A DNA stretch of 41,198 bases from a virus (taxonomy: Duplodnaviria; Caudoviricetes). Below the pieces are notes generated by a model. The model worked only from the letters and a program-made list of their open reading frames with translations. It was not told where the DNA came from and did no database searches. Below are positions 1-41,198 of the stretch, in pieces. Location: IMG/VR virus record IMGVR_UViG_3300044723_002720, positions 1-41,198 of that record, one strand, 5' to 3'. Numbering within the stretch: position 1 is the first letter of the stretch; each line of letters opens with the position of its first letter. Both the position numbers and the translations under genes were made by a program.

Positions 1-1071
1 GGAACAGGCAACGCCTACAATCCCGAAGATGCCTTGAGGTTATACTTTCAAACAGGTAGTGTAATCGGTAGGTCATATACGCAGGATGGGGAGTTTAATA
101 ATGCAAGAGTTCCAATACAACAGCTAAACTCTAATAGTGGAGCAGGTAAGGCACAGATGTTGATATACAACTACAACCACTACCTAAACATGATTAGAAC
201 GGTAACAGGATTAAACGAAGCTAGAGATGCTTCGACTCCTGATGCTAATGCGTTAGTTGGATTACAGAAGCTAGCAGCATTAAATTCTAACACAGCTACA
301 AGACATATCCTTGATGGAAGTCTCTATATATTTAGAACAATATCTGAGGCTTTGACATACAGGATTGCAGACATTTTGGAGTATTCAGACTTCAAAGATG
401 ACTTTGTAAATAAGATAGGCAAGTACAATGTATCTATATTAGATAGCATCGCTGATTTGTATATCTATGACTTTGGAATCTTTATAGAGGTTGCACCTGA
501 TGAAGAGCAGAAGGCTATGTTGGAGCAAAACATTCAGATGGCTTTATCAAGAAATGATATTAACTTAGAGGATGCCATTGATATTAGAGAGGTTAAAAAT
601 TTAAAGGTAGCCAATCAGTTGTTGAAGCTAAAGCGTAAGTCTAAGATGGAAAGGGAGCAGCAGATGGCTATGCAGCAGCAGGCAATAGCTGCACAGCAAA
701 ATATGCAATCTCAGCAGATGGCAGCAGGTGTAGCTATGCAGAAAGCAGAAGCCGAAACCAATGGTAAGATTAAAGTCAAGCAGGCAGAGATAGCTTTTGA
801 GATTGAGAAGTTAAAGCAGGAGGCTGTATTGAAGAGTCAGTTGATGGCAGAGGAGTTCCAATACAATCAACAGATTTATAATATGCAGCAGTCATCTATC
901 CAAGATAGAGAAGTAAAAAAAGACGAAGAGAAAGCCAAAAGGATAAGCCAACAAAATACACAGCAGTCGAAATTAATTAATCAGAGAAAGAATAATCTTC
1001 CACCTATCAGGTTTGAATCTAACGAGGATAGCCTTGATGGTTTTGATTTAGCAGAGTTCTCTCCAAGATAA
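1..1071 (+). CDS. Portal protein, crAss-like (C-terminal part; 5' end lies outside the window)
   Basis: Frame 1 is open from base 1 (GTGNAYNPEDALRLYFQTGS...). It has a TGLNEARD..TP motif and a Gln-rich coiled-coil tail, and lies directly before scaffold and capsid genes. Confidence 0.85.
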   Translation, partial: GTGNAYNPEDALRLYFQTGSVIGRSYTQDGEFNNARVPIQQLNSNSGAGKAQMLIYNYNHYLNMIRTVTGLNEARDASTPDANALVGLQKLAALNSNTATRHILDGSLYIFRTISEALTYRIADILEYSDFKDDFVNKIGKYNVSILDSIADLYIYDFGIFIEVAPDEEQKAMLEQNIQMALSRNDINLEDAIDIREVKNLKVANQLLKLKRKSKMEREQQMAMQQQAIAAQQNMQSQQMAAGVAMQKAEAETNGKIKVKQAEIAFEIEKLKQEAVLKSQLMAEEFQYNQQIYNMQQSSIQDREVKKDEEKAKRISQQNTQQSKLINQRKNNLPPIRFESNEDSLDGFDLAEFSPR

Positions 1072-1151
1072 TATGATATGATTGTAATGTGTGTGTTGCT
1101 GTTCGTTATGGCGTGTATCGGAGCAACAGAAGACGATTAAAAATAATTTAC

Positions 1152-1159
1152 TAAATTTG
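1152..1159 (+). promoter_or_regulatory. Bacteroidota-type -7 promoter element (TAAATTTG)
   Basis: Exact TAnnTTTG match ending 7 nt before the scaffold ATG. No clear -33 TTTG. Confidence 0.55.
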
Positions 1160-1166
1160 TAATCAA

Positions 1167-2261
1167 ATGGAATTAAAAGTTAGAGAAGTAAGTGTAGATG
1201 AAAAGTCTGTTCAAGAGGTTGAACAAGAACTTATCGAAAAGCACGAACAAGAATTAAACGAAGATATAGACTCAACGGAGTCTGTAGAACAAGAAAGTCC
1301 TGTAGAGGAGCAAGTTGTTGAAGAAGAAAGTCCTAAAGAGTTTGGCGATGATGATGTGCTTGAGTATATCAAGAATCGTTACAACAGAGAACTATCTTCT
1401 ATTGATGAGTTGTTCGAGGAGAAGGTAGTAAACCAAGAACTTCCCGAAGATGTTGCTGCGTACTATGAGTACAAGCAAAAGACAGGAAGGAGTATGGATG
1501 ACTACATCAAACTCAACAGGGATTTTGACAGCATGGATGATAACCAACTTCTAAAAGAGTTCTACATAGCAAATGGCGATGCCTTTGATATGGAGGATGT
1601 AGAGTTGTTGATGTCTGAGTTTTCATACGATGATGATTTGGATGACGATAAGGACATCAAGAGAAAGAAGTTGGCAAAGAAAAGAGTTGTTAAGCAGGCT
1701 AAAAGTTTCTTCAACGAGCAAAAGCAGATGTATAAAGAACCCCTTGAGTCAAGTACGGTTCAAAAGTCTGAAAGCGAGCAGCAAGAAATTGAAGCCTATC
1801 GACAATACATAGAGCAGTCTAAGACTTATGAGGAGGAGGTTAAAAGAAAGCGTGAATGGTTTGAGAAGAAAACCAACGAGGTGTTTAACGATTTCAAAGG
1901 TTTTGATTTCAATTTGGGAGACACCACGATCAGCTATAAACCTTCTACTGCTGATGAAATTAAGAAGTCTCAACTGTCGCCACAAAACTTTATTGCAAAG
2001 TATTTGGATGACAATGGGATGATGAATGATGCAGCAGGCTATCATAAAGCATTAGCTGTAGCTATGAATCCTGAAAAGTTTGCTAAGTTCTTTTATGAGC
2101 AAGGTGCAGCGAGTGCAACAGAGGATGTTACTCGCAAGATTAAAAACATCCAAATGGATGAGAGGAAAGCACCCGAAGTCACTAAGAAGGGTGGAACGCA
2201 ATATCGTTCCGTAAGCGACAATTCGGGAAGAGGTTTAAAAATTAAAAGTAAACGAAAGTAA
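1167..2261 (+). CDS. Putative capsid scaffolding/assembly protein
   Basis: Very acidic, helical-looking 364 aa protein with a basic C-terminus, between portal and capsid genes. Confidence 0.65.
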   Translation: MELKVREVSVDEKSVQEVEQELIEKHEQELNEDIDSTESVEQESPVEEQVVEEESPKEFGDDDVLEYIKNRYNRELSSIDELFEEKVVNQELPEDVAAYYEYKQKTGRSMDDYIKLNRDFDSMDDNQLLKEFYIANGDAFDMEDVELLMSEFSYDDDLDDDKDIKRKKLAKKRVVKQAKSFFNEQKQMYKEPLESSTVQKSESEQQEIEAYRQYIEQSKTYEEEVKRKREWFEKKTNEVFNDFKGFDFNLGDTTISYKPSTADEIKKSQLSPQNFIAKYLDDNGMMNDAAGYHKALAVAMNPEKFAKFFYEQGAASATEDVTRKIKNIQMDERKAPEVTKKGGTQYRSVSDNSGRGLKIKSKRK

Positions 2262-2275
2262 AAAAGTAAATAATT

Positions 2276-3694
2276 ATGGCAGGTCAAGTACAGGCAACGC
2301 CAACATATGCGTTGCAACCATCGGCACAGCAAGTGCCTACGGACACTAACTACATTACCAACTTCGACTTCTTGAATCAGTATCTACCTGATACTTATGA
2401 GAAAGAATTTGAAAGATATGGTAATCGTACAATCTCTTCATTCCTTCGTATGGTAGGAGCAGAGATTCCTTCAAACTCTGACTTAGTAAAGTGGGCAGAG
2501 CAAGGTCGTCTTCACATTAAGTACACTAATTGTACATCAACACTTTTAACAAATTCACCAATAGCTACATTCACAATTAATGATGTGGGTGTTCCTGCGT
2601 TTGGTACTAACAATGCTATTGCATTGAGAGTAGGACAAACAATCATGGTTGTTCGTAACGATGGTGCAGGGTCTAACAAGGCAATCATTACAGGAGTTAA
2701 TACAGGAGCAGGTACTATTGATGTTTCTTTCTATGAAGCAGCAGGTTTCACTAATGCTGTTGTTGATGTGCATACAATCTTTATCTATGGTTCTGAGTTC
2801 CAAAAAGGAACAGCAGGTATGCAAGGAAGTCTTGAAGCTGACGATGAAATCTTCGAGAACTCTCCAATTATCTTGAAAGACAAGTACGCTGTAAACGGTT
2901 CTGATATGGCTCAAATCGGTTGGGTAGAAGTAACCACTGAGAACGGAGCAACAGGCTACCTATGGTACTTGAAGTCTGAGCATGAGACTCGTCTTCGTTT
3001 TGAGGATTACTTAGAGACTTCAATGATTGAGGCAGTTCCTGCCGAAGCAACATCAGGTGCATTAGCAGAAGGTCTTAAAGGTTCTGAGGGTATCTTCTAT
3101 ACAGTATCACAAAGAGGTAATGTTTGGTCAGGTGGTAATCCTACAACTCTCTTAGAATTTGATACAATCATCTCTCGCCTTGACAAGCAAGGTGCTATTG
3201 AGGAGAATGTAATCTTCGTTGACAGAGACTTCGGGTTCGACATTGACGATATGTTAGCAGAGCAGAACTCTTACGGTGGTGGTGGTACATCATACGGTTT
3301 GTTCGACAACGATGAGAACATGGCATTGAATCTAGGATTCACAGGATTCCGTAGAGGATATGACTTCTACAAGTCTGATTGGAAATACTTGAACGACCCA
3401 ACTATGCGTGGAGGACTACCTACAGGTGCAGGTTCAGGTCGTGTGAATGGTCTATTAGTACCTGCTGGTACAACAAGCGTATACGACCAAGTTCTTGGTA
3501 AGAACGCTAAGAGACCTTTCCTTCATGTTCGTTATCGTGCTTCTCAAACAGAAGACCGTAAGATGAAGACTTGGATTACAGGTTCAGCAGGTGGTGCAGC
3601 TACATCTGATTTAGATGCTATGGAAGTAAACTTCCTATCTGAAAGATGTGTATGTACTATGGGTGCAAACAACTTCTTCTTATTTGAGGAGTAA
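2276..3694 (+). CDS. Major capsid protein
   Basis: 472 aa, follows portal and scaffold, codon choice typical of high expression (ttc, aac, ggt, cgt), followed by a strong terminator. Sequence resembles MCPs of crAss-related Bacteroidota phages. Confidence 0.85.
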   Translation: MAGQVQATPTYALQPSAQQVPTDTNYITNFDFLNQYLPDTYEKEFERYGNRTISSFLRMVGAEIPSNSDLVKWAEQGRLHIKYTNCTSTLLTNSPIATFTINDVGVPAFGTNNAIALRVGQTIMVVRNDGAGSNKAIITGVNTGAGTIDVSFYEAAGFTNAVVDVHTIFIYGSEFQKGTAGMQGSLEADDEIFENSPIILKDKYAVNGSDMAQIGWVEVTTENGATGYLWYLKSEHETRLRFEDYLETSMIEAVPAEATSGALAEGLKGSEGIFYTVSQRGNVWSGGNPTTLLEFDTIISRLDKQGAIEENVIFVDRDFGFDIDDMLAEQNSYGGGGTSYGLFDNDENMALNLGFTGFRRGYDFYKSDWKYLNDPTMRGGLPTGAGSGRVNGLLVPAGTTSVYDQVLGKNAKRPFLHVRYRASQTEDRKMKTWITGSAGGAATSDLDAMEVNFLSERCVCTMGANNFFLFEE

Positions 3695-3727
3695 AATTGA
3701 TTATACTACAGATTTTATAATAATGAC

Positions 3728-3770
3728 AGGATTGATGGAGTGTCTTCAAAGACACTCCTAATCCTTTTTA
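3728..3770 (+). terminator. Intrinsic terminator after the MCP, built around one copy of the 18-bp palindrome (3739-3756)
   Basis: AGGATT-GAT-GGAGTGTCTT-CA-AAGACACTCC-T-AATCCT followed by TTTT. Confidence 0.7.
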
Positions 3771-3787
3771 AATTAAATTAAATTCAA

Positions 3788-4525
3788 ATGAAAAGAGAAA
3801 TAAAAGACCGTACCTATCGGTTGACAAGAGGTTCAGCACCTCTAACATTTATCCTTCCATCAAGAAACTCAAGAAGGTCTCCACTAATGTACTTTGACGA
3901 AGATAAGAATGAGAACAGGGTACTAAGGTATGCCTCTAATCAAAAGAGCATATTCGAGGATGAGCAGGATGGCAACGCTATTATCTCTCCAATTATCTTT
4001 GAGGATGGATTCCTTACAGTTCCAAGAAACAATCCAACGCTACAGGAGTTCCTTTACTACCATCCAATGAATGGAAGAAAGTTTGAAGAGGTGGACAATG
4101 AGAAGGATGCTAAAGAAGAATTAGATTATCTTGAGATGGAGATTGATGCTTTATCTACAGCTAAAGATTTAACTATCGAGCAGGCAGAAGCAGTTGGTAG
4201 AATATTGCTTTCATCTAATGTAGCTAATATGACTACTGCCGAATTGCGTAGAGATTTAATGGTTTATGCAAGGAGGGATGCACAAGGCTTTATGGCAGCA
4301 GTAACAAATCCTGAGTTACAGCTAATGTCTAAGATTAATAAGTTTATAGATGAGAAATTAATTTCAATCCGTAACAATGGGAGAGATGTACATTACAACC
4401 TAAAGGATAATAAGAAAAGGTTAGTGGCTGTTCCATTTGGAGATGAAACTGTAAGTTTCTTGGCATCATACTTTAAGAGTGATGAGGGCGTTGAAGTCCT
4501 TGAGTTCTTAGAGAAGCAGATTTAG
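3788..4525 (+). CDS. Hypothetical protein of the head/virion module
   Basis: 245 aa ORF with an A-rich start context in the late operon. Confidence 0.7.
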   Translation: MKREIKDRTYRLTRGSAPLTFILPSRNSRRSPLMYFDEDKNENRVLRYASNQKSIFEDEQDGNAIISPIIFEDGFLTVPRNNPTLQEFLYYHPMNGRKFEEVDNEKDAKEELDYLEMEIDALSTAKDLTIEQAEAVGRILLSSNVANMTTAELRRDLMVYARRDAQGFMAAVTNPELQLMSKINKFIDEKLISIRNNGRDVHYNLKDNKKRLVAVPFGDETVSFLASYFKSDEGVEVLEFLEKQI

Positions 4526-4558
4526 AATAATATCATTCGCATATATTCCTTTTTTGTG

Positions 4559-4592
4559 GAAGTGGGTTGTAAGAAACTCACTTCTTTTTTTT
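4559..4592 (+). terminator. Intrinsic terminator
   Basis: GAAGTGGGTT/AACTCACTTC stem (one G.U) followed by T8. Confidence 0.8.
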
Positions 4593-4595
4593 GCT

Positions 4596-4603
4596 TATCT
4601 TTG
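4596..4603 (+). promoter_or_regulatory. Bacteroidota-type -7 element (TATCTTTG)
   Basis: Exact TAnnTTTG just after the terminator and 16 nt before the next ATG. Confidence 0.6.
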
Positions 4604-4619
4604 TACAAAGACTTAGTAT

Positions 4620-5345
4620 ATGATAAACTCTGTAAGAAATACAGTATTGGCTATACTCAATAAGAACAACTATGGATATATTTCTCCATCAGACTTTAAC
4701 CTGTTTGCAAAGCAGGCACAGATGGATATATTCGAGGACTACTTTACGACATATAACTACTATATAAGCAAGAAGAACGCAAGGCAGTCGGGAACAGGGT
4801 ACGCTGATATTCAGAAGGGAATAGAAGAGGTTATAGATTACTTCTCCTTAGAGAAAGACTTGACGCACGATGCAGCAAACAAGTTCTTCTTACCATCTCC
4901 AACAACAACAGGAGAGGACTACTACTTTATTAATAAGGTTTTGGTTATTGGAACGAATACGGTTGAGGCAGAGAATGTTTCTAATAAGAACATTACTATG
5001 CTTACCAACTCTTTACTAACGAGTCCAACGGAATTGTTCCCTGCATATAGTCAAGAGGGAAACTTTATCTATCTATATCCTAATACCATAAATACACAGG
5101 GCGATGTAAGGGCGCAGTATATTAGATACCCTAAAGACCCTAAGTGGACATATGTATCTCTATCAGGTGGAGAGCCATCATTTGACCAATCACAGCCTGA
5201 CTACCAAGACTTTGAACTTCCTTTGGATGATGAGAACAACTTGGTAAACAAGATACTTCAATATGCAGGTATGAGTATCAGAGAGATTCAAACGGTACAA
5301 TTCGCACAGGCAGAAGAACAGATTGATAGTAACGAACTAAAATAA
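4620..5345 (+). CDS. Tail ring / head-tail adaptor protein (P22 gp4-like, crAss ring protein type)
   Basis: 241 aa with N-terminal LNK..GYI.P.DFN.FA.QAQ and Y.R.P..P.W.Y motifs. Synteny between capsid and muzzle genes. Confidence 0.65.
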   Translation: MINSVRNTVLAILNKNNYGYISPSDFNLFAKQAQMDIFEDYFTTYNYYISKKNARQSGTGYADIQKGIEEVIDYFSLEKDLTHDAANKFFLPSPTTTGEDYYFINKVLVIGTNTVEAENVSNKNITMLTNSLLTSPTELFPAYSQEGNFIYLYPNTINTQGDVRAQYIRYPKDPKWTYVSLSGGEPSFDQSQPDYQDFELPLDDENNLVNKILQYAGMSIREIQTVQFAQAEEQIDSNELK

Positions 5346-5351
5346 TAAGTA

Positions 5352-6275
5352 ATGGCATATATAACTGCATATCAGTATTATGAGAATGGAGGTGTAGCAC
5401 CTACAGATTCTAATTGGGGTTCATACCAATATGTCAGTCTGTTTGATATTGTCAACAATTTTATGTTGATGTATCATGGCAATAGCAGCCTTATTAATAA
5501 TGAACCAAGATACAAGATTCTATTCCACGCAAAAAGGGGAATACAGGAGTTGAACTACGATGCGTTCAAGGAGGTAAAGATTTTGGAATTAGATGTATGT
5601 GATAATCTTAGATTTATTCTACCTCCCGATTATGTGAATTGGGTTAGAATATCTATGTATAAAAATGGAACATTATATCCATTAAGCGAAAACATCCAAA
5701 CAAATTGGAGTGGTGCATATCTACAAGACAATGATTGTAATATCTTGTTTGATGAGAATGGCAATGTCCTTAAACCCGAAGAATCAAAACTTGACTTAGA
5801 TAGAGTTACAGGTCAAAAGAAGTCTATATACCTAAACCAAAACAGTCAGTTTAATGGCATGGAGGGGTATTGCTATAATGGGGATTGGTACTTTGACTAT
5901 ACTCTTGGTTCAAGATTTGGCTTAAATACAGAGACTGCAAACATAAATCCAACCTTTAGTATTGACAGAAAAGGTGGTGTGATAAACTTCTCATCAGGAA
6001 TGGCAGGAGAGTTGTGTGTGCTTGAGTATGTATCTGATGGCATGGAAAGTGGAGACAACTCTAAGATAACTGTAAATAAATTATTCGAGGATTATATCTA
6101 TGCGTACATTGAGTATGCAATCCTCAACTCTAAACTTGGTGTGCAGGAGTATGTGGTAAATAGAGCAAGGAGAAGAAAGACAGCACTTCTAAGAAACGCA
6201 AAGATAAGATTGAGCAATATACATCCGAGTAGACTTCTTATGAATCTTAGAGGTCAAAACAAGTGGCTAAAGTAA
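5352..6275 (+). CDS. Second ring/adaptor-type structural protein
   Basis: 307 aa with FHAKRGIQELNYD, LPPDYVNWVR and LEYVSDG motifs, 1 nt before the muzzle gene. Confidence 0.6.
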   Translation: MAYITAYQYYENGGVAPTDSNWGSYQYVSLFDIVNNFMLMYHGNSSLINNEPRYKILFHAKRGIQELNYDAFKEVKILELDVCDNLRFILPPDYVNWVRISMYKNGTLYPLSENIQTNWSGAYLQDNDCNILFDENGNVLKPEESKLDLDRVTGQKKSIYLNQNSQFNGMEGYCYNGDWYFDYTLGSRFGLNTETANINPTFSIDRKGGVINFSSGMAGELCVLEYVSDGMESGDNSKITVNKLFEDYIYAYIEYAILNSKLGVQEYVVNRARRRKTALLRNAKIRLSNIHPSRLLMNLRGQNKWLK

Positions 6276-6276
6276 T

Positions 6277-9200
6277 ATGGCAAATTATCAAAGAAATTTT
6301 GTATTAGGTAAAATGAATAAGGACACCGACCAACGCCTTATTCGTAATGGAGAATACATTGATGCAATAAATATTAGGATTGGTTCAGAGGAAACCAACT
6401 CCGAGATAGGTGCTGTATCTAATGTGAAGGGTAATACCAAGTTGACTACTCTGATGTTTGATGGAGTAGAACTATCTTCTAATGCAAGATGTATAGGTGC
6501 ATATGAGGATGGGGAGGCAGAGACTATCTATTGGTTTATTCACGACAATAATTTTGTTTCGAGTAATACAGGTAAGATAGATATGATAGTATCGTTTGAC
6601 ACTAAGACATCTGCCCTTACATACCATATAGTATCTGTAGATGATGGTAGTGGTGTTAACACCACGCTTAACTTTGATGAGCAGTATCTAATTACAGGAG
6701 TAGATTTGGTTGATGACTTGTTGTTTTTTACGGACAACCTAAACCCACCAAGAAAAATAAATGTAACTAAGGCTTATACCCAACCTGTCAATGTTACTTC
6801 TACTGATGGTATTATAGCAGAGCAGTTGTTGGTTTTAAAAAGACCACCTACAAACTCTCCAATAATACAGCCTGTAGAAACATTTACTCAAAATAATTTC
6901 CTTGAAGAAAGGTTTGTATCGTTTGCGTATAGATATAGATATGAGGATGGCGAGTATTCAGCTACATCTCAGTTCTCTGAGCCTTCATTTATCCCAAATG
7001 TATTTAAGTTTACAACTGATGCTTTCTTAAATGAGGGAATGGTAAACATTACCAATGCTTGTGTTATTACATACAACGCAGGTGGTTTCTTGGTTAAGAG
7101 TGTGGAGTTGTTGTTCAAGGATATGAACACAGGTATCATCAAAGTTATAGAGGAACTTGATAAGAGTGAATTGGGATTGGTTGACAATACAGACTACACA
7201 TTTACATTTAGCAATAGCAAAATATTTACCGTATTGCCTGATAGCGAAATACTTAGGTTGTATGACAATGTACCAAGATTGGCGCAGGCACAAACAATCA
7301 TGGGTAATCGCTTGGTGTATGGTAATTATGTTGATGGATATAATTTGGTTGATGTTGCAGGTAATGCCACCAAACTAGAGTATGTTGCTGAACTTGTTAC
7401 AAATGAAGTAGGCAGCCTTGATATTGATGGAACTACATCTATAGGAACATATAGTATAAATGGAACACAAAATATATCTGATTCTATTTTAAATATAGAT
7501 TTAGATGGAGTTGAATTAAAAATAGGCTCTCTTCTTTCAATAACTATTAGGTTTTCTCATAGCACATTTACAGGAGACACACCTCCTCCTGTTCAAACCA
7601 CTACAACTACAGAAATAAACTTTGTATATACACTACAACAAAACTTTAATAGTGTTTTTGAATTAGCTAATGATACAGATTTTATAGAGAAAATAGGTAC
7701 AGCATTGAACATACAAACAGTTGACGATGCTTGTATTGGAACTACATTTACAGATGTATTTAACTGTTCCATACCAACTAATTTAGATTCTCTAACAAAA
7801 TATCAGAGTGGTATTACGGCAGTTAACGAGCCAATATCTATTATATCTAGCACATCTTCTACTGTAATAGGATTGCAACTACCTGCTATGAGGTTTGTTG
7901 ATAATATTGTTACACCAACATTTAATGTGTATGAGTATTATGGTATTGTTGCTTCTGAAATTCAATTTGTTGAGACAGGTTCTCCAAAAAGTTTGCATAG
8001 TAATAGAGGATATGAGGTTGGTATTGTGTATATGGATGAATATAATCGTTCAACTACAGCTTTAGTTAGTGCGACAAATAACATTCATGTTCCTTGTTCC
8101 AACTCTGATTTACAAAATAAGATTAGAGTAACAATACCTAACACACAGATTGCTCCATATTGGGCATCAAGATATAAGTTTGTAATTAAGCCTGATAAGG
8201 AAAATTATGAGACTATATATTCTAATATATTCTTTAACGATACACAATCTGATTCCGAGTGGTTATTGCTTGAGGGGGAGAACACAAGGAAGGCTGAAGT
8301 TGGAGATAGACTTATAGTTAAGGCAGACACAAATGGAGCATTAAATAGATGTGCTTATACAACCATATTAGATAAGGGTTCTAAAGAGGAAAACTTCTTG
8401 TCTCCTCCTCCTGTCGATGAAGATGGAGATGAGTTGTATGTTCCATCAGGCGTTTATGTTAAAGTGAAGTCAAATGATTTCTCTGCTGTATTGTATAAGT
8501 ATACACAGACAGATTCGGGATTCCAAGAAATAACTGTAGGGAAATGGGCAACAGCAGAATATCCAAAACTACAGCTAACAGTAAATGAATACGATGGCAC
8601 AACATACTTTGATGAGCCAATACCAACAGGTTCACAAATAGATTTATATTTTAGAACCTTTAGAGAAGGAGGTAGTGGCTGTGGGGCAGGTGCGTGTGAA
8701 CTAAGAGAATTTGAATTTGATGTTGTTCTTACTGCATCGGAAGATTATGATAATCTATATGATTTCTTTGTAGGAGATAATGTGATAGATATAATAAATG
8801 CTCAAGGGTATGCTAATGCAGGATGTGGAAGCACTCCTCCTAATTGTGTATTTACTGACACCATAATAGACCAAGAAGATTATATTACTGAGGAGGCTAT
8901 GTTAGATGCTGTAATACCATCTACAGGAACTAATAATCTTCAATTTCTTAGATTCGACAATGATAAACTTCAACTTGTAATAACAGGAACAAGAGCCTGT
9001 GGTATTAGAGATAAATTAAATTCAAGTGTTGAAGGTAGAGTTATCATAACAAGAAGAAATAACTTGCTTGTATTTGAAACAGAGCCACAAGATGCTTTGC
9101 CTGATTTATGGTATGAGTCATCGACATCATATCCAATAACAGGTGGATTCCATGAAGGTAATGTACAGAACCAAACAGCTTCACAATCGGCAATAATAGA

Positions 9201-11484
9201 TACAGCATTTTTTAATTGCTATACCTTTGGTAATGGAGTTGAAAGTTACAAGGTTAGAGATTCTATTATAGGTAAGCCATTAGAGTTTGGCAACAGAACA
9301 ACAACTACACTAGCACAAGACTTCAAGGAAGCACATAGATTTGCTGACTTGACTTATAGTGGCATATATAATGATGAATCTAATGTCAATAAACTCAATG
9401 AGTTTAATCTTGGTTTATTAAACTTTAAGCCATTAGAGGATGACTTTGGGCATATTATGAAGTTGGATGGAAGGCAGACAGACATCCTTGTTCTACAAGA
9501 GGATAAGATTTCATATGTACTCGCAGGGAAGAACTTGATTAGCGACAGCGCAGGTGGTGGTGTTATCTCATCCGTTCCCGAAGTATTAGGCACACAGGTA
9601 GCAAGGTCTGAGGAGTATGGTATCAGCTTCAACCCTGAGAGTTATGCCAAGTGGGGGTATGATAAATTCTTTACAGATGCAAAGAGGGGTTCGATAATAC
9701 AGTTAAGGGGTAGTTCATATGGCAACGAGCAGTTGACTGTAATATCTAACTTAGGGATGAGAAGTTTCTTTAGGGATAAATTCATAGAAGATTTCTCTAA
9801 GCAAAAACTTGGTGGCTATGACCCATTCTATAATGAATATGTTTTAGGCGTATCTAATATAGACACACCAACGGAAGAGATATGTTTCGAGTGTACAACG
9901 GAGAAGGTCTTTACGGTGGCAGCAGGCTCTCCTATAGACTTCTGCTATGAGTTAGGCAATCTTGTTGGCGATGTTACCGTAACATTCTCGGTAGTGAGTG
10001 GTGGCGATGTGGTGGTTGATGCAGTATATGATTCAACCCCATACACTTCGGGTGCTGCTGCACAATCGGGTAGCTTTGTTGTAGATAAAAACAAAGTGGA
10101 TGTAACAACTACAGACATAACAATAACTGCTTCGGCAGATACGGTTGTGTCTATTACGGTTAGTTGTCCTGATGCAGCAGAGTTGACAGTTATACAGGTA
10201 TGTGTAACAAACGATGTTGATGCAGGTCAATTTATACACAATGAGTATCGTTGGATTGATGGCACATACATTTCTCCACTGCATAGTACGCAGGTAGAGT
10301 TTGCATCGGGAGCAGCAGTTCCCCTTGTGTCGCAGTATAACCCAATAACAGGACAGCAGGGTGGTGCGTTTATACCTACAGATACAGCAACGGTTACTAT
10401 CAGGTCGAATAAGATACCACCGATAGACACCTTTGACTTTACGCTAAACATAGATGAGTTTAGATACTTGAGAAGCAATACGCTATACTCAAACAACCCT
10501 ACAGACATAGATGCCTTACTTGCAGCAGCAACGGTAGCAGCACCTACGGTTGGAGCAGCACCATTGTTTAGTGCAGACTTTGCTATGCCAAGTACAGGAA
10601 ACTATCTATATCTGATATACATATACCAAAATCCAACGATTGTGGATTTATGTTACGATAGAAGTGTGGCAGCAGATGCTTGTTGTAATTGTGTAACAGG
10701 AGAGAACTTTGTGGCTCAAGAATGTAGAGAGGATGGAACTATCAATCAAGAGATTGTGCCAAGAACTATTAAGGATGTAGAGATTGGAGACTTCATTACC
10801 CTTGTTGGCTATCCTGATTGTATATTCCAAGTGGTTGCTAACACAACGCTTGCGACAACAGATGACATGGATGAGTGGTTAGAGTCAACAAATAGCTGCT
10901 ACGATGATTGTAATAGCTATACGCTAACAAATACAGATGGCGTTGCACAATCTTTAACCTATGTGGATTGTGATGATAAGCTAATAACATTAGAGTTAGA
11001 CCCACTTGAGGTATTGACAGATGTATGCTTGAAGAGGATTATAACTATACCTGCATCTATTACGATAGCTAAGACATCTTGTTTATGTACAAGTAACCTA
11101 TTGGCTCATCAATGTAGATTAGATGGAGTGATTGTGTCAGAGGTTATACCTTCAACGGTTGGTGTAGATGTAGGTAGCTTTGTAACACTTACAGGTCATC
11201 CTGCTGATTGTACATTTGAGATTGTTTCGTATAGCATGGATGCAGCTACCGATACAGTCAATACGATACTAAGCATAACAACCTGTAATGATGCGTGTAA
11301 TACATATCTAATTACACATACGAATCCTTTTGTTATAATTGTATCTTATACAAATTGTAGTGGGGATTTAGTAAATTTATCTATTGCACCTAGAGGTACA
11401 GCACTTATATGTGCAGGTGGATTACCTACTGCACTGCCTCCAAACACACAGATTGCTTGGCAGAATTGTGGATGTTCAGCTTAA
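6277..11484 (+). CDS. Tail stabilisation / muzzle (nozzle) protein, P22 gp10-like, with Cys-rich C-terminal extension
   Basis: N-terminal F..GKMNKD.D.RL...GEY.DA.NIR, plus GNRLVYGNY, Y.VGIVYMDEYNR and YGIS.NPES motifs typical of crAss-like stabilisation proteins. Confidence 0.75.
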   Translation: MANYQRNFVLGKMNKDTDQRLIRNGEYIDAINIRIGSEETNSEIGAVSNVKGNTKLTTLMFDGVELSSNARCIGAYEDGEAETIYWFIHDNNFVSSNTGKIDMIVSFDTKTSALTYHIVSVDDGSGVNTTLNFDEQYLITGVDLVDDLLFFTDNLNPPRKINVTKAYTQPVNVTSTDGIIAEQLLVLKRPPTNSPIIQPVETFTQNNFLEERFVSFAYRYRYEDGEYSATSQFSEPSFIPNVFKFTTDAFLNEGMVNITNACVITYNAGGFLVKSVELLFKDMNTGIIKVIEELDKSELGLVDNTDYTFTFSNSKIFTVLPDSEILRLYDNVPRLAQAQTIMGNRLVYGNYVDGYNLVDVAGNATKLEYVAELVTNEVGSLDIDGTTSIGTYSINGTQNISDSILNIDLDGVELKIGSLLSITIRFSHSTFTGDTPPPVQTTTTTEINFVYTLQQNFNSVFELANDTDFIEKIGTALNIQTVDDACIGTTFTDVFNCSIPTNLDSLTKYQSGITAVNEPISIISSTSSTVIGLQLPAMRFVDNIVTPTFNVYEYYGIVASEIQFVETGSPKSLHSNRGYEVGIVYMDEYNRSTTALVSATNNIHVPCSNSDLQNKIRVTIPNTQIAPYWASRYKFVIKPDKENYETIYSNIFFNDTQSDSEWLLLEGENTRKAEVGDRLIVKADTNGALNRCAYTTILDKGSKEENFLSPPPVDEDGDELYVPSGVYVKVKSNDFSAVLYKYTQTDSGFQEITVGKWATAEYPKLQLTVNEYDGTTYFDEPIPTGSQIDLYFRTFREGGSGCGAGACELREFEFDVVLTASEDYDNLYDFFVGDNVIDIINAQGYANAGCGSTPPNCVFTDTIIDQEDYITEEAMLDAVIPSTGTNNLQFLRFDNDKLQLVITGTRACGIRDKLNSSVEGRVIITRRNNLLVFETEPQDALPDLWYESSTSYPITGGFHEGNVQNQTASQSAIIDTAFFNCYTFGNGVESYKVRDSIIGKPLEFGNRTTTTLAQDFKEAHRFADLTYSGIYNDESNVNKLNEFNLGLLNFKPLEDDFGHIMKLDGRQTDILVLQEDKISYVLAGKNLISDSAGGGVISSVPEVLGTQVARSEEYGISFNPESYAKWGYDKFFTDAKRGSIIQLRGSSYGNEQLTVISNLGMRSFFRDKFIEDFSKQKLGGYDPFYNEYVLGVSNIDTPTEEICFECTTEKVFTVAAGSPIDFCYELGNLVGDVTVTFSVVSGGDVVVDAVYDSTPYTSGAAAQSGSFVVDKNKVDVTTTDITITASADTVVSITVSCPDAAELTVIQVCVTNDVDAGQFIHNEYRWIDGTYISPLHSTQVEFASGAAVPLVSQYNPITGQQGGAFIPTDTATVTIRSNKIPPIDTFDFTLNIDEFRYLRSNTLYSNNPTDIDALLAAATVAAPTVGAAPLFSADFAMPSTGNYLYLIYIYQNPTIVDLCYDRSVAADACCNCVTGENFVAQECREDGTINQEIVPRTIKDVEIGDFITLVGYPDCIFQVVANTTLATTDDMDEWLESTNSCYDDCNSYTLTNTDGVAQSLTYVDCDDKLITLELDPLEVLTDVCLKRIITIPASITIAKTSCLCTSNLLAHQCRLDGVIVSEVIPSTVGVDVGSFVTLTGHPADCTFEIVSYSMDAATDTVNTILSITTCNDACNTYLITHTNPFVIIVSYTNCSGDLVNLSIAPRGTALICAGGLPTALPPNTQIAWQNCGCSA

Positions 11485-11493
11485 AATTAAATT

Positions 11494-12423
11494 ATGGCAA
11501 CTTATTATATAAACGGAAGTACACTTGCAAACTCAACAGCAGTATTCGATGATGCTGACTTGACCGTATGCTCGGCAGATGGATTCTATTCTGATGGAAC
11601 AATAGTTCGTGAGCAGGTTAGTTGTAGTCTGCTTCCTCCTGTTGCGTGTCAGAGTTGCAATCTTGCCTGTGATGGAACAACAAATGTTTCGGGTATAACC
11701 AATGATGGGTTGTACAGACTAAGGGCAGACACAGGAACAGATGTTGGTGCAATACTTATACATTTCCAAAGTGCCAATATACCTGATGGTATTAGGGTGG
11801 AGCAGAACGCTGTGTACTACAATGAGTTGGTAGGAGTTTCGGGTGCGACTATATATTATGCAGCATCGGGGAATAGCACCAATGGATTTACATATACAGG
11901 AACGACAGGCTCTACAGGAACTTGTGATGCTAACTTTGGGGTATCTACCATAAATGTAACGAGTCCAAATTACGACTATACAGGTGGAAACTTCTACCCT
12001 ACAGGTGGAAGTACAACCCTACAGATACAGCCAACGGATGTTGTGCTTGATGTCTACACAGGATTCTATATGATGGTTGTACCAAAGACCATAGCTTATG
12101 GAAATATATTAGATATAGAGGTTCATTCGGCTTGTGGTTCATCGGATTGGGATATAGAGGTTAAATGCCCTGTGCTACTTACAGCAGTTCCTGCAACCAC
12201 AATAAGCGATTGTGCAGAGACTGTTTTTCCGTTGTCATACTACAACGCACCATTTGATAAGGTATCTTTTGGAGAGCCATCTGTGGGAGACTTTATATTC
12301 ACTGATGCCTATGGAGAGAATAAGGTGGGTGCAGGCAACTATACTATCAATCCACCATCGAACAAGCAGCTTATGACTGTTGATGCCAATGGTGTTATTA
12401 CTTCACTAACAATTTGTCCATAA
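11494..12423 (+). CDS. Putative tail-associated / adhesin-like beta-rich protein
   Basis: 309 aa, rich in Thr/Gly/Ser/Cys, with ADGFYSDG..VREQ motif, in the tail cluster. Confidence 0.5.
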   Translation: MATYYINGSTLANSTAVFDDADLTVCSADGFYSDGTIVREQVSCSLLPPVACQSCNLACDGTTNVSGITNDGLYRLRADTGTDVGAILIHFQSANIPDGIRVEQNAVYYNELVGVSGATIYYAASGNSTNGFTYTGTTGSTGTCDANFGVSTINVTSPNYDYTGGNFYPTGGSTTLQIQPTDVVLDVYTGFYMMVVPKTIAYGNILDIEVHSACGSSDWDIEVKCPVLLTAVPATTISDCAETVFPLSYYNAPFDKVSFGEPSVGDFIFTDAYGENKVGAGNYTINPPSNKQLMTVDANGVITSLTICP

Positions 12424-12424
12424 T

Positions 12425-13222
12425 ATGCCTACGAACACAGTTGTATATAGCGAGGGATTTCAAGGTTTCCCATCATTCTATAGCTTCGAGCCTGACTATA
12501 TGATAGGCATGAATCAATATTTCTATACATTCAAAGGTGGCAACCTGTATAGACATAATGTAAATGCTACGAGGAATGAGTTTTATGGTGTGTCGTCTCC
12601 ATCTGAGGTTAAGACCGTATTCAATGAGCAGGTGTTAGATAGTAAGCTGTTTAAGACTTTAAACATTGAGGGTACTCATGCTTGGAATGTAGACCTTGAA
12701 TCGGACTATACGGACTTGAATGGGCAGGTGTTGGATTCATACTTCGAGAAGAAGGAGGGTTCATTCTTTAGCTTCATTAGATTAAACAATACGGTTATCA
12801 ATGAGCAGACTTGGGAGTTAAGGACATTGAGTGGTATTGCTACGAGTACCAATGTATTGAACTATGCAATCGGCCCAGATGCTTTTGTTAGCGTTGATTT
12901 TGGCGTAAGCATAAACTTAGGCAGTCAAATGAGCATAGGCGATTATCTGTTCTATGCACAAGCACCAACATACACACCAATATTTCTTGGCAAGATAACT
13001 CAAATAAATGTTGACCTAACCATTCCAACAAACAATATAGTAGCAGAGGCAGCGACTCCTGTTCCATCGAACACAGAGTATTTCTTGTATATGAAAGACC
13101 CTGCTGCCGAAGACTTTGGTATGTTAGGACACTACATGGTAGCCAATATGTCAAACGATACATACAATGAATATGTGGAATTGTTTGTATTGAGGTCGGA
13201 AGTAATGAAATCGTTTCCTTAA
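12425..13222 (+). CDS. Structural protein resembling the C-terminal part of stabilisation/muzzle proteins
   Basis: YSE...G.PSFYSF.P..M.GMN.YFYTFK.G.LY.HN...NEFYG and K.FKTLN.EG motifs. Confidence 0.55.
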   Translation: MPTNTVVYSEGFQGFPSFYSFEPDYMIGMNQYFYTFKGGNLYRHNVNATRNEFYGVSSPSEVKTVFNEQVLDSKLFKTLNIEGTHAWNVDLESDYTDLNGQVLDSYFEKKEGSFFSFIRLNNTVINEQTWELRTLSGIATSTNVLNYAIGPDAFVSVDFGVSINLGSQMSIGDYLFYAQAPTYTPIFLGKITQINVDLTIPTNNIVAEAATPVPSNTEYFLYMKDPAAEDFGMLGHYMVANMSNDTYNEYVELFVLRSEVMKSFP

Positions 13223-13259
13223 AAATCAGTATCTTTATAGATAATAAAAAAAACATAAT

Positions 13260-14321
13260 ATGCCTTTAGGAACATTAGCAACCATAGGAGCAATAGCATC
13301 AATAGCAGGTACAGGAGCATCAACAGGTATAAGTATTGGGCAGTCTGTAAAACAAAAAAGAGCGATAGCAGAGGCTCAAAGGGCAGCAGCTAAGTCTATG
13401 GCAGAGGCTCGCAAGCGATTAGATGTCAATGTGTATGAATCTCTTGGCATACCTAAAGAGGTGTATGAACTTGAAAGAGAGGCTTTCCTACAGCAAGGTC
13501 AGTTGGCTTTACAGGCAGGGGTAGAAGGTTCTCAGCGTGGAGCAGCAGCCACAGCAGGTCGTGTTCAGTTGGCACAGCAGCAAGGTCAAGGGCAGGTTCG
13601 TTCTAAAATGGCACAGGAGTTATATGGTCTTGAGAAATTAACAGCAGCAGAGGAAGGAAGACTTAGGGATATGGGTTATCAATTAGACTTGGCAGAAGCA
13701 GAAGGGGCGCAGATAGCAGCAGCAAGGACAGAGCAGGCAAGACAACAAGCATTAAGTTCAGCAGCAGGTGCAGTTACTCAGTTAGGATTCCAAGCTATGC
13801 AGCTTGCTCCGTTGTACGACAAGTCAGCAGGGGTAAAGGCAGCAGAAAGGGCATTGAAAACAGCAGAGAAAGGAGGGGTATCAATGGCAGAAGTTAAAGC
13901 AAATTTAGCCAAGCAAGGGGTAGTTAATGGTGTAGACTACTCTAAGGTTGCGGGTATGAATGATGCTGATTTTGAAACTTTTTTACAGCAAACTGCAAAC
14001 CCTGCTTTTATAAATAGCTTTATGGAGTCTAATTATGGAACTCCATTTGCTCCATTTAGTTTGCAGAAAAGACAAGGTATACAAAGTGAAGCAGCAAGGG
14101 CAGCAGCAAATGCAAAGATGCAAGAGATAAGGAATAGACCTCCTGAGATTCAACCTCTTCCTCAGACTCAACCAATGGTAGGACTTGAACCTTTACCTAT
14201 AAGAGAACAGTTTTACAGAGTTGATATGCCATATGATTTGCCAACTGACATTTATCCAACAGCACAACAAAGCATACCAACTCAAGGATACCTTAATCAA
14301 TTTGACCCATTTCGGTTTTAA
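13260..14321 (+). CDS. Putative internal virion (ejection/pilot) protein
   Basis: Gly/Ala-rich hydrophobic N-terminus and Ala/Gln-rich helical body. First of three genes after the tail cluster. Confidence 0.55.
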   Translation: MPLGTLATIGAIASIAGTGASTGISIGQSVKQKRAIAEAQRAAAKSMAEARKRLDVNVYESLGIPKEVYELEREAFLQQGQLALQAGVEGSQRGAAATAGRVQLAQQQGQGQVRSKMAQELYGLEKLTAAEEGRLRDMGYQLDLAEAEGAQIAAARTEQARQQALSSAAGAVTQLGFQAMQLAPLYDKSAGVKAAERALKTAEKGGVSMAEVKANLAKQGVVNGVDYSKVAGMNDADFETFLQQTANPAFINSFMESNYGTPFAPFSLQKRQGIQSEAARAAANAKMQEIRNRPPEIQPLPQTQPMVGLEPLPIREQFYRVDMPYDLPTDIYPTAQQSIPTQGYLNQFDPFRF

Positions 14322-14334
14322 AATATATTAAACA

Positions 14335-16197
14335 ATGGCGAATACATTTTATCAGTACGGAAAGAGGGATGCTATACAGTATACCGATTGGTCTAAGATA
14401 AGTGAGAACTTCTCCACCATGATTAGTGAGGAACTAACAAGGAGGGAGGATAAGAAGGCAGAGATACAAGAGGCTACGAATGAGGCGATGAAGTTCATTA
14501 ACGACAATCCTGTTGGTGCTTATAGCCTTGCCAATGATTTTAGTGTGGCACACGCAAACAACGCACAGGAGTATCTTTTGATGCTAGATAAGAAGCTAAA
14601 GACAGGTGCATTGAATCCAAAGGACTTTGTGATGATGAGAGAAAATCTCAAGACAGGTACGGAAGGTATCTATAAGGTTGCCACTGCATATCAAAAAAGG
14701 TTCGAGGAAGTTGAAAAAGATTTGCTTTCGGGAGACCCACAGCTATCCAACTTAACATACGCAAGGATGATAGCGTTAGAGGGATTGGGCAGGCTAGAGA
14801 ATACCGATGCCTTAATTGATGTGGCTTCGGGTAGGGTAAACCTATCTAAGTACGATGTGGTTGATGGCGTAAAGAATTACACCGAAGGATATACCACGAA
14901 TGAAGCGATGGCTTTCATGCAGACAGACATCAAAAGATTTAAGGTTAGAGACAATGTAAAAAAAGCTGTAGATAGTTTAGGTACATTAAAGGAAGCATAT
15001 TTTCAAGAAGCTGAAAGGTATGGAGGTTTCAATATCTTAAAAGAAAAAGTTAATATGCGAGATGACTCCGAACTCAAAGGAGTAAAAGAAGGCTATCAGA
15101 AGTGGCGTGAAGACACTATCAATAGCTTTATGAACGATATAAACCAAGCATCTATTCTTGTTGACTTTTTAGAAGGAGAAGGCTACGAAGCAGTAACAAA
15201 CAAGAGTGACTTTGACAATGACAAAACAGGCAAGCTAATATATATAGCACCCAATGGGGAGACAGAATTTCAAGAGGGGCAAAAAGAGAGAGCAAGAGAA
15301 GCCTTTACTACTCAACTTGATAATGCTATTGACCAAGAATATACAGAGAAGGGTGCAGGATATAAGCAATATCCGACTTCTAGGGGTACAGGTGGTAGAG
15401 GTACAAAATATAATGCAAGGCAATCGGCAAACTATATGTCATATTTGAGGGGTGGAAATGAGCAGCAGATTGCAGCAGCGAGAACCTACTTCAAGAATCT
15501 TATGAATCAAAATAAGAAGAAAGACGAGCCTAGAGTTTTAGATATAATTAGAACTGATGAAGGAGTTACTGTCTTATACGAGGGTAATCGTAGGGAAGAG
15601 TTGCCATTTGTAACAGGTGGCGTAGAGTTAACAATGAATGATTGGGTTGGTAGTAGTTCTCCGTTATTGACAGGAGAGACTAATGTGCTACAAGCATTAG
15701 AGGAAGGATTCATGTTTGATGTTGGAGATGAAATATCTACATTTGATAGAAGATTTGAAACAACACAACCTCAGACACCACGAGAAAAAGTAAGCACATA
15801 TATATCTAATGAATTTGGAAATGTTCGTACAGGAAACAAGCAGGAATTAGGATTGGATTTAAGAAGAATCTTAGGAGATTTAGGCTTTGATGTATCTTAC
15901 AGAGGATTCAATAACACTGTTGATATAAGTTTGGGTGGGTTTAAAAGAACAATAAATCTTGCAAATGATATACAGGCTCAGTTAGATGACTTAGCTGTTT
16001 CATTAGACAGAGCAATCAAGAGTGAACTAATGGCTGAAAGAGGACAGAAAGAAAGACCATTTACAAATAGATTCGCATCGTTTGCTTCAAACCTTTCGGG
16101 TGATACAGAAGAAGAAGAACCAATAGAAGATACAGAAGAAGAAGAAGAACCAATAGAAGATACAGATACAGAAGATATAAGTACAGAAGGATATTAA
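14335..16197 (+). CDS. Putative internal virion (ejection) protein
   Basis: 620 aa, synteny, acidic repetitive C-terminus. Confidence 0.5.
   Translation: MANTFYQYGKRDAIQYTDWSKISENFSTMISEELTRREDKKAEIQEATNEAMKFINDNPVGAYSLANDFSVAHANNAQEYLLMLDKKLKTGALNPKDFVMMRENLKTGTEGIYKVATAYQKRFEEVEKDLLSGDPQLSNLTYARMIALEGLGRLENTDALIDVASGRVNLSKYDVVDGVKNYTEGYTTNEAMAFMQTDIKRFKVRDNVKKAVDSLGTLKEAYFQEAERYGGFNILKEKVNMRDDSELKGVKEGYQKWREDTINSFMNDINQASILVDFLEGEGYEAVTNKSDFDNDKTGKLIYIAPNGETEFQEGQKERAREAFTTQLDNAIDQEYTEKGAGYKQYPTSRGTGGRGTKYNARQSANYMSYLRGGNEQQIAAARTYFKNLMNQNKKKDEPRVLDIIRTDEGVTVLYEGNRREELPFVTGGVELTMNDWVGSSSPLLTGETNVLQALEEGFMFDVGDEISTFDRRFETTQPQTPREKVSTYISNEFGNVRTGNKQELGLDLRRILGDLGFDVSYRGFNNTVDISLGGFKRTINLANDIQAQLDDLAVSLDRAIKSELMAERGQKERPFTNRFASFASNLSGDTEEEEPIEDTEEEEEPIEDTDTEDISTEGY
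16102..16176 (+). repeat. Coding tandem repeat (DTEEEE(E)PIE x2 plus DT repeats)
   Basis: gatacagaagaagaagaa(gaa)ccaatagaa occurs twice, followed by gataca repeats. Confidence 0.85.
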
Positions 16198-16210
16198 TAA
16201 AATATTATAA

Positions 16211-19200
16211 ATGAATCCACAAGCAATAAATGATGCGTTTAGATTATTTGCATCAAGGGGTTATAAGGGAGATGAGCAAGAGTTTATTTCATTAATATCT
16301 TCAAATCCACAGGCATTTGATGATGCGTATAGATTGTTTGCATCAAAAGGTTATCAAGGTGGAGAGGATGGATTTAGCAATCTAATGGGGATTGGTAAAA
16401 AAAAAGACGAAGAATTACCTTCCACTACTCCCGAAGAGGATGTGGATTTATCTACAAAGGAAGAGAAAGAAGAATTTTTATCGGGTGCATTATCGGAGGA
16501 TGAAATACTTGTAGCTGATATAGAACTTAAAGACGAGCCTAGCGTATCTGAGGTATTGCAGCAAGAGGCAGATGAGAGAACAAGAAGGAAGGAGTTGCAG
16601 GAAAAGATACAGCCTGCATTGGCAGAAAGACAGAAGGAGGAATTTGAAGAGAAATTTCTATCTGATGTTGAGAAGATGTATGAAAGAGAGGAGTTAAGCA
16701 GAGATACACAATTCATAAAAGATACAGAGCAAGACTTCGCTCAATACTACGGTATGGATGGAGATGCTGCTGTCCGTTCACTTCAAGAACAATTCGGCAA
16801 GTATGGTATTACATTCGAGAAAGAAGGTAGGACTTATGGTGGTTCTATCAAAGCTAAGTCATTTGATGGAGAAGAGTATCTAATACCTTTAAATCAATAT
16901 TTAAAAGACATAGAGAGAGGGAAAGAGATTTCACAGGAGTTCAAGTCTTTTATAGAAAGAACTGCAAGAAAGCCAAAGACAGAAATATCAAAGATTGAAG
17001 AGGAGGGTGTTAAGTTTTATGGGGATAGAGGCATAGACTACTTGACATACAGAGATATGCAGGATAGATATAATGATAACATTAGCCTAATCAAGTTCCT
17101 TGAGAAAGCACCATTCGATGAGCCTGCCGAAGTAACTACAGGAGAGTTACCATATAAGGATATGTATGTAGATGGTGTCCTTAGAACGGATTATAGAGAC
17201 CTTATTAACAAAGCAAAGGATGATAATAAAAAGATAAGGGATTATCTATATAACAAAGATGTATATGACACTAGAGTTGATTTTGATTTAAAGCTACAAG
17301 AGAACGCAGAGAAGGTGGCACAGAAAGCTGCTGAATATAATGGCAACTATAAAGGAATGATGAATCAGTTGAACCAAGCAGCACAAGAATTGTTTGGTGT
17401 CGACATAGATAAACTAAAAGATATAGATGTTAAGGATGACCTCCTAATGAAAAGGAAGGATTATCTTTTGCATTACTACAACGAAGCAAAGGAGCAGAAG
17501 AAGTTGGCAGCAGAAACATATGCAATAGCTACATCATATATTGACGAGAAGTATGACAAGCAGTTGAGTGGAGAATTAGTAGAAGGTATGAAGGCGTTTA
17601 CAAATGCTGTTAGTGCAGGACATAGTAGAGGTCAGGCAGCAGAGGTTATATTGTCTATTGCTATGGGATTAACTGATATATCTGATGATGATTCTTCGAT
17701 GGAAGCTGCAAGAAAAATAATGGAACACCTTGACGATGCCGACACAGGTAAGTTTAGTGTTGGCGATAGAGCATACCATAATGCACAAAGTAATTGGGAA
17801 GTTTTAAGAGCATTAAGGAATAGACCTTTGGAATTAATAGGTGCTTTCGTAGGTCAGTCTTTTGCACAAATGTTACCCATTGGTTCTAAGTTAGTTCCCA
17901 CTGCTGTAGCAGCAGGTGCAGCGTATGGTGCATCAGGATTTAGTCCTGTGTCCGTGTTAGGTGGTGCAGCATTAGGATTAAACACAGGTATGGCAGCTAC
18001 CAATGTAGCTATTGAATACACAAATGCTGTCCTTGATGCGATGACCAATCAAGGATTTGATGTATCAGACCCACAGCAGGTGCAAGAAGCATTACAAAGC
18101 GAGGATGTTTGGAGTGAGGGTAGAGATATTGGATTAAAAAGAGGACTTACTATTGGTGCAGTAGACTTCTTGGGTGGTAAGTTTGCAGGTAAAATGATAC
18201 CTACAAGTAAGCTGGCGTCTTCGGGTACAAAGTTTGCAGCACAAGTTGTAGAAAGGATTGCTATTGACCCTGCATTGGAGATGTTAGGGGAGACTTTAGC
18301 ACAAGCAGCAGCAGGTCAAGAGTTAAATTTTGGAGAGATTCTTGCAGAAGGGTTAGGTGCTATTGGTTCTAATGCAGCTATGGGTGGGTTGAATCAGATG
18401 GTCAGCAACCAAAAGAATACAATAACAAAGATTGCCAACGACCTCTCTGATTTAGATACATTTATGGATGACAACATCCTAGATAGACGAGTTCTTAGTT
18501 GGACAGATAGGCAAGAGAAGATGGGAAGGATTGATTCTGATAAGGCACAGCAGATTAGAAACAATATATCCACAAGGAATGAGGCGAGAGAGATAATGAA
18601 TGTAGGCCAAGAAAATAAGCAGAAGCCAAGTAAGAACCCCGAAGCAGAGAAGAGACTTGCTAAGTTGATAAACGCAAAGAAAGAACTAACATCTACTGAG
18701 GCGACACAGGAAGCGTTCTCCGAGCAGATTTCTGCAATAGATAAAGAGATTAAGGAGACAGCGAGAACAGGCGATGTCGTGGCTGTAGAGCAGCAGGCAG
18801 ACCTTTCTGCATTAGAAAGAAGAATACAAGGAGTAGAGAGTGTCTTCGAAGACACTCTAAAAGTTGCTGCACTAACGGAAGAAGAAAAGTCTACTGAGGT
18901 AGTTCCAATAAAAACTAATGTTGAGCAAATCGAGGAGGTGTCTCCAACGAAACAATATTCTTTTGAATTTGAGGAAGGTCAAGTTCCACCTGAACTTCAA
19001 GACTTAGAAGCCGAATCAGAAACAACCACCACTGAGGGTAAAGTTACTCTCACATTCAGTGGGCAGCAGTTAATAGATGCAGAGTTGGCTACACAAGAAG
19101 AGACTCAAGAAGAGGTAATTGATACAGAAATAATTGAGATAGAAGATGCAGCACAAGAAGTAATAGTAAACTACGAAGAGAAAGCAAGGAAAGAACTTCA

Positions 19201-22200
19201 ATCAGGTCTTGACCCTGAACAGACAGGAGAGGTTGAGGTAAGTAGAGAAGCTGTACTCGATAGAGCAAGAGAGATGTTCAATGAAGATGTATCAAATCTA
19301 ATGCAAACGGTAGAGTTAGAAGAAAAGACCACAGAGATAACAGAGGAAGTAGATGAAAAAGAAATACAAAGGAGAGGTTCAGTTATCAATTTCATTAGAG
19401 AGGCTAGACAAAAAGGTATCTCTGAATTGGCTATCAATGCAGCATTGAAAAAGAAAGGCTACTCAAGTCAAGATACAAAGGCTGCAAAGCAAGTGATAAA
19501 AAGAGTAGCCAAGAAAGTAAAGGAAACAAAGAAGAAACTTACTAAGAAGACACGCTTATCTATTAGAACTATTTTGGGTAAACCAAAAAATGTGAAGAGG
19601 ATAAGTTTCACGGAAAAGCAGTTGTTAATAAAAAGGCTAAAAGCATTACGAGAAGGAGCAAGAGATGCTAAGAAAGCATTAGAGAGAGCAAGGAAGATGA
19701 TGTCAGAAGAAGTCTTACAGCTTGTAAAAGATGGTAAGATAACTACCAAGCAGATGTCTGCCGTTATAAAGAGATTAGGTACAATAAATTTCGACAACCC
19801 TATTGCTATTGAAAACTTTGTTGACTATATGACAAAGGTATTCAATGATGCCGACTATGTATCTAAGGTTAGTAAGGCTAACAAGAAGAGAACGGTAGCT
19901 ACAAAGAATACACAGAAAAAACTTGGTATTGCTGAACCATTGGTTGAGCAGCTTCTTAGAATATTTAGTGTTAAGGCAACGCTTATACCTGATAGTGTAT
20001 TCCAAGAATACTTAAAACTCATCGACATCATGGGTGTGTCAGATAGAGTAATAAAACTACCTCCGATAAAAGAGTTGAAGGACATGGCAGGTAGAATACT
20101 AAGTGCAATAGATTTAGAGCAGTCTCAGATACCAACATTGATTGACAGGATTAGGAACTCTGAACATCGTGTACTAAACGATGATGGTTCACTGAATTAT
20201 GCACAGACCATAAAGGCAATGCTAGACAACCAAGAGATGACTAATGAGGAGTATGAGGTTGCCAAGAAATACAAATCTCAAATCCAACCGAGAAAAGAGA
20301 GGGAGCAGATGACAGAGCAAGAGGCTGCAAAAGAGAAGGCTTCTTTGGTTGACTCTGTATCTAAGACTAAGGTTAACCACAAGGATTTGCCAAGCCAAGA
20401 TGAAAGGAACTTGGCAAAAACATTAGCTGATTTAATCAAGACTGACGCTATAAATGGATTGGATAACTTAGAGTTGAAGAACTTATTGAAGTTATTAGAT
20501 AACATAAACAATGGTTATCTACCACACTTCGCACAAATAATGGTTGAGAGATTAAACTCTATCAATGATGGTAAGCAATTTAGTAATGCAGTAGAGAGAG
20601 GAAAGCCTTTGCCTGTGTCATTTGTTTATTCCAAAATAAAGTCGCTAATAACCAAGAAGGATTCTATATACGAACTAATAAGAAGGAATCCTTTATACTA
20701 TATTGACCAATTATTTGGAGACTTTAAAACTAAGGATATATTCAATGCTGTGTTTGGTGCAATATCAAAGGCTTATGCAAATTTAAAGACAGACTTAGCT
20801 AAAGTAAATGAAAGGATAAAGAAAGCAGAAGATAAAGTCATGGCTTCATTTGGCAGAAATCCTAACGCATTTCTTATGTCAAAGTATAAGCAGATGGTTT
20901 ATATGATTCAGCTTGAGTTTAATAGCAACCCTGACAATAAGCAGGTCAATCAAGCAGCAGACTTTATTAGAGCAACAATAAAAAGAATAAGACAGCAGGA
21001 CACAAGGTATTCTGAGGCTGATGCTAAAATGCTTGAACAGATACTTAAGGATTTCAATGATGGCACAGAAAATATTGATGCTCAAAAACTTTATGATTCA
21101 TTCAATCAAGCAGAGAGAGAATCAATACAGACCATACAAGATATCAACAAAGAACTACAACCTTTGGCAGTATACACAAGTACGATAATAAGAGGAGAAA
21201 AGATAGACCCACTTAATAACTATGTTCACTTGAATACCATAAAAGAAAGGGGTTCTATTGACGAGACTGCTGATATATCATTTGTTGATAATGTCAACGA
21301 AAGAATGAAGCCATCAACTAAAGCAAAGTCTTTGATTGAAAGAACAGGGAAGGTCTCTCCATTAAACTTCGATATATACGCATCTGCATATAGAGGTTCT
21401 AAGTTTATTCTTACTGACTACCACCTCACTGCACCTGCAAGAACAGCGAGGAGGACATTGAATATAGCAGAGAAGAATCTTGGAGAAGATATGCCTGCTC
21501 AACAAAGGCAAATATTGAACGCAGTTGTAAACGCATTTGAAGATGCTCTATCTACCCTGCTTTTAAATCAATACTATCAAACATCTATTGCTGATGATAT
21601 TGTTGACTTTATGGCAAAGCAAGGCTATCGTGCTGTCCTTGCAGGCGTAAGAAGATTTATTTCGGAACTTACATCTAACTTGTCGTTTGCGATAATACTA
21701 AATCCTAAAGCGTTTATACAAGGTATGTCAATGAATAATGTTGTCATGTCTGCTACAGCACCAAACACTATGAGGAATCTGAATAGTAAGCAGACAGGTA
21801 GGTTATATCCTGACCAAGACCTTACAGGTAAGTTGGTCGATGTGAATATAATCAATCAGGCTACGGGAGTTAAAGGAGGAAGAGCAAAGGGTAGTGTATC
21901 AAATATACTTACAAAATATTGGAACAACACAGCTAAGATATGGGTAAATGGAGTTCAGTTTGTTGCAGATTCGCTTATATCCACGCCCGATAAGATTGTA
22001 ACAAGACCTCTTTGGTTTGGTTCGTTCAATAATAGGTTCAAGAAACTTACAGGTGTTAACCCTGACTTTGATAAGATAGCAGCAAACGATACTGCATATA
22101 TGGAGAAGTATTCGGCTGAACTCAAAGAAGCTACAGACCATGCTGATGAGCAATCCACATTAGCAGCAGCAACGGACAATGCCTTTATGGGAATACTTAA

Positions 22201-23164
22201 AGGTACAGTAAAGCCTAACCAAAGTGCTATGCTTAAAGCGTTTCAAATGTTTAACAACTACCTTACAAGGTTCTTGATATTTGAATATGTGGCTGCACGG
22301 ACAGGTGTGATGAATATGATTGGTAGAGGAGAGTTGGGAAGGAGACAAGGGGCAGCATTACTTGCAGCAGTGTTAACAAGGATGACTGTATATACATTAC
22401 TTACCCATGTTCTTAAGACTAAGATGTTGGATTTATTCAGCGAAGACGAAGAGGAAGAGTTCTTGTTTAGTGAAGATAAAGCAGAGAAAGGTTTTGGCAA
22501 GAGGGTAGGTCAAGCTATTGCATCAACCTTAACATCTATGTTGTTAGGTAGAGATTTTGGTAATGCCACAAGAAGTATTATAAATCTTGGTATAGAAAAA
22601 TTCAATGAAAACAATCTTGAGTTCTTGAGAGATGGGGAGTACGATATGTACGATGATGCTATACAGTTTAGTGCATTTGCAAAAGACCCTAAAAAAAGAG
22701 AAGGTATTGGAGATTTCATTATTAAGATGGGAGGCCCTTTTGGCCCGACATTAAAAACATTAGACTTCGCTATACGAGAACTTACTGATGAACCAAAACA
22801 AAAGCAGGAAGCAATAGAGAGACAGAACCTAGAGAGAATGGTAAGGATTCCACTTGAGTTACTTGGAATACTAGGATTCATACCTATGTACAAGGATGTC
22901 AGAACAGTAGTCAATGATAAAATCTATAAAGATTTAAGAGATGCAAAGAACAAACCAAAGGAGGCTACCAAGAAAGAGTTGCTTCAAGGTTATGACAGTG
23001 AGCAGCAGATGAAGAACTTTGACTACGAACTTTGGGAGATGACCTTTGGCGAGAACGCACCTGACTACGACCACGATGCAGCGATGAAGGAGATTGAGAG
23101 AGAGTTGGATATGTTGTACAAGGAGATGGACAATGAACTAAATATGTATAAACCAAAACAATAA
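16211..23164 (+). CDS. Large internal virion / DNA ejection protein (2317 aa)
   Basis: Last and largest gene of the virion module. Duplicated N-terminal motif, Gly/Ala hydrophobic segments around aa 540-730, mostly helical. No RNAP catalytic motif seen. Confidence 0.6.
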   Translation: MNPQAINDAFRLFASRGYKGDEQEFISLISSNPQAFDDAYRLFASKGYQGGEDGFSNLMGIGKKKDEELPSTTPEEDVDLSTKEEKEEFLSGALSEDEILVADIELKDEPSVSEVLQQEADERTRRKELQEKIQPALAERQKEEFEEKFLSDVEKMYEREELSRDTQFIKDTEQDFAQYYGMDGDAAVRSLQEQFGKYGITFEKEGRTYGGSIKAKSFDGEEYLIPLNQYLKDIERGKEISQEFKSFIERTARKPKTEISKIEEEGVKFYGDRGIDYLTYRDMQDRYNDNISLIKFLEKAPFDEPAEVTTGELPYKDMYVDGVLRTDYRDLINKAKDDNKKIRDYLYNKDVYDTRVDFDLKLQENAEKVAQKAAEYNGNYKGMMNQLNQAAQELFGVDIDKLKDIDVKDDLLMKRKDYLLHYYNEAKEQKKLAAETYAIATSYIDEKYDKQLSGELVEGMKAFTNAVSAGHSRGQAAEVILSIAMGLTDISDDDSSMEAARKIMEHLDDADTGKFSVGDRAYHNAQSNWEVLRALRNRPLELIGAFVGQSFAQMLPIGSKLVPTAVAAGAAYGASGFSPVSVLGGAALGLNTGMAATNVAIEYTNAVLDAMTNQGFDVSDPQQVQEALQSEDVWSEGRDIGLKRGLTIGAVDFLGGKFAGKMIPTSKLASSGTKFAAQVVERIAIDPALEMLGETLAQAAAGQELNFGEILAEGLGAIGSNAAMGGLNQMVSNQKNTITKIANDLSDLDTFMDDNILDRRVLSWTDRQEKMGRIDSDKAQQIRNNISTRNEAREIMNVGQENKQKPSKNPEAEKRLAKLINAKKELTSTEATQEAFSEQISAIDKEIKETARTGDVVAVEQQADLSALERRIQGVESVFEDTLKVAALTEEEKSTEVVPIKTNVEQIEEVSPTKQYSFEFEEGQVPPELQDLEAESETTTTEGKVTLTFSGQQLIDAELATQEETQEEVIDTEIIEIEDAAQEVIVNYEEKARKELQSGLDPEQTGEVEVSREAVLDRAREMFNEDVSNLMQTVELEEKTTEITEEVDEKEIQRRGSVINFIREARQKGISELAINAALKKKGYSSQDTKAAKQVIKRVAKKVKETKKKLTKKTRLSIRTILGKPKNVKRISFTEKQLLIKRLKALREGARDAKKALERARKMMSEEVLQLVKDGKITTKQMSAVIKRLGTINFDNPIAIENFVDYMTKVFNDADYVSKVSKANKKRTVATKNTQKKLGIAEPLVEQLLRIFSVKATLIPDSVFQEYLKLIDIMGVSDRVIKLPPIKELKDMAGRILSAIDLEQSQIPTLIDRIRNSEHRVLNDDGSLNYAQTIKAMLDNQEMTNEEYEVAKKYKSQIQPRKEREQMTEQEAAKEKASLVDSVSKTKVNHKDLPSQDERNLAKTLADLIKTDAINGLDNLELKNLLKLLDNINNGYLPHFAQIMVERLNSINDGKQFSNAVERGKPLPVSFVYSKIKSLITKKDSIYELIRRNPLYYIDQLFGDFKTKDIFNAVFGAISKAYANLKTDLAKVNERIKKAEDKVMASFGRNPNAFLMSKYKQMVYMIQLEFNSNPDNKQVNQAADFIRATIKRIRQQDTRYSEADAKMLEQILKDFNDGTENIDAQKLYDSFNQAERESIQTIQDINKELQPLAVYTSTIIRGEKIDPLNNYVHLNTIKERGSIDETADISFVDNVNERMKPSTKAKSLIERTGKVSPLNFDIYASAYRGSKFILTDYHLTAPARTARRTLNIAEKNLGEDMPAQQRQILNAVVNAFEDALSTLLLNQYYQTSIADDIVDFMAKQGYRAVLAGVRRFISELTSNLSFAIILNPKAFIQGMSMNNVVMSATAPNTMRNLNSKQTGRLYPDQDLTGKLVDVNIINQATGVKGGRAKGSVSNILTKYWNNTAKIWVNGVQFVADSLISTPDKIVTRPLWFGSFNNRFKKLTGVNPDFDKIAANDTAYMEKYSAELKEATDHADEQSTLAAATDNAFMGILKGTVKPNQSAMLKAFQMFNNYLTRFLIFEYVAARTGVMNMIGRGELGRRQGAALLAAVLTRMTVYTLLTHVLKTKMLDLFSEDEEEEFLFSEDKAEKGFGKRVGQAIASTLTSMLLGRDFGNATRSIINLGIEKFNENNLEFLRDGEYDMYDDAIQFSAFAKDPKKREGIGDFIIKMGGPFGPTLKTLDFAIRELTDEPKQKQEAIERQNLERMVRIPLELLGILGFIPMYKDVRTVVNDKIYKDLRDAKNKPKEATKKELLQGYDSEQQMKNFDYELWEMTFGENAPDYDHDAAMKEIERELDMLYKEMDNELNMYKPKQ
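18839..18856. repeat. 18-bp palindrome copy (centre CG), inside CDS
   Basis: AGTGTCTTCGAAGACACT, extends to a 22-bp perfect palindrome (18837-18858), read in frame as SVFEDT. Confidence 0.95.
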
Positions 23165-23166
23165 GT

Positions 23167-23307
23167 ATGCCTTTTAAAAGCAAGAAGCAACGAGCATGGA
23201 TGTTTATTAATATGCCCGAACTCGCAAAGAAGTGGGAACGCAAGTATGGTGGCAAGGTTAGGACTACAAAGAAGAAGAATAAGAAAGTAAAAAAGCAACC
23301 ATATTAA
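23167..23307 (+). CDS. Small basic protein (46 aa, MPFKSKKQRAWMFINMPELAKKWERKY...), not in the ORF track
   Basis: ATG 2 nt after the previous stop. The MPFKS.KQR.W....PE.A..W pattern is one I recall from small phage proteins. Lys-rich tail. Confidence 0.75.
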   Translation: MPFKSKKQRAWMFINMPELAKKWERKYGGKVRTTKKKNKKVKKQPY

Positions 23308-23325
23308 AGTGTCTTCGAAGACACT
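23308..23325. repeat. 18-bp palindrome copy (centre CG) at the convergence of the two transcription arms
   Basis: Begins on the base right after the TAA of the last + strand gene. Confidence 0.95.
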
Positions 23326-23326
23326 C

Positions 23327-23365
23327 AAAAAAAAGAAGCATCCCCCCTAAATACACGGATGCTCC
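23327..23365 (-). terminator. Intrinsic terminator for the - strand arm
   Basis: On the - strand GGAGCATCC...GGATGCTTC followed by T8. Confidence 0.65.
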
Positions 23366-23485
23366 TTCAAATAATTAGTATGTAAAATGTTTATACAAAA
23401 AATAGGTAACAAACACAATCTACTTTGTAATGTGATAATTCAAAATTAAGTCTTTATATTTAAAAATGCAAATGTTTGTTTGAAT

Positions 23486-23908
23486 TTACTTATAGTTATA
23501 TATATACTTTATGCTCTTTTGTTTTGGAAAGTACATCATAAGTTCTGCATCATTGTTGTATAGAGAATCCTCTCTTGGTTTCCTACCTCCCCATCTAACT
23601 TCTCCCCTCAACTCCTTAACCTTTGCGTACAATAACCCATCTTCACACGCCCATATGATTGTTGGGTTTAATCTTTTATCACACAGCTTCGTAACTTTCT
23701 TTGCTGCTATGGGTAATGGGTAAGCATCCTTCATAACTCTCAGTCTGCCCTTTACTTCCACATAGGCTATTAGGTTTCTATCCTTGTCATACACACGATA
23801 GTCTATATCATCAGGTGCTAACTTCTCATATTTCCCACCAAAGCGATTAACAAATCTCTCTATCGCTTTCTTTTCCCTATCTAAGTCTGCTTGTTTCTCA
23901 AACCTCAT
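23486..23908 (-). CDS. PD-(D/E)XK-type nuclease-like protein
   Basis: IDY...YVEVKGR motif. Start reassigned to 23908 (ATGA overlap with the upstream stop). Confidence 0.6.
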   Translation of the reverse strand: MRFEKQADLDREKKAIERFVNRFGGKYEKLAPDDIDYRVYDKDRNLIAYVEVKGRLRVMKDAYPLPIAAKKVTKLCDKRLNPTIIWACEDGLLYAKVKELRGEVRWGGRKPREDSLYNNDAELMMYFPKQKSIKYIYNYK

Positions 23909-24627
23909 AAGTCCATCAAAACATTTATAGCTGTATGTCCACCAATAACCACACCACATCCGATGGCAGGTTTCTTTCCTCTCTTTGCGTATGCCATCGC
24001 ATAGCTATCGTGGTCTATCCCACAGCCAACCTGCATACCAAACACCTTGAAGTTTGCACCGACATACCACTCGGTATATGCCTGCGTGTGTAGGTGTCCT
24101 TGAACCGTACTCATTAGGTCTGCCCTGCATTTTGTTCTTGCTGTTCCTGCTTCGCCATGAATGTATTGTACATTGTCATATACAACTCTGTCTACCCAAT
24201 TCCAATCCACACCCAACACCTCGTTGTAGGATTTAATCCACTCCTTTGGTATGGCTGAACTAAACGCCTTACGCATAATCATTCTGTCATGGTTTCCTAT
24301 CGTAACATCTGCCTTTGGGAAAGCCTCATACCACATCTGAATCTGCTCTATTGCTAATTCAAGTTCTTCTCCACCACCCATACCATTTGGGTCTGCCTCG
24401 TGGTATGAAGGATAGTGGTTATCAATTATATCTCCAATGAATATTGTTTGGTTGCAGTTGTATGCTGCATATGTGTCTTTACAAAACTCAAGGTACTCTA
24501 CCAATGTAAACGGTGCATGGATGTCTCCGATAATTAATATCCTGCGTTCATCTTTGGTAAGATTCTCGAAGGCTCTCCTGCGATTGCCATGTAGTCTTGG
24601 TCTTATTTGGTTGTAGTTATGTCTCAT
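23905..24627 (-). CDS. Calcineurin-like metallophosphoesterase
   Basis: GDIH, GD, GNHD, HG and GHLH motifs in canonical order. Confidence 0.9.
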   Translation of the reverse strand: MRHNYNQIRPRLHGNRRRAFENLTKDERRILIIGDIHAPFTLVEYLEFCKDTYAAYNCNQTIFIGDIIDNHYPSYHEADPNGMGGGEELELAIEQIQMWYEAFPKADVTIGNHDRMIMRKAFSSAIPKEWIKSYNEVLGVDWNWVDRVVYDNVQYIHGEAGTARTKCRADLMSTVQGHLHTQAYTEWYVGANFKVFGMQVGCGIDHDSYAMAYAKRGKKPAIGCGVVIGGHTAINVLMDL

Positions 24628-24808
24628 CTTTTAATGATTCTTGTAGCTTCCTTAATTGCCTAATCATCTTAGATACATTCCTATAACATTCATCCAACTC
24701 CATGTCTACAAGACTCTCATAGATGTCTGCATTTAGCGAATACAGTTCATCCATTAACATATTAATAGACCTCAATCGTTCTCTATCGGCTGCTGTGAGT
24801 CTTGGCAC
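24617..24808 (-). CDS. Hypothetical small coiled-coil protein
   Basis: 63 aa, GTG start, overlaps the next gene by 11 nt. Confidence 0.55.
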   Translation of the reverse strand: MPRLTAADRERLRSINMLMDELYSLNADIYESLVDMELDECYRNVSKMIRQLRKLQESLKDET

Positions 24809-24880
24809 TATCGTAAGATATTAGTAATATACAAGACTAATGTATAATAAAAATTTATATTATGCAAGTTTTGTGTCAAA

Positions 24881-25210
24881 TTACTTTTGAAATGAAAAGT
24901 TCTTCTTTTTATTTATGTAATCCAAGAAGGTGTCACAATCAACCTCTTCAATATTTAATAAGAAGTTTGTTTCGCTATGTGTTTTCATATACTGAATCAT
25001 AAAATAGAATGGCTCTGTATGTGCATGAGATACACCACATACTCTCTGAATGATAAAATCTTTCGCAGGCAGCTTGGAGAAGTTGTTACCAATCTGTTGG
25101 ATGATGTCGGGTACTACATCAAAAGGAAACTCTTGAAGGCTATCTTCAAAGTCCTCTTGGATAATGTACTCATCCTTATTCTCCTCTGTATATCTCTGTA
25201 GTAAATCCAT
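24881..25210 (-). CDS. Hypothetical protein
   Basis: 109 aa ORF tiling the - strand operon. Confidence 0.65.
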   Translation of the reverse strand: MDLLQRYTEENKDEYIIQEDFEDSLQEFPFDVVPDIIQQIGNNFSKLPAKDFIIQRVCGVSHAHTEPFYFMIQYMKTHSETNFLLNIEEVDCDTFLDYINKKKNFSFQK

Positions 25211-25415
25211 ACTTGCTTAGTTCTTTTATTCTGTATTCTTGTAGTTTAGATAACTTTCCTTTCTCGGTCTTACACTCAACAAACAAAACCTCATCAGACT
25301 TAATCGCAATCAAGTCAGGTATTCCGTTCTTGTTTGTCTTGATTAGCTTGATAACATACCAACCCTCAGACTCTAACTGCTTAATCCTTTTGGATTGTAT
25401 CTTGCTTTCTGTCAT
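25176..25415 (-). CDS. VRR-NUC domain nuclease
   Basis: E..IQ, GIPDL, FVECK...G.LS.LQ motifs, coupled to an SF2 helicase. Confidence 0.9.
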   Translation of the reverse strand: MTESKIQSKRIKQLESEGWYVIKLIKTNKNGIPDLIAIKSDEVLFVECKTEKGKLSKLQEYRIKELSKYGFTTEIYRGE

Positions 25416-26674
25416 TAGAATAAACTGCTTTGTTTTTCCTTTTGGTTTAACACATCCCTCTTAAAATGTGCAAGGGTATAATCTTTCTTCTTAGACACTG
25501 CCTTATAAATATCATACTCTATTCCATCCTTTGCAAATATCCAATAGACTTTGTTCTTCAACCTATCAGATGTTACCATTCTGTCTTTGCTTTGCCAATA
25601 AGATGTAGCCGAGAAATCTATGTTGTAATATACCAAAAAATCTGCTTCCTTTAAACTGACTCCCTCCCTACCACTAACGATTTGTAATGCTATATTCTTA
25701 TCAGTGTCTTCGAAGACACTCAATTCTGTGGTTAAGCTATCTCCGAACACATCCTTCAATGCGTTCAGTTCCTCCTTGAACTTGTAGAATATTCCAATCT
25801 TCTTACCTAAGAAGTGGGAGTATATAAACTCTGCCTTACTATAATCAAACACCATAGAGTTTCCACCTTCAAACTTTACAGTTCCACTATACATTTGGTG
25901 TAGCTTTTGCATCAGCTTTACAGGTGTATCTGCTAATACCACTTCCTCTTTGCCCTCTATAACTCTATGCTTGGTCAATTTGTTTACCATTCTATAGGTC
26001 GTTGGCTGCATCTCCACCTCTAATATATTCTCCTCTGTTACTACCTTAAATCCTGCCTGCTTCTGTGTAAACGATATAGTGTGTGGCTTCATCTCCTTAA
26101 GGATTTTATCCATACCCCTGCTATAATCATTGACCATCATCGAGTTAATCTTTCGCTGCCTTACATCCACATAATCTTTGGCAAACTTATAGAAGTTGGC
26201 ATAGTTTCTAAATGGATTATCAGCTATGCCATATACTTGATGATACATCTGTGAGTATGATTCGGGAGTCGGAGTTCCACTCAAGAATATAACCTTTGAT
26301 TTGCACTTAGCTACCATGTCTTTCACTTGCTTGGCTCTCTTGTTTGGTTTTGGAAATGCCCCCAATGTGTGTGCTTCATCTGCTATGATTACATCCCACT
26401 TGATGTCAGGTAGCTTGTGCATACTCTCGTAGTTTATAATCCAAATACTGAAGTTATTTGGACACATTAGGTCATAGTCCTTGCTGATTGAATCCATAGC
26501 TTTCTTCTTAGTTAGAAACAGCACATGGCTTACTCCTATCTCTTCGCATATTCCCATAGCAGTTAGTGTCTTGCCTGTTCGAACTTCCATAGCTAGGTAT
26601 AGAAAGCTATTGGTGGATAGCTTCTTTGAGCCTTCGTTTATTATTTCTTTTTGGTATGGTCGAAACTCCATCAT
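25415..26674 (-). CDS. Superfamily 2 (SNF2-like) helicase
   Basis: RPYQ Q-motif, TGKT Walker A, DEAH box, SGTP motif III, Q..DR motif VI. Confidence 0.9.
   Translation of the reverse strand: MMEFRPYQKEIINEGSKKLSTNSFLYLAMEVRTGKTLTAMGICEEIGVSHVLFLTKKKAMDSISKDYDLMCPNNFSIWIINYESMHKLPDIKWDVIIADEAHTLGAFPKPNKRAKQVKDMVAKCKSKVIFLSGTPTPESYSQMYHQVYGIADNPFRNYANFYKFAKDYVDVRQRKINSMMVNDYSRGMDKILKEMKPHTISFTQKQAGFKVVTEENILEVEMQPTTYRMVNKLTKHRVIEGKEEVVLADTPVKLMQKLHQMYSGTVKFEGGNSMVFDYSKAEFIYSHFLGKKIGIFYKFKEELNALKDVFGDSLTTELSVFEDTDKNIALQIVSGREGVSLKEADFLVYYNIDFSATSYWQSKDRMVTSDRLKNKVYWIFAKDGIEYDIYKAVSKKKDYTLAHFKRDVLNQKEKQSSLF
25703..25720. repeat. 18-bp palindrome copy (centre CG), inside helicase CDS
   Basis: Exact core, read as SVFEDT in the helicase frame. 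Confidence 0.95.
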
Positions 26675-27062
26675 ATCCCTTTTTTTTTATGTCGTGATAA
26701 ATCTCTGTCTTTGACAGATATAATTCCCTTTTGTTTGTTAGGTAGTAATACCTTATGTATAATTTTTGCTCATCATCTTGGTGATATATAAACAAGCAGT
26801 TTGGTATCTCATCCACAGATGGCTTCATAAAGTAAAGCGTTTCGCTATGCTGTGTATATTCTGATTTACTATAAATCCTAAACTCTCCACGCTGCTCTAT
26901 GGCTACCTTATTTTTAGAAAAATACAGCCTTATATTTAGTGTATCGTCATATCTATGCACACCCTCTCCCTTGTTTACAAATATAGTTCTACCACCTGTC
27001 GATGTAACCACAACAAAGTAATAACTAAAAGTAGTAAATAGTGCCAAGAGTATAAGCCTCAT
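26607..27062 (-). CDS. Hypothetical secreted/membrane-anchored protein
   Basis: N-terminal hydrophobic segment MRLILLALFTTFSYYFVVV. The 3' end overlaps the helicase start. Confidence 0.55.
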   Translation of the reverse strand: MRLILLALFTTFSYYFVVVTSTGGRTIFVNKGEGVHRYDDTLNIRLYFSKNKVAIEQRGEFRIYSKSEYTQHSETLYFMKPSVDEIPNCLFIYHQDDEQKLYIRYYYLTNKRELYLSKTEIYHDIKKKGYDGVSTIPKRNNKRRLKEAIHQ

Positions 27063-27094
27063 AATACCATAAAGATACTATGATTATATGACTG

Positions 27095-27634
27095 CTATTT
27101 TTTGTATGTGTTCATTACAAAGCTGAACTTAAAATCTTTTGGTGCTTTCTGATTACCATCGAAGTATGGGAATATCATTCTGAAAAATATCTTAGGTAAT
27201 GCTATTGTATAGTTCGCCACTGACCTCATATAACTATTGTTCCTTGTGCTTACCATAAGTTCCACCTTGTCATATGTGAAGTTAATCACAACCAATCCAT
27301 ACACATCCTTGTCTATTGACAACATATGCTTCTTATCCACGCCATATGGATTACTCTCTGACCTCAGTTGAGGATGATGAGAGTATAGATAGAAGTTAAT
27401 CACATCATTCTTGGGGTCATATGACCACCCAATCATCCTGCTATTGTATCTTGGTTCTCGATAACCAACAGCCACACCAATTAATTTATTGATGTCTGCT
27501 TGGTCTGATTGCTGCTCCAAGATGTAGTCCAATGATAGGTCAGTGAACACAAACTCCTGTGGCTTAAATCTGAATGGTCTCCAAAATGGATTGGAGAAGT
27601 GCCTTCCTTTTTTGATTCTTTGGGTAAAGTACAT
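27095..27634 (-). CDS. Hypothetical protein (beta-rich)
   Basis: 179 aa ORF with an AT-rich start context. Confidence 0.65.
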   Translation of the reverse strand: MYFTQRIKKGRHFSNPFWRPFRFKPQEFVFTDLSLDYILEQQSDQADINKLIGVAVGYREPRYNSRMIGWSYDPKNDVINFYLYSHHPQLRSESNPYGVDKKHMLSIDKDVYGLVVINFTYDKVELMVSTRNNSYMRSVANYTIALPKIFFRMIFPYFDGNQKAPKDFKFSFVMNTYKK

Positions 27635-27665
27635 AATAAAATTTAATTAAAAGTAAAATAAAATT

Positions 27666-27709
27666 GTTCCAAAAAAGGTACGATACCGTTCCAAAAGGGG
27701 AACGATACC
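27666..27709. repeat. Tandem 22-bp direct repeat
   Basis: GTTCCAAAAAAGGTACGATACC / GTTCCAAAAGGGGAACGATACC (19/22 identical). Confidence 0.8.
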
Positions 27710-27730
27710 ATACAGAAATATGCTGATTAG

Positions 27731-30124
27731 TTATTCTTCATCGTGTTCTATTATCATCATCCACTTACCCTGTGCATCCCTGCCATCATTGACATTACTG
27801 CCTGCTGCAAACTTTCCATAGGCTAACATCCATTTGTTAAACCTGCTTCGGCTGATTGTCATCTTAGACTTTGGTGCGTAGTCGGGATAGTCGGAAATAA
27901 AATCATAGTAGCAATCTTGCATACGAATCCTCTCGTTGGTTCTTAGATTGTGGTTTATTGTGCCACCTTTCAGTAGTCCACACCACTCAATAAAGTCGTG
28001 CGATGTTTCTGCTGATAGCTGACGAACCCTCAAGTTAACAAACTTACTCTTCACAAGTCCATCACTCAAGTAACTTTGAAGGCAAGTTATCATATAGTTA
28101 TCAAACTCACACCAATCGTCATCATTCCAATCCCCAAACATCAGCTTACCAAACTCATCCAATGGAGTGAAGTCTTTGTGGTAGTGCTGGAAGAACTCTA
28201 ACTCCCACTTCCTCCTAGCAAATGAGTTACCTGCACCCTTGATTGCATAGTTAGTAGTGATTGCAATCTTTGGAGATTTGCTGAATGGTATCTTGATAGC
28301 ATCCTTGTTCTTCTTCTCTAATGTCAATCCCTCTGTAACTACGGAGAACAATCTCTCGAAGTCGAAGTTCTTTTTCACATCATCGAACACAAGTATCTGC
28401 GTGTCTGCCGATACAAGTTGATATGCAAATGACCTCTCGAAGTTAAATGATTTGCCATCAATGGTTACAACTTTCTTCATCTGTCCAAGTGCGTTCATAA
28501 AGATTCCCTTACCTGTACCTCCTTCGGGATTGTCAGATATAACTTCATCATTGAGAATCACAGCAGGACAGAACGATAGGTTCTTGTGTCCGTGCATCAT
28601 AAAACCAATAGTGGATTTCATAGATACAATCCTATTGTCGTCATTGTTACATATGTTCCGTATGAACTTAGCATAGCTGAATGACTCAGAGAATCCACAA
28701 TGATGAAAGTTTCTATCAATCACATGGTCTTTCCATACATATCCACCCAAGTCCAAGTAGTCTATCTTCTCCACTCTATCCTTTGTAATTTTTACTGCAC
28801 AATTTTTATAGTACAGATAGCTTGTGTCTTTTGTGTCCTCGATGAAATATATATCTATCGTGGACAGTAGGGTTAGAAACTCCTCTCTAAAGAATCTCGT
28901 TTGGTCTGCAAAGTAATTGTATATACTGATGTCATCCAACTCAATTAGATGCGATAGTATAAAGTCCTTTATCTGCTTCTCATCTGTGTGGTCTATAAGA
29001 TTGTTTGTTACCTTTACGAACACATAGTTCCTGCTCCCTTCGGGGCAAAACTTATAGAAGCCATTGTCTTCTAAAAACTGTTTGAACAGAACATGGATTA
29101 TTTTGATTGCACCTTTGTCGTTCTTTGTCCAAAAGGTAGCTTCCTTATTCTCATCTTCCAATCTGTTTATCACACTATCAATCACTTCTCCTTCTAAATC
29201 TGACTGCTGCAACTGATGCCTTACCTCTTTTCTTGATACACCCCTGCGTAGTTTTAAACGCAGGTTGTTTATCCTGTCTTCATCTTCGTAATACTTCGAA
29301 CCGAACTTAGCCGTGTTAGCATATGCCGAGTTGATTGTGGTTGTGATTTCTTTCTCTGTAAAATCTCCTGCTTGATATTGATTTAGTACATACGATGCCA
29401 AAGACCTATTGACTCCAAAGTCATTCATCGCTGCTGCAAGTATGAAGCAGTTTTGATTTCGCTGACCTTCAACCATAGGGTACTTCTTGTGCCACCAATT
29501 AACAAGTATGTCCACTATCTTATTCTCATCTGTTATTGGAATGGTTGGTGCATCCCTGAACTTGTATCTTTCTTCTCGTTCCTTCTCTTCAATCTTATCC
29601 CATATGGAAGAATTATCATTCACATATATAAGTGCATCCCAAGATTCATAGCACACCCTCGATACATTCTTCGATGTCGTATCAAAGTATTCGTTGTTAA
29701 AGTAATTCTCTAAGGAGTTAAAGTAATTCACATGGTTGTCTGTGTCCTTTGGTATCTTAACCAGCACCTTCAATCCTTTCCCACTTGGAGATATGAATAC
29801 GGAGTAGACATACTTGTTCTTCGTAAACTTCTCCTTGTCTTGCAGCATATCTTTTCTCTTCTCATAGCCATCAAAGTCCAAACATATGAAACCACTATGC
29901 TCACTGATAGAAGAGTCTGTCCTCTTTGTGAAGACACCACTAAAACATATGGCAGGTAAATTCTGCTTCAACTCTTGTCTTATCTTCTTGTTCTTCTCAG
30001 ACCTTATCTTCTTTATTAAATCTTTATTAGTGCCATCCTTAATCCGCTCAAGGATAAGTTCTATTGGTCTATGGAAAGGAGCATTAGTATCTTTAATGTT
30101 CCTAAATATGGTTATCTGTGTCAT
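27731..30124 (-). CDS. Primase-helicase (BT4734/VirE-N AEP domain, PriCT-like domain, SF3-type helicase)
   Basis: K..LP.ICFSG.F, HSGFICLDFD, F.SPSG.GLK, D......SR.CY.S.D, G.RN motifs, then GGTGKG Walker A, VFDD Walker B and ITTN. Confidence 0.88.
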   Translation of the reverse strand: MTQITIFRNIKDTNAPFHRPIELILERIKDGTNKDLIKKIRSEKNKKIRQELKQNLPAICFSGVFTKRTDSSISEHSGFICLDFDGYEKRKDMLQDKEKFTKNKYVYSVFISPSGKGLKVLVKIPKDTDNHVNYFNSLENYFNNEYFDTTSKNVSRVCYESWDALIYVNDNSSIWDKIEEKEREERYKFRDAPTIPITDENKIVDILVNWWHKKYPMVEGQRNQNCFILAAAMNDFGVNRSLASYVLNQYQAGDFTEKEITTTINSAYANTAKFGSKYYEDEDRINNLRLKLRRGVSRKEVRHQLQQSDLEGEVIDSVINRLEDENKEATFWTKNDKGAIKIIHVLFKQFLEDNGFYKFCPEGSRNYVFVKVTNNLIDHTDEKQIKDFILSHLIELDDISIYNYFADQTRFFREEFLTLLSTIDIYFIEDTKDTSYLYYKNCAVKITKDRVEKIDYLDLGGYVWKDHVIDRNFHHCGFSESFSYAKFIRNICNNDDNRIVSMKSTIGFMMHGHKNLSFCPAVILNDEVISDNPEGGTGKGIFMNALGQMKKVVTIDGKSFNFERSFAYQLVSADTQILVFDDVKKNFDFERLFSVVTEGLTLEKKNKDAIKIPFSKSPKIAITTNYAIKGAGNSFARRKWELEFFQHYHKDFTPLDEFGKLMFGDWNDDDWCEFDNYMITCLQSYLSDGLVKSKFVNLRVRQLSAETSHDFIEWCGLLKGGTINHNLRTNERIRMQDCYYDFISDYPDYAPKSKMTISRSRFNKWMLAYGKFAAGSNVNDGRDAQGKWMMIIEHDEE

Positions 30125-30294
30125 ATTAAATTAGATTATGTTATTTATGTGTTGACTCGATGTTGATTAAACCCTTGTAAAATATAGGTTTGTGTTATTA
30201 TGTTAATTATTATTATCGTATATAAAGAAAAAAAAATAAATATATAAAGTAGTAGTAGTAGTATAGGGAGCAAAGAAGTCTACACATATAAATT

Positions 30295-30326
30295 AAAAGA
30301 AATGCCCAACATGGGTTAGGCACTTC
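30295..30326 (-). terminator. Intrinsic terminator after the SSB-like gene
   Basis: On the - strand GAAGTGCCTAAC-CCAT-GTTGGGCATTTC then TTTT. Confidence 0.7.
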
Positions 30327-30352
30327 ATAAAACCTTTTATAACTAAGCAATC

Positions 30353-30613
30353 TTAGAATGGTAAGTCTGCTTCTTGCTTTGGTGCTTGAGTAGCTTCTCC
30401 ACTTTTTGTTGGTTTCCATGTGTCCAACTCGGTGTAATACTGACCACCTTTTGATTGTTTAATCTGTACATTAACCCAACCATTGTCTTGATTGTCTTTC
30501 AAGAACTTGATGGCATCATCAACTTTCATTGACAATCTACCAACTACAAAGTCGGGTGCATTTTCGTTACGCTTAAATGAAAATCCATCTGCAAATACTT
30601 TCTCATCTGCCAT
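30353..30613 (-). CDS. Putative single-stranded DNA-binding protein
   Basis: 86 aa ending in EADLPF (SSB-type acidic tip), last gene of the recombination cluster. Confidence 0.65.
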   Translation of the reverse strand: MADEKVFADGFSFKRNENAPDFVVGRLSMKVDDAIKFLKDNQDNGWVNVQIKQSKGGQYYTELDTWKPTKSGEATQAPKQEADLPF

Positions 30614-30633
30614 AATAAATAAATTTATAGTTA

Positions 30634-31374
30634 TTAAAATAATTCCTCCTTATGAAACCAAGAACGAACATCCTCTGTAGGATTGCTCCCAAAGAATTTG
30701 TTGTACACTTGTATTGCTTGTTCAACCTTACGCTTACCACTCTCATAAAATGATTCAGCACAAGGAAACTCTGCGAGTCTATTACTACCTTTCTCTCCAA
30801 CTAGGAAGAGCATTGGCTTACCAAAGAACTCTCGGTACAGATACGCTTGGCTATCGTAGTTATACTTCTTTGCGTTCCATTTAAAGTCTTTGATACTCTT
30901 AGTGGTCTTCAAGTCAATGATAACATCGTCAGACAATATATCTGTTTTACCTTTCCAAAACAAACCCATTACCTCCTTGATTGCAGGAACTTCGTATTGA
31001 TTCCCCATTTGATATATCAATGAAGAGAAGTATTCGCTATGCTTCATAGCACCAACGAGAAAGTTTATCTCATCGACTTCCTTCTGTAGTAATAGGAATG
31101 GTTCTCCCGATTCAGCAACTGCATCTGTATACTTCTTTGCCCTACGAGATGATACATCAATAGACTTTATAGTGTCTATTTTTTGGGGTTCTATAAGTGC
31201 GTAGTGAAACAACCTACCCATAGCAAAGTTTGCATTGTCTTCCCTCGACACACCAAAACTTAATGGGTCTGTCAGTAGCGTGCCAATATCTGAATTGGAT
31301 AGGTACTTCTTACCCACACCCTTATAGTATTGCTCATCATCTTTGAGCAAGTCTAAGTCTTTCTCTAAACTCAT
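30634..31374 (-). CDS. RecE/ExoVIII-like PD-(D/E)XK exonuclease (DUF3799-like)
   Basis: LSNS, G..FH...IEP, KGKTD, IIDLKTT and Y.YD.QA.LY motifs. Confidence 0.85.
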   Translation of the reverse strand: MSLEKDLDLLKDDEQYYKGVGKKYLSNSDIGTLLTDPLSFGVSREDNANFAMGRLFHYALIEPQKIDTIKSIDVSSRRAKKYTDAVAESGEPFLLLQKEVDEINFLVGAMKHSEYFSSLIYQMGNQYEVPAIKEVMGLFWKGKTDILSDDVIIDLKTTKSIKDFKWNAKKYNYDSQAYLYREFFGKPMLFLVGEKGSNRLAEFPCAESFYESGKRKVEQAIQVYNKFFGSNPTEDVRSWFHKEELF

Positions 31375-31391
31375 ATGGTTTAATTTATGAG

Positions 31392-31409
31392 AGTGTCTTC
31401 AAAGACACT
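31392..31409. repeat. 18-bp palindrome copy (centre CA)
   Basis: GAGAGTGTCTTCAAAGACACTCTC, 17 nt upstream of the exonuclease ATG. Confidence 0.95.
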
Positions 31410-31420
31410 CTCGGATTAAA

Positions 31421-32029
31421 TTATTTTAGGATGTTATTGATTTCTTGCAGGGTTTCTTTCGGTAGTATGTACTTAGTTCTAACTTGTGATATAAGTAACT
31501 CAGTAGCAGTTCCCTTTTCATACTCGTTAGTAATGTACTCTACCACCTTCTTCCAATTAGGAGTACCAACCTTTAGTTGTGGCTTTGTCTTTCTGACTGC
31601 TGCCTTCTCCTTTACCTGCTCAGTAGGTTCACTTGATTGTGGCAAGTCTTCCCCTGCGTAGATGTACAATCCAAGACCATGCCTTGCAATAGCTTTGGTC
31701 AATGACCTTTGGATGCTTGAGTTCACATGGAATGATGTGATTGATTCACAAGGAATACTCTTGTTCCTATAGTCCATAATAGGTAGGTACTCGATGTGTT
31801 CGATGTCGTCTATGCGAACACCTGTCTTTACCCACCCTGTCATTCCATCGTGATGGTAGTTCAATCCATACTCATTCTCATAAACACGATAGGTTGCATT
31901 AGGGTAGTGTTCCTTAACAATACCCCACGCCCACGCCCAAGATAGATAAGACAATCCATTCTTCTTTTCTACCTTGTCGTTTACATTAATCTTGGATAGT
32001 ATCTCCCAAGTTGATTTCGTCTTTGACAT
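31421..32029 (-). CDS. Sak-like (DUF1071, Rad52-family) single-strand annealing protein
   Basis: LSKINVND.VEKK.GLSYLSWAWAW, LPIMDYRNK and QR.LTKAIARHGLGLYIYAGEDLP motifs. Confidence 0.9.
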   Translation of the reverse strand: MSKTKSTWEILSKINVNDKVEKKNGLSYLSWAWAWGIVKEHYPNATYRVYENEYGLNYHHDGMTGWVKTGVRIDDIEHIEYLPIMDYRNKSIPCESITSFHVNSSIQRSLTKAIARHGLGLYIYAGEDLPQSSEPTEQVKEKAAVRKTKPQLKVGTPNWKKVVEYITNEYEKGTATELLISQVRTKYILPKETLQEINNILK

Positions 32030-32429
32030 AATTCCTTTCTTTAAATTGTTTAGTTTGATGATGAAATAATTTAATCAATCTTTCTCGGTAGTTCTTAAAG
32101 GTCTGTATCTTTCGGAAGTTGTTTCTGTTGTTAACTTCGTATCTGATTTTATCATTGACACCCTCTATTCTTTTGAGGATGTTGGACATCATCAGCCAAT
32201 ACACTCCTTGTTTTAATCCGTAGGTTTTAAATACATCAATCTCTTCTTCCTTGAGTTTGACATAGTAATCCCCACCCCTTGCTGTATTGTAGAACTCTAT
32301 CTGCCCACTCAACTTATCTCGGATAATCTTACATCCAAATAAAAGTCGTGCTTCGTAGAGCCTTGTGTCAAGTGGAACAGACAATCTATCTTCGCCTGCC
32401 TGCTCCCATAATTGTATCTCGGTAAACAT
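31986..32429 (-). CDS. Hypothetical protein
   Basis: 147 aa, TAATG-coupled to the upstream gene. Confidence 0.7.
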   Translation of the reverse strand: MFTEIQLWEQAGEDRLSVPLDTRLYEARLLFGCKIIRDKLSGQIEFYNTARGGDYYVKLKEEEIDVFKTYGLKQGVYWLMMSNILKRIEGVNDKIRYEVNNRNNFRKIQTFKNYRERLIKLFHHQTKQFKERNYVKDEINLGDTIQD

Positions 32430-32725
32430 TATTGTAGTGATTCAAACATGACTTCATAGTTAACATCATCTACAAACTTCTTCTCCATCCTTCTTATGGC
32501 ATTGATGATTGCAGTATGAGATACCTTGTGTCCATACTCAAGCATAAACTTTTGAATGGTAGCTACCCTCATCGGTCTGTTTTTGCACAACTTCCAAAGC
32601 ATATGTCTTGCTGCCGTAACATCTCTATCTAAATTCTTTGATAGAATGAGGCTCTTAGTAATGCCCATCTTTTCTGACACTGCACTTAGGTATAAATCAA
32701 ATGCTTCTTTGTTTTGTCTTCTCAT
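32429..32725 (-). CDS. DnaA domain IV (Bac_DnaA_C)-like HTH DNA-binding protein
   Basis: ILSK...R.V..ARHM...L and HTAII.AIRR match the DnaA C-terminal signature. Confidence 0.7.
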   Translation of the reverse strand: MRRQNKEAFDLYLSAVSEKMGITKSLILSKNLDRDVTAARHMLWKLCKNRPMRVATIQKFMLEYGHKVSHTAIINAIRRMEKKFVDDVNYEVMFESLQ

Positions 32726-32847
32726 TGTTTTTCGTTTTCCGATTCGTAAATATGTTTAGGTTTAGTAAACATTTCTTCTTGATATTCTTCTTCGAGCATA
32801 TTGTAATGGTCTTCCATTACCTGCTCCCATTTTAATTTAGTCTTCAT
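32722..32847 (-). CDS. Small acidic protein (41 aa), not in the ORF track
   Basis: MKTKLKWEQVMEDHYNMLEEEYQEEMF..., ATGA-coupled to the DnaA-C-like gene, just downstream of a promoter. Confidence 0.6.
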   Translation of the reverse strand: MKTKLKWEQVMEDHYNMLEEEYQEEMFTKPKHIYESENEKQ

Positions 32848-32866
32848 ATTAGATACTTCATTGTTA

Positions 32867-32897
32867 CAAATATATTAAAATTAACTTTCATCTCCAA
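32867..32897 (-). promoter_or_regulatory. Bacteroidota sigma-A promoter
   Basis: On the - strand TTG, 20 nt, TATATTTG. Confidence 0.6.
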
Positions 32898-33027
32898 CTA
32901 CTTTGTTGATTTTTTCCTTGATTGATTTGTTTTCATCTATGATACCCTGCTCATCCCACCACTTGTGGTCTTCTGCACTTTGTATCTCCATAATTCTTTT
33001 CAATCTTTCAAATTGATTCTCACTCAT
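32881..33027 (-). CDS. Small protein (48 aa), not in the ORF track
   Basis: MSENQFERLKRIMEIQSAEDHKWWDEQG..., 22 nt downstream of a palindrome copy. Confidence 0.6.
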   Translation of the reverse strand: MSENQFERLKRIMEIQSAEDHKWWDEQGIIDENKSIKEKINKVVGDES

Positions 33028-33049
33028 TGTTTAAAGTTTTAAAACGCAG

Positions 33050-33067
33050 AGTGTCTTCGAAGACACC
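33050..33067. repeat. Palindrome copy (centre CG, one terminal change)
   Basis: GCAGAGTGTCTTCGAAGACACCCTGC. The change gives a G.U pair on the - strand. Confidence 0.95.
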
Positions 33068-33096
33068 CTGCTAAAAAATACCCCAATCTCAAATTC

Positions 33097-33306
33097 TTAT
33101 ACCTCGATATGTCGTAGGTTGTTAATCTCCTCCATAATCTCTTCGAGGTGTTCGTTAAAAAGTTCCCTGCCTACACCAAGCAACTCTCCGTTGTTTGTTG
33201 TTTCCATTATGGCTTTCAATTTCTTTAGTGCATCCACCCCTTGATGGGCAGTCCTAAGATAGCTTGCTGTTGCATCAATCAAGATGCTCATTAGTTTGTT
33301 ATCCAT
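33097..33306 (-). CDS. Hypothetical protein
   Basis: 69 aa ORF tiling the operon. Confidence 0.65.
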   Translation of the reverse strand: MDNKLMSILIDATASYLRTAHQGVDALKKLKAIMETTNNGELLGVGRELFNEHLEEIMEEINNLRHIEV

Positions 33307-33316
33307 GTCGTTAAGT

Positions 33317-33610
33317 TTAAAATGTTGTGATTATATTTCCTTCTATTATTTCCATTGTGCTTTGTACTATGTACATGGAAAAAGATTTATCCCCAAACTT
33401 ATTCCATAGTCTTTCATCCCTTGTCTTGATAAAGTCTTGAACCAAACTATAACTCATTATGGTTCTTGCTATAGATTGTATTACACCTACAGATTCTTCA
33501 TCGTTATATCGGATTGCCTTTGGGTTGTCATCCCTTGACCTTTCCCAAGTCGTTGCGACATGGATTAGTATTGCGTTAAAAATTTGTGCTTCAACTGATT
33601 CAATTCTCAT
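33317..33610 (-). CDS. Hypothetical protein
   Basis: 97 aa, ATGA overlap with the upstream gene. Confidence 0.7.
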   Translation of the reverse strand: MRIESVEAQIFNAILIHVATTWERSRDDNPKAIRYNDEESVGVIQSIARTIMSYSLVQDFIKTRDERLWNKFGDKSFSMYIVQSTMEIIEGNIITTF

Positions 33611-33855
33611 TGTCTTCTGTTTTGAAAGTGAATAGATAGTTCCACATCTGTCCTATTGTTGATGATTACATATTCATAGAACCAATCCTTACGGAATACC
33701 TGCATGATTATCTCATCATCTTTCTTGCTAACGAATGTCTTGTAACCCCACGACCTTGTGATGGCATACATCTCTTCGCTTCTTGTTTCAAACTCATAGA
33801 GCCTGCATAATTCCAAGAACAGATGCTTGTTTGTTATGTTCTCGTGTGTTGTCAT
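33607..33855 (-). CDS. Hypothetical protein
   Basis: Start probably 33855 (ATGA overlap with the GH73 stop), 33873 is the alternative. Confidence 0.6.
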   Translation of the reverse strand: MTTHENITNKHLFLELCRLYEFETRSEEMYAITRSWGYKTFVSKKDDEIIMQVFRKDWFYEYVIINNRTDVELSIHFQNRRQ

Positions 33856-34502
33856 AGACTTCTCTTTATCCAATTAGAAAATTCGTTTAGCTTGTACTCC
33901 TCTATTATCCTCAATAGATTCTTCGTGTAGTTTATATCTGTGGCATAGCCACGCTGCTGTAACTCTTTCGCAAACTCGTAGCAATCCAACTCTCGGAAGT
34001 CCAAGTCTGCGTACCTGCTATTCGCCAAGAACCATTCACTCCTATCGACAAAGCATAGTTCTGCACTTTCGTATGTTCTGAACTTACTCTTTCGTGAAAC
34101 TCTTTTACCCTTGACATATTCATCCGAGTAGTAGTCAGCACCCTGCATACCCTTTCGGTATTCCTTGATGCCGAAGTAGTTGTGGTATTCTTTCGCCAGC
34201 TTAGACCTGCCCCAACCACTCTCAAGAATGGCTTGGGCAGTCATAACTTCCATTGGTAATCCCCACTTCAACTCCTCTGCCAATGCAGGAACTAACACCT
34301 TGTTTAGAAAGTCTGCTTGGTATGGTTTCAAATCCAAGTTACCTTGCAGCCAATCCTCTGTACCCTCACGCAACATTTCTTCCAAGTCCGTATCGTATGT
34401 ACGCAACTCTCTGAATGTATCGTATGGCATTTCTAAATCCCTTACACACGATGATAATAATAGTGTGATTATGATTGATACAATTAATCTTTTATTTCTC
34501 AT
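33852..34502 (-). CDS. GH73 glucosaminidase/muramidase (FlgJ-like) with lipoprotein signal peptide
   Basis: AQAILESGWG.S.LA...NYFGIK and GYATD..Y motifs, N-terminus MRNKRLIVSIIITLLLSS-C19. Confidence 0.9.
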   Translation of the reverse strand: MRNKRLIVSIIITLLLSSCVRDLEMPYDTFRELRTYDTDLEEMLREGTEDWLQGNLDLKPYQADFLNKVLVPALAEELKWGLPMEVMTAQAILESGWGRSKLAKEYHNYFGIKEYRKGMQGADYYSDEYVKGKRVSRKSKFRTYESAELCFVDRSEWFLANSRYADLDFRELDCYEFAKELQQRGYATDINYTKNLLRIIEEYKLNEFSNWIKRSL

Positions 34503-34505
34503 AAT

Positions 34506-34751
34506 TTAATGTTGAATTGAAAATCTAATTTCTCCATCTTTAATACATTTGTATCCACCATAGACAGAACCTTCTGTTTCCTTCTCTATCTCTTGGATTA
34601 AATGCATTGTGTCTATCCCTTGTTCTCTTGGTGCGGGATAATAGAAAGCAGTTCTCCCATTGTCAGCAGTTTTCTGTGCCATTTCAAGGATGCTTTGAAT
34701 GTGCTTTTTGAAGTTATTTTCAAGAGCAACTTTGTTTACTACTATTTTCAT
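34506..34751 (-). CDS. Hypothetical protein
   Basis: 81 aa ORF tiling the operon. Confidence 0.7.
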   Translation of the reverse strand: MKIVVNKVALENNFKKHIQSILEMAQKTADNGRTAFYYPAPREQGIDTMHLIQEIEKETEGSVYGGYKCIKDGEIRFSIQH

Positions 34752-34900
34752 AATTCTAATCCTTGTTCGTTATAAATGGTATAGTCCTTGTCGGGGTTTT
34801 CCCCTCGAAGTCTATACATTTCTTGTATAGCATCGGCTAACTTGTCAATAACCAAGACCGATTCAAACTTTCCGTTTGTTGTTTCTATTACCTCAAACAT
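34748..34900 (-). CDS. Small protein (50 aa), not in the ORF track
   Basis: MFEVIETTNGKFESVLVIDKLADAIQEMYRLRGENPDKDYTIYNEQGLEL, overlaps both neighbours (ATGA at its 3' end). Confidence 0.7.
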   Translation of the reverse strand: MFEVIETTNGKFESVLVIDKLADAIQEMYRLRGENPDKDYTIYNEQGLEL

Positions 34901-35087
34901 TGTGCATTTCGTTTTCGTTAATGAATGATTGTACTGCTTGGCGAATGGTCATACCTTTGTTACAGATTTTTTCCCAAGCATATAGATATACCTCTGTGTA
35001 TCTAACGATTACTCTGTCTGTCTTATCCCTTAGACTTGGGAATCTATCCCTAATCTCATTACATATTTCCTTTTGTAAGTTTGTCAT
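34893..35087 (-). CDS. Hypothetical protein
   Basis: Start reassigned to the ATG at 35087, downstream of the degenerate palindrome. Confidence 0.65.
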   Translation of the reverse strand: MTNLQKEICNEIRDRFPSLRDKTDRVIVRYTEVYLYAWEKICNKGMTIRQAVQSFINENEMHNV

Positions 35088-35102
35088 TGTTATTTTATTT
35101 GT

Positions 35103-35120
35103 GGTGTCGTACAAGACACC
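35103..35120. repeat. Degenerate palindrome copy
   Basis: GGTGTCGTACAAGACACC keeps the GTGTC/GACAC arms and the tttgt / ttgtt flanks. Confidence 0.7.
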
Positions 35121-35147
35121 TTGTTATTTAAAAGTTTTAAAGGAGAG

Positions 35148-35165
35148 AGTGTCTTCAAAGACACT
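35148..35165. repeat. 18-bp palindrome copy (centre CA)
   Basis: GAGAGAGTGTCTTCAAAGACACTCCCTC. Confidence 0.95.
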
Positions 35166-35184
35166 CCCTCTGAAATCTGCATAA

Positions 35185-36360
35185 TTAAAACGGAAAATCC
35201 GTATCTGCGTGGAACACATCGCCACATGGAGTGCAGTATGCCAACCCCTCGTACTCGTCAACAAGACATTGTGTACTGCAATTAGGACAGATGTTATCGT
35301 TAGCAAATGTTCTGCTATTGATAGTCCAACTCGGTAATTTTTTCTGTAAGTCAGACAACTTCTGTGTCTTTGTCTTTGTCTTGGTCTGTGTGGGAGTGAA
35401 TGAATAGTCCACCCCATAGTCATAGCTATCCCAATCTGCTGACCACTCGTAGTCATCCCAAGTATTCATATCGTAGCTATTCTGCTTGGTACTGCGATTC
35501 CATATCGTACCCTCATATGATTGTACGACATTCTTACGCTGATGCTCGGCAAGTCCGAAGAAGTCCTCGTTGATGAAGTACACCCACGCATCTACAACCT
35601 CGCCACTATCCAATACAATCTGCGTTACCTTGCGTGTATAGAAGTTGGGATGCCCCTCCAACCTATCCAAGTCAATCATCTCCCAATGGTCGCAGTCATA
35701 CACCTCGACATCTACATTGTGTCCAACACCTTTGGTATCGTACATATACGGAAGACCCGATACACGCAAGGGATATTTACTTTTGGTCTTACCGTTGCCG
35801 ACAAACTTTGCTGACTTGATTAGTCCGTGATTGCCATACCCCTGCTTGAGTGTGCCATAGACAGCCACCCTTTTCATAAGCACATTGTCTTTGGAATACC
35901 AAACGCCATCGTGTCTGTACCAATCATCCTTGTTGTATATCTGATAGGATTTGTAATGCGTGTTGACCGTAACAAATCGGCAGTCAAATTGTGCCAAGTG
36001 TTTCTTCCACTTTGCCCTACGCATATTGCATAGGTGATTAGCCAAGTCTTGTGTGTCGGTCATGTCCTTGTTACCATACCCCATAATTGTACCATTCTGC
36101 ATGAGGTACTCGTGTGGATTGTTGCCACAAGGGAACGGATGGATGTTGTCCTTACACACCTTGCCGATTGTCGCATACCTAAAGTGTGCTATGAATGGTC
36201 TGTTGGTCTGTAATAGTTTCCAATCCCTTGATTCGTGGTATGTAATCTCGTAGCTATCAAGCCACACCACACCAAGTCCATGTGGATTTATGATAGACGA
36301 CCTGCGTAGTATGTTGGTGTCTATTTTGTTGTCGTTATTCTTTACAATAATTACGCACAT
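35185..36360 (-). CDS. Class II glutamine amidotransferase fused to gamma-glutamylcyclotransferase (AIG2-like) and a C-terminal Zn ribbon
   Basis: N-terminal M-C, NPHG.G, HFRYAT, HPF, NG, TD motifs, then VAVYGTLK.G and LD.LEG, then CPNC...CTPC. Confidence 0.88.
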   Translation of the reverse strand: MCVIIVKNNDNKIDTNILRRSSIINPHGLGVVWLDSYEITYHESRDWKLLQTNRPFIAHFRYATIGKVCKDNIHPFPCGNNPHEYLMQNGTIMGYGNKDMTDTQDLANHLCNMRRAKWKKHLAQFDCRFVTVNTHYKSYQIYNKDDWYRHDGVWYSKDNVLMKRVAVYGTLKQGYGNHGLIKSAKFVGNGKTKSKYPLRVSGLPYMYDTKGVGHNVDVEVYDCDHWEMIDLDRLEGHPNFYTRKVTQIVLDSGEVVDAWVYFINEDFFGLAEHQRKNVVQSYEGTIWNRSTKQNSYDMNTWDDYEWSADWDSYDYGVDYSFTPTQTKTKTKTQKLSDLQKKLPSWTINSRTFANDNICPNCSTQCLVDEYEGLAYCTPCGDVFHADTDFPF

Positions 36361-36377
36361 AATTTCTTATATTTATG

Positions 36378-36395
36378 AGTGTCTTTGAAGACACT
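36378..36395. repeat. 18-bp palindrome copy (centre TG)
   Basis: Between amidoligase and GATase, 17 nt before the ATG. Confidence 0.95.
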
Positions 36396-36398
36396 CGG

Positions 36399-37331
36399 TT
36401 AATAATTGTCATATATAAAATCTCCTGCCAATGTACCGTAGTCAACTGCATTGTTGTCGATAACTTCTTGGAACGAAGTGGCAACACGATATATAAACTC
36501 TATACGATTTGCTAATAACTCGTCTGTTTGGCAGTCAGAACGATACATTCTATTAAGAATAGGCAGCATCTTGTCAAACATTTTCTTGAATGTCATACGA
36601 TTCTTACCACTTTCGTGGATGAGTGTGTACAATAACTCATACCTGCGTATCATCTGCTCAACAGAATCTACTCGGTTAATAAGTCTGAACTCTATAACAT
36701 TACCCTTTACCAGCACAGGTTGATACCTTGAACTTATACTGCCGTAGTATCTACTGCCCTCTCGTGCTTCGTCATAGGTACGCAGTGTGATGTTTTGTCG
36801 GCAGTAAGAATTTTTTAATCGCCCTCTCCATAGTGCGTATATGATTCCCATAAATGGTCTTACCCTTTTCAGTATGTCGTTACCATACATATCCCTAATA
36901 CCTATCGTTATGTGTCCACCACAATCTTGATTGGCAGGAGAATACTGACTATCTATAATCCTTTCGGCATCATAGAACAAGGAGAACACCTTGCTTCGCC
37001 ACTCGCTTGGAGGAAGTAATGGTAGGATGTTTGTGATTGCTTCCACACCACAAGAGCCATCCCTTTCGAACCCACAGAATAATGGGTAACGCTTGACTGC
37101 TCGTGGTGCAAACTCATTCTTTTCAATCTCGAATCCTATGGTATACCTACATACATCGGCATCCATAATGAGTCCTCTATCTCTTTTTGGTAAGGACTTG
37201 ATGTCATCTTCTAATCCACTTGCCATATATCTTGGACTTGGACTATTGTGATAACCTACTACTCGGTTTCTGTGAGGAACGGCATCATTTGTATACACGA
37301 TTCCCTTTGGTTTTAATAAATGCAGATTCAT
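36399..37331 (-). CDS. Putative amidoligase (COOH-NH2 ligase, Amidoligase_2-like)
   Basis: TIGFEIE, DGS..VE, CGGHI and IEFR motifs, adjacent to GATase-GGCT. Start reassigned to ATG 37331. Confidence 0.8.
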   Translation of the reverse strand: MNLHLLKPKGIVYTNDAVPHRNRVVGYHNSPSPRYMASGLEDDIKSLPKRDRGLIMDADVCRYTIGFEIEKNEFAPRAVKRYPLFCGFERDGSCGVEAITNILPLLPPSEWRSKVFSLFYDAERIIDSQYSPANQDCGGHITIGIRDMYGNDILKRVRPFMGIIYALWRGRLKNSYCRQNITLRTYDEAREGSRYYGSISSRYQPVLVKGNVIEFRLINRVDSVEQMIRRYELLYTLIHESGKNRMTFKKMFDKMLPILNRMYRSDCQTDELLANRIEFIYRVATSFQEVIDNNAVDYGTLAGDFIYDNY

Positions 37332-37350
37332 AATAACTGATTGCTTTGTG

Positions 37351-37368
37351 AGTGTCTTTGAAGACACT
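37351..37368. repeat. 18-bp palindrome copy (centre TG)
   Basis: 19 nt before the ATG at 37331. Confidence 0.95.
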
Positions 37369-37379
37369 CGATGATTAAA

Positions 37380-37610
37380 TTATAATTCAATTTCTTTTGT
37401 AGTAACAATGTCTGTTACTCCCCAAGCTACGCTGACAGATACCTTGTACCCACAATCTCGCAGCTTTTTAATAATGGCGTGTCTGTTGTGCCAAACATCT
37501 TTATCCCAACCACTATAATCGCAAGTGCATAATTTGGAATAGCCGTTCTTTGTTGCATAGTCCATTTCTTCTTTGGCTATGCGTGTCAACTTCTGTCTTA
37601 AGTCTTCCAT
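37380..37610 (-). CDS. Hypothetical early protein
   Basis: 76 aa with an A-rich leader. Confidence 0.7.
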   Translation of the reverse strand: MEDLRQKLTRIAKEEMDYATKNGYSKLCTCDYSGWDKDVWHNRHAIIKKLRDCGYKVSVSVAWGVTDIVTTKEIEL

Positions 37611-37629
37611 CCTTTTTTGTTTTAGTTAA

Positions 37630-37854
37630 TTAATTTATTGACTTATTGTTATTACTTATAGTATCTAGGTAAATAATTTCATCGTTAATTGTTAGGTATT
37701 CTCTACCATTCATCTCTGAATCTCCCCACACTTCCATATAGCCAATGCAAAAATCATTGACATACAATTCTACCATTGAGCCTTTTTTAGTGTAAGATAA
37801 TTCGTCATATGTATTAAAGAATATCCTATCCTGTTCTGTTAGTATCCCTATCAT
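37630..37854 (-). CDS. Hypothetical early protein
   Basis: 74 aa, downstream of the promoter at 37902-37933. Confidence 0.65.
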   Translation of the reverse strand: MIGILTEQDRIFFNTYDELSYTKKGSMVELYVNDFCIGYMEVWGDSEMNGREYLTINDEIIYLDTISNNNKSIN

Positions 37855-37901
37855 ATCTTTGTATAGATTTATAAATAAATTAATTAGTTACATTTACCTT
37901 A

Positions 37902-37933
37902 CAAATATAAGACATTTATATGACAATGTCAAA
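37902..37933 (-). promoter_or_regulatory. Consensus Bacteroidota sigma-A promoter
   Basis: On the - strand TTTG, 20 nt, TATATTTG. The spacer holds the inverted repeat GACATT-N8-AATGTC. Confidence 0.75.
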
Positions 37934-37964
37934 TATTATTTTTTCTAAAGTGTTCTGAGAACAG

Positions 37965-37982
37965 AGTGTCTTTGAAGACACT
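37965..37982. repeat. 18-bp palindrome copy (centre TG)
   Basis: ACAG-AGTGTCTTTGAAGACACT-AT-CTGT, overlapping the TAG of the upstream gene. Confidence 0.95.
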
Positions 37983-38148
37983 ATCTGTGGCCATACTTTT
38001 CGTGGAACTCTGCCTGCCTGACTAATCTTTTAGCCGACTTAACTATGGCATCCCACCACTCTTGCTCGGTCTTGTTCGCAGGCTTGTTCGCCCAAAAAGA
38101 ATCGTTCTTTTGTAGCCGTTTTGCTAATTCGATTACTGCTTTCTCCAT
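37981..38148 (-). CDS. Hypothetical early protein (55 aa)
   Basis: ATG at 38148, 19 nt from the palindrome. The track's GTG start lies inside the repeat. Confidence 0.7.
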   Translation of the reverse strand: MEKAVIELAKRLQKNDSFWANKPANKTEQEWWDAIVKSAKRLVRQAEFHEKYGHR

Positions 38149-38167
38149 TTTAATTTTGATTTGTGAG

Positions 38168-38185
38168 AGTGTCTTCAAAGACACT
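38168..38185. repeat. 18-bp palindrome copy (centre CA)
   Basis: tttgtGAGAGTGTCTTCAAAGACACTCCCttgtt. Confidence 0.95.
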
Positions 38186-38207
38186 CCCTTGTTAATTGTA
38201 TTTAGTT

Positions 38208-38576
38208 CTACTCTTCAAGGAAGCATTCCTTTCCATTCGGAGTGATGTGCATTTTTACTCGACCCATCGGATGGTCTATATAAATTACTGCCTGCTTTAC
38301 ATTTCTGTATGGTATCAATTTATACTCATCTTTCCTGCCTTGTAGTCCCATCACAAAATCTATTCCAAGATCCATTATACTGAACCAATTCGTTCCGTCT
38401 TTAGCATCCTTATCGTCTACATCTAGGGTAGTTATGTATATATATCTTATAACTCGGTTGTCTTTTCGCCATATGTGAAAATATCTGTCGATACTTTCTT
38501 CTCCAATCATTAGCTTTGCAGGTTTCTGCACGATTGGAATTACTGAATCTACGATTCCATTAGAAAACTTTCTCAT
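38208..38576 (-). CDS. Hypothetical early protein
   Basis: 122 aa filling the space between two repeats. Confidence 0.75.
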   Translation of the reverse strand: MRKFSNGIVDSVIPIVQKPAKLMIGEESIDRYFHIWRKDNRVIRYIYITTLDVDDKDAKDGTNWFSIMDLGIDFVMGLQGRKDEYKLIPYRNVKQAVIYIDHPMGRVKMHITPNGKECFLEE

Positions 38577-38594
38577 CTTGTTTAGCTTTGTGAG

Positions 38595-38612
38595 AGTGTC
38601 TTCAAAGACACT
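38595..38612. repeat. 18-bp palindrome copy (centre CA)
   Basis: Same extended flanks as the 38168 copy, 18 nt before the ATG. Confidence 0.95.
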
Positions 38613-38627
38613 CCCTTGTTTGAAAAT

Positions 38628-38996
38628 TTATTTGTTGAACCCACGCAATATTTCGTCGGTAAATCTCTCTCGATTAGTGTTATAATTCCACTTCATAGAA
38701 GCAATCACATTTACTATTTCGTCTATTGAATCTTGGTCAGAGTACAAATTACTTTCGACTGCTAAGATTCCATTGAACCATACCTTTATGATAAAGTGAT
38801 TGTCTATAGTGCCATCCATATGTAGCGTGGTTTCTATGTTGGTTTCTATTTTAGCAGACTCCAACTGATGTTCCAATACCTTTGGGTTATCAAATTTTAT
38901 CTTGAGTTTCCCACTATGGATATACCCATCTATGCTTTTGGGATTGTTGGTAGCCAATTCCTTGACTAAATCCCCAATGTGTTTAAATAAATACAT
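38628..38996 (-). CDS. Hypothetical early protein (122 aa)
   Basis: Start reassigned to ATG 38996, fills one repeat-bounded unit. Confidence 0.75.
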   Translation of the reverse strand: MYLFKHIGDLVKELATNNPKSIDGYIHSGKLKIKFDNPKVLEHQLESAKIETNIETTLHMDGTIDNHFIIKVWFNGILAVESNLYSDQDSIDEIVNVIASMKWNYNTNRERFTDEILRGFNK

Positions 38997-39015
38997 TTTG
39001 TTTAGCTTTGTGAAG

Positions 39016-39033
39016 AGTGTCTTTGAAGACACT
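39016..39033. repeat. 18-bp palindrome copy (centre TG)
   Basis: tttgtGAAGAGTGTCTTTGAAGACACTCTCCgatt, 19 nt before the ATG. Confidence 0.95.
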
Positions 39034-39063
39034 CTCCGATTAGAAAATTTATTTGTTCATAGT

Positions 39064-39375
39064 TTAGTATTCAAAACCTTTTACTTCGGTTTCATTACCA
39101 TCCCAATAGTACCCATTCAGATACCACACAAAATTCTTTTGGTATATGTGTACATTGGGCAGTCCATTAAGCCTTTCCTTTGTGGTGTTTGTTGCCCAAC
39201 CACAATTACTTATGTATAGCTTTCTACCTTGTTCGGTATGCTTTATCTTTGCTATGACATTTCCATGTAGGCATAGCCAAGTTTCGTGCGTGTCTGCAAT
39301 CACTTGCATATTGCTTTTCGCAAACGGCTCATTGTTCAGAAAAGCCTTGACACTTTCGTGAGTTATCTTTCTCAT
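39064..39375 (-). CDS. Phage hypothetical early protein
   Basis: MRKIT...LHGN.IA...GW.TNTTKERLNGL pattern, which I recall from other phage early proteins of unknown function. Confidence 0.75.
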   Translation of the reverse strand: MRKITHESVKAFLNNEPFAKSNMQVIADTHETWLCLHGNVIAKIKHTEQGRKLYISNCGWATNTTKERLNGLPNVHIYQKNFVWYLNGYYWDGNETEVKGFEY

Positions 39376-39394
39376 TTAAAGATTCTTTGTGAAG

Positions 39395-39412
39395 AGTGTC
39401 TTCGAAGACACT
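39395..39412. repeat. 18-bp palindrome copy (centre CG)
   Basis: Same extended flanks as the 39016 copy, 19 nt before the ATG. Confidence 0.95.
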
Positions 39413-39426
39413 CTCCGATTGAAAAA

Positions 39427-39681
39427 TTATTTACTTTCGTTATACTTATCTACCCATTCTTGTGGTGTGTAAATGACACACTCCTTTGTTGAGTTTTCGG
39501 ACTCTATCCTAACTTGCATATACTCCACAGTTATTCGTGACCATGTGCGTACACCATTCGGAAAATCCATTCGTGTTACTCCCTTGCCAAGTTTTACTCC
39601 CTTTTCATTCGGATACTTTGCAAATAGTGCTGACAACTCCTTTAATAGTTCAGCTTTGTCAATCTTAATGACATCATTCAT
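39427..39681 (-). CDS. Hypothetical early protein (84 aa)
   Basis: Start reassigned to ATG 39681. Confidence 0.75.
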   Translation of the reverse strand: MNDVIKIDKAELLKELSALFAKYPNEKGVKLGKGVTRMDFPNGVRTWSRITVEYMQVRIESENSTKECVIYTPQEWVDKYNESK

Positions 39682-39700
39682 TTTATTTAGCTTTGTGGAG

Positions 39701-39718
39701 AGTGTCTTCGAAGACACT
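39701..39718. repeat. 18-bp palindrome copy (centre CG)
   Basis: tttgtGGAGAGTGTCTTCGAAGACACTCCCCgatt, 19 nt before the ATG. Confidence 0.95.
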
Positions 39719-39731
39719 CCCCGATTTCAAA

Positions 39732-40025
39732 TCAATAAATACAACCTTTGTTTAGACTTTCGAAATCGAAATTCCACCCACTTTTCAGTAGTTCTGCGAT
39801 TACAAAATTCGGCATCGCAGTTCCCCAATTCTTTGTGATTAAGCTATCTTCGAATTTGAAGAAGCCACTTATACCATAGGTACTGAAGTTATCAAACTCC
39901 CAACGACCATCGCCATCCTTAGAGAATCTTAAAATCAATTCCCCATTGTACCCATTGTATTTAATGGGTTGGCAATGTCTTACTGCTGACGCATTTTGCA
40001 GCAGTGTTACTACATGACATTCCAT
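39732..40025 (-). CDS. Hypothetical early protein (97 aa)
   Basis: ATG at 40025, 19 nt from the palindrome. The longer track ORF reads through two repeats from a TTG. Confidence 0.65.
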   Translation of the reverse strand: MECHVVTLLQNASAVRHCQPIKYNGYNGELILRFSKDGDGRWEFDNFSTYGISGFFKFEDSLITKNWGTAMPNFVIAELLKSGWNFDFESLNKGCIY

Positions 40026-40044
40026 ATCATTTTTTTCAGTGAAG

Positions 40045-40062
40045 AGTGTCTTCGAAGACACT
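40045..40062. repeat. 18-bp palindrome copy (centre CG)
   Basis: Exact core. Confidence 0.95.
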
Positions 40063-40127
40063 CCGTAAATCCAAATTTCTTCTACTACCTTAAGCCCTAT
40101 CCTTTGCAGGAATCGGGCAGGCAGGAG

Positions 40128-40145
40128 AGTGTCTTCAAAGACACT
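40128..40145. repeat. 18-bp palindrome copy (centre CA)
   Basis: Exact core with the CCCTTGTT flank, only 65 nt from the previous copy. Confidence 0.95.
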
Positions 40146-40169
40146 CCCTTGTTTGTAGATAGCCAAAGA

Positions 40170-40811
40170 TTACATTTCGCTAACCATAGCCATTAGTTCG
40201 GTCAAAGAAGCCAAGATGCTTTCTTTGTCGCAGGTAGTTATAATCGTACCATTGTCGATACGGAAGTTTACCCCATTCGTTTTGTCCACAAAGGTATGCG
40301 TAGTCGTACCCTCGCTTTCGCCATCGGCCTCACCGTTGCCTTCCCCTGATTGGTCAGCACTCCCCTTTGGAGGATTAATCGCGTCTTCAATAGACATCCC
40401 CTCTTCAAGGTTTTTTGCGAATTTTAACAATTCTGCAATACTCAAACTTTTCCTTTTGCCGCTCTCGTTTTGAAACTCGATAGCAGCACTTTCGTACTTA
40501 GACCACATTTCTTGTCCTAAGTCGTAGGCCTTAATTGCCTTGTATAACCAAGATTTGTCAAAGCCAAAGGATACTTTAAAATAGCCATCCTTTCTTAAGT
40601 CTAACCCCATAGACATTCGCAATTCTTTACAGCTCGGCGAATCGAAGTAAGCCGAAGCATTTTTAGCTAATTCACCTAACTCAAGTGAAGCATAAAATTT
40701 GCGTTTGTCATTGTTAACAAGTTTAGCCTTAGCTCTTTTGATTGCTTCGGTATTAATACTTGTTTTAACTCGGTCATCGTTAAAAAATCTTTTGATAATA
40801 GTATTCATCAT
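40170..40811 (-). CDS. First early gene, possible HTH DNA-binding protein (DUF3102-like pattern)
   Basis: LELGELA...FGFDKSWLYKAIKAY...SIAELLK resembles DUF3102-type helical proteins. An acidic Gly/Ser linker precedes a small C-terminal domain. Confidence 0.5.
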   Translation of the reverse strand: MMNTIIKRFFNDDRVKTSINTEAIKRAKAKLVNNDKRKFYASLELGELAKNASAYFDSPSCKELRMSMGLDLRKDGYFKVSFGFDKSWLYKAIKAYDLGQEMWSKYESAAIEFQNESGKRKSLSIAELLKFAKNLEEGMSIEDAINPPKGSADQSGEGNGEADGESEGTTTHTFVDKTNGVNFRIDNGTIITTCDKESILASLTELMAMVSEM

Positions 40812-40830
40812 TTTTGATTTGTGAAGACCA

Positions 40831-40848
40831 AGTGTCTTCGAAGACACT
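40831..40848. repeat. 18-bp palindrome copy (centre CG)
   Basis: GAAGA-CCA-core-CAA-TCTCC, 19 nt before the ATG at 40811. Confidence 0.95.
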
Positions 40849-41198
40849 CAATCTCCGATTAGACATTATAAATATTTCAATTTGTATGTGGGAATCTTTA
40901 TTCCCTTCCGACAATTCAAATATCATACAAAGTTTTAACTTAAATGTAACTTTTTCTGAAAACGACACATTTTATCTGTTAATTGACTTATTCCTTCGAT
41001 TTTTGGTAAATAGCACTTGGTTCGAAATCTACCTATTCACTAGGTTTTATTAGGCAGTTAAAATTGTGGTGTATGGGTTAAGCAAAGTCTAAAGGTCTAA
41101 GATCATTTAATTTGCTTTCTTTATATAATTCTTTTCGCTTATATGTGTAAGGATGGCAGATAAACATATAAGAAGTATTGCTATGTGTAATAGTAGTG

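What the first reader, a model, noticed from the sequence alone, without database searches (positions are those of the whole stretch)
31374..40848. Palindrome sits at a fixed distance (19 nt) upstream of the start codon
Seen: the gap from core to ATG on the - strand is exactly 19 nt for genes starting at 40811, 40025, 39681, 39375, 38996, 38148 and 37331. It is 18 nt for 38576, 17 nt for 36360 and 31374, and 22 nt for 33027. The gap is A-rich (e.g. CTTCACAAAGCTAAACAAA-ATG). Distance to the upstream stop is loose (overlap to 30 nt). Established: Bacteroidota largely initiate without Shine-Dalgarno pairing, using A-rich unstructured leaders. Inference: repeat plus leader is a portable translation or mRNA-processing module that places a hairpin just outside the 30S footprint, for example a binding site for a translational regulator or a protective 5' hairpin after cleavage.
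Basis: partly seen in the sequence, partly recalled or inferred. Interest (0 to 1): 0.8.

Follow-up and report, generated by a model that had tools for sequence, protein, structure and literature searches.

The report
Phage-wide operator palindromes with switching specificity
The repeat is a 16-base DNA palindrome scattered through this phage genome and its relatives, even inside genes, that changes whenever the predicted DNA-reading helix of the phage's first early protein changes, so it is likely that protein's binding site, while the ~19-base gap before start codons likely just leaves room for the ribosome.

Summary
The gaps are as reported (19 nt x7, 18, 17, 17, 22), but only 11 of 18 exact copies precede a start that way; two sit in frame inside genes. 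The gap is not special to the palindrome: in relatives a type III hammerhead often follows it, and a ~21-nt gap then runs from the ribozyme's end. It matches the known unstructured Bacteroidota initiation region.

The palindrome (GTGTCYT-YR-ARGACAC) behaves like a double-stranded DNA site. It freezes synonymous codons in terminase and helicase, tolerates broken stem pairs, and has a copy upstream of the predicted early promoter. All 64 loci fetched by the first early protein (40170-40811; helix-turn-helix, weak ParB/KorB-type fold) carry it. Where that protein's recognition helix is remodelled the sites change: a close relative has 7 of 7 copies with an R-Y centre, and the window keeps one such relic at 35104.

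Best reading: a genome-wide operator network for a phage dimeric repressor, likely damping early transcription and giving immunity-like specificity types; intergenic copies double as mRNA hairpins. Binding and function are untested. The phage is an uncultured relative of Flavobacteriia podoviruses. Not found in print in ten searches.

The parts
40170..40811 (-). First early gene (called c19 here), 213 aa: predicted helical hairpin, helix-turn-helix domain (recognition helix about residues 86-97), acidic linker, C-terminal three-strand plus helix domain. Proposed binder of the palindrome.
   Evidence: AlphaFold models; fold searches; family of 1079 proteins; co-variation with the sites
40832..40847 (.). 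Palindrome directly upstream of c19 (centre CG); stem extends 9 more pairs on the - strand, 4 of them G-U
40129..40144 (.). Palindrome after the c19 stop; no ATG at ~19 nt; followed by a second, unrelated hairpin
40085..40124 (-). Second hairpin with a GAU/UA internal loop, where relatives carry a hammerhead; two similar copies in L451; role unknown
40046..40061 (.). Palindrome upstream of the ORF at 40025
39702..39717 (.). Palindrome upstream of the ORF at 39681
39396..39411 (.). Palindrome upstream of the ORF at 39375 (Kyano_Gp96 family)
39017..39032 (.). Palindrome upstream of the ORF at 38996
38596..38611 (.). Palindrome upstream of the ORF at 38576; the orthologue in L451 keeps the leader but has an RY-type site
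38169..38184 (.). Palindrome upstream of the ORF at 38148
37966..37981 (.). Palindrome overlapping a stop codon, upstream of a host-type promoter; no nearby ATG
37902..37933 (-). Bacteroidota-type promoter match (TTTG, 20 nt, TATATTTG; consensus recalled)
   Evidence: sequence
37352..37367 (.). Palindrome upstream of the ORF at 37331
36379..36394 (.). Palindrome upstream of the ORF at 36360 (gamma-glutamyl cyclotransferase domain)
35149..35164 (.). YR-type palindrome 45 nt upstream of the relic RY-type copy
35104..35119 (.). Relic RY-type site (GTGTCTTGTACGACAC on -), letter for letter the 16-bp copy at L451:903; precedes the ORF at 35087, whose L451 orthologue is 95% identical and also has an RY site
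33051..33066 (.). Palindrome upstream of the ORF at 33027
31393..31408 (.). Palindrome between the Sak annealing gene and the exonuclease gene (ATG 31374)
25704..25719 (.). Palindrome in frame inside the helicase gene (reads SVFEDT); same place in many relatives
23309..23324 (.). Palindrome at the convergent junction of the structural and replication arms
18840..18855 (.). Palindrome in frame inside the 2317-aa virion protein gene (reads ESVFEDTL)
3740..3755 (.). Palindrome forming the top of a terminator-like hairpin after the major capsid gene; same place in most relatives

Best explanation
The palindrome is a two-fold symmetric 16-bp sequence spread over the whole genome, inside genes too, that changes together with the predicted recognition helix of the phage's first early protein (40170-40811), and it is likely that protein's double-stranded DNA operator, which would damp early transcription and silence incoming phages of the same specificity type. 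Steps. (1) Shown: host-type promoter matches and a long leftward early arm with c19 first. (2) Inferred: host RNA polymerase makes c19 first; it dimerises through its C-terminal domain and binds every copy, densely in the early arm and every 5-16 kb in the rest. (3) Inferred, least certain: bound dimers act as roadblocks or repressors, like mycobacteriophage stoperators or KorB without its CTP clamp, giving feedback on early genes and an immunity-like barrier; a relative escapes by changing helix and sites together. (4) Shown by covariation, not by assay: intergenic copies are extended into mRNA-strand hairpins, in many relatives just upstream of a hammerhead, so after cleavage the hairpin would protect the 3' end of the upstream message. 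(5) Inferred from established Bacteroidota biology: the ~15 nt between hairpin base and AUG is the minimum unstructured landing pad, so the '19 nt' is a packing constraint.
For: DNA-level constraint: copies in frame in terminase (47 of 54 distinct stretches; 46 of them use exactly TGT CTT CAA AGA CAC while flanking synonymous positions vary) and helicase (21 of 28). Most of these stretches were fetched for holding a site, but 10 of 12 genomes reached through a site elsewhere also have the terminase copy. G049 keeps the helicase peptide while the site has decayed at synonymous positions. Symmetry runs through the would-be loop: 396 of 396 matches in the 64 c19-selected loci have a Y-R centre although the pattern left it free (not dereplicated). 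The inner pair 6/11 is broken freely: 16 C-A against 13 U-G on the sense strand, and 7 of 8 exact-pattern copies in G033 are unpaired hybrids. Copies in genes (0.48 extra pairs) and in the divergent region (0.26) have no stem extension; for the 38 divergent-class sites, same-strand -7 boxes lie 125-224 nt downstream (20 hits) and none within 125 nt. Phage-specific: about 350 stretches in 596 Gb of cellular genomes against about 555 expected at even composition, with no taxon pattern. Link to c19: 64 of 64 loci fetched by the protein hold 2-11 copies; elemoE (50 of 60 kb read) and Panino have neither. ParB-family DNA-binding domains take 7 of the top 13 rows among 48,161 chains. Prediction tested: the clade with a different helix was fetched blind; L451, 75-88% identical in DNA to the window where they align, has a c19 28% identical in residues 1-150 but 76% in the C-terminal part (neighbouring orthologues 64-95%), and 7 of 7 sites have an R-Y centre. 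A second RY phage (L510) has a remodelled helix in another clade while its DnaA-like HTH keeps the common motif. All 3 c19 genes from phages with the G6/C11 variant start the helix with Ser-Lys; none of the 17 T-type genomes does. RNA layer: 53 of 227 intergenic sites are followed by a hammerhead core; 12 of 15 pairs show changes on both sides; Rfam RF00008 E 1e-7.
Against: No binding or expression data. The fold match is weak row by row (Z 3.7-4.8, rmsd 3.5-4.6; no Foldseek hit under E 0.5), and none of 163 family members scanned hits a ParB or DUF3102 Pfam model. Most sites are not next to a recognisable promoter: only 7 of 220 intergenic sites have a full promoter match 35-55 nt upstream. 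In L510 only 6 of 9 copies are RY; the other 3, including the helicase copy, are not. Holding the two RY proteins together is not clearly rejected (lnL 27.2 lower, p-AU 0.050), and the G-type proteins are long branches, so the number of independent switches is unsure. The 64 loci were found with patterns of the common helix, so they cannot show exceptions. Copy number ranges from 3 (G018, G032) to 18, and some genomes lack all late copies. No integrase or ParA turned up in the 131 proteins scanned, so a silent state is not evident. The DnaA-like HTH (32429-32725) also co-occurs with the sites.
Confidence: 0.62

Rival explanations
1. Same protein and same DNA sites, but the job is structural: c19 dimers bridge or compact the genome, position it in the cell or help pull it in, like a parS-type anchor, without regulating transcription.
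For: ParB-type fold hints; sites form a ladder whose spacing widens from about 1 kb at the early end to 5-16 kb; many copies are far from promoters and inside genes.
Against: No room for a ParB CTPase domain and no ParA found. A purely structural role does not explain specificity switches between close relatives or the crowding in front of early genes.
Confidence: 0.2
2. One reading: repeat plus leader is an RNA module, a hairpin set just outside the 30S footprint and bound by a translational regulator.
For: Gaps confirmed; sense-strand stems with G-U pairs; floor of about 14 nt between stem and AUG. In relatives the CA centre is favoured on the sense strand (125 CA against 48 TG).
Against: 7 of 18 window copies and at least 105 of 334 dereplicated sites are not between co-directional genes; a similar gap follows hammerheads; stem pair 6/11 is freely broken; one class of copy lies upstream of the predicted promoter; the candidate partner looks like a DNA-binding domain.
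Confidence: 0.08
3. The repeat is only a recombination and cassette boundary, as PeSL elements are in T4-like phages, spread by duplication; no protein reads it.
For: Near-identical 40-56 nt cassettes in the window; the 35087 cassette is shared with L451; contigs from other runs leave the window's sequence at cassette edges (38139, 39033, about 40118).
Against: Does not explain frozen codons in conserved core genes or the change of all sites with the c19 helix. Shuffling is probably a by-product.
Confidence: 0.05
4. Hairpin promoters for a virion RNA polymerase, as in N4 (recalled), with the A-rich stretch being the transcript's 5' leader.
For: Palindromes at a near-fixed distance from starts; crAss-like muzzle domain and a giant virion protein.
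Against: G-U-extended stems need the transcript to run through the palindrome; host-type -7 boxes lie downstream of the first site; no polymerase family hit among scanned proteins. The 2317-aa protein was not folded.
Confidence: 0.04

Closest known systems
Cluster A mycobacteriophage operators/stoperators (L5, TipsytheTRex; PMC9283540, passages seen)
   Same: Many copies of one short site across a phage genome, mostly in short intergenic gaps, read by a phage HTH protein; repressor and sites diversify between relatives.
   Different: There the site is an asymmetric 13-mer bound by a monomer and tied to transcription direction, in temperate phages. Here it is a 16-bp dyad, also recoded into genes, doubling as an RNA hairpin; no integrase was found.
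RK2 KorB/OB and other ParB-family DNA-binding domains (PMC11790492, section 'Main' and passages seen)
   Same: 16-bp palindromic site, proximal and distal copies, weak fold match of the HTH domain, linker and separate C-terminal domain.
   Different: c19 lacks the N-terminal ParB CTPase domain, so it should not form a sliding clamp; no ParA or KorA partner was found; different site sequence.
Clustered hammerhead ribozymes between phage genes (Perreault 2011, PMC3088659, passages seen)
   Same: Type III hammerheads between early genes, predicted to cut long transcripts into gene-length messages (relatives only).
   Different: Here the hammerhead is usually fused 5-13 nt behind a conserved palindrome hairpin. 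The window itself has none. Whether these sequences are in that paper's Dataset S1 was not checked.
PeSL promoter/stem-loop cassettes of T4-like phages (PMC4122927, abstract seen)
   Same: Repeated stem-loop cassette in front of variable small genes, with signs of cassette exchange.
   Different: Most cassettes here carry no promoter match, and the core also occurs in conserved coding sequence.
Bacteroidota translation initiation region (Baez 2019, PMC6847099, passages seen)
   Same: A-rich, low-structure zone from about -20, with adenines at -3, -6, -12 and -13; explains the gap.
   Different: Nothing new in the gap itself.

Membership tests
ParB/KorB CTPase clamp proteins | N-terminal ParB CTPase domain with the GERR-type motif | tested here: not met
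   Only about 35 residues precede the part that aligns with the DNA-binding domains, modelled as short helices; no ParB Pfam hit in 24 + 139 members
ParB/KorB CTPase clamp proteins | ParB-type helix-turn-helix DNA-binding domain | tested here: inconclusive
   KorB, SopB, VirB, Spo0J and P1 ParB at ranks 1, 4, 5, 6, 8, 12, 13 of 48,161, Z 3.7-4.8, 76-85 residues aligned; Foldseek E >= 0.5; Atlas look-alike cluster with DUF3102 on 42% of members, score 0.93
ParB/KorB CTPase clamp proteins | C-terminal dimerisation domain | not tested
   Three strands and a helix are predicted after an acidic linker; likeness to the P1 ParB/SopB dimer domain is recalled; the complex predictor was not available
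ParB/KorB CTPase clamp proteins | 16-bp palindromic DNA site | tested here: met
   binding itself is untested
ParB/KorB CTPase clamp proteins | Partner ParA ATPase | tested here: inconclusive
   None among 45 window proteins and 86 proteins chosen from two complete relatives; not every gene was scanned
Mycobacteriophage stoperator system | Many sites dispersed over the genome, mostly in short intergenic gaps | tested here: met
Mycobacteriophage stoperator system | Asymmetric 13-bp site tied to transcription direction | tested here: not met
   The site is a 16-bp dyad
Mycobacteriophage stoperator system | Block of transcription elongation and superinfection immunity | not testable with these tools
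   needs reporter and infection assays
Type III hammerhead ribozyme (relatives only) | CUGANGA, GAAA and NUH core | tested here: met
   none in the window
Type III hammerhead ribozyme (relatives only) | Three stems supported by covariation | tested here: met
   97.9% of cells paired, 12 of 15 pairs with changes on both sides, 26 sequences picked from 53
Type III hammerhead ribozyme (relatives only) | Rfam RF00008 gathering score (48.5 bits) | tested here: not met
   best 45.3 bits, E 1.2e-7, in three loci scanned by E-value; none at gathering level in 20 loci
Type III hammerhead ribozyme (relatives only) | Self-cleavage | not testable with these tools
   needs in vitro transcription
PeSL cassette | Early promoter joined to the stem-loop | tested here: not met
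   7 of 220 intergenic sites have a full promoter match 35-55 nt upstream (consensus recalled)
PeSL cassette | Gene exchange at the cassette | tested here: inconclusive
   shared 35087 cassette; loose contig ends at cassette edges

The most novel reading that the evidence does not exclude
A large group of apparently non-integrating Bacteroidota podoviruses carries a self/non-self system: the first protein made, a clamp-less ParB-type dimer, marks its own genome at a graded ladder of palindromes, silences or excludes co-infecting phages of the same type, and drives immunity-type switches in which helix and all sites change together. The same operators are reused as the 3' caps of ribozyme-cut early messages.
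Probability: 0.3. Interest if true: 0.85.

Novelty: new variant of a known kind. Interest (0 to 1): 0.72.

Why it matters
It assigns a testable DNA site to an unannotated phage protein family (1079 proteins at 90% clustering; no Pfam family) in a widespread group of aquatic Bacteroidota phages (about 560 IMG/VR stretches hold the site). Natural helix/site variants (YR, RY, G6) give a ready specificity code and candidate orthogonal repressor-operator pairs for Bacteroidota; 48 different three-residue helix starts among 148 distant members hint at more. If the sites silence competitors, immunity-like exclusion is not confined to integrating phages. One 16-mer serving as DNA operator and as RNA end-hairpin beside a hammerhead would be an unusual double use. 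The 19-nt spacing alone is ordinary.

Tried and rejected
Host-protein site (parS-, matS- or LexA-like): rejected, chance-level and taxon-free in cellular genomes; the one multi-copy contig, in a Cytophagales bin, carries this phage's genes. Cloning or assembly artefact: rejected. CpG decay as the cause of the centre variants: not needed, since TA centres are common and RY types exist. Rfam on the window: nothing. DnaA-like HTH (32429-32725) as binder: its helix motif does not track site type; not excluded. Searches for the variant c19 proteins in viral contigs found nothing. The profile search of 29 records (28 G-variant, one T-type bin) gave c19 in only 2; most are fragments or chance hits. 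Most of the 75 RY-pattern hits show no marker of this phage group. Profile search of solved structures by sequence: nothing. Sigma-70 scan: chance level, 37 against 37.0, wrong promoter type for this host. No RNA holder listed. The complex predictor was not available, so dimer formation was not modelled. The second hairpin's pattern gave 7 scattered hits, not examined. My gene caller is a hexamer model that often shortens starts; terminase-internal copies were partly classed as intergenic, so 64 coding copies is a lower bound. Two sites near contig ends were dropped; two long-branch rows. Earlier findings of this scan: none. Literature: ten searches found no description of this palindrome or protein; no supplements were read.

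Full report
What the window is. A 41.2-kb linear virus record, estimated 68% complete. The left arm (+) carries portal, capsid and virion genes with a crAss-like muzzle domain; the right arm (-) runs from small early genes through Sak, exonuclease, primase and helicase. The capsid protein is 69% identical to an uncultured spring-water podovirus (MW202828), 53% to Maribacter phage Panino, 47% to Elemovirus and 42% to Cellulophaga phi38:1. Nishimura 2017 (PMC5332604, passages) describes phi38:1-related, GroEL-bearing marine phages as probable Flavobacteriaceae viruses; complete relatives here encode GroEL/GroES.

The observation. There are 18 exact copies of GTGTCTTNNAAGACAC and one near copy, none in 100 shuffles. 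The eleven gaps quoted are right. Seven copies do not fit the claim, among them in-frame copies in the helicase and the giant virion protein and one atop a terminator-like hairpin after the capsid gene. Three leaders are near duplicates, and the 40811 start may be the second of two ATGs.

The gap. I pooled 18 genomes (the window among them) and 64 loci; 580 sites fell to 334 after dereplication: 229 between co-directional genes, 64 in genes, 38 divergent, 3 convergent (own gene caller). Without a ribozyme, 86 of 174 intergenic sites have an ATG within 30 nt, median 19.5, spread mainly over 14-23; from the base of the hairpin the floor is about 14 nt. In 53 of 227 intergenic sites a type III hammerhead core follows, with the predicted cut 5-13 nt after the palindrome in 47 of 52. 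Its stems covary strongly and it matches RF00008 at E 1e-7, just under the gathering score. There the gap runs from the ribozyme's end: 41 of 53 within 35 nt, median 21, minimum 15. So the gap follows whatever structure comes last, and it fits the low-structure zone from about -20 with adenines at -14 to -11 in F. johnsoniae (PMC6847099, passages). Hammerheads between phage genes are known (PMC3088659, passages). The window has none.

The RNA layer is real but secondary. Intergenic copies gain 2.32 extra pairs on the sense strand against 1.09 antisense and 1.00 +/- 0.07 permuted; 76 of 227 gain four or more on the sense strand, 16 on the other. As the predicted cut lies 3' of this hairpin, it would cap the upstream fragment. 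Copies in genes and in the divergent region gain nothing.

The core is constrained as DNA. In terminase it reads CLQRH and in helicase SVFEDT, with synonymous positions fixed while flanks drift; site-less relatives have other residues there, and G049 keeps the peptide with a decayed site (most stretches were selected for having a site, but 10 of 12 genomes reached through another site carry the terminase copy). The centre is Y-R in 396 of 396 matches. Pair 6/11 is broken as often as wobbled, and in G033 it is unpaired in 7 of 8 copies. For the divergent-class copies, host-type -7 boxes lie 125-224 nt downstream, so these copies are probably not in the early transcript. Cellular genomes hold the site at chance level. 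Along the genome the sites form a ladder, about 1 kb apart near c19 and 5-16 kb apart in late genes.

The likely reader. The first early gene, c19 (40170-40811), belongs to a family of 1079 proteins with no Pfam name. It folds confidently into helices with a helix-turn-helix, an acidic linker and a three-strand plus helix C-terminal domain. ParB-family DNA-binding domains fill 7 of the top 13 rows of a 48,161-chain search, each weak. All 64 loci fetched by this protein hold 2-11 sites; elemoE and Panino have neither in what was read. Three phages with a G6/C11 site start the helix with Ser-Lys. I then predicted that the clade with a quite different helix (P0007-P0013) would have a different site and fetched it by protein alone. 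L451 shares the window's promoter region and several early genes (75-88% DNA identity, orthologues 64-95%), its c19 is 28% identical in the first 150 residues but 76% in the C-terminal part, and all 7 of its sites have an R-Y centre, with similar leaders and gaps of 16-28 nt at the five that precede an ATG. The window's odd copy at 35104 is of this type, in front of a gene 95% identical to L451's, with a Y-R copy 45 nt upstream: likely an imported cassette that was re-tagged. A second RY phage, L510, has a remodelled helix inside another clade and an ordinary DnaA-like HTH; 6 of its 9 copies are RY. The two RY proteins are 16% identical and group with different YR proteins at support 99, but the test against one clade is borderline (p-AU 0.050).

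How it most likely works. c19 is made first, dimerises and occupies the sites (inferred, about 0.8). The effect is most likely repression or roadblock of early transcription with an immunity-like side (about 0.6 overall), by analogy with stoperators (PMC9283540, passages) and KorB (PMC11790492, section 'Main' and passages), and because matched switches of helix and sites are what escape from silencing would select. A structural role in genome entry or organisation is the main rival (0.2). Against the repressor reading: few sites are near promoter matches, copy number varies from 3 to 18, and no integrase or ParA was found among 131 proteins scanned.

Membership and novelty. It works like a stoperator or KorB-type network but is a member of neither: the site is symmetric, unlike stoperators, and the protein lacks the CTPase domain of ParB/KorB. 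Ten literature searches found no account of this site or protein; the library lacks most subscription papers and I read no supplements (the hammerheads may be listed in Perreault's Dataset S1). PeSL papers: abstract of PMC4122927, listing only for PMC2839356. The Bacteroidota promoter consensus, N4 promoters and the P1 ParB dimer fold are recalled.

Verdict. Spacing: real, ordinary. New variant of a known kind; interest 0.72.

Noticed in passing
relatives, e.g. L029:3020-3074, L043:3022-3072, L065:3022-3072, L510:6845-6930: Compact type III hammerhead ribozymes with a conserved UG(A/U)-type loop I sit right behind the palindrome in many relatives, up to three per early region; they fall just under Rfam's gathering score.
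   Followed up: yes
window 40085-40124 (-); L451:841-881 and L451:1665-1710: A second hairpin with a conserved CCC-GAU-UCC...GGA-UA-GGG internal loop lies, in the window and in one L451 copy, where relatives have a hammerhead; it could be a nuclease site or another processing element. No Rfam match.
   Followed up: partly
window 35104-35164: Tandem of a YR-type site and a relic RY-type site before the ORF at 35087, likely a cassette taken from an L451-like phage.
   Followed up: yes
G032:22665, G032:40967, G036:16911, G049:8190, G046:5440, MW202828:44264: G-type sites sit in acidic, low-complexity coding stretches (reading SVVNDT or SVVDDT), including inside the c19 gene itself in two genomes.
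   Followed up: partly
G038 (L396):270, 485, 1641; G032:43469: Further site variants with a CC centre-left (GTGTCGCCGACGACAC and similar) next to divergent c19 proteins; possibly more specificity types.
   Followed up: no
G017 and G004, G002: A second small palindrome family (GGACCT or GGTCCT arms, 2-nt spacer, 4-5 copies per genome).
   Followed up: no
L141:14269-14774 (G016): Adjacent Tad2-like and Acb2/Tad1 anti-defence genes in a relative's replication arm.
   Followed up: no
WTJX01000555.1 (G059:C198): A 56-kb contig in a Cytophagales bin holds 8 copies plus helicase and DnaA-like homologues of this phage group; a possible host hint or a co-binned phage.
   Followed up: partly
window 32429-32725 (-): Small DnaA domain IV-like HTH protein conserved in all palindrome-bearing genomes examined; possible replication or transcription factor.
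   Followed up: partly
window 35185-37331 (-): Two conserved early genes, a glutamine amidotransferase/gamma-glutamyl cyclotransferase fusion and its unnamed upstream neighbour, each usually preceded by a palindrome.
   Followed up: no
L001:483-556, L021:469-542: tRNA gene (UCU anticodon as read from the alignment) upstream of the early region in some relatives.
   Followed up: no
L319, L317, L359, L362, L365, L370 and the window's right end: Several contigs end 250-480 nt upstream of c19, suggesting a physical genome end or an assembly break at low-complexity repeats there.
   Followed up: no

Follow-up and report, generated by a model that had tools for sequence, protein, structure and literature searches.

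The repressor of Streptomyces phage phiC31, a temperate integrating phage unlike the apparently non-integrating phages considered here, binds conserved inverted repeats in many intergenic regions, one of which is tied to autoregulation. For the Cluster A phages, the passages of PMC6550527 on stoperators (L5, Bxb1) describe tens of sites per phage protein, mostly lying off promoters; these sites are 13 bp long, asymmetric, and oriented with transcription, and they belong to temperate phages with an integrase or parABS. The part of PMC4351075 devoted to a Cluster O mycobacteriophage describes a 17-bp inverted repeat with an unknown binder, absent from the host and with deletions between its copies; its authors proposed a dimeric protein site and doubted a transcriptional role. 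As set out in the sections of PMC11790492 and PMC7383237 on DNA recognition, KorB at OB (RK2), like ParB and Noc at parS and NBS, reads a palindrome with a helix-turn-helix and the helix that follows it, and few residues switch the specificity of these proteins.

Here we describe a dispersed palindrome in a 41,198-nt stretch of DNA (the window) from an uncultured phage that probably infects Bacteroidota. The palindrome is repeated and spread over the genome, is retained within coding sequence, and co-varies with the predicted recognition helix of a phage protein. In our favored reading, to which we assign a probability of about 0.52, the 16-bp palindrome is a double-stranded DNA operator of the first early protein, and the G.U-containing outer stems are RNA hairpins at some copies.

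Copies of the palindrome

The motif, GTGTCTT-YR-AAGACAC, consists of two 7-base arms around a YR center (7+2+7). The window holds 18 exact copies, compared with 4e-5 expected by chance, and one degenerate copy. YR occupies the center in 395 of 417 sites across relatives, and both CA and TG centers are found on the coding strand. Because CA and TG centers make different RNA loops yet one and the same double-stranded site, this counts against an element that works only as a hairpin; the coding-strand bias among intergenic sites (87 CA to 24 TG) points the other way.

The cores carry no strand assignment. One copy (3740..3755) forms the apex of an intrinsic-terminator-like hairpin 3' of the major capsid gene (about 3728-3765, + strand, with a T run behind it). 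Two lie within genes, at 18840..18855 in the gene for a 2317-aa virion-type protein and at 25704..25719 in the helicase gene, where the site reads SVFEDT, and another (23309..23324) lies in the gap where late and early/middle genes converge. These last three had not figured in the first-pass annotation, and the flanks at 25704 and 23309 extend the palindrome by only 1 pair. The copy at 31393..31408 is flanked by a Sak-like annealing gene and an exonuclease gene. Those at 33051..33066 and 35149..35164 are terminator-like, with flank stems of 5 and 6 pairs, respectively, and a T-rich tail on the - strand; the degenerate core (35104..35119) has one arm mismatch and a non-YR center. The copy at 36379..36394 stands 5' of a glutamine-amidotransferase-like/gamma-glutamyl cyclotransferase gene, and copies at 37352..37367 and 37966..37981 follow, the latter overlapping a stop region. 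Intergenic copies in the early region occupy 38169..38184, 38596..38611, 39017..39032, 39396..39411, 39702..39717 (flank stem of 5 pairs), and 40046..40061. The gene of the candidate binder is bracketed by sites, one directly 3' of its stop (40129..40144) and one ending 20 nt 5' of its ATG (40832..40847).

This group of phages is common in public metagenomes: by tool estimates, about 560 stored stretches contain the exact motif and about 8000 contain a relative of the capsid protein. A host motif was rejected as an explanation: a genome-contig scan gave about 350 stretches in 596 Gb versus about 555 by chance (our own arithmetic), and those contigs with several copies that were examined (G025:C198, G064:C22) belong to phages and were binned with Bacteroidota. 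An Rfam search with the repeat gave 0 matches at gathering score. In the literature listings and open-access texts covered, we found no description of the repeat or of the 213-aa protein discussed below; PMC7077304 had no match for 'elemo' or 'palindrom'.

Outer stems and the coding strand

The first-pass annotation had proposed that the element probably works as a single-stranded hairpin, with co-varying outer stems and imperfections that read as G.U wobbles on the coding strand. Within the window, part of this description holds. The flanks GCAG/CTGC (33046) and GGAG/CTCC (3737, 3 flank pairs) are complementary, with an A.C (+ strand)/G.U (- strand) pair adjoining the core in the 33046 copy, whereas ACAG/CTGT at 37961 needs a 2-nt bulge to pair. 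The stem reported at 40831 is confirmed: in the copy at 40832 the flanks form a stem of 8 pairs, four of them G.U on the - strand, and its RNA folds at -19.4 kcal/mol on that strand versus -11.3 kcal/mol on the + strand. Most of the coordinates given for G.U deviations mark the copy itself, the wobbles lying 2 to 4 nt further out, and the list was selective. Among the 15 intergenic - strand copies, the first flank mismatch is a G.U on the mRNA strand in 10 (representing only 6 distinct flank types), an A.C in 3 (31393, 36379, and the counter-example at 37352), and neither in 2; the coding strand likewise folds better than its complement in 10 of the 15. Over the first five flank pairs in the window, G.U and A.C stand at 10:7 (p=0.63), and Watson-Crick flank pairing reaches 38 versus 31.4+-2.5 in a flank-swap control (p=0.0065, 13 unique flanks).

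Across relatives, pair counts and swap controls were used in place of a covariance model because sites of different lineages share too little sequence, and flanks were counted as unique types in 36 genomes (218 intergenic, 97 in-gene). At least 3 flank pairs form on the coding strand in 97 of the 218 intergenic types, compared with 43 on the other strand and 5.2% of random windows, and internal flank mismatches on the mRNA strand of intergenic copies are G.U in 44 cases, A.C in 1, and other in 8. This bias tracks the direction of transcription, not one genome strand. The counts support selection on a coding-strand RNA fold at a subset of intergenic copies, a real RNA-level effect that weighs against our favored reading; the fold is not required of the element. 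Extension is absent from 79 of the 218 intergenic types and from 51 of the 97 in-gene types, so a stem at every copy, as in a boxB, Cas6, or RNase III hairpin, is not what the sites display, and the 7 of 97 in-gene copies with at least 3 flank pairs are at chance level. The flanks of MW202828 (14 sites) and G029 pair no better than swap controls. Mismatches within the core (30 G.U, 22 A.C, 18 other) are without strand bias (p=0.33), and positions 7 and 10, which lie within the 4-nt RNA loop, nonetheless switch jointly between lineages (T/A in 58, A/T in 2, and G/C in 1; n=61). A U tract is present in only 35 of the 97 extended intergenic stems and missing from 62, and sites often end 15-25 nt ahead of an ATG. 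In 30 of 45 records the apex of the post-capsid hairpin is the lineage's own palindrome; in site-less relatives (15 of 45) ordinary hairpins occupy this position. The unextended types, the chance-level pairing within genes, the unbiased core, its co-variation with a helix-turn-helix protein, and the presence of both centers on the coding strand speak against the element as a whole being a single-stranded hairpin. An attC-like single-stranded recombination substrate, also suggested, finds no recombinase in 39 records (0/39).

A candidate binding protein that changes with its site

The candidate cognate binder, singled out by presence and absence, co-variation with the site, and structural models, is a 213-aa protein encoded by the first early gene (40170..40811, - strand). 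The gene occurs in 37 of 45 assembled records, all 37 of which have a repeated palindrome (degenerate in 2); gene and sites are both absent from G026, G028, elemoE, Panino, and phi38:1, and G033, G034, and G025 are fragments that do not cover the location of the gene. Most whole genomes were retrieved by the motif itself. Among 163 loci selected via a neighboring gene, independently of the motif, 107 encode the recognition helix; 96 of these have at least 3 strict palindrome copies, and 10 of the other 11 have at least 3 under a relaxed pattern applied afterwards.

The half-site consensus falls into 15 types in 130 sources, 61 of them non-redundant, and at least 14 lineage-specific palindromes each accompany a different recognition helix. 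A K-S-x-x-Y-K helix pairs with GTGTCTT or a one-base variant in 38 of 38 cases among the non-redundant sources, and D or E at residue 91 always (5 of 5) accompanies C at half-site position 3. Mutual information, confounded by shared ancestry, peaks at L128, K91, K94, D85, and A126, with almost equal scores for columns outside the recognition helix. The capsid tree was built by a quick method, leaves many nodes open, and includes three truncated rows. The genomes G029 and G049 are 87% identical in nucleotide sequence over 7.7 kb, and their primases (97%), helicases (95%), and adjacent gene products (95%) match far more closely than their candidate binders (43%), while 9 of 9 sites have been swapped in place for another palindrome; further genes also diverge strongly, which counts against a binder-specific reading. 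Among 33 genomes, binder identity between genomes of different motif never exceeds 0.44, compared with up to 0.64-0.97 for five other proteins. In the helicase gene each lineage places its own palindrome at one codon position, with altered residues (SVFEDT, SLFQQT, SPFERT, and SVFKET; DEFNST without a site), and the Val codon at the site is fixed in 24 genomes, whereas 99 other codons have a mean of 0.47 and a maximum of 0.78. Because palindrome and predicted recognition helix change together in the related aquatic phages, and RNA hairpins occur at only some copies, the palindrome is likely a double-stranded DNA site. Binding by the 213-aa protein is very likely in our judgment, and repression would, given binding, be its probable job.

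Other candidates were rejected. The DnaA-C helix-turn-helix gene (32429-32725) also occurs in G026 and G028, which have no sites, and G029 and G049 do not differ in its putative recognition segment; the 'repressor' cluster of MW202828 is found in all five site-less genomes. As for an N4-like virion RNA polymerase promoter, the 2317-aa protein has a single D-x-D-x-D match, near its C-terminus.

The 213-aa protein is modeled with N-terminal dimerization helices (residues 1-67 are helical, pLDDT 86-98), a helix-turn-helix (H74-82, G83, H86-97), an acidic linker, and a small C-terminal domain of three strands and one helix; two AlphaFold2 models have pLDDT values of 89.5 and 95.6. The family comprises 376 clusters at 50% identity. 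The protein matched no Pfam or PHROG family, a PDB sequence search was also blank, and locus searches with one protein at a time, for which the window protein and P0013 were used, gave no matches. The best full-domain match is Spo0J (Z 5.5, rmsd 4.1, 101 aligned), with KorB on its operator (Z 5.3, rmsd 3.7, 99 aligned) and the ParB-type proteins Noc and SopB (Z 4.6 each) also matching; these scores (Z 4.1-5.5 overall) are weak, being under 6 in a helical protein and level with unrelated helical chains, and Foldseek against the PDB returned nothing at E<=0.001 for both models. A ParB_N CTPase domain was not matched in 29 family members, and the C-terminal domain had no named Atlas match, which leaves a likeness to the dimer domains of P1 ParB and SopB unsupported. 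Modeled as protein only, the homodimer scored 0.76 compared with 0.01 for the best of 3 controls (of 30 solved pairs, 20 reach the mark for this score, as does 1 of 23 single chains), with at least 80% contact agreement between runs and pLDDT of at least 81. Two dimer interfaces are predicted, with the acidic linker between them and the N-terminal helices antiparallel. The models predict a dimeric helix-turn-helix protein weakly like ParB and KorB.

Possible roles and relation to described systems

In our favored reading, the predicted homodimer would be made first, accumulate, and repress or road-block transcription at many points of the genome. Transcription of early and middle genes, its own site-bracketed gene among them, would be damped, and late operons would be held back until replication outruns the binder; the outer G.U stems would be RNA hairpins built around the operator at some intergenic copies. 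The same protein may silence a later-arriving phage bearing the same palindrome, from which the switching of specificity in close relatives would follow. A Bacteroidota-type -7 box precedes one orthologous site by 30-39 nt; among the 218 intergenic sites, this placement occurs 15 times on the coding strand and 3 times on the other. Most sites overlap no consensus promoter, none does so in the window, and the site upstream of the binder gene usually stands 130-230 bp upstream of that gene's promoter box. Searches for PF00589, PF00239, and PF13614 (integrase, resolvase, ParA) found 0 in 39 records each, with positive controls, so the lysogenic state served by known stoperator repressors is not evident. 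The two MAG contigs examined likewise carry phage-type genes only.

The same protein and double-stranded site might instead have a structural job, as a self-tag resembling ParB/Noc without the CTPase, by which the incoming phage chromosome would be marked, bridged, anchored, or shielded during DNA entry, condensation, or protection from host or phage nucleases. We regard this as rather unlikely. It would suit sites that are graded from the binder-gene end (at about -0.2, 0.7, 1.7, 2.6, 4, 8, 13, 21, 37, 44, and 57 kb in 32 genomes), with a largest gap of mostly 11-25 kb in the common motif type, that ignore gene direction, and that occur in 23 of 41 ORFs of at least 1800 aa (19 unalignable contexts, all three frames), and it would suit the two predicted interfaces and the lack of lysogeny genes. 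It sits poorly with the rare-motif lineages (G029, G056, MW202828, and G021), in which gaps span 44-61 kb and sites are nearly confined to the early region, with the dispensability of gene and sites in G026 and G028, and with specificity switching, which a purely structural tag alone does not predict; in-gene sites may just occupy tolerant linkers. A bolder picture, tentative and somewhat unlikely, is that a widespread group of apparently non-integrating aquatic phages marks the entire chromosome with a private palindrome, which a ParB-like protein lacking the CTPase and produced first upon infection would read. This lytic-cycle self/non-self tag would silence or exclude later relatives, or shield or haul the phage's own DNA, and phage conflict would rewrite all sites in place, even in essential proteins, into at least 14 orthogonal codes.

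A strand-specific hairpin in nascent RNA or extruded DNA, whose recognition by a protein or nuclease would serve processing, antitermination, or translational control, would account for the 44:1 wobble bias, the extended stems without a U tract, the spacing ahead of ATG codons, and the preference for CA; the co-varying protein could still be its binder. We consider it improbable given the unextended types, the unpaired flanks of MW202828 and G029, the unbiased core, the joint change of loop positions, the ordinary hairpins of site-less relatives, and the lack of an Rfam match. That the sites are cassette boundaries (attC/PeSL-like) for shuffling early genes is very improbable. Each early gene in the window lies between copies whose flanks are shared, the window encodes a Sak-like annealing protein and an exonuclease, and strain-contig joints fall at sites (35100 to 38195 via a variant site; 38592 to 39396, linking the 38596 and 39396 copies), but other joints lie off sites (33297-33616, 37607-37852, 39431-40077), no tyrosine or serine recombinase was found in the 39 records, breaks at the sites in terminase, helicase, and giant virion genes would do harm, and repeated sequence would more simply yield shuffling as a by-product.

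A previously unnamed protein family is now paired with a likely DNA target, in a natural code book of at least 14 recognition-helix/site pairs that includes near-identical phages differing in both and could supply orthogonal repressors for Bacteroidota genetics. Testable without phage culture are the joint specificity switch of a repressor and 10-19 sites, immunity-like systems in apparently lytic phages, and the role of dispersed palindromes, the unexplained one of Cluster O among them.

The best reading of the comparison is a dispersed operator system, stoperator- or KorB-like, in which some copies double as terminator or mRNA hairpins. The post-capsid copy resembles an intrinsic (Rho-independent) terminator, with a hairpin 3' of a gene and a U tract behind it on the coding strand; most copies, in contrast, are not terminators. 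Unlike integron attC, the site is a near-perfect 16-bp palindrome that also lies in essential genes, and PF00589 (IntI-type) is absent from the 39 records. A likeness of the protein to DUF3102 (PF11300) is a lead only, with an Atlas feature match of 0.93 (158/256 features; family on 42% of the cluster), a weak Foldseek row (E 1.3), and no Pfam match in any of 29 family members. With KorB, ParB, and Noc, as the cited sections portray them, the system shares a palindromic site, a predicted change of specificity through few residues, and a modeled helix-turn-helix that gives its best, though weak, fold matches; it differs in having no ParB_N CTPase domain, ParA partner, or detectable sequence homology. 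With Cluster A, to the extent of the passages cited, it shares dispersed sites that mostly lie off promoters, a single (here candidate) phage protein, a motif that tracks this protein by lineage, and clustering around its gene. It departs from Cluster A in its 16-bp palindrome with both center orientations on the coding strand, in a predicted dimeric binder of another family, and in the absence of integrase, resolvase, and ParA (0/39). The Cluster O repeat, as portrayed in the part cited, has the same 7-bp arms, variable center, and copies between and inside genes (more than 30 in Cluster O), and is likewise missing from the host, subject to deletions between copies, and proposed as a dimer's site, with a 3-bp spacer and an unrelated sequence and host; here, unlike in Cluster O, co-variation over at least 14 specificities points to a candidate binder.

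The phage, its palindromes and a candidate binder

The window is an entire 41,198-bp IMG/VR record with a completeness of 68%. Its virion genes (portal, major capsid, tail and three ejection-type proteins) lie on the + strand, and the replication genes and small early genes lie on the - strand. The capsid protein shares 69% identity with that of the uncultured phage MW202828, 53% with Maribacter phage Panino, 47% with Elemovirus and 42% with Cellulophaga phage phi38:1. These relatives, Bacteroidota-type promoter boxes in relatives, and two Bacteroidota bins that contain such contigs point to a host within the Bacteroidota. A glucosaminidase gene (PF01832; 33852-34502) sits among the early genes and not in a lysis module. 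Two repeats occur within long genes: a perfect 30-nt tandem repeat at the end of a 620-aa gene (16107-16166) and a duplicated 90-nt unit at the start of a 2317-aa gene (16185-16364).

The palindrome GTGTCTT-YR-AAGACAC is present in 18 exact copies and 1 degenerate copy in the window, where 4e-5 would be expected. De novo searches of other lineages returned wholly different 7+2+7 palindromes, pointing to a phage-encoded reader, and one protein cluster fits this pattern: the 213-aa product of the first early gene (40170-40811, - strand), which has sites on both sides. The gene was found in 37 of 45 records, and all 37 carry a repeated palindrome; among the eight records without it, five also lack sites and three are fragments. 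The apparent exceptions, relatives G052 and G060, both contain a degenerate form of the palindrome. We extended the comparison to 163 loci, 160 picked through the alignment of a neighbouring gene and 3 through single neighbouring proteins. The helix region was seen in 107 loci, and 106 of these have at least three sites (96 with the strict pattern and 10 after it was relaxed). There are 15 half-site types, two of them one-base variants of the common type, and distinct recognition helices accompany at least 14 site types when the degenerate G052/G060 form is counted. Residue 91 is Lys or Arg with GTGT types and Asp or Glu with GTCC, GTCT and ATCC types.

The cleanest control for ancestry is the pair G029 and G049, whose DNA is 87% identical and whose neighbouring proteins are 85-97% identical, whereas their candidate binders share 43%; 9 of 9 sites have been exchanged in place with their flanks retained. 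Among 33 genomes, pairs with different motifs never exceed 44% identity in the candidate binder, while five other proteins reach 64-97%, and the contrast between same- and different-motif pairs within the binder is greatest in residues 85-94. On a quick capsid tree motif types are scattered, and the site-less G028 is sister to the site-bearing G008. Mutual information with the site, for which ancestry is a confounder, is highest at K91, L128, K94, D85 and A126. Two cases could be the system at an early stage or in decay: in G021 the exact sites number only three and all surround the binder gene, and proteins P0007-P0013 have a further distinct recognition helix for which no locus was recovered and no site found.

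Sites inside genes appear to be under selection. In the helicase, each lineage's palindrome occupies one codon position and the amino acids change accordingly; the Val codon at the site does not vary among 24 genomes, whereas 99 other degenerate codons average 0.47 and peak at 0.78. The terminase has a site in 21 of 43 records with five codons invariant, and 95% was reached by 0 of 230 other four- or six-fold codons, a test that is partly circular because the genomes were chosen in part for matching the site. G049 has its own, different palindrome in the same place. Among ORFs of at least 1800 aa, 23 of 41 contain a site; these sites fall in 19 contexts that cannot be aligned and use all three reading frames.

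In many relatives (G001, G006, G007, G013 and G016 among them), the region ahead of the binder gene contains a conserved T run and then a G-rich box, 100-250 bp upstream of the first site. Because several "linear" contigs, the window included, terminate 200-400 bp upstream of this gene, the region may be a packaging start or genome end. Directly behind the gene, a pair (35185-37367) encoding a 310-400-aa protein without a family match and a glutamine-amidotransferase-like/gamma-glutamyl cyclotransferase fusion is kept in nearly all relatives; G028 retains divergent copies of the pair, though it lacks the binder gene and the sites.

Flank pairing and the transcribed palindrome

The first-pass annotation had described a strand-specific hairpin with G.U-containing outer stems. 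The flanks that it named are present, one of them pairing only with a 2-nt bulge. Across the 15 intergenic early-strand copies, the first flank mismatch read on the mRNA strand is G.U in 10, representing six distinct flank types, and A.C in 3; the other 2 show neither. The coding strand folds better than its complement in 10 of the 15. Whole records of relatives gave 408 sites in 36 genomes, with 218 unique intergenic flank types. Flank stems of at least three pairs form on the coding strand in 97 of these types and on the other strand in 43, compared with 5.2% of random windows. First mismatches with two further pairs beyond were G.U in 44 intergenic types, A.C in 1 and other in 8; because shared descent still links the unique flanks, the p-value of this bias overstates their independence. 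The bias is nevertheless clear and also holds at the post-capsid copy, where the transcript comes from the opposite genome strand. The RNA-level signal is real. U tracts follow 35 of the 97 extended stems and are absent from the remaining 62. Several copies in the early regions of G054 and G055 have in common a further motif in their flanks (CGAAAC...GTCTTA); it pairs around the core in a different register, which suggests a second repeated RNA element.

The stronger claim, that the whole element works as a single-stranded hairpin, did not hold up: 79 of the 218 intergenic flank types have no extension at all. Among 97 in-gene types, only 7 have three or more pairs and 51 have none, and 65 sites without an assignable strand show no bias. 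MW202828 carries a variant core in 14 copies, and the intergenic flanks of these copies pair to no greater extent than swapped ones. Mismatches within the core are not strand-biased (G.U 30, A.C 22, other 18 on the coding strand; p = 0.33), and the centres are pyrimidine-purine steps in 395 of 417 sites. Since sites were found by palindrome match, core symmetry is partly built in, and the informative point is that core positions 7 and 10, loop bases in the RNA fold, vary jointly between lineages. A post-capsid hairpin with a T-rich tail is found in nearly all of the 45 records, its apex being the genome's own palindrome in 30 and unrelated sequence in 15; this terminator thus needs no core, and the core is retained for another reason. 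We consider the hairpin improbable as the primary functional form. Compact intergenic gaps would favour terminators and stabilising hairpins built around the palindrome, because a transcribed palindrome offers a ready-made stem.

The candidate binder, its proposed function and known systems

The candidate binder matched no Pfam family, PHROG family or PDB sequence. It has 376 relatives at 50% clustering and four structural relatives, all viral and unnamed. A confident AlphaFold2 model has a helix-turn-helix (residues 74-97), an acidic linker and a small C-terminal domain. Fold matches to the DNA-binding domains of Spo0J, KorB, Noc and SopB are recurrent but weak (Z 4.1-5.5), and an Atlas match to DUF3102 is a lead. 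In ParB, specificity residues lie in the recognition helix and the helix after it (PMC7383237), the same two regions that score highest in the candidate binder. The homodimer model scored 0.76, against 0.01 for the best control, a mark attained by 20 of 30 solved pairs and by 1 of 23 single chains; contact agreement was at least 80% and pLDDT at least 81 across runs, and residues 89-94 are absent from the listed interface. The modeling supports, rather than shows, a homodimer.

The sequence comparisons show the repeat, its distribution and its co-variation with the candidate binder. We infer that the predicted dimer binds the duplex palindrome and, less certainly, that at dispersed sites it would repress or road-block phage transcription, a reading to which we assign a probability of about 0.52. 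In favour of repression, the binder gene is flanked by sites on each side, a promoter box precedes one conserved site by 30-39 nt (15 of 218), and sites are placed between early genes and at intervals along late operons. Specificity also diversifies in the manner described for phage immunity groups (PMC6550527). Against repression, most sites are away from promoters, and integrase, resolvase or ParA was found in 0 of 39 records. Site spacing graded from one end (~1 kb initially, 7-16 kb later) fits equally a structural self-tag on the phage chromosome, but rare-motif lineages have 44-61 kb without sites, and we regard a tag as rather unlikely. That the sites are boundaries of recombination cassettes seems very improbable.

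In estuary strains, small early genes within 33100-39400 have been precisely gained or lost, with some joints on palindromes and others at gene borders without a site. In runs X2 and X3, contig depth over 35080-35419 is extreme (2004 and 3658), with almost none in the neighbouring bins; the stretch is probably a short repeat that another organism shares. The 16-bp palindrome also occurs on four separate contigs (L136, L140, L197 and L229) of the Planctomycetota bin Pirellulaceae MAG JADHUC01 and on two contigs in each of three other bins, which could reflect a host repeat or chance.

Our search of the openly accessible literature found no description of this palindrome repeat or candidate binder. 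In appearance the palindrome resembles the Cluster O repeat, which has no known binder (PMC4351075), and in its proposed mode of action the system resembles the Cluster A stoperators and KorB-OB. It departs from each of the three in defining features (site symmetry, lysogeny genes or a CTPase domain).

Follow-up and report, generated by a model that had tools for sequence, protein, structure and literature searches.

The window, by which we mean the whole 41,198-nt stretch of phage DNA analysed here, carries many copies of an 18-bp palindrome, and among related genomes this palindrome is found together with the first early gene, for whose product a ParB-like helix-turn-helix (HTH) dimer is predicted. 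With moderate confidence we think that this protein, below called the binder, likely binds each double-stranded DNA copy and likely acts there as a stoperator-like roadblock to transcription. This gives a probable site and a probable function to an unnamed phage protein family, with 381 representatives at 50% identity, that occurs in a large group of aquatic Bacteroidota phages. No earlier description of the motif or the system was found in a literature search that covered few subscription journals and did not include supplements.

The palindrome copies of the window

With up to 3 mismatches allowed, the palindrome has 18 matches in the window (17 exact) against 0.11 expected, and none of 100 shuffles came near that count. 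A sequence-only reading had described the early region as an array of genes delimited by 12 copies, and all of these start where it had placed them; the degenerate copy GTGTCGTACAAGACAC that it had added is also present, at about 35103-35104. The layout of the 11 intervals is likewise as described: nine hold one minus-strand ORF each (391, 310, 55, 122, 122, 103, 84, 98 and 213 aa), one holds two ORFs (76 and 74 aa) together with the promoter-like TTG-N20-TATATTTG, and one (40063-40127) is free of ORFs. Six further copies outside the array (3739, 18839, 23308, 25703, 31392 and 33050) had been overlooked, and two of these six lie inside coding sequences, for a virion protein and a helicase. The promoter-like element is called Bacteroidota-type from what we take to be the consensus of such promoters. 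The features are as follows.

3739..3756, palindrome copy, terminator-like (extended stem and T-run), 3' of the capsid-like gene
18839..18856, palindrome copy inside the CDS of the 2317-aa virion protein
23308..23325, palindrome copy in the gap where two gene arms converge
25703..25720, palindrome copy inside the helicase CDS, encoding SVFEDT
31392..31409, palindrome copy between the Sak and exonuclease genes
33050..33067, palindrome copy with 1 mismatch, outside the array
35103..35120, degenerate palindrome copy
35148..35165, palindrome copy
35185..36360, minus strand, 391-aa glutamine amidotransferase-like and gamma-glutamyl cyclotransferase ORF
36378..36395, palindrome copy
36399..37331, minus strand, 310-aa putative amidoligase (Amidoligase_2-like) ORF
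37351..37368, palindrome copy
37380..37610, minus strand, early ORF, 76 aa
37630..37854, minus strand, early ORF, 74 aa, absent from the strain in run X8
37902..37932, minus strand, Bacteroidota-type promoter-like sequence
37965..37982, palindrome copy about 33 nt upstream of the promoter-like element
37981..38148, minus strand, early ORF, 55 aa, no family in Pfam or PHROGs
38168..38185, palindrome copy
38208..38576, minus strand, early ORF, 122 aa, no family in Pfam or PHROGs
38595..38612, palindrome copy
38628..38996, minus strand, early ORF, 122 aa, no family in Pfam or PHROGs
39016..39033, palindrome copy
39064..39375, minus strand, early ORF, 103 aa, Kyano_Gp96 / phrog_554
39395..39412, palindrome copy
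39427..39681, minus strand, early ORF, 84 aa, no family in Pfam or PHROGs
39701..39718, palindrome copy
39732..40028, minus strand, early ORF, 98 aa, no family in Pfam or PHROGs
40045..40062, palindrome copy
40063..40127, minus strand, ORF-free interval with a GCAA-capped hairpin
40128..40145, palindrome copy about 25 nt 3' of the candidate binder's stop
40170..40811, minus strand, first early gene, 213 aa, candidate cognate DNA-binding protein (binder)
40831..40848, palindrome copy 20 nt upstream of the candidate binder's ATG; its stem reaches 15 bp in RNA

The cluster of the 391-aa protein is found in 17 of 24 binder-positive genomes and the putative amidoligase in 18 of 24, against 0/10 binder-negative genomes in both cases. 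Of the ORF-free interval, 39 nt recur at 92% in a binder-less genome, G062. Single-protein viral scans with two early proteins gave no relative, and Rfam at E<=1 gave no match in the window.

Co-occurrence with the first early gene

The relatives are podoviruses of about 60 kb related to phi38:1 and Elemovirus, phages of the aquatic Flavobacteria type, and the capsid-like protein of the window phage has 42-47% identity to phi38:1 and the elemo phages and 69% to MW202828. In relatives with the palindrome, 3-18 copies are spread over the genome, in genome-specific variants and with the highest density at the early end; an estimated 560 or so IMG/VR stretches hold the exact 18-mer. The binder gene (the 40170-40811 family) is present in 24/24 site-bearing and 0/10 site-free genomes, and it is the only protein cluster in this analysis with that perfect pattern. 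In a set picked by primase (n=50), each of the 15 binder-positive records carries between 3 and 16 sites, while 27 of the 35 binder-negative ones are site-free and the remaining 8 are 45-74% complete; among records at least 90% complete the co-occurrence is 8/8 against 0/9. Loci fetched by the binder protein alone hold a site in 79 of 80 cases. On a primase tree (quick method, 33 rows) the binder state, by gain or loss, needs to have changed at least 3 times and up to 5, and the sites were lost together with the binder. A site lies at most 51 nt 3' of the binder stop in 13/24 genomes. A metagenome scan gave only 2 loci, and a pattern search of GTDB genomes for the binder found no relative.

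About 90 of the 220 copies in 24 genomes fall inside ORFs, a count that rests on ORF calls made here, with some small ORFs doubtful. The site within the helicase gene is found in 14/23 binder-positive and 0/8 binder-negative genomes, and that within the GroEL gene in 8/21 and 0/8. Comparison of these two genes tells us that the in-gene sites arose in place by substitution, not by insertion, which rules out a mobile element as their source. In G059 the helicase site has switched to the variant of that genome, with an altered peptide.

We also considered a two-residue recognition code, in which K/R at residue 2 of the helix goes with G/C at site base 3, and Q at residue 4 with G at base 6, but new loci broke it: in genomes with GTCTCTT, position 2 may be K or V instead of R, and in one of them position 4 is Q. 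None of the variant-site lineages seen carries QKS[FY], the common helix, yet the binders of the window and of G019 deviate from it too and keep the common site. A viral scan for R-helix binders found none. Variants of the binder and of the site (GTCTCTT, GTGTCGT and GTCTGTT among the latter) already supply matched and mismatched pairs on which binding could be compared.

The binder has no family in Pfam or PHROGs and its sequence no match in the PDB; no ParB family is among the matches listed in Pfam for 32 members, and DUF3102 is a lead only, on 42% of one cluster (atlas). The model used has an N-terminal coiled-coil helix, an HTH, an acidic linker and a beta-beta-beta-alpha C-domain (pLDDT 85); another, built for the HTH part from a single sequence, scored poorly (pLDDT 47) and was left out. 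The top Foldseek matches of the model used are, in the PDB, P1 ParB (2NTZ/1ZX4, E 0.3), and it aligns to SopB (Z 4.3, rmsd 3.8 Å over 79 residues), KorB (Z 3.6, rmsd 3.6 Å over 78 residues) and P1 ParB (Z 3.6), Z scores of 3-4 that tie with those of unrelated helical proteins. The predicted fold weakly resembles the DNA-binding parts of P1 ParB, SopB and KorB without their CTPase, residues 1-56 being modelled as helices only, with no N-terminal ParB CTPase domain. A homodimer is predicted (0.78 against 0.01 for the best control), with at least 82% of contacts agreeing between runs and pLDDT of at least 81, a mark that 20/30 solved pairs and 1/23 single chains reached. Both ends of the chain take part in the predicted contacts, with residues 21-56 of the N-terminal helix and 170-213 of the C-domain.

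Possible modes of action

From this we infer the following order of events. Host RNA polymerase would transcribe the binder gene first, and the dimer would load on sites that closely follow its own gene, or in some cases precede it or lie within it, and on others that recur at about 1 kb along the early operon and more sparsely in the replication and virion genes. Bound dimers would throttle read-through and leave promoters uncovered. The throttling would set the timing of early shut-off and of late release, and any relative that enters with the same site variant would also be silenced. As the site is a palindrome, transcription of an intergenic copy may also yield an mRNA hairpin or a terminator. 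Of 115 promoter-like sequences, not one has the centre of a site between -50 and +25 of the end of the -7 box, and a fixed activator or repressor spacing to promoters was not seen. The sites hug gene boundaries, at a median of 20 nt 3' of a stop. The tyrosine integrase PF00589 was found in 0/29 records (control 14/14) and ParA (PF13614) in 0/29, which leaves a genome-wide silencer without an evident dormant state to maintain and counts against this reading.

A more far-reaching version is one that we put forward tentatively. In this widespread group of non-integrating aquatic Flavobacteria podoviruses, a CTPase-less ParB-like dimer, the earliest protein made, might work on operators arranged as a graded ladder to gate transcription-driven DNA entry and gene timing and set superinfection-immunity groups through the lineage-specific site variants, while the same palindromes, paired with hammerhead ribozymes, might divide the early mRNA into units by cutting and capping it.

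It is also possible, if rather doubtful, that the same site-protein pair is architectural, the dimer with its two predicted interfaces and flexible linker bridging sites so that the phage DNA is looped, compacted, anchored or protected from its first-entering end onwards. The predicted contacts in both the N-terminal helix and the C-domain agree with this, and so do the closest structure, the HTH and dimer domain of P1 ParB, the avoidance of promoters, the sites in essential late genes, and the spacing of early sites at roughly 1 kb whatever the gene size. There is however no ParA and no CTPase domain, and the sites at gene boundaries and at the binder's own stop suggest a transcription logic.

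That the RNA hairpin is the functional form, as a 3'-end protector, terminator or processing signal on which the first early protein acts or to which it binds, and not to the DNA, we consider unlikely. Intergenic copies do extend into sense-strand hairpins (2.56 against 1.60 extra pairs with G.U, 0/500 shuffles) with a G.U bias (G.T 43 against A.C 3), these hairpins fold well, 18 of 131 intergenic copies have a U-rich tail, and in relatives 7 of 9 hammerhead-like matches cleave directly downstream, 7-10 nt after a site. Such hairpins and hammerheads imply that RNA must be made through the site, which counts against the roadblock. The in-gene copies, however, show no stem extension (0.70 against 0.76), the arms of the core are fixed in sequence and not just in pairing, and the protein looks, by prediction, like an HTH dimer. 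Where the two half-sites of the core mismatch, the sense strand has C.A in 9 cases and U.G in 6, so C.A is tolerated as often and the core has no RNA-wobble preference. The centre of intergenic copies reads CA 69 times against TG 23 on the sense strand, in genomes that are related, a bias that is unexplained for a symmetric DNA site.

The sequence-only reading had seen in the repeats a system that both controls the early genes and makes them exchangeable. The regulatory half is supported, with a candidate cognate protein now at hand, while the breakpoints and the in-gene copies give the other half no support. The repeats do form an array, but hardly one of gene cassettes, and we find it improbable that the repeats are recombination ends of integron- or PeSL-like units, possibly with use of the phage's Sak annealing protein, although the Sak gene is present (31421-32029) and the window has one gene per repeat. 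About one ORF per site in the early region is otherwise seen only in MW202828, G016 and the truncated G040, and most relatives have 2-5 there. Only 2 of 50 breakpoints between close relatives lie within 40 nt of a site, against 8.8% in the null, and the clean gene losses in runs X8 and X5 lie away from the repeats; in the X8 strain of the window phage the 74-aa ORF was lost by an ATG-to-ATG deletion, 37607-37852. One X5 contig (assembled contigs only) joins 38592 to 39396 and 39431 to 40077, a weak repeat-to-repeat joint with a shared piece of 36 letters; other joints and loose ends at repeats map to other repeat copies. In favour of exchange, some intergenic modules of about 60 nt look copied as units in the window lineage: 2 of 66 pairs of window copies have extended shared flanks (at least 30/50), whereas 21 other genomes have no such pair. 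Against it, substitution gave rise to the many copies that sit within essential genes, and, as had been noted, the window has no integrase (no family match) and no cas gene (no Cas family among its 44 proteins). The likeness to a CRISPR array does not hold either, as the intervals, of 83-1230 nt, hold genes and no regular short spacers.

A host regulator or nucleoid factor as the user of the sites is very improbable: the palindrome looks like a typical dimer operator, but its co-occurrence with a phage gene is perfect, and in GTDB genomes (596 Gb) it occurs at about chance level, in 33 stretches, with multi-copy matches on single MAG contigs of at most 56 kb that are probably co-binned phage.

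Relation to known systems

The comparisons with the literature below draw on parts of the cited papers. The closest in logic to the roadblock that we favour are the stoperators of Cluster A mycobacteriophages such as L5 and Bxb1, where likewise one phage protein has many genome-wide sites, mostly off promoters (PMC6550527, PMC9283540); here that likeness lies in co-occurrence, not in binding. In both systems the site motifs vary between lineages, there with the repressor, and sites lie near the gene of the protein, there near and downstream of the repressor gene (PMC6550527). There the bound repressor blocks elongation and gives immunity. Stoperators however lack symmetry, follow the direction of transcription and bind a monomer, and the Cluster A phages are temperate, with integrase or parABS (PMC6550527), whereas here we have a 16-18-bp palindrome and a predicted dimer of unrelated fold, with neither integrase nor ParA found in our 29 records.

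RK2 KorB with its operator OB, P1 ParB and F SopB have a ParB-type HTH, to which that of the binder may correspond on a weak structural match, and a C-terminal dimer domain, as is predicted for the binder, and KorB operators are palindromic and may lie far from promoters, like the sites here (PMC11790492). KorB and ParB carry a CTPase domain where the binder has a predicted coiled-coil helix (PMC11790492), so the binder should not be a CTP sliding clamp; their partners ParA/IncC or KorA were not seen with it.

The PeSL cassettes of T4-type phages are repeated stem-loops between non-essential early genes, as here, where some intergenic modules also look copied, and they are promoter and terminator units with gene shuffling and mini-circles (PMC2839356). 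Unlike PeSLs, the sites here are off promoters, occur also inside genes, track a phage protein and are not enriched at breakpoints.

A related capsid-like protein is found in the phi38:1-like Group 2 phages of marine Flavobacteriaceae, Pervagoviridae and Elemovirus, and GroEL in relatives (PMC5332604). The cultured isolates elemoE 6-9C, phi38:1, Panino and phi18:3 are all (4/4) without sites and without binder. Genome-wide control by many operators is known from temperate mycobacteriophages and from plasmid RK2, and its probable presence in phages without integrase or partition ATPase raises the question of its use in a lytic or carrier-state life cycle.

Palindromes and the gene that accompanies them

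The palindrome system is real and family-wide. The sequence-only reading had placed 12 copies and a degenerate one in the early region, and all were found in place, the degenerate copy at 35104; its layout of nine intervals with a single ORF, one with two and one empty was also correct. Where 0.11 matches would be expected, the window has 18, and six copies had been missed (3739, 18839, 23308, 25703, 31392 and 33050), two of them inside long ORFs. We estimate from 14 of 64 parts that the exact 18-mer occurs in about 560 IMG/VR stretches, and, among 38 records picked by motif match, the 20 that are near-complete have 3–17 copies each. We analysed 34 genomes: the window, 31 IMG/VR relatives hand-chosen to cover motif-rich, variant and motif-free genomes, MW202828, and 50 kb of elemoE. 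Ten of the 34 are site-free. The 16-bp core is genome-specific (GTGTCTT, GTGTCCT, GTGTCGT, GTCTCTT, GTCTGTT or GTCTCGT, mirrored about a YR centre), and sites are most crowded where the early region begins, with roughly one per kb, and become sparser further along the genome. No prior description of the motif or system was found in the literature searched, which had limited coverage.

The 18-mer occurs in 33 stretches of GTDB genomes, an estimated chance level. Multi-copy hits there are single MAG contigs, probably phage, and the multi-site contigs within bacterial MAGs (L591–L593, L603, L605, L609 and L615; Cytophagales, Flavobacteriaceae, Aliivibrio and Chthoniobacterales) are probably co-binned phage DNA. 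A 182-kb viral contig (L526) has three GTCTCTT-type sites in 530 nt at its start (66–592), with no binder match in the locus. Short tandem C-rich repeats, possibly near the genome end, precede the first site and binder gene in the genomes G002, G005, G039 and G041.

The gene in question is:

40170–40811, minus strand: first early ORF, 213 aa, candidate DNA-binding protein (the binder)

Its protein cluster is present in 24/24 site-bearing and 0/10 site-free genomes. A set picked by primase (50 of 79 primase loci, the longer contigs) is less biased than the hand-chosen genomes; there, all 15 records with the binder gene have sites (3–16 each), while 27 of the 35 without it are site-free and the other eight, 45–74% complete, have 1–5. 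Among records at least 90% complete, sites occur in 8/8 with the binder versus 0/9 without. Loci fetched by the binder protein alone had a site in 79 of 80 cases, and four cultured relatives lack both. A quick primase tree requires 3–5 changes of binder state, so the co-loss was not one event. We consider it likely that the binder and the sites are a protein-DNA pair.

The window record is a virus contig, 68% complete, found mainly in estuary metagenomes. One arm has the portal and virion proteins, the other primase, helicase, exonuclease and Sak. The capsid-like protein matches that of MW202828 at 69%, Maribacter phage Panino at 53%, elemo phages at 47% and phi38:1 at 42%, which places the phage near the phi38:1-like phages, group 2 of the marine Flavobacteriaceae phages (PMC5332604). 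The phage falls outside the crAss-like phages proper, although a muzzle-like domain is common to both. Further features are:

33852–34502, minus strand, early arm: glucosaminidase with lipoprotein-like N-terminus; a variant allele with the middle (34294–34417) replaced is present in three runs
35185–37331, minus strand: amidoligase-like gene adjoining a glutamine amidotransferase-like/gamma-glutamyl cyclotransferase gene
L622, 1–2130, metagenome contig continuing the window beyond its end: non-coding stretch, small membrane protein, and opposite-strand groEL

Host envelope modification has been proposed for phage operons similar to the amidoligase/amidotransferase pair, and the two clusters, present in 18/24 and 17/24 binder-positive genomes, are absent from all binder-negative ones (0/10).

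The binder and its presumed action

In the model of the binder (pLDDT 85), the N-terminal helix is long and is followed by a helix-turn-helix at residues 74–97; a disordered acidic linker then connects to the C-domain (beta-beta-beta-alpha), and a CTPase domain is absent. In the PDB, Foldseek matches P1 ParB fragments best (E 0.3), and the DNA-binding domains of SopB and KorB align at Z 3.6–4.3. These are weak scores, tied with unrelated helical proteins; we give them weight solely for the recurrence of three ParB-family members. Through both the N-terminal coiled coil and the C-domain the protein is predicted to form a homodimer, with a score of 0.78 versus 0.01 for the best control, a mark reached by 20 of 30 solved pairs and 1 of 23 single chains. 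A two-residue code from helix to site failed on new loci. The recognition helix of close relatives of the window binder (P0007–P0013), KYRTCQK, is quite different.

Sites overlapped none of 115 promoter-like sequences, the median distance after stop codons is 20 nt, and in 13 of 24 genomes a site lies within 51 nt of the binder stop. This fits a roadblock, and we lean slightly towards the binder acting at its sites as roadblock or repressor: with a roadblock after its gene, the binder itself would be made and downstream expression damped. The main difficulty for the roadblock is that a dormant state is missing; it may then act as a timer through replication-driven titration, or keep superinfecting kin out. 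Bridging of DNA by the binder, a predicted dimer, is a rather unlikely alternative.

Duplex DNA and transcript

Of 220 sites, about 90 fall within ORFs according to our own gene calls, in which some small ORFs are doubtful. Sites in the helicase gene arose by in-place substitution in binder-positive genomes only (14/23 versus 0/8), as did those in GroEL (8/21 versus 0/8), and the helicase site of one relative, G059, has switched to that genome's own variant, changing amino acids in the process. Core mismatches do not favour wobble pairs (C.A 9, U.G 6), and stem extension is absent in the in-gene copies. The in-place origin, the mismatches and the unextended stems point to recognition as duplex DNA, and that the binder's target is an RNA hairpin is improbable.

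Intergenic copies extend to hairpins on the sense strand (2.56 extra pairs against 1.60, 0/500 shuffles; G.T 43 versus A.C 3), 18 of 131 have U-rich tails, and type III hammerheads follow sites in relatives (Rfam: 9 of the 20 sources given, E 7e-8 to 7e-3, with one hit above the gathering score):

L005, L025, L033, L047, L056, L066, L069, L071 and L128, about 245–375 in each: type III hammerhead directly beside the palindrome, early regions (Rfam)

Seven of nine hammerhead-like hits found by descriptor cleave 7–10 nt after the site, and such hits are present in binder-less genomes too; none were found in the window. The extended stems, tails and hammerheads thus indicate a second, RNA-level role for the intergenic copies. 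On the sense strand the centre is CA in 69 and TG in 23, a bias that a symmetric DNA site does not account for. The ORF-free interval is a possible small RNA element:

40063–40127, minus strand: GCAA-capped hairpin without an Rfam match

Of this interval, 39 nt recur at 92% in the binder-less genome G062 (L159, 1487–1525), and contigs in three runs match 40080–40118 with other flanks.

Breakpoints and known systems

The palindromes had been read as ends of exchangeable early-gene units, a proposal that did not hold. Alignments of closely related pairs of binder-anchored loci gave 50 breakpoints, of which 2 lie no further than 40 nt from a site (null 8.8%) and 10 no further than 100 nt (null 20.5%), the pairs being non-independent and six breakpoints coming from one pair without a site in range. 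In the window phage's own population, metagenome run X8 lacks a 74-aa ORF through an ATG-to-ATG deletion and run X5 skips 33297–33616, both distant from repeats; a possible repeat-to-repeat joint in one X5 contig is supported by 36 letters only. As had been noted for the window, no integrase was seen, nor was ParA, in 29 records. Most relatives have 2–5 ORFs per site. Flanks are shared by 2 of 66 pairs of window copies and by none in 21 other genomes, so the one-site-per-gene look of the window was probably built by local copying of intergenic modules. Cassettes resembling the PeSL elements (PMC2839356) are very improbable.

The palindrome system belongs instead to the genome-wide multi-operator systems. 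Within these, the candidate roadblock would fit the same picture as the stoperators of cluster A phages, for which roadblock is described in PMC6550527. KorB is a CTP clamp that works from distant sites (PMC11790492), a mode of action that the binder, judging from its model, should not share.
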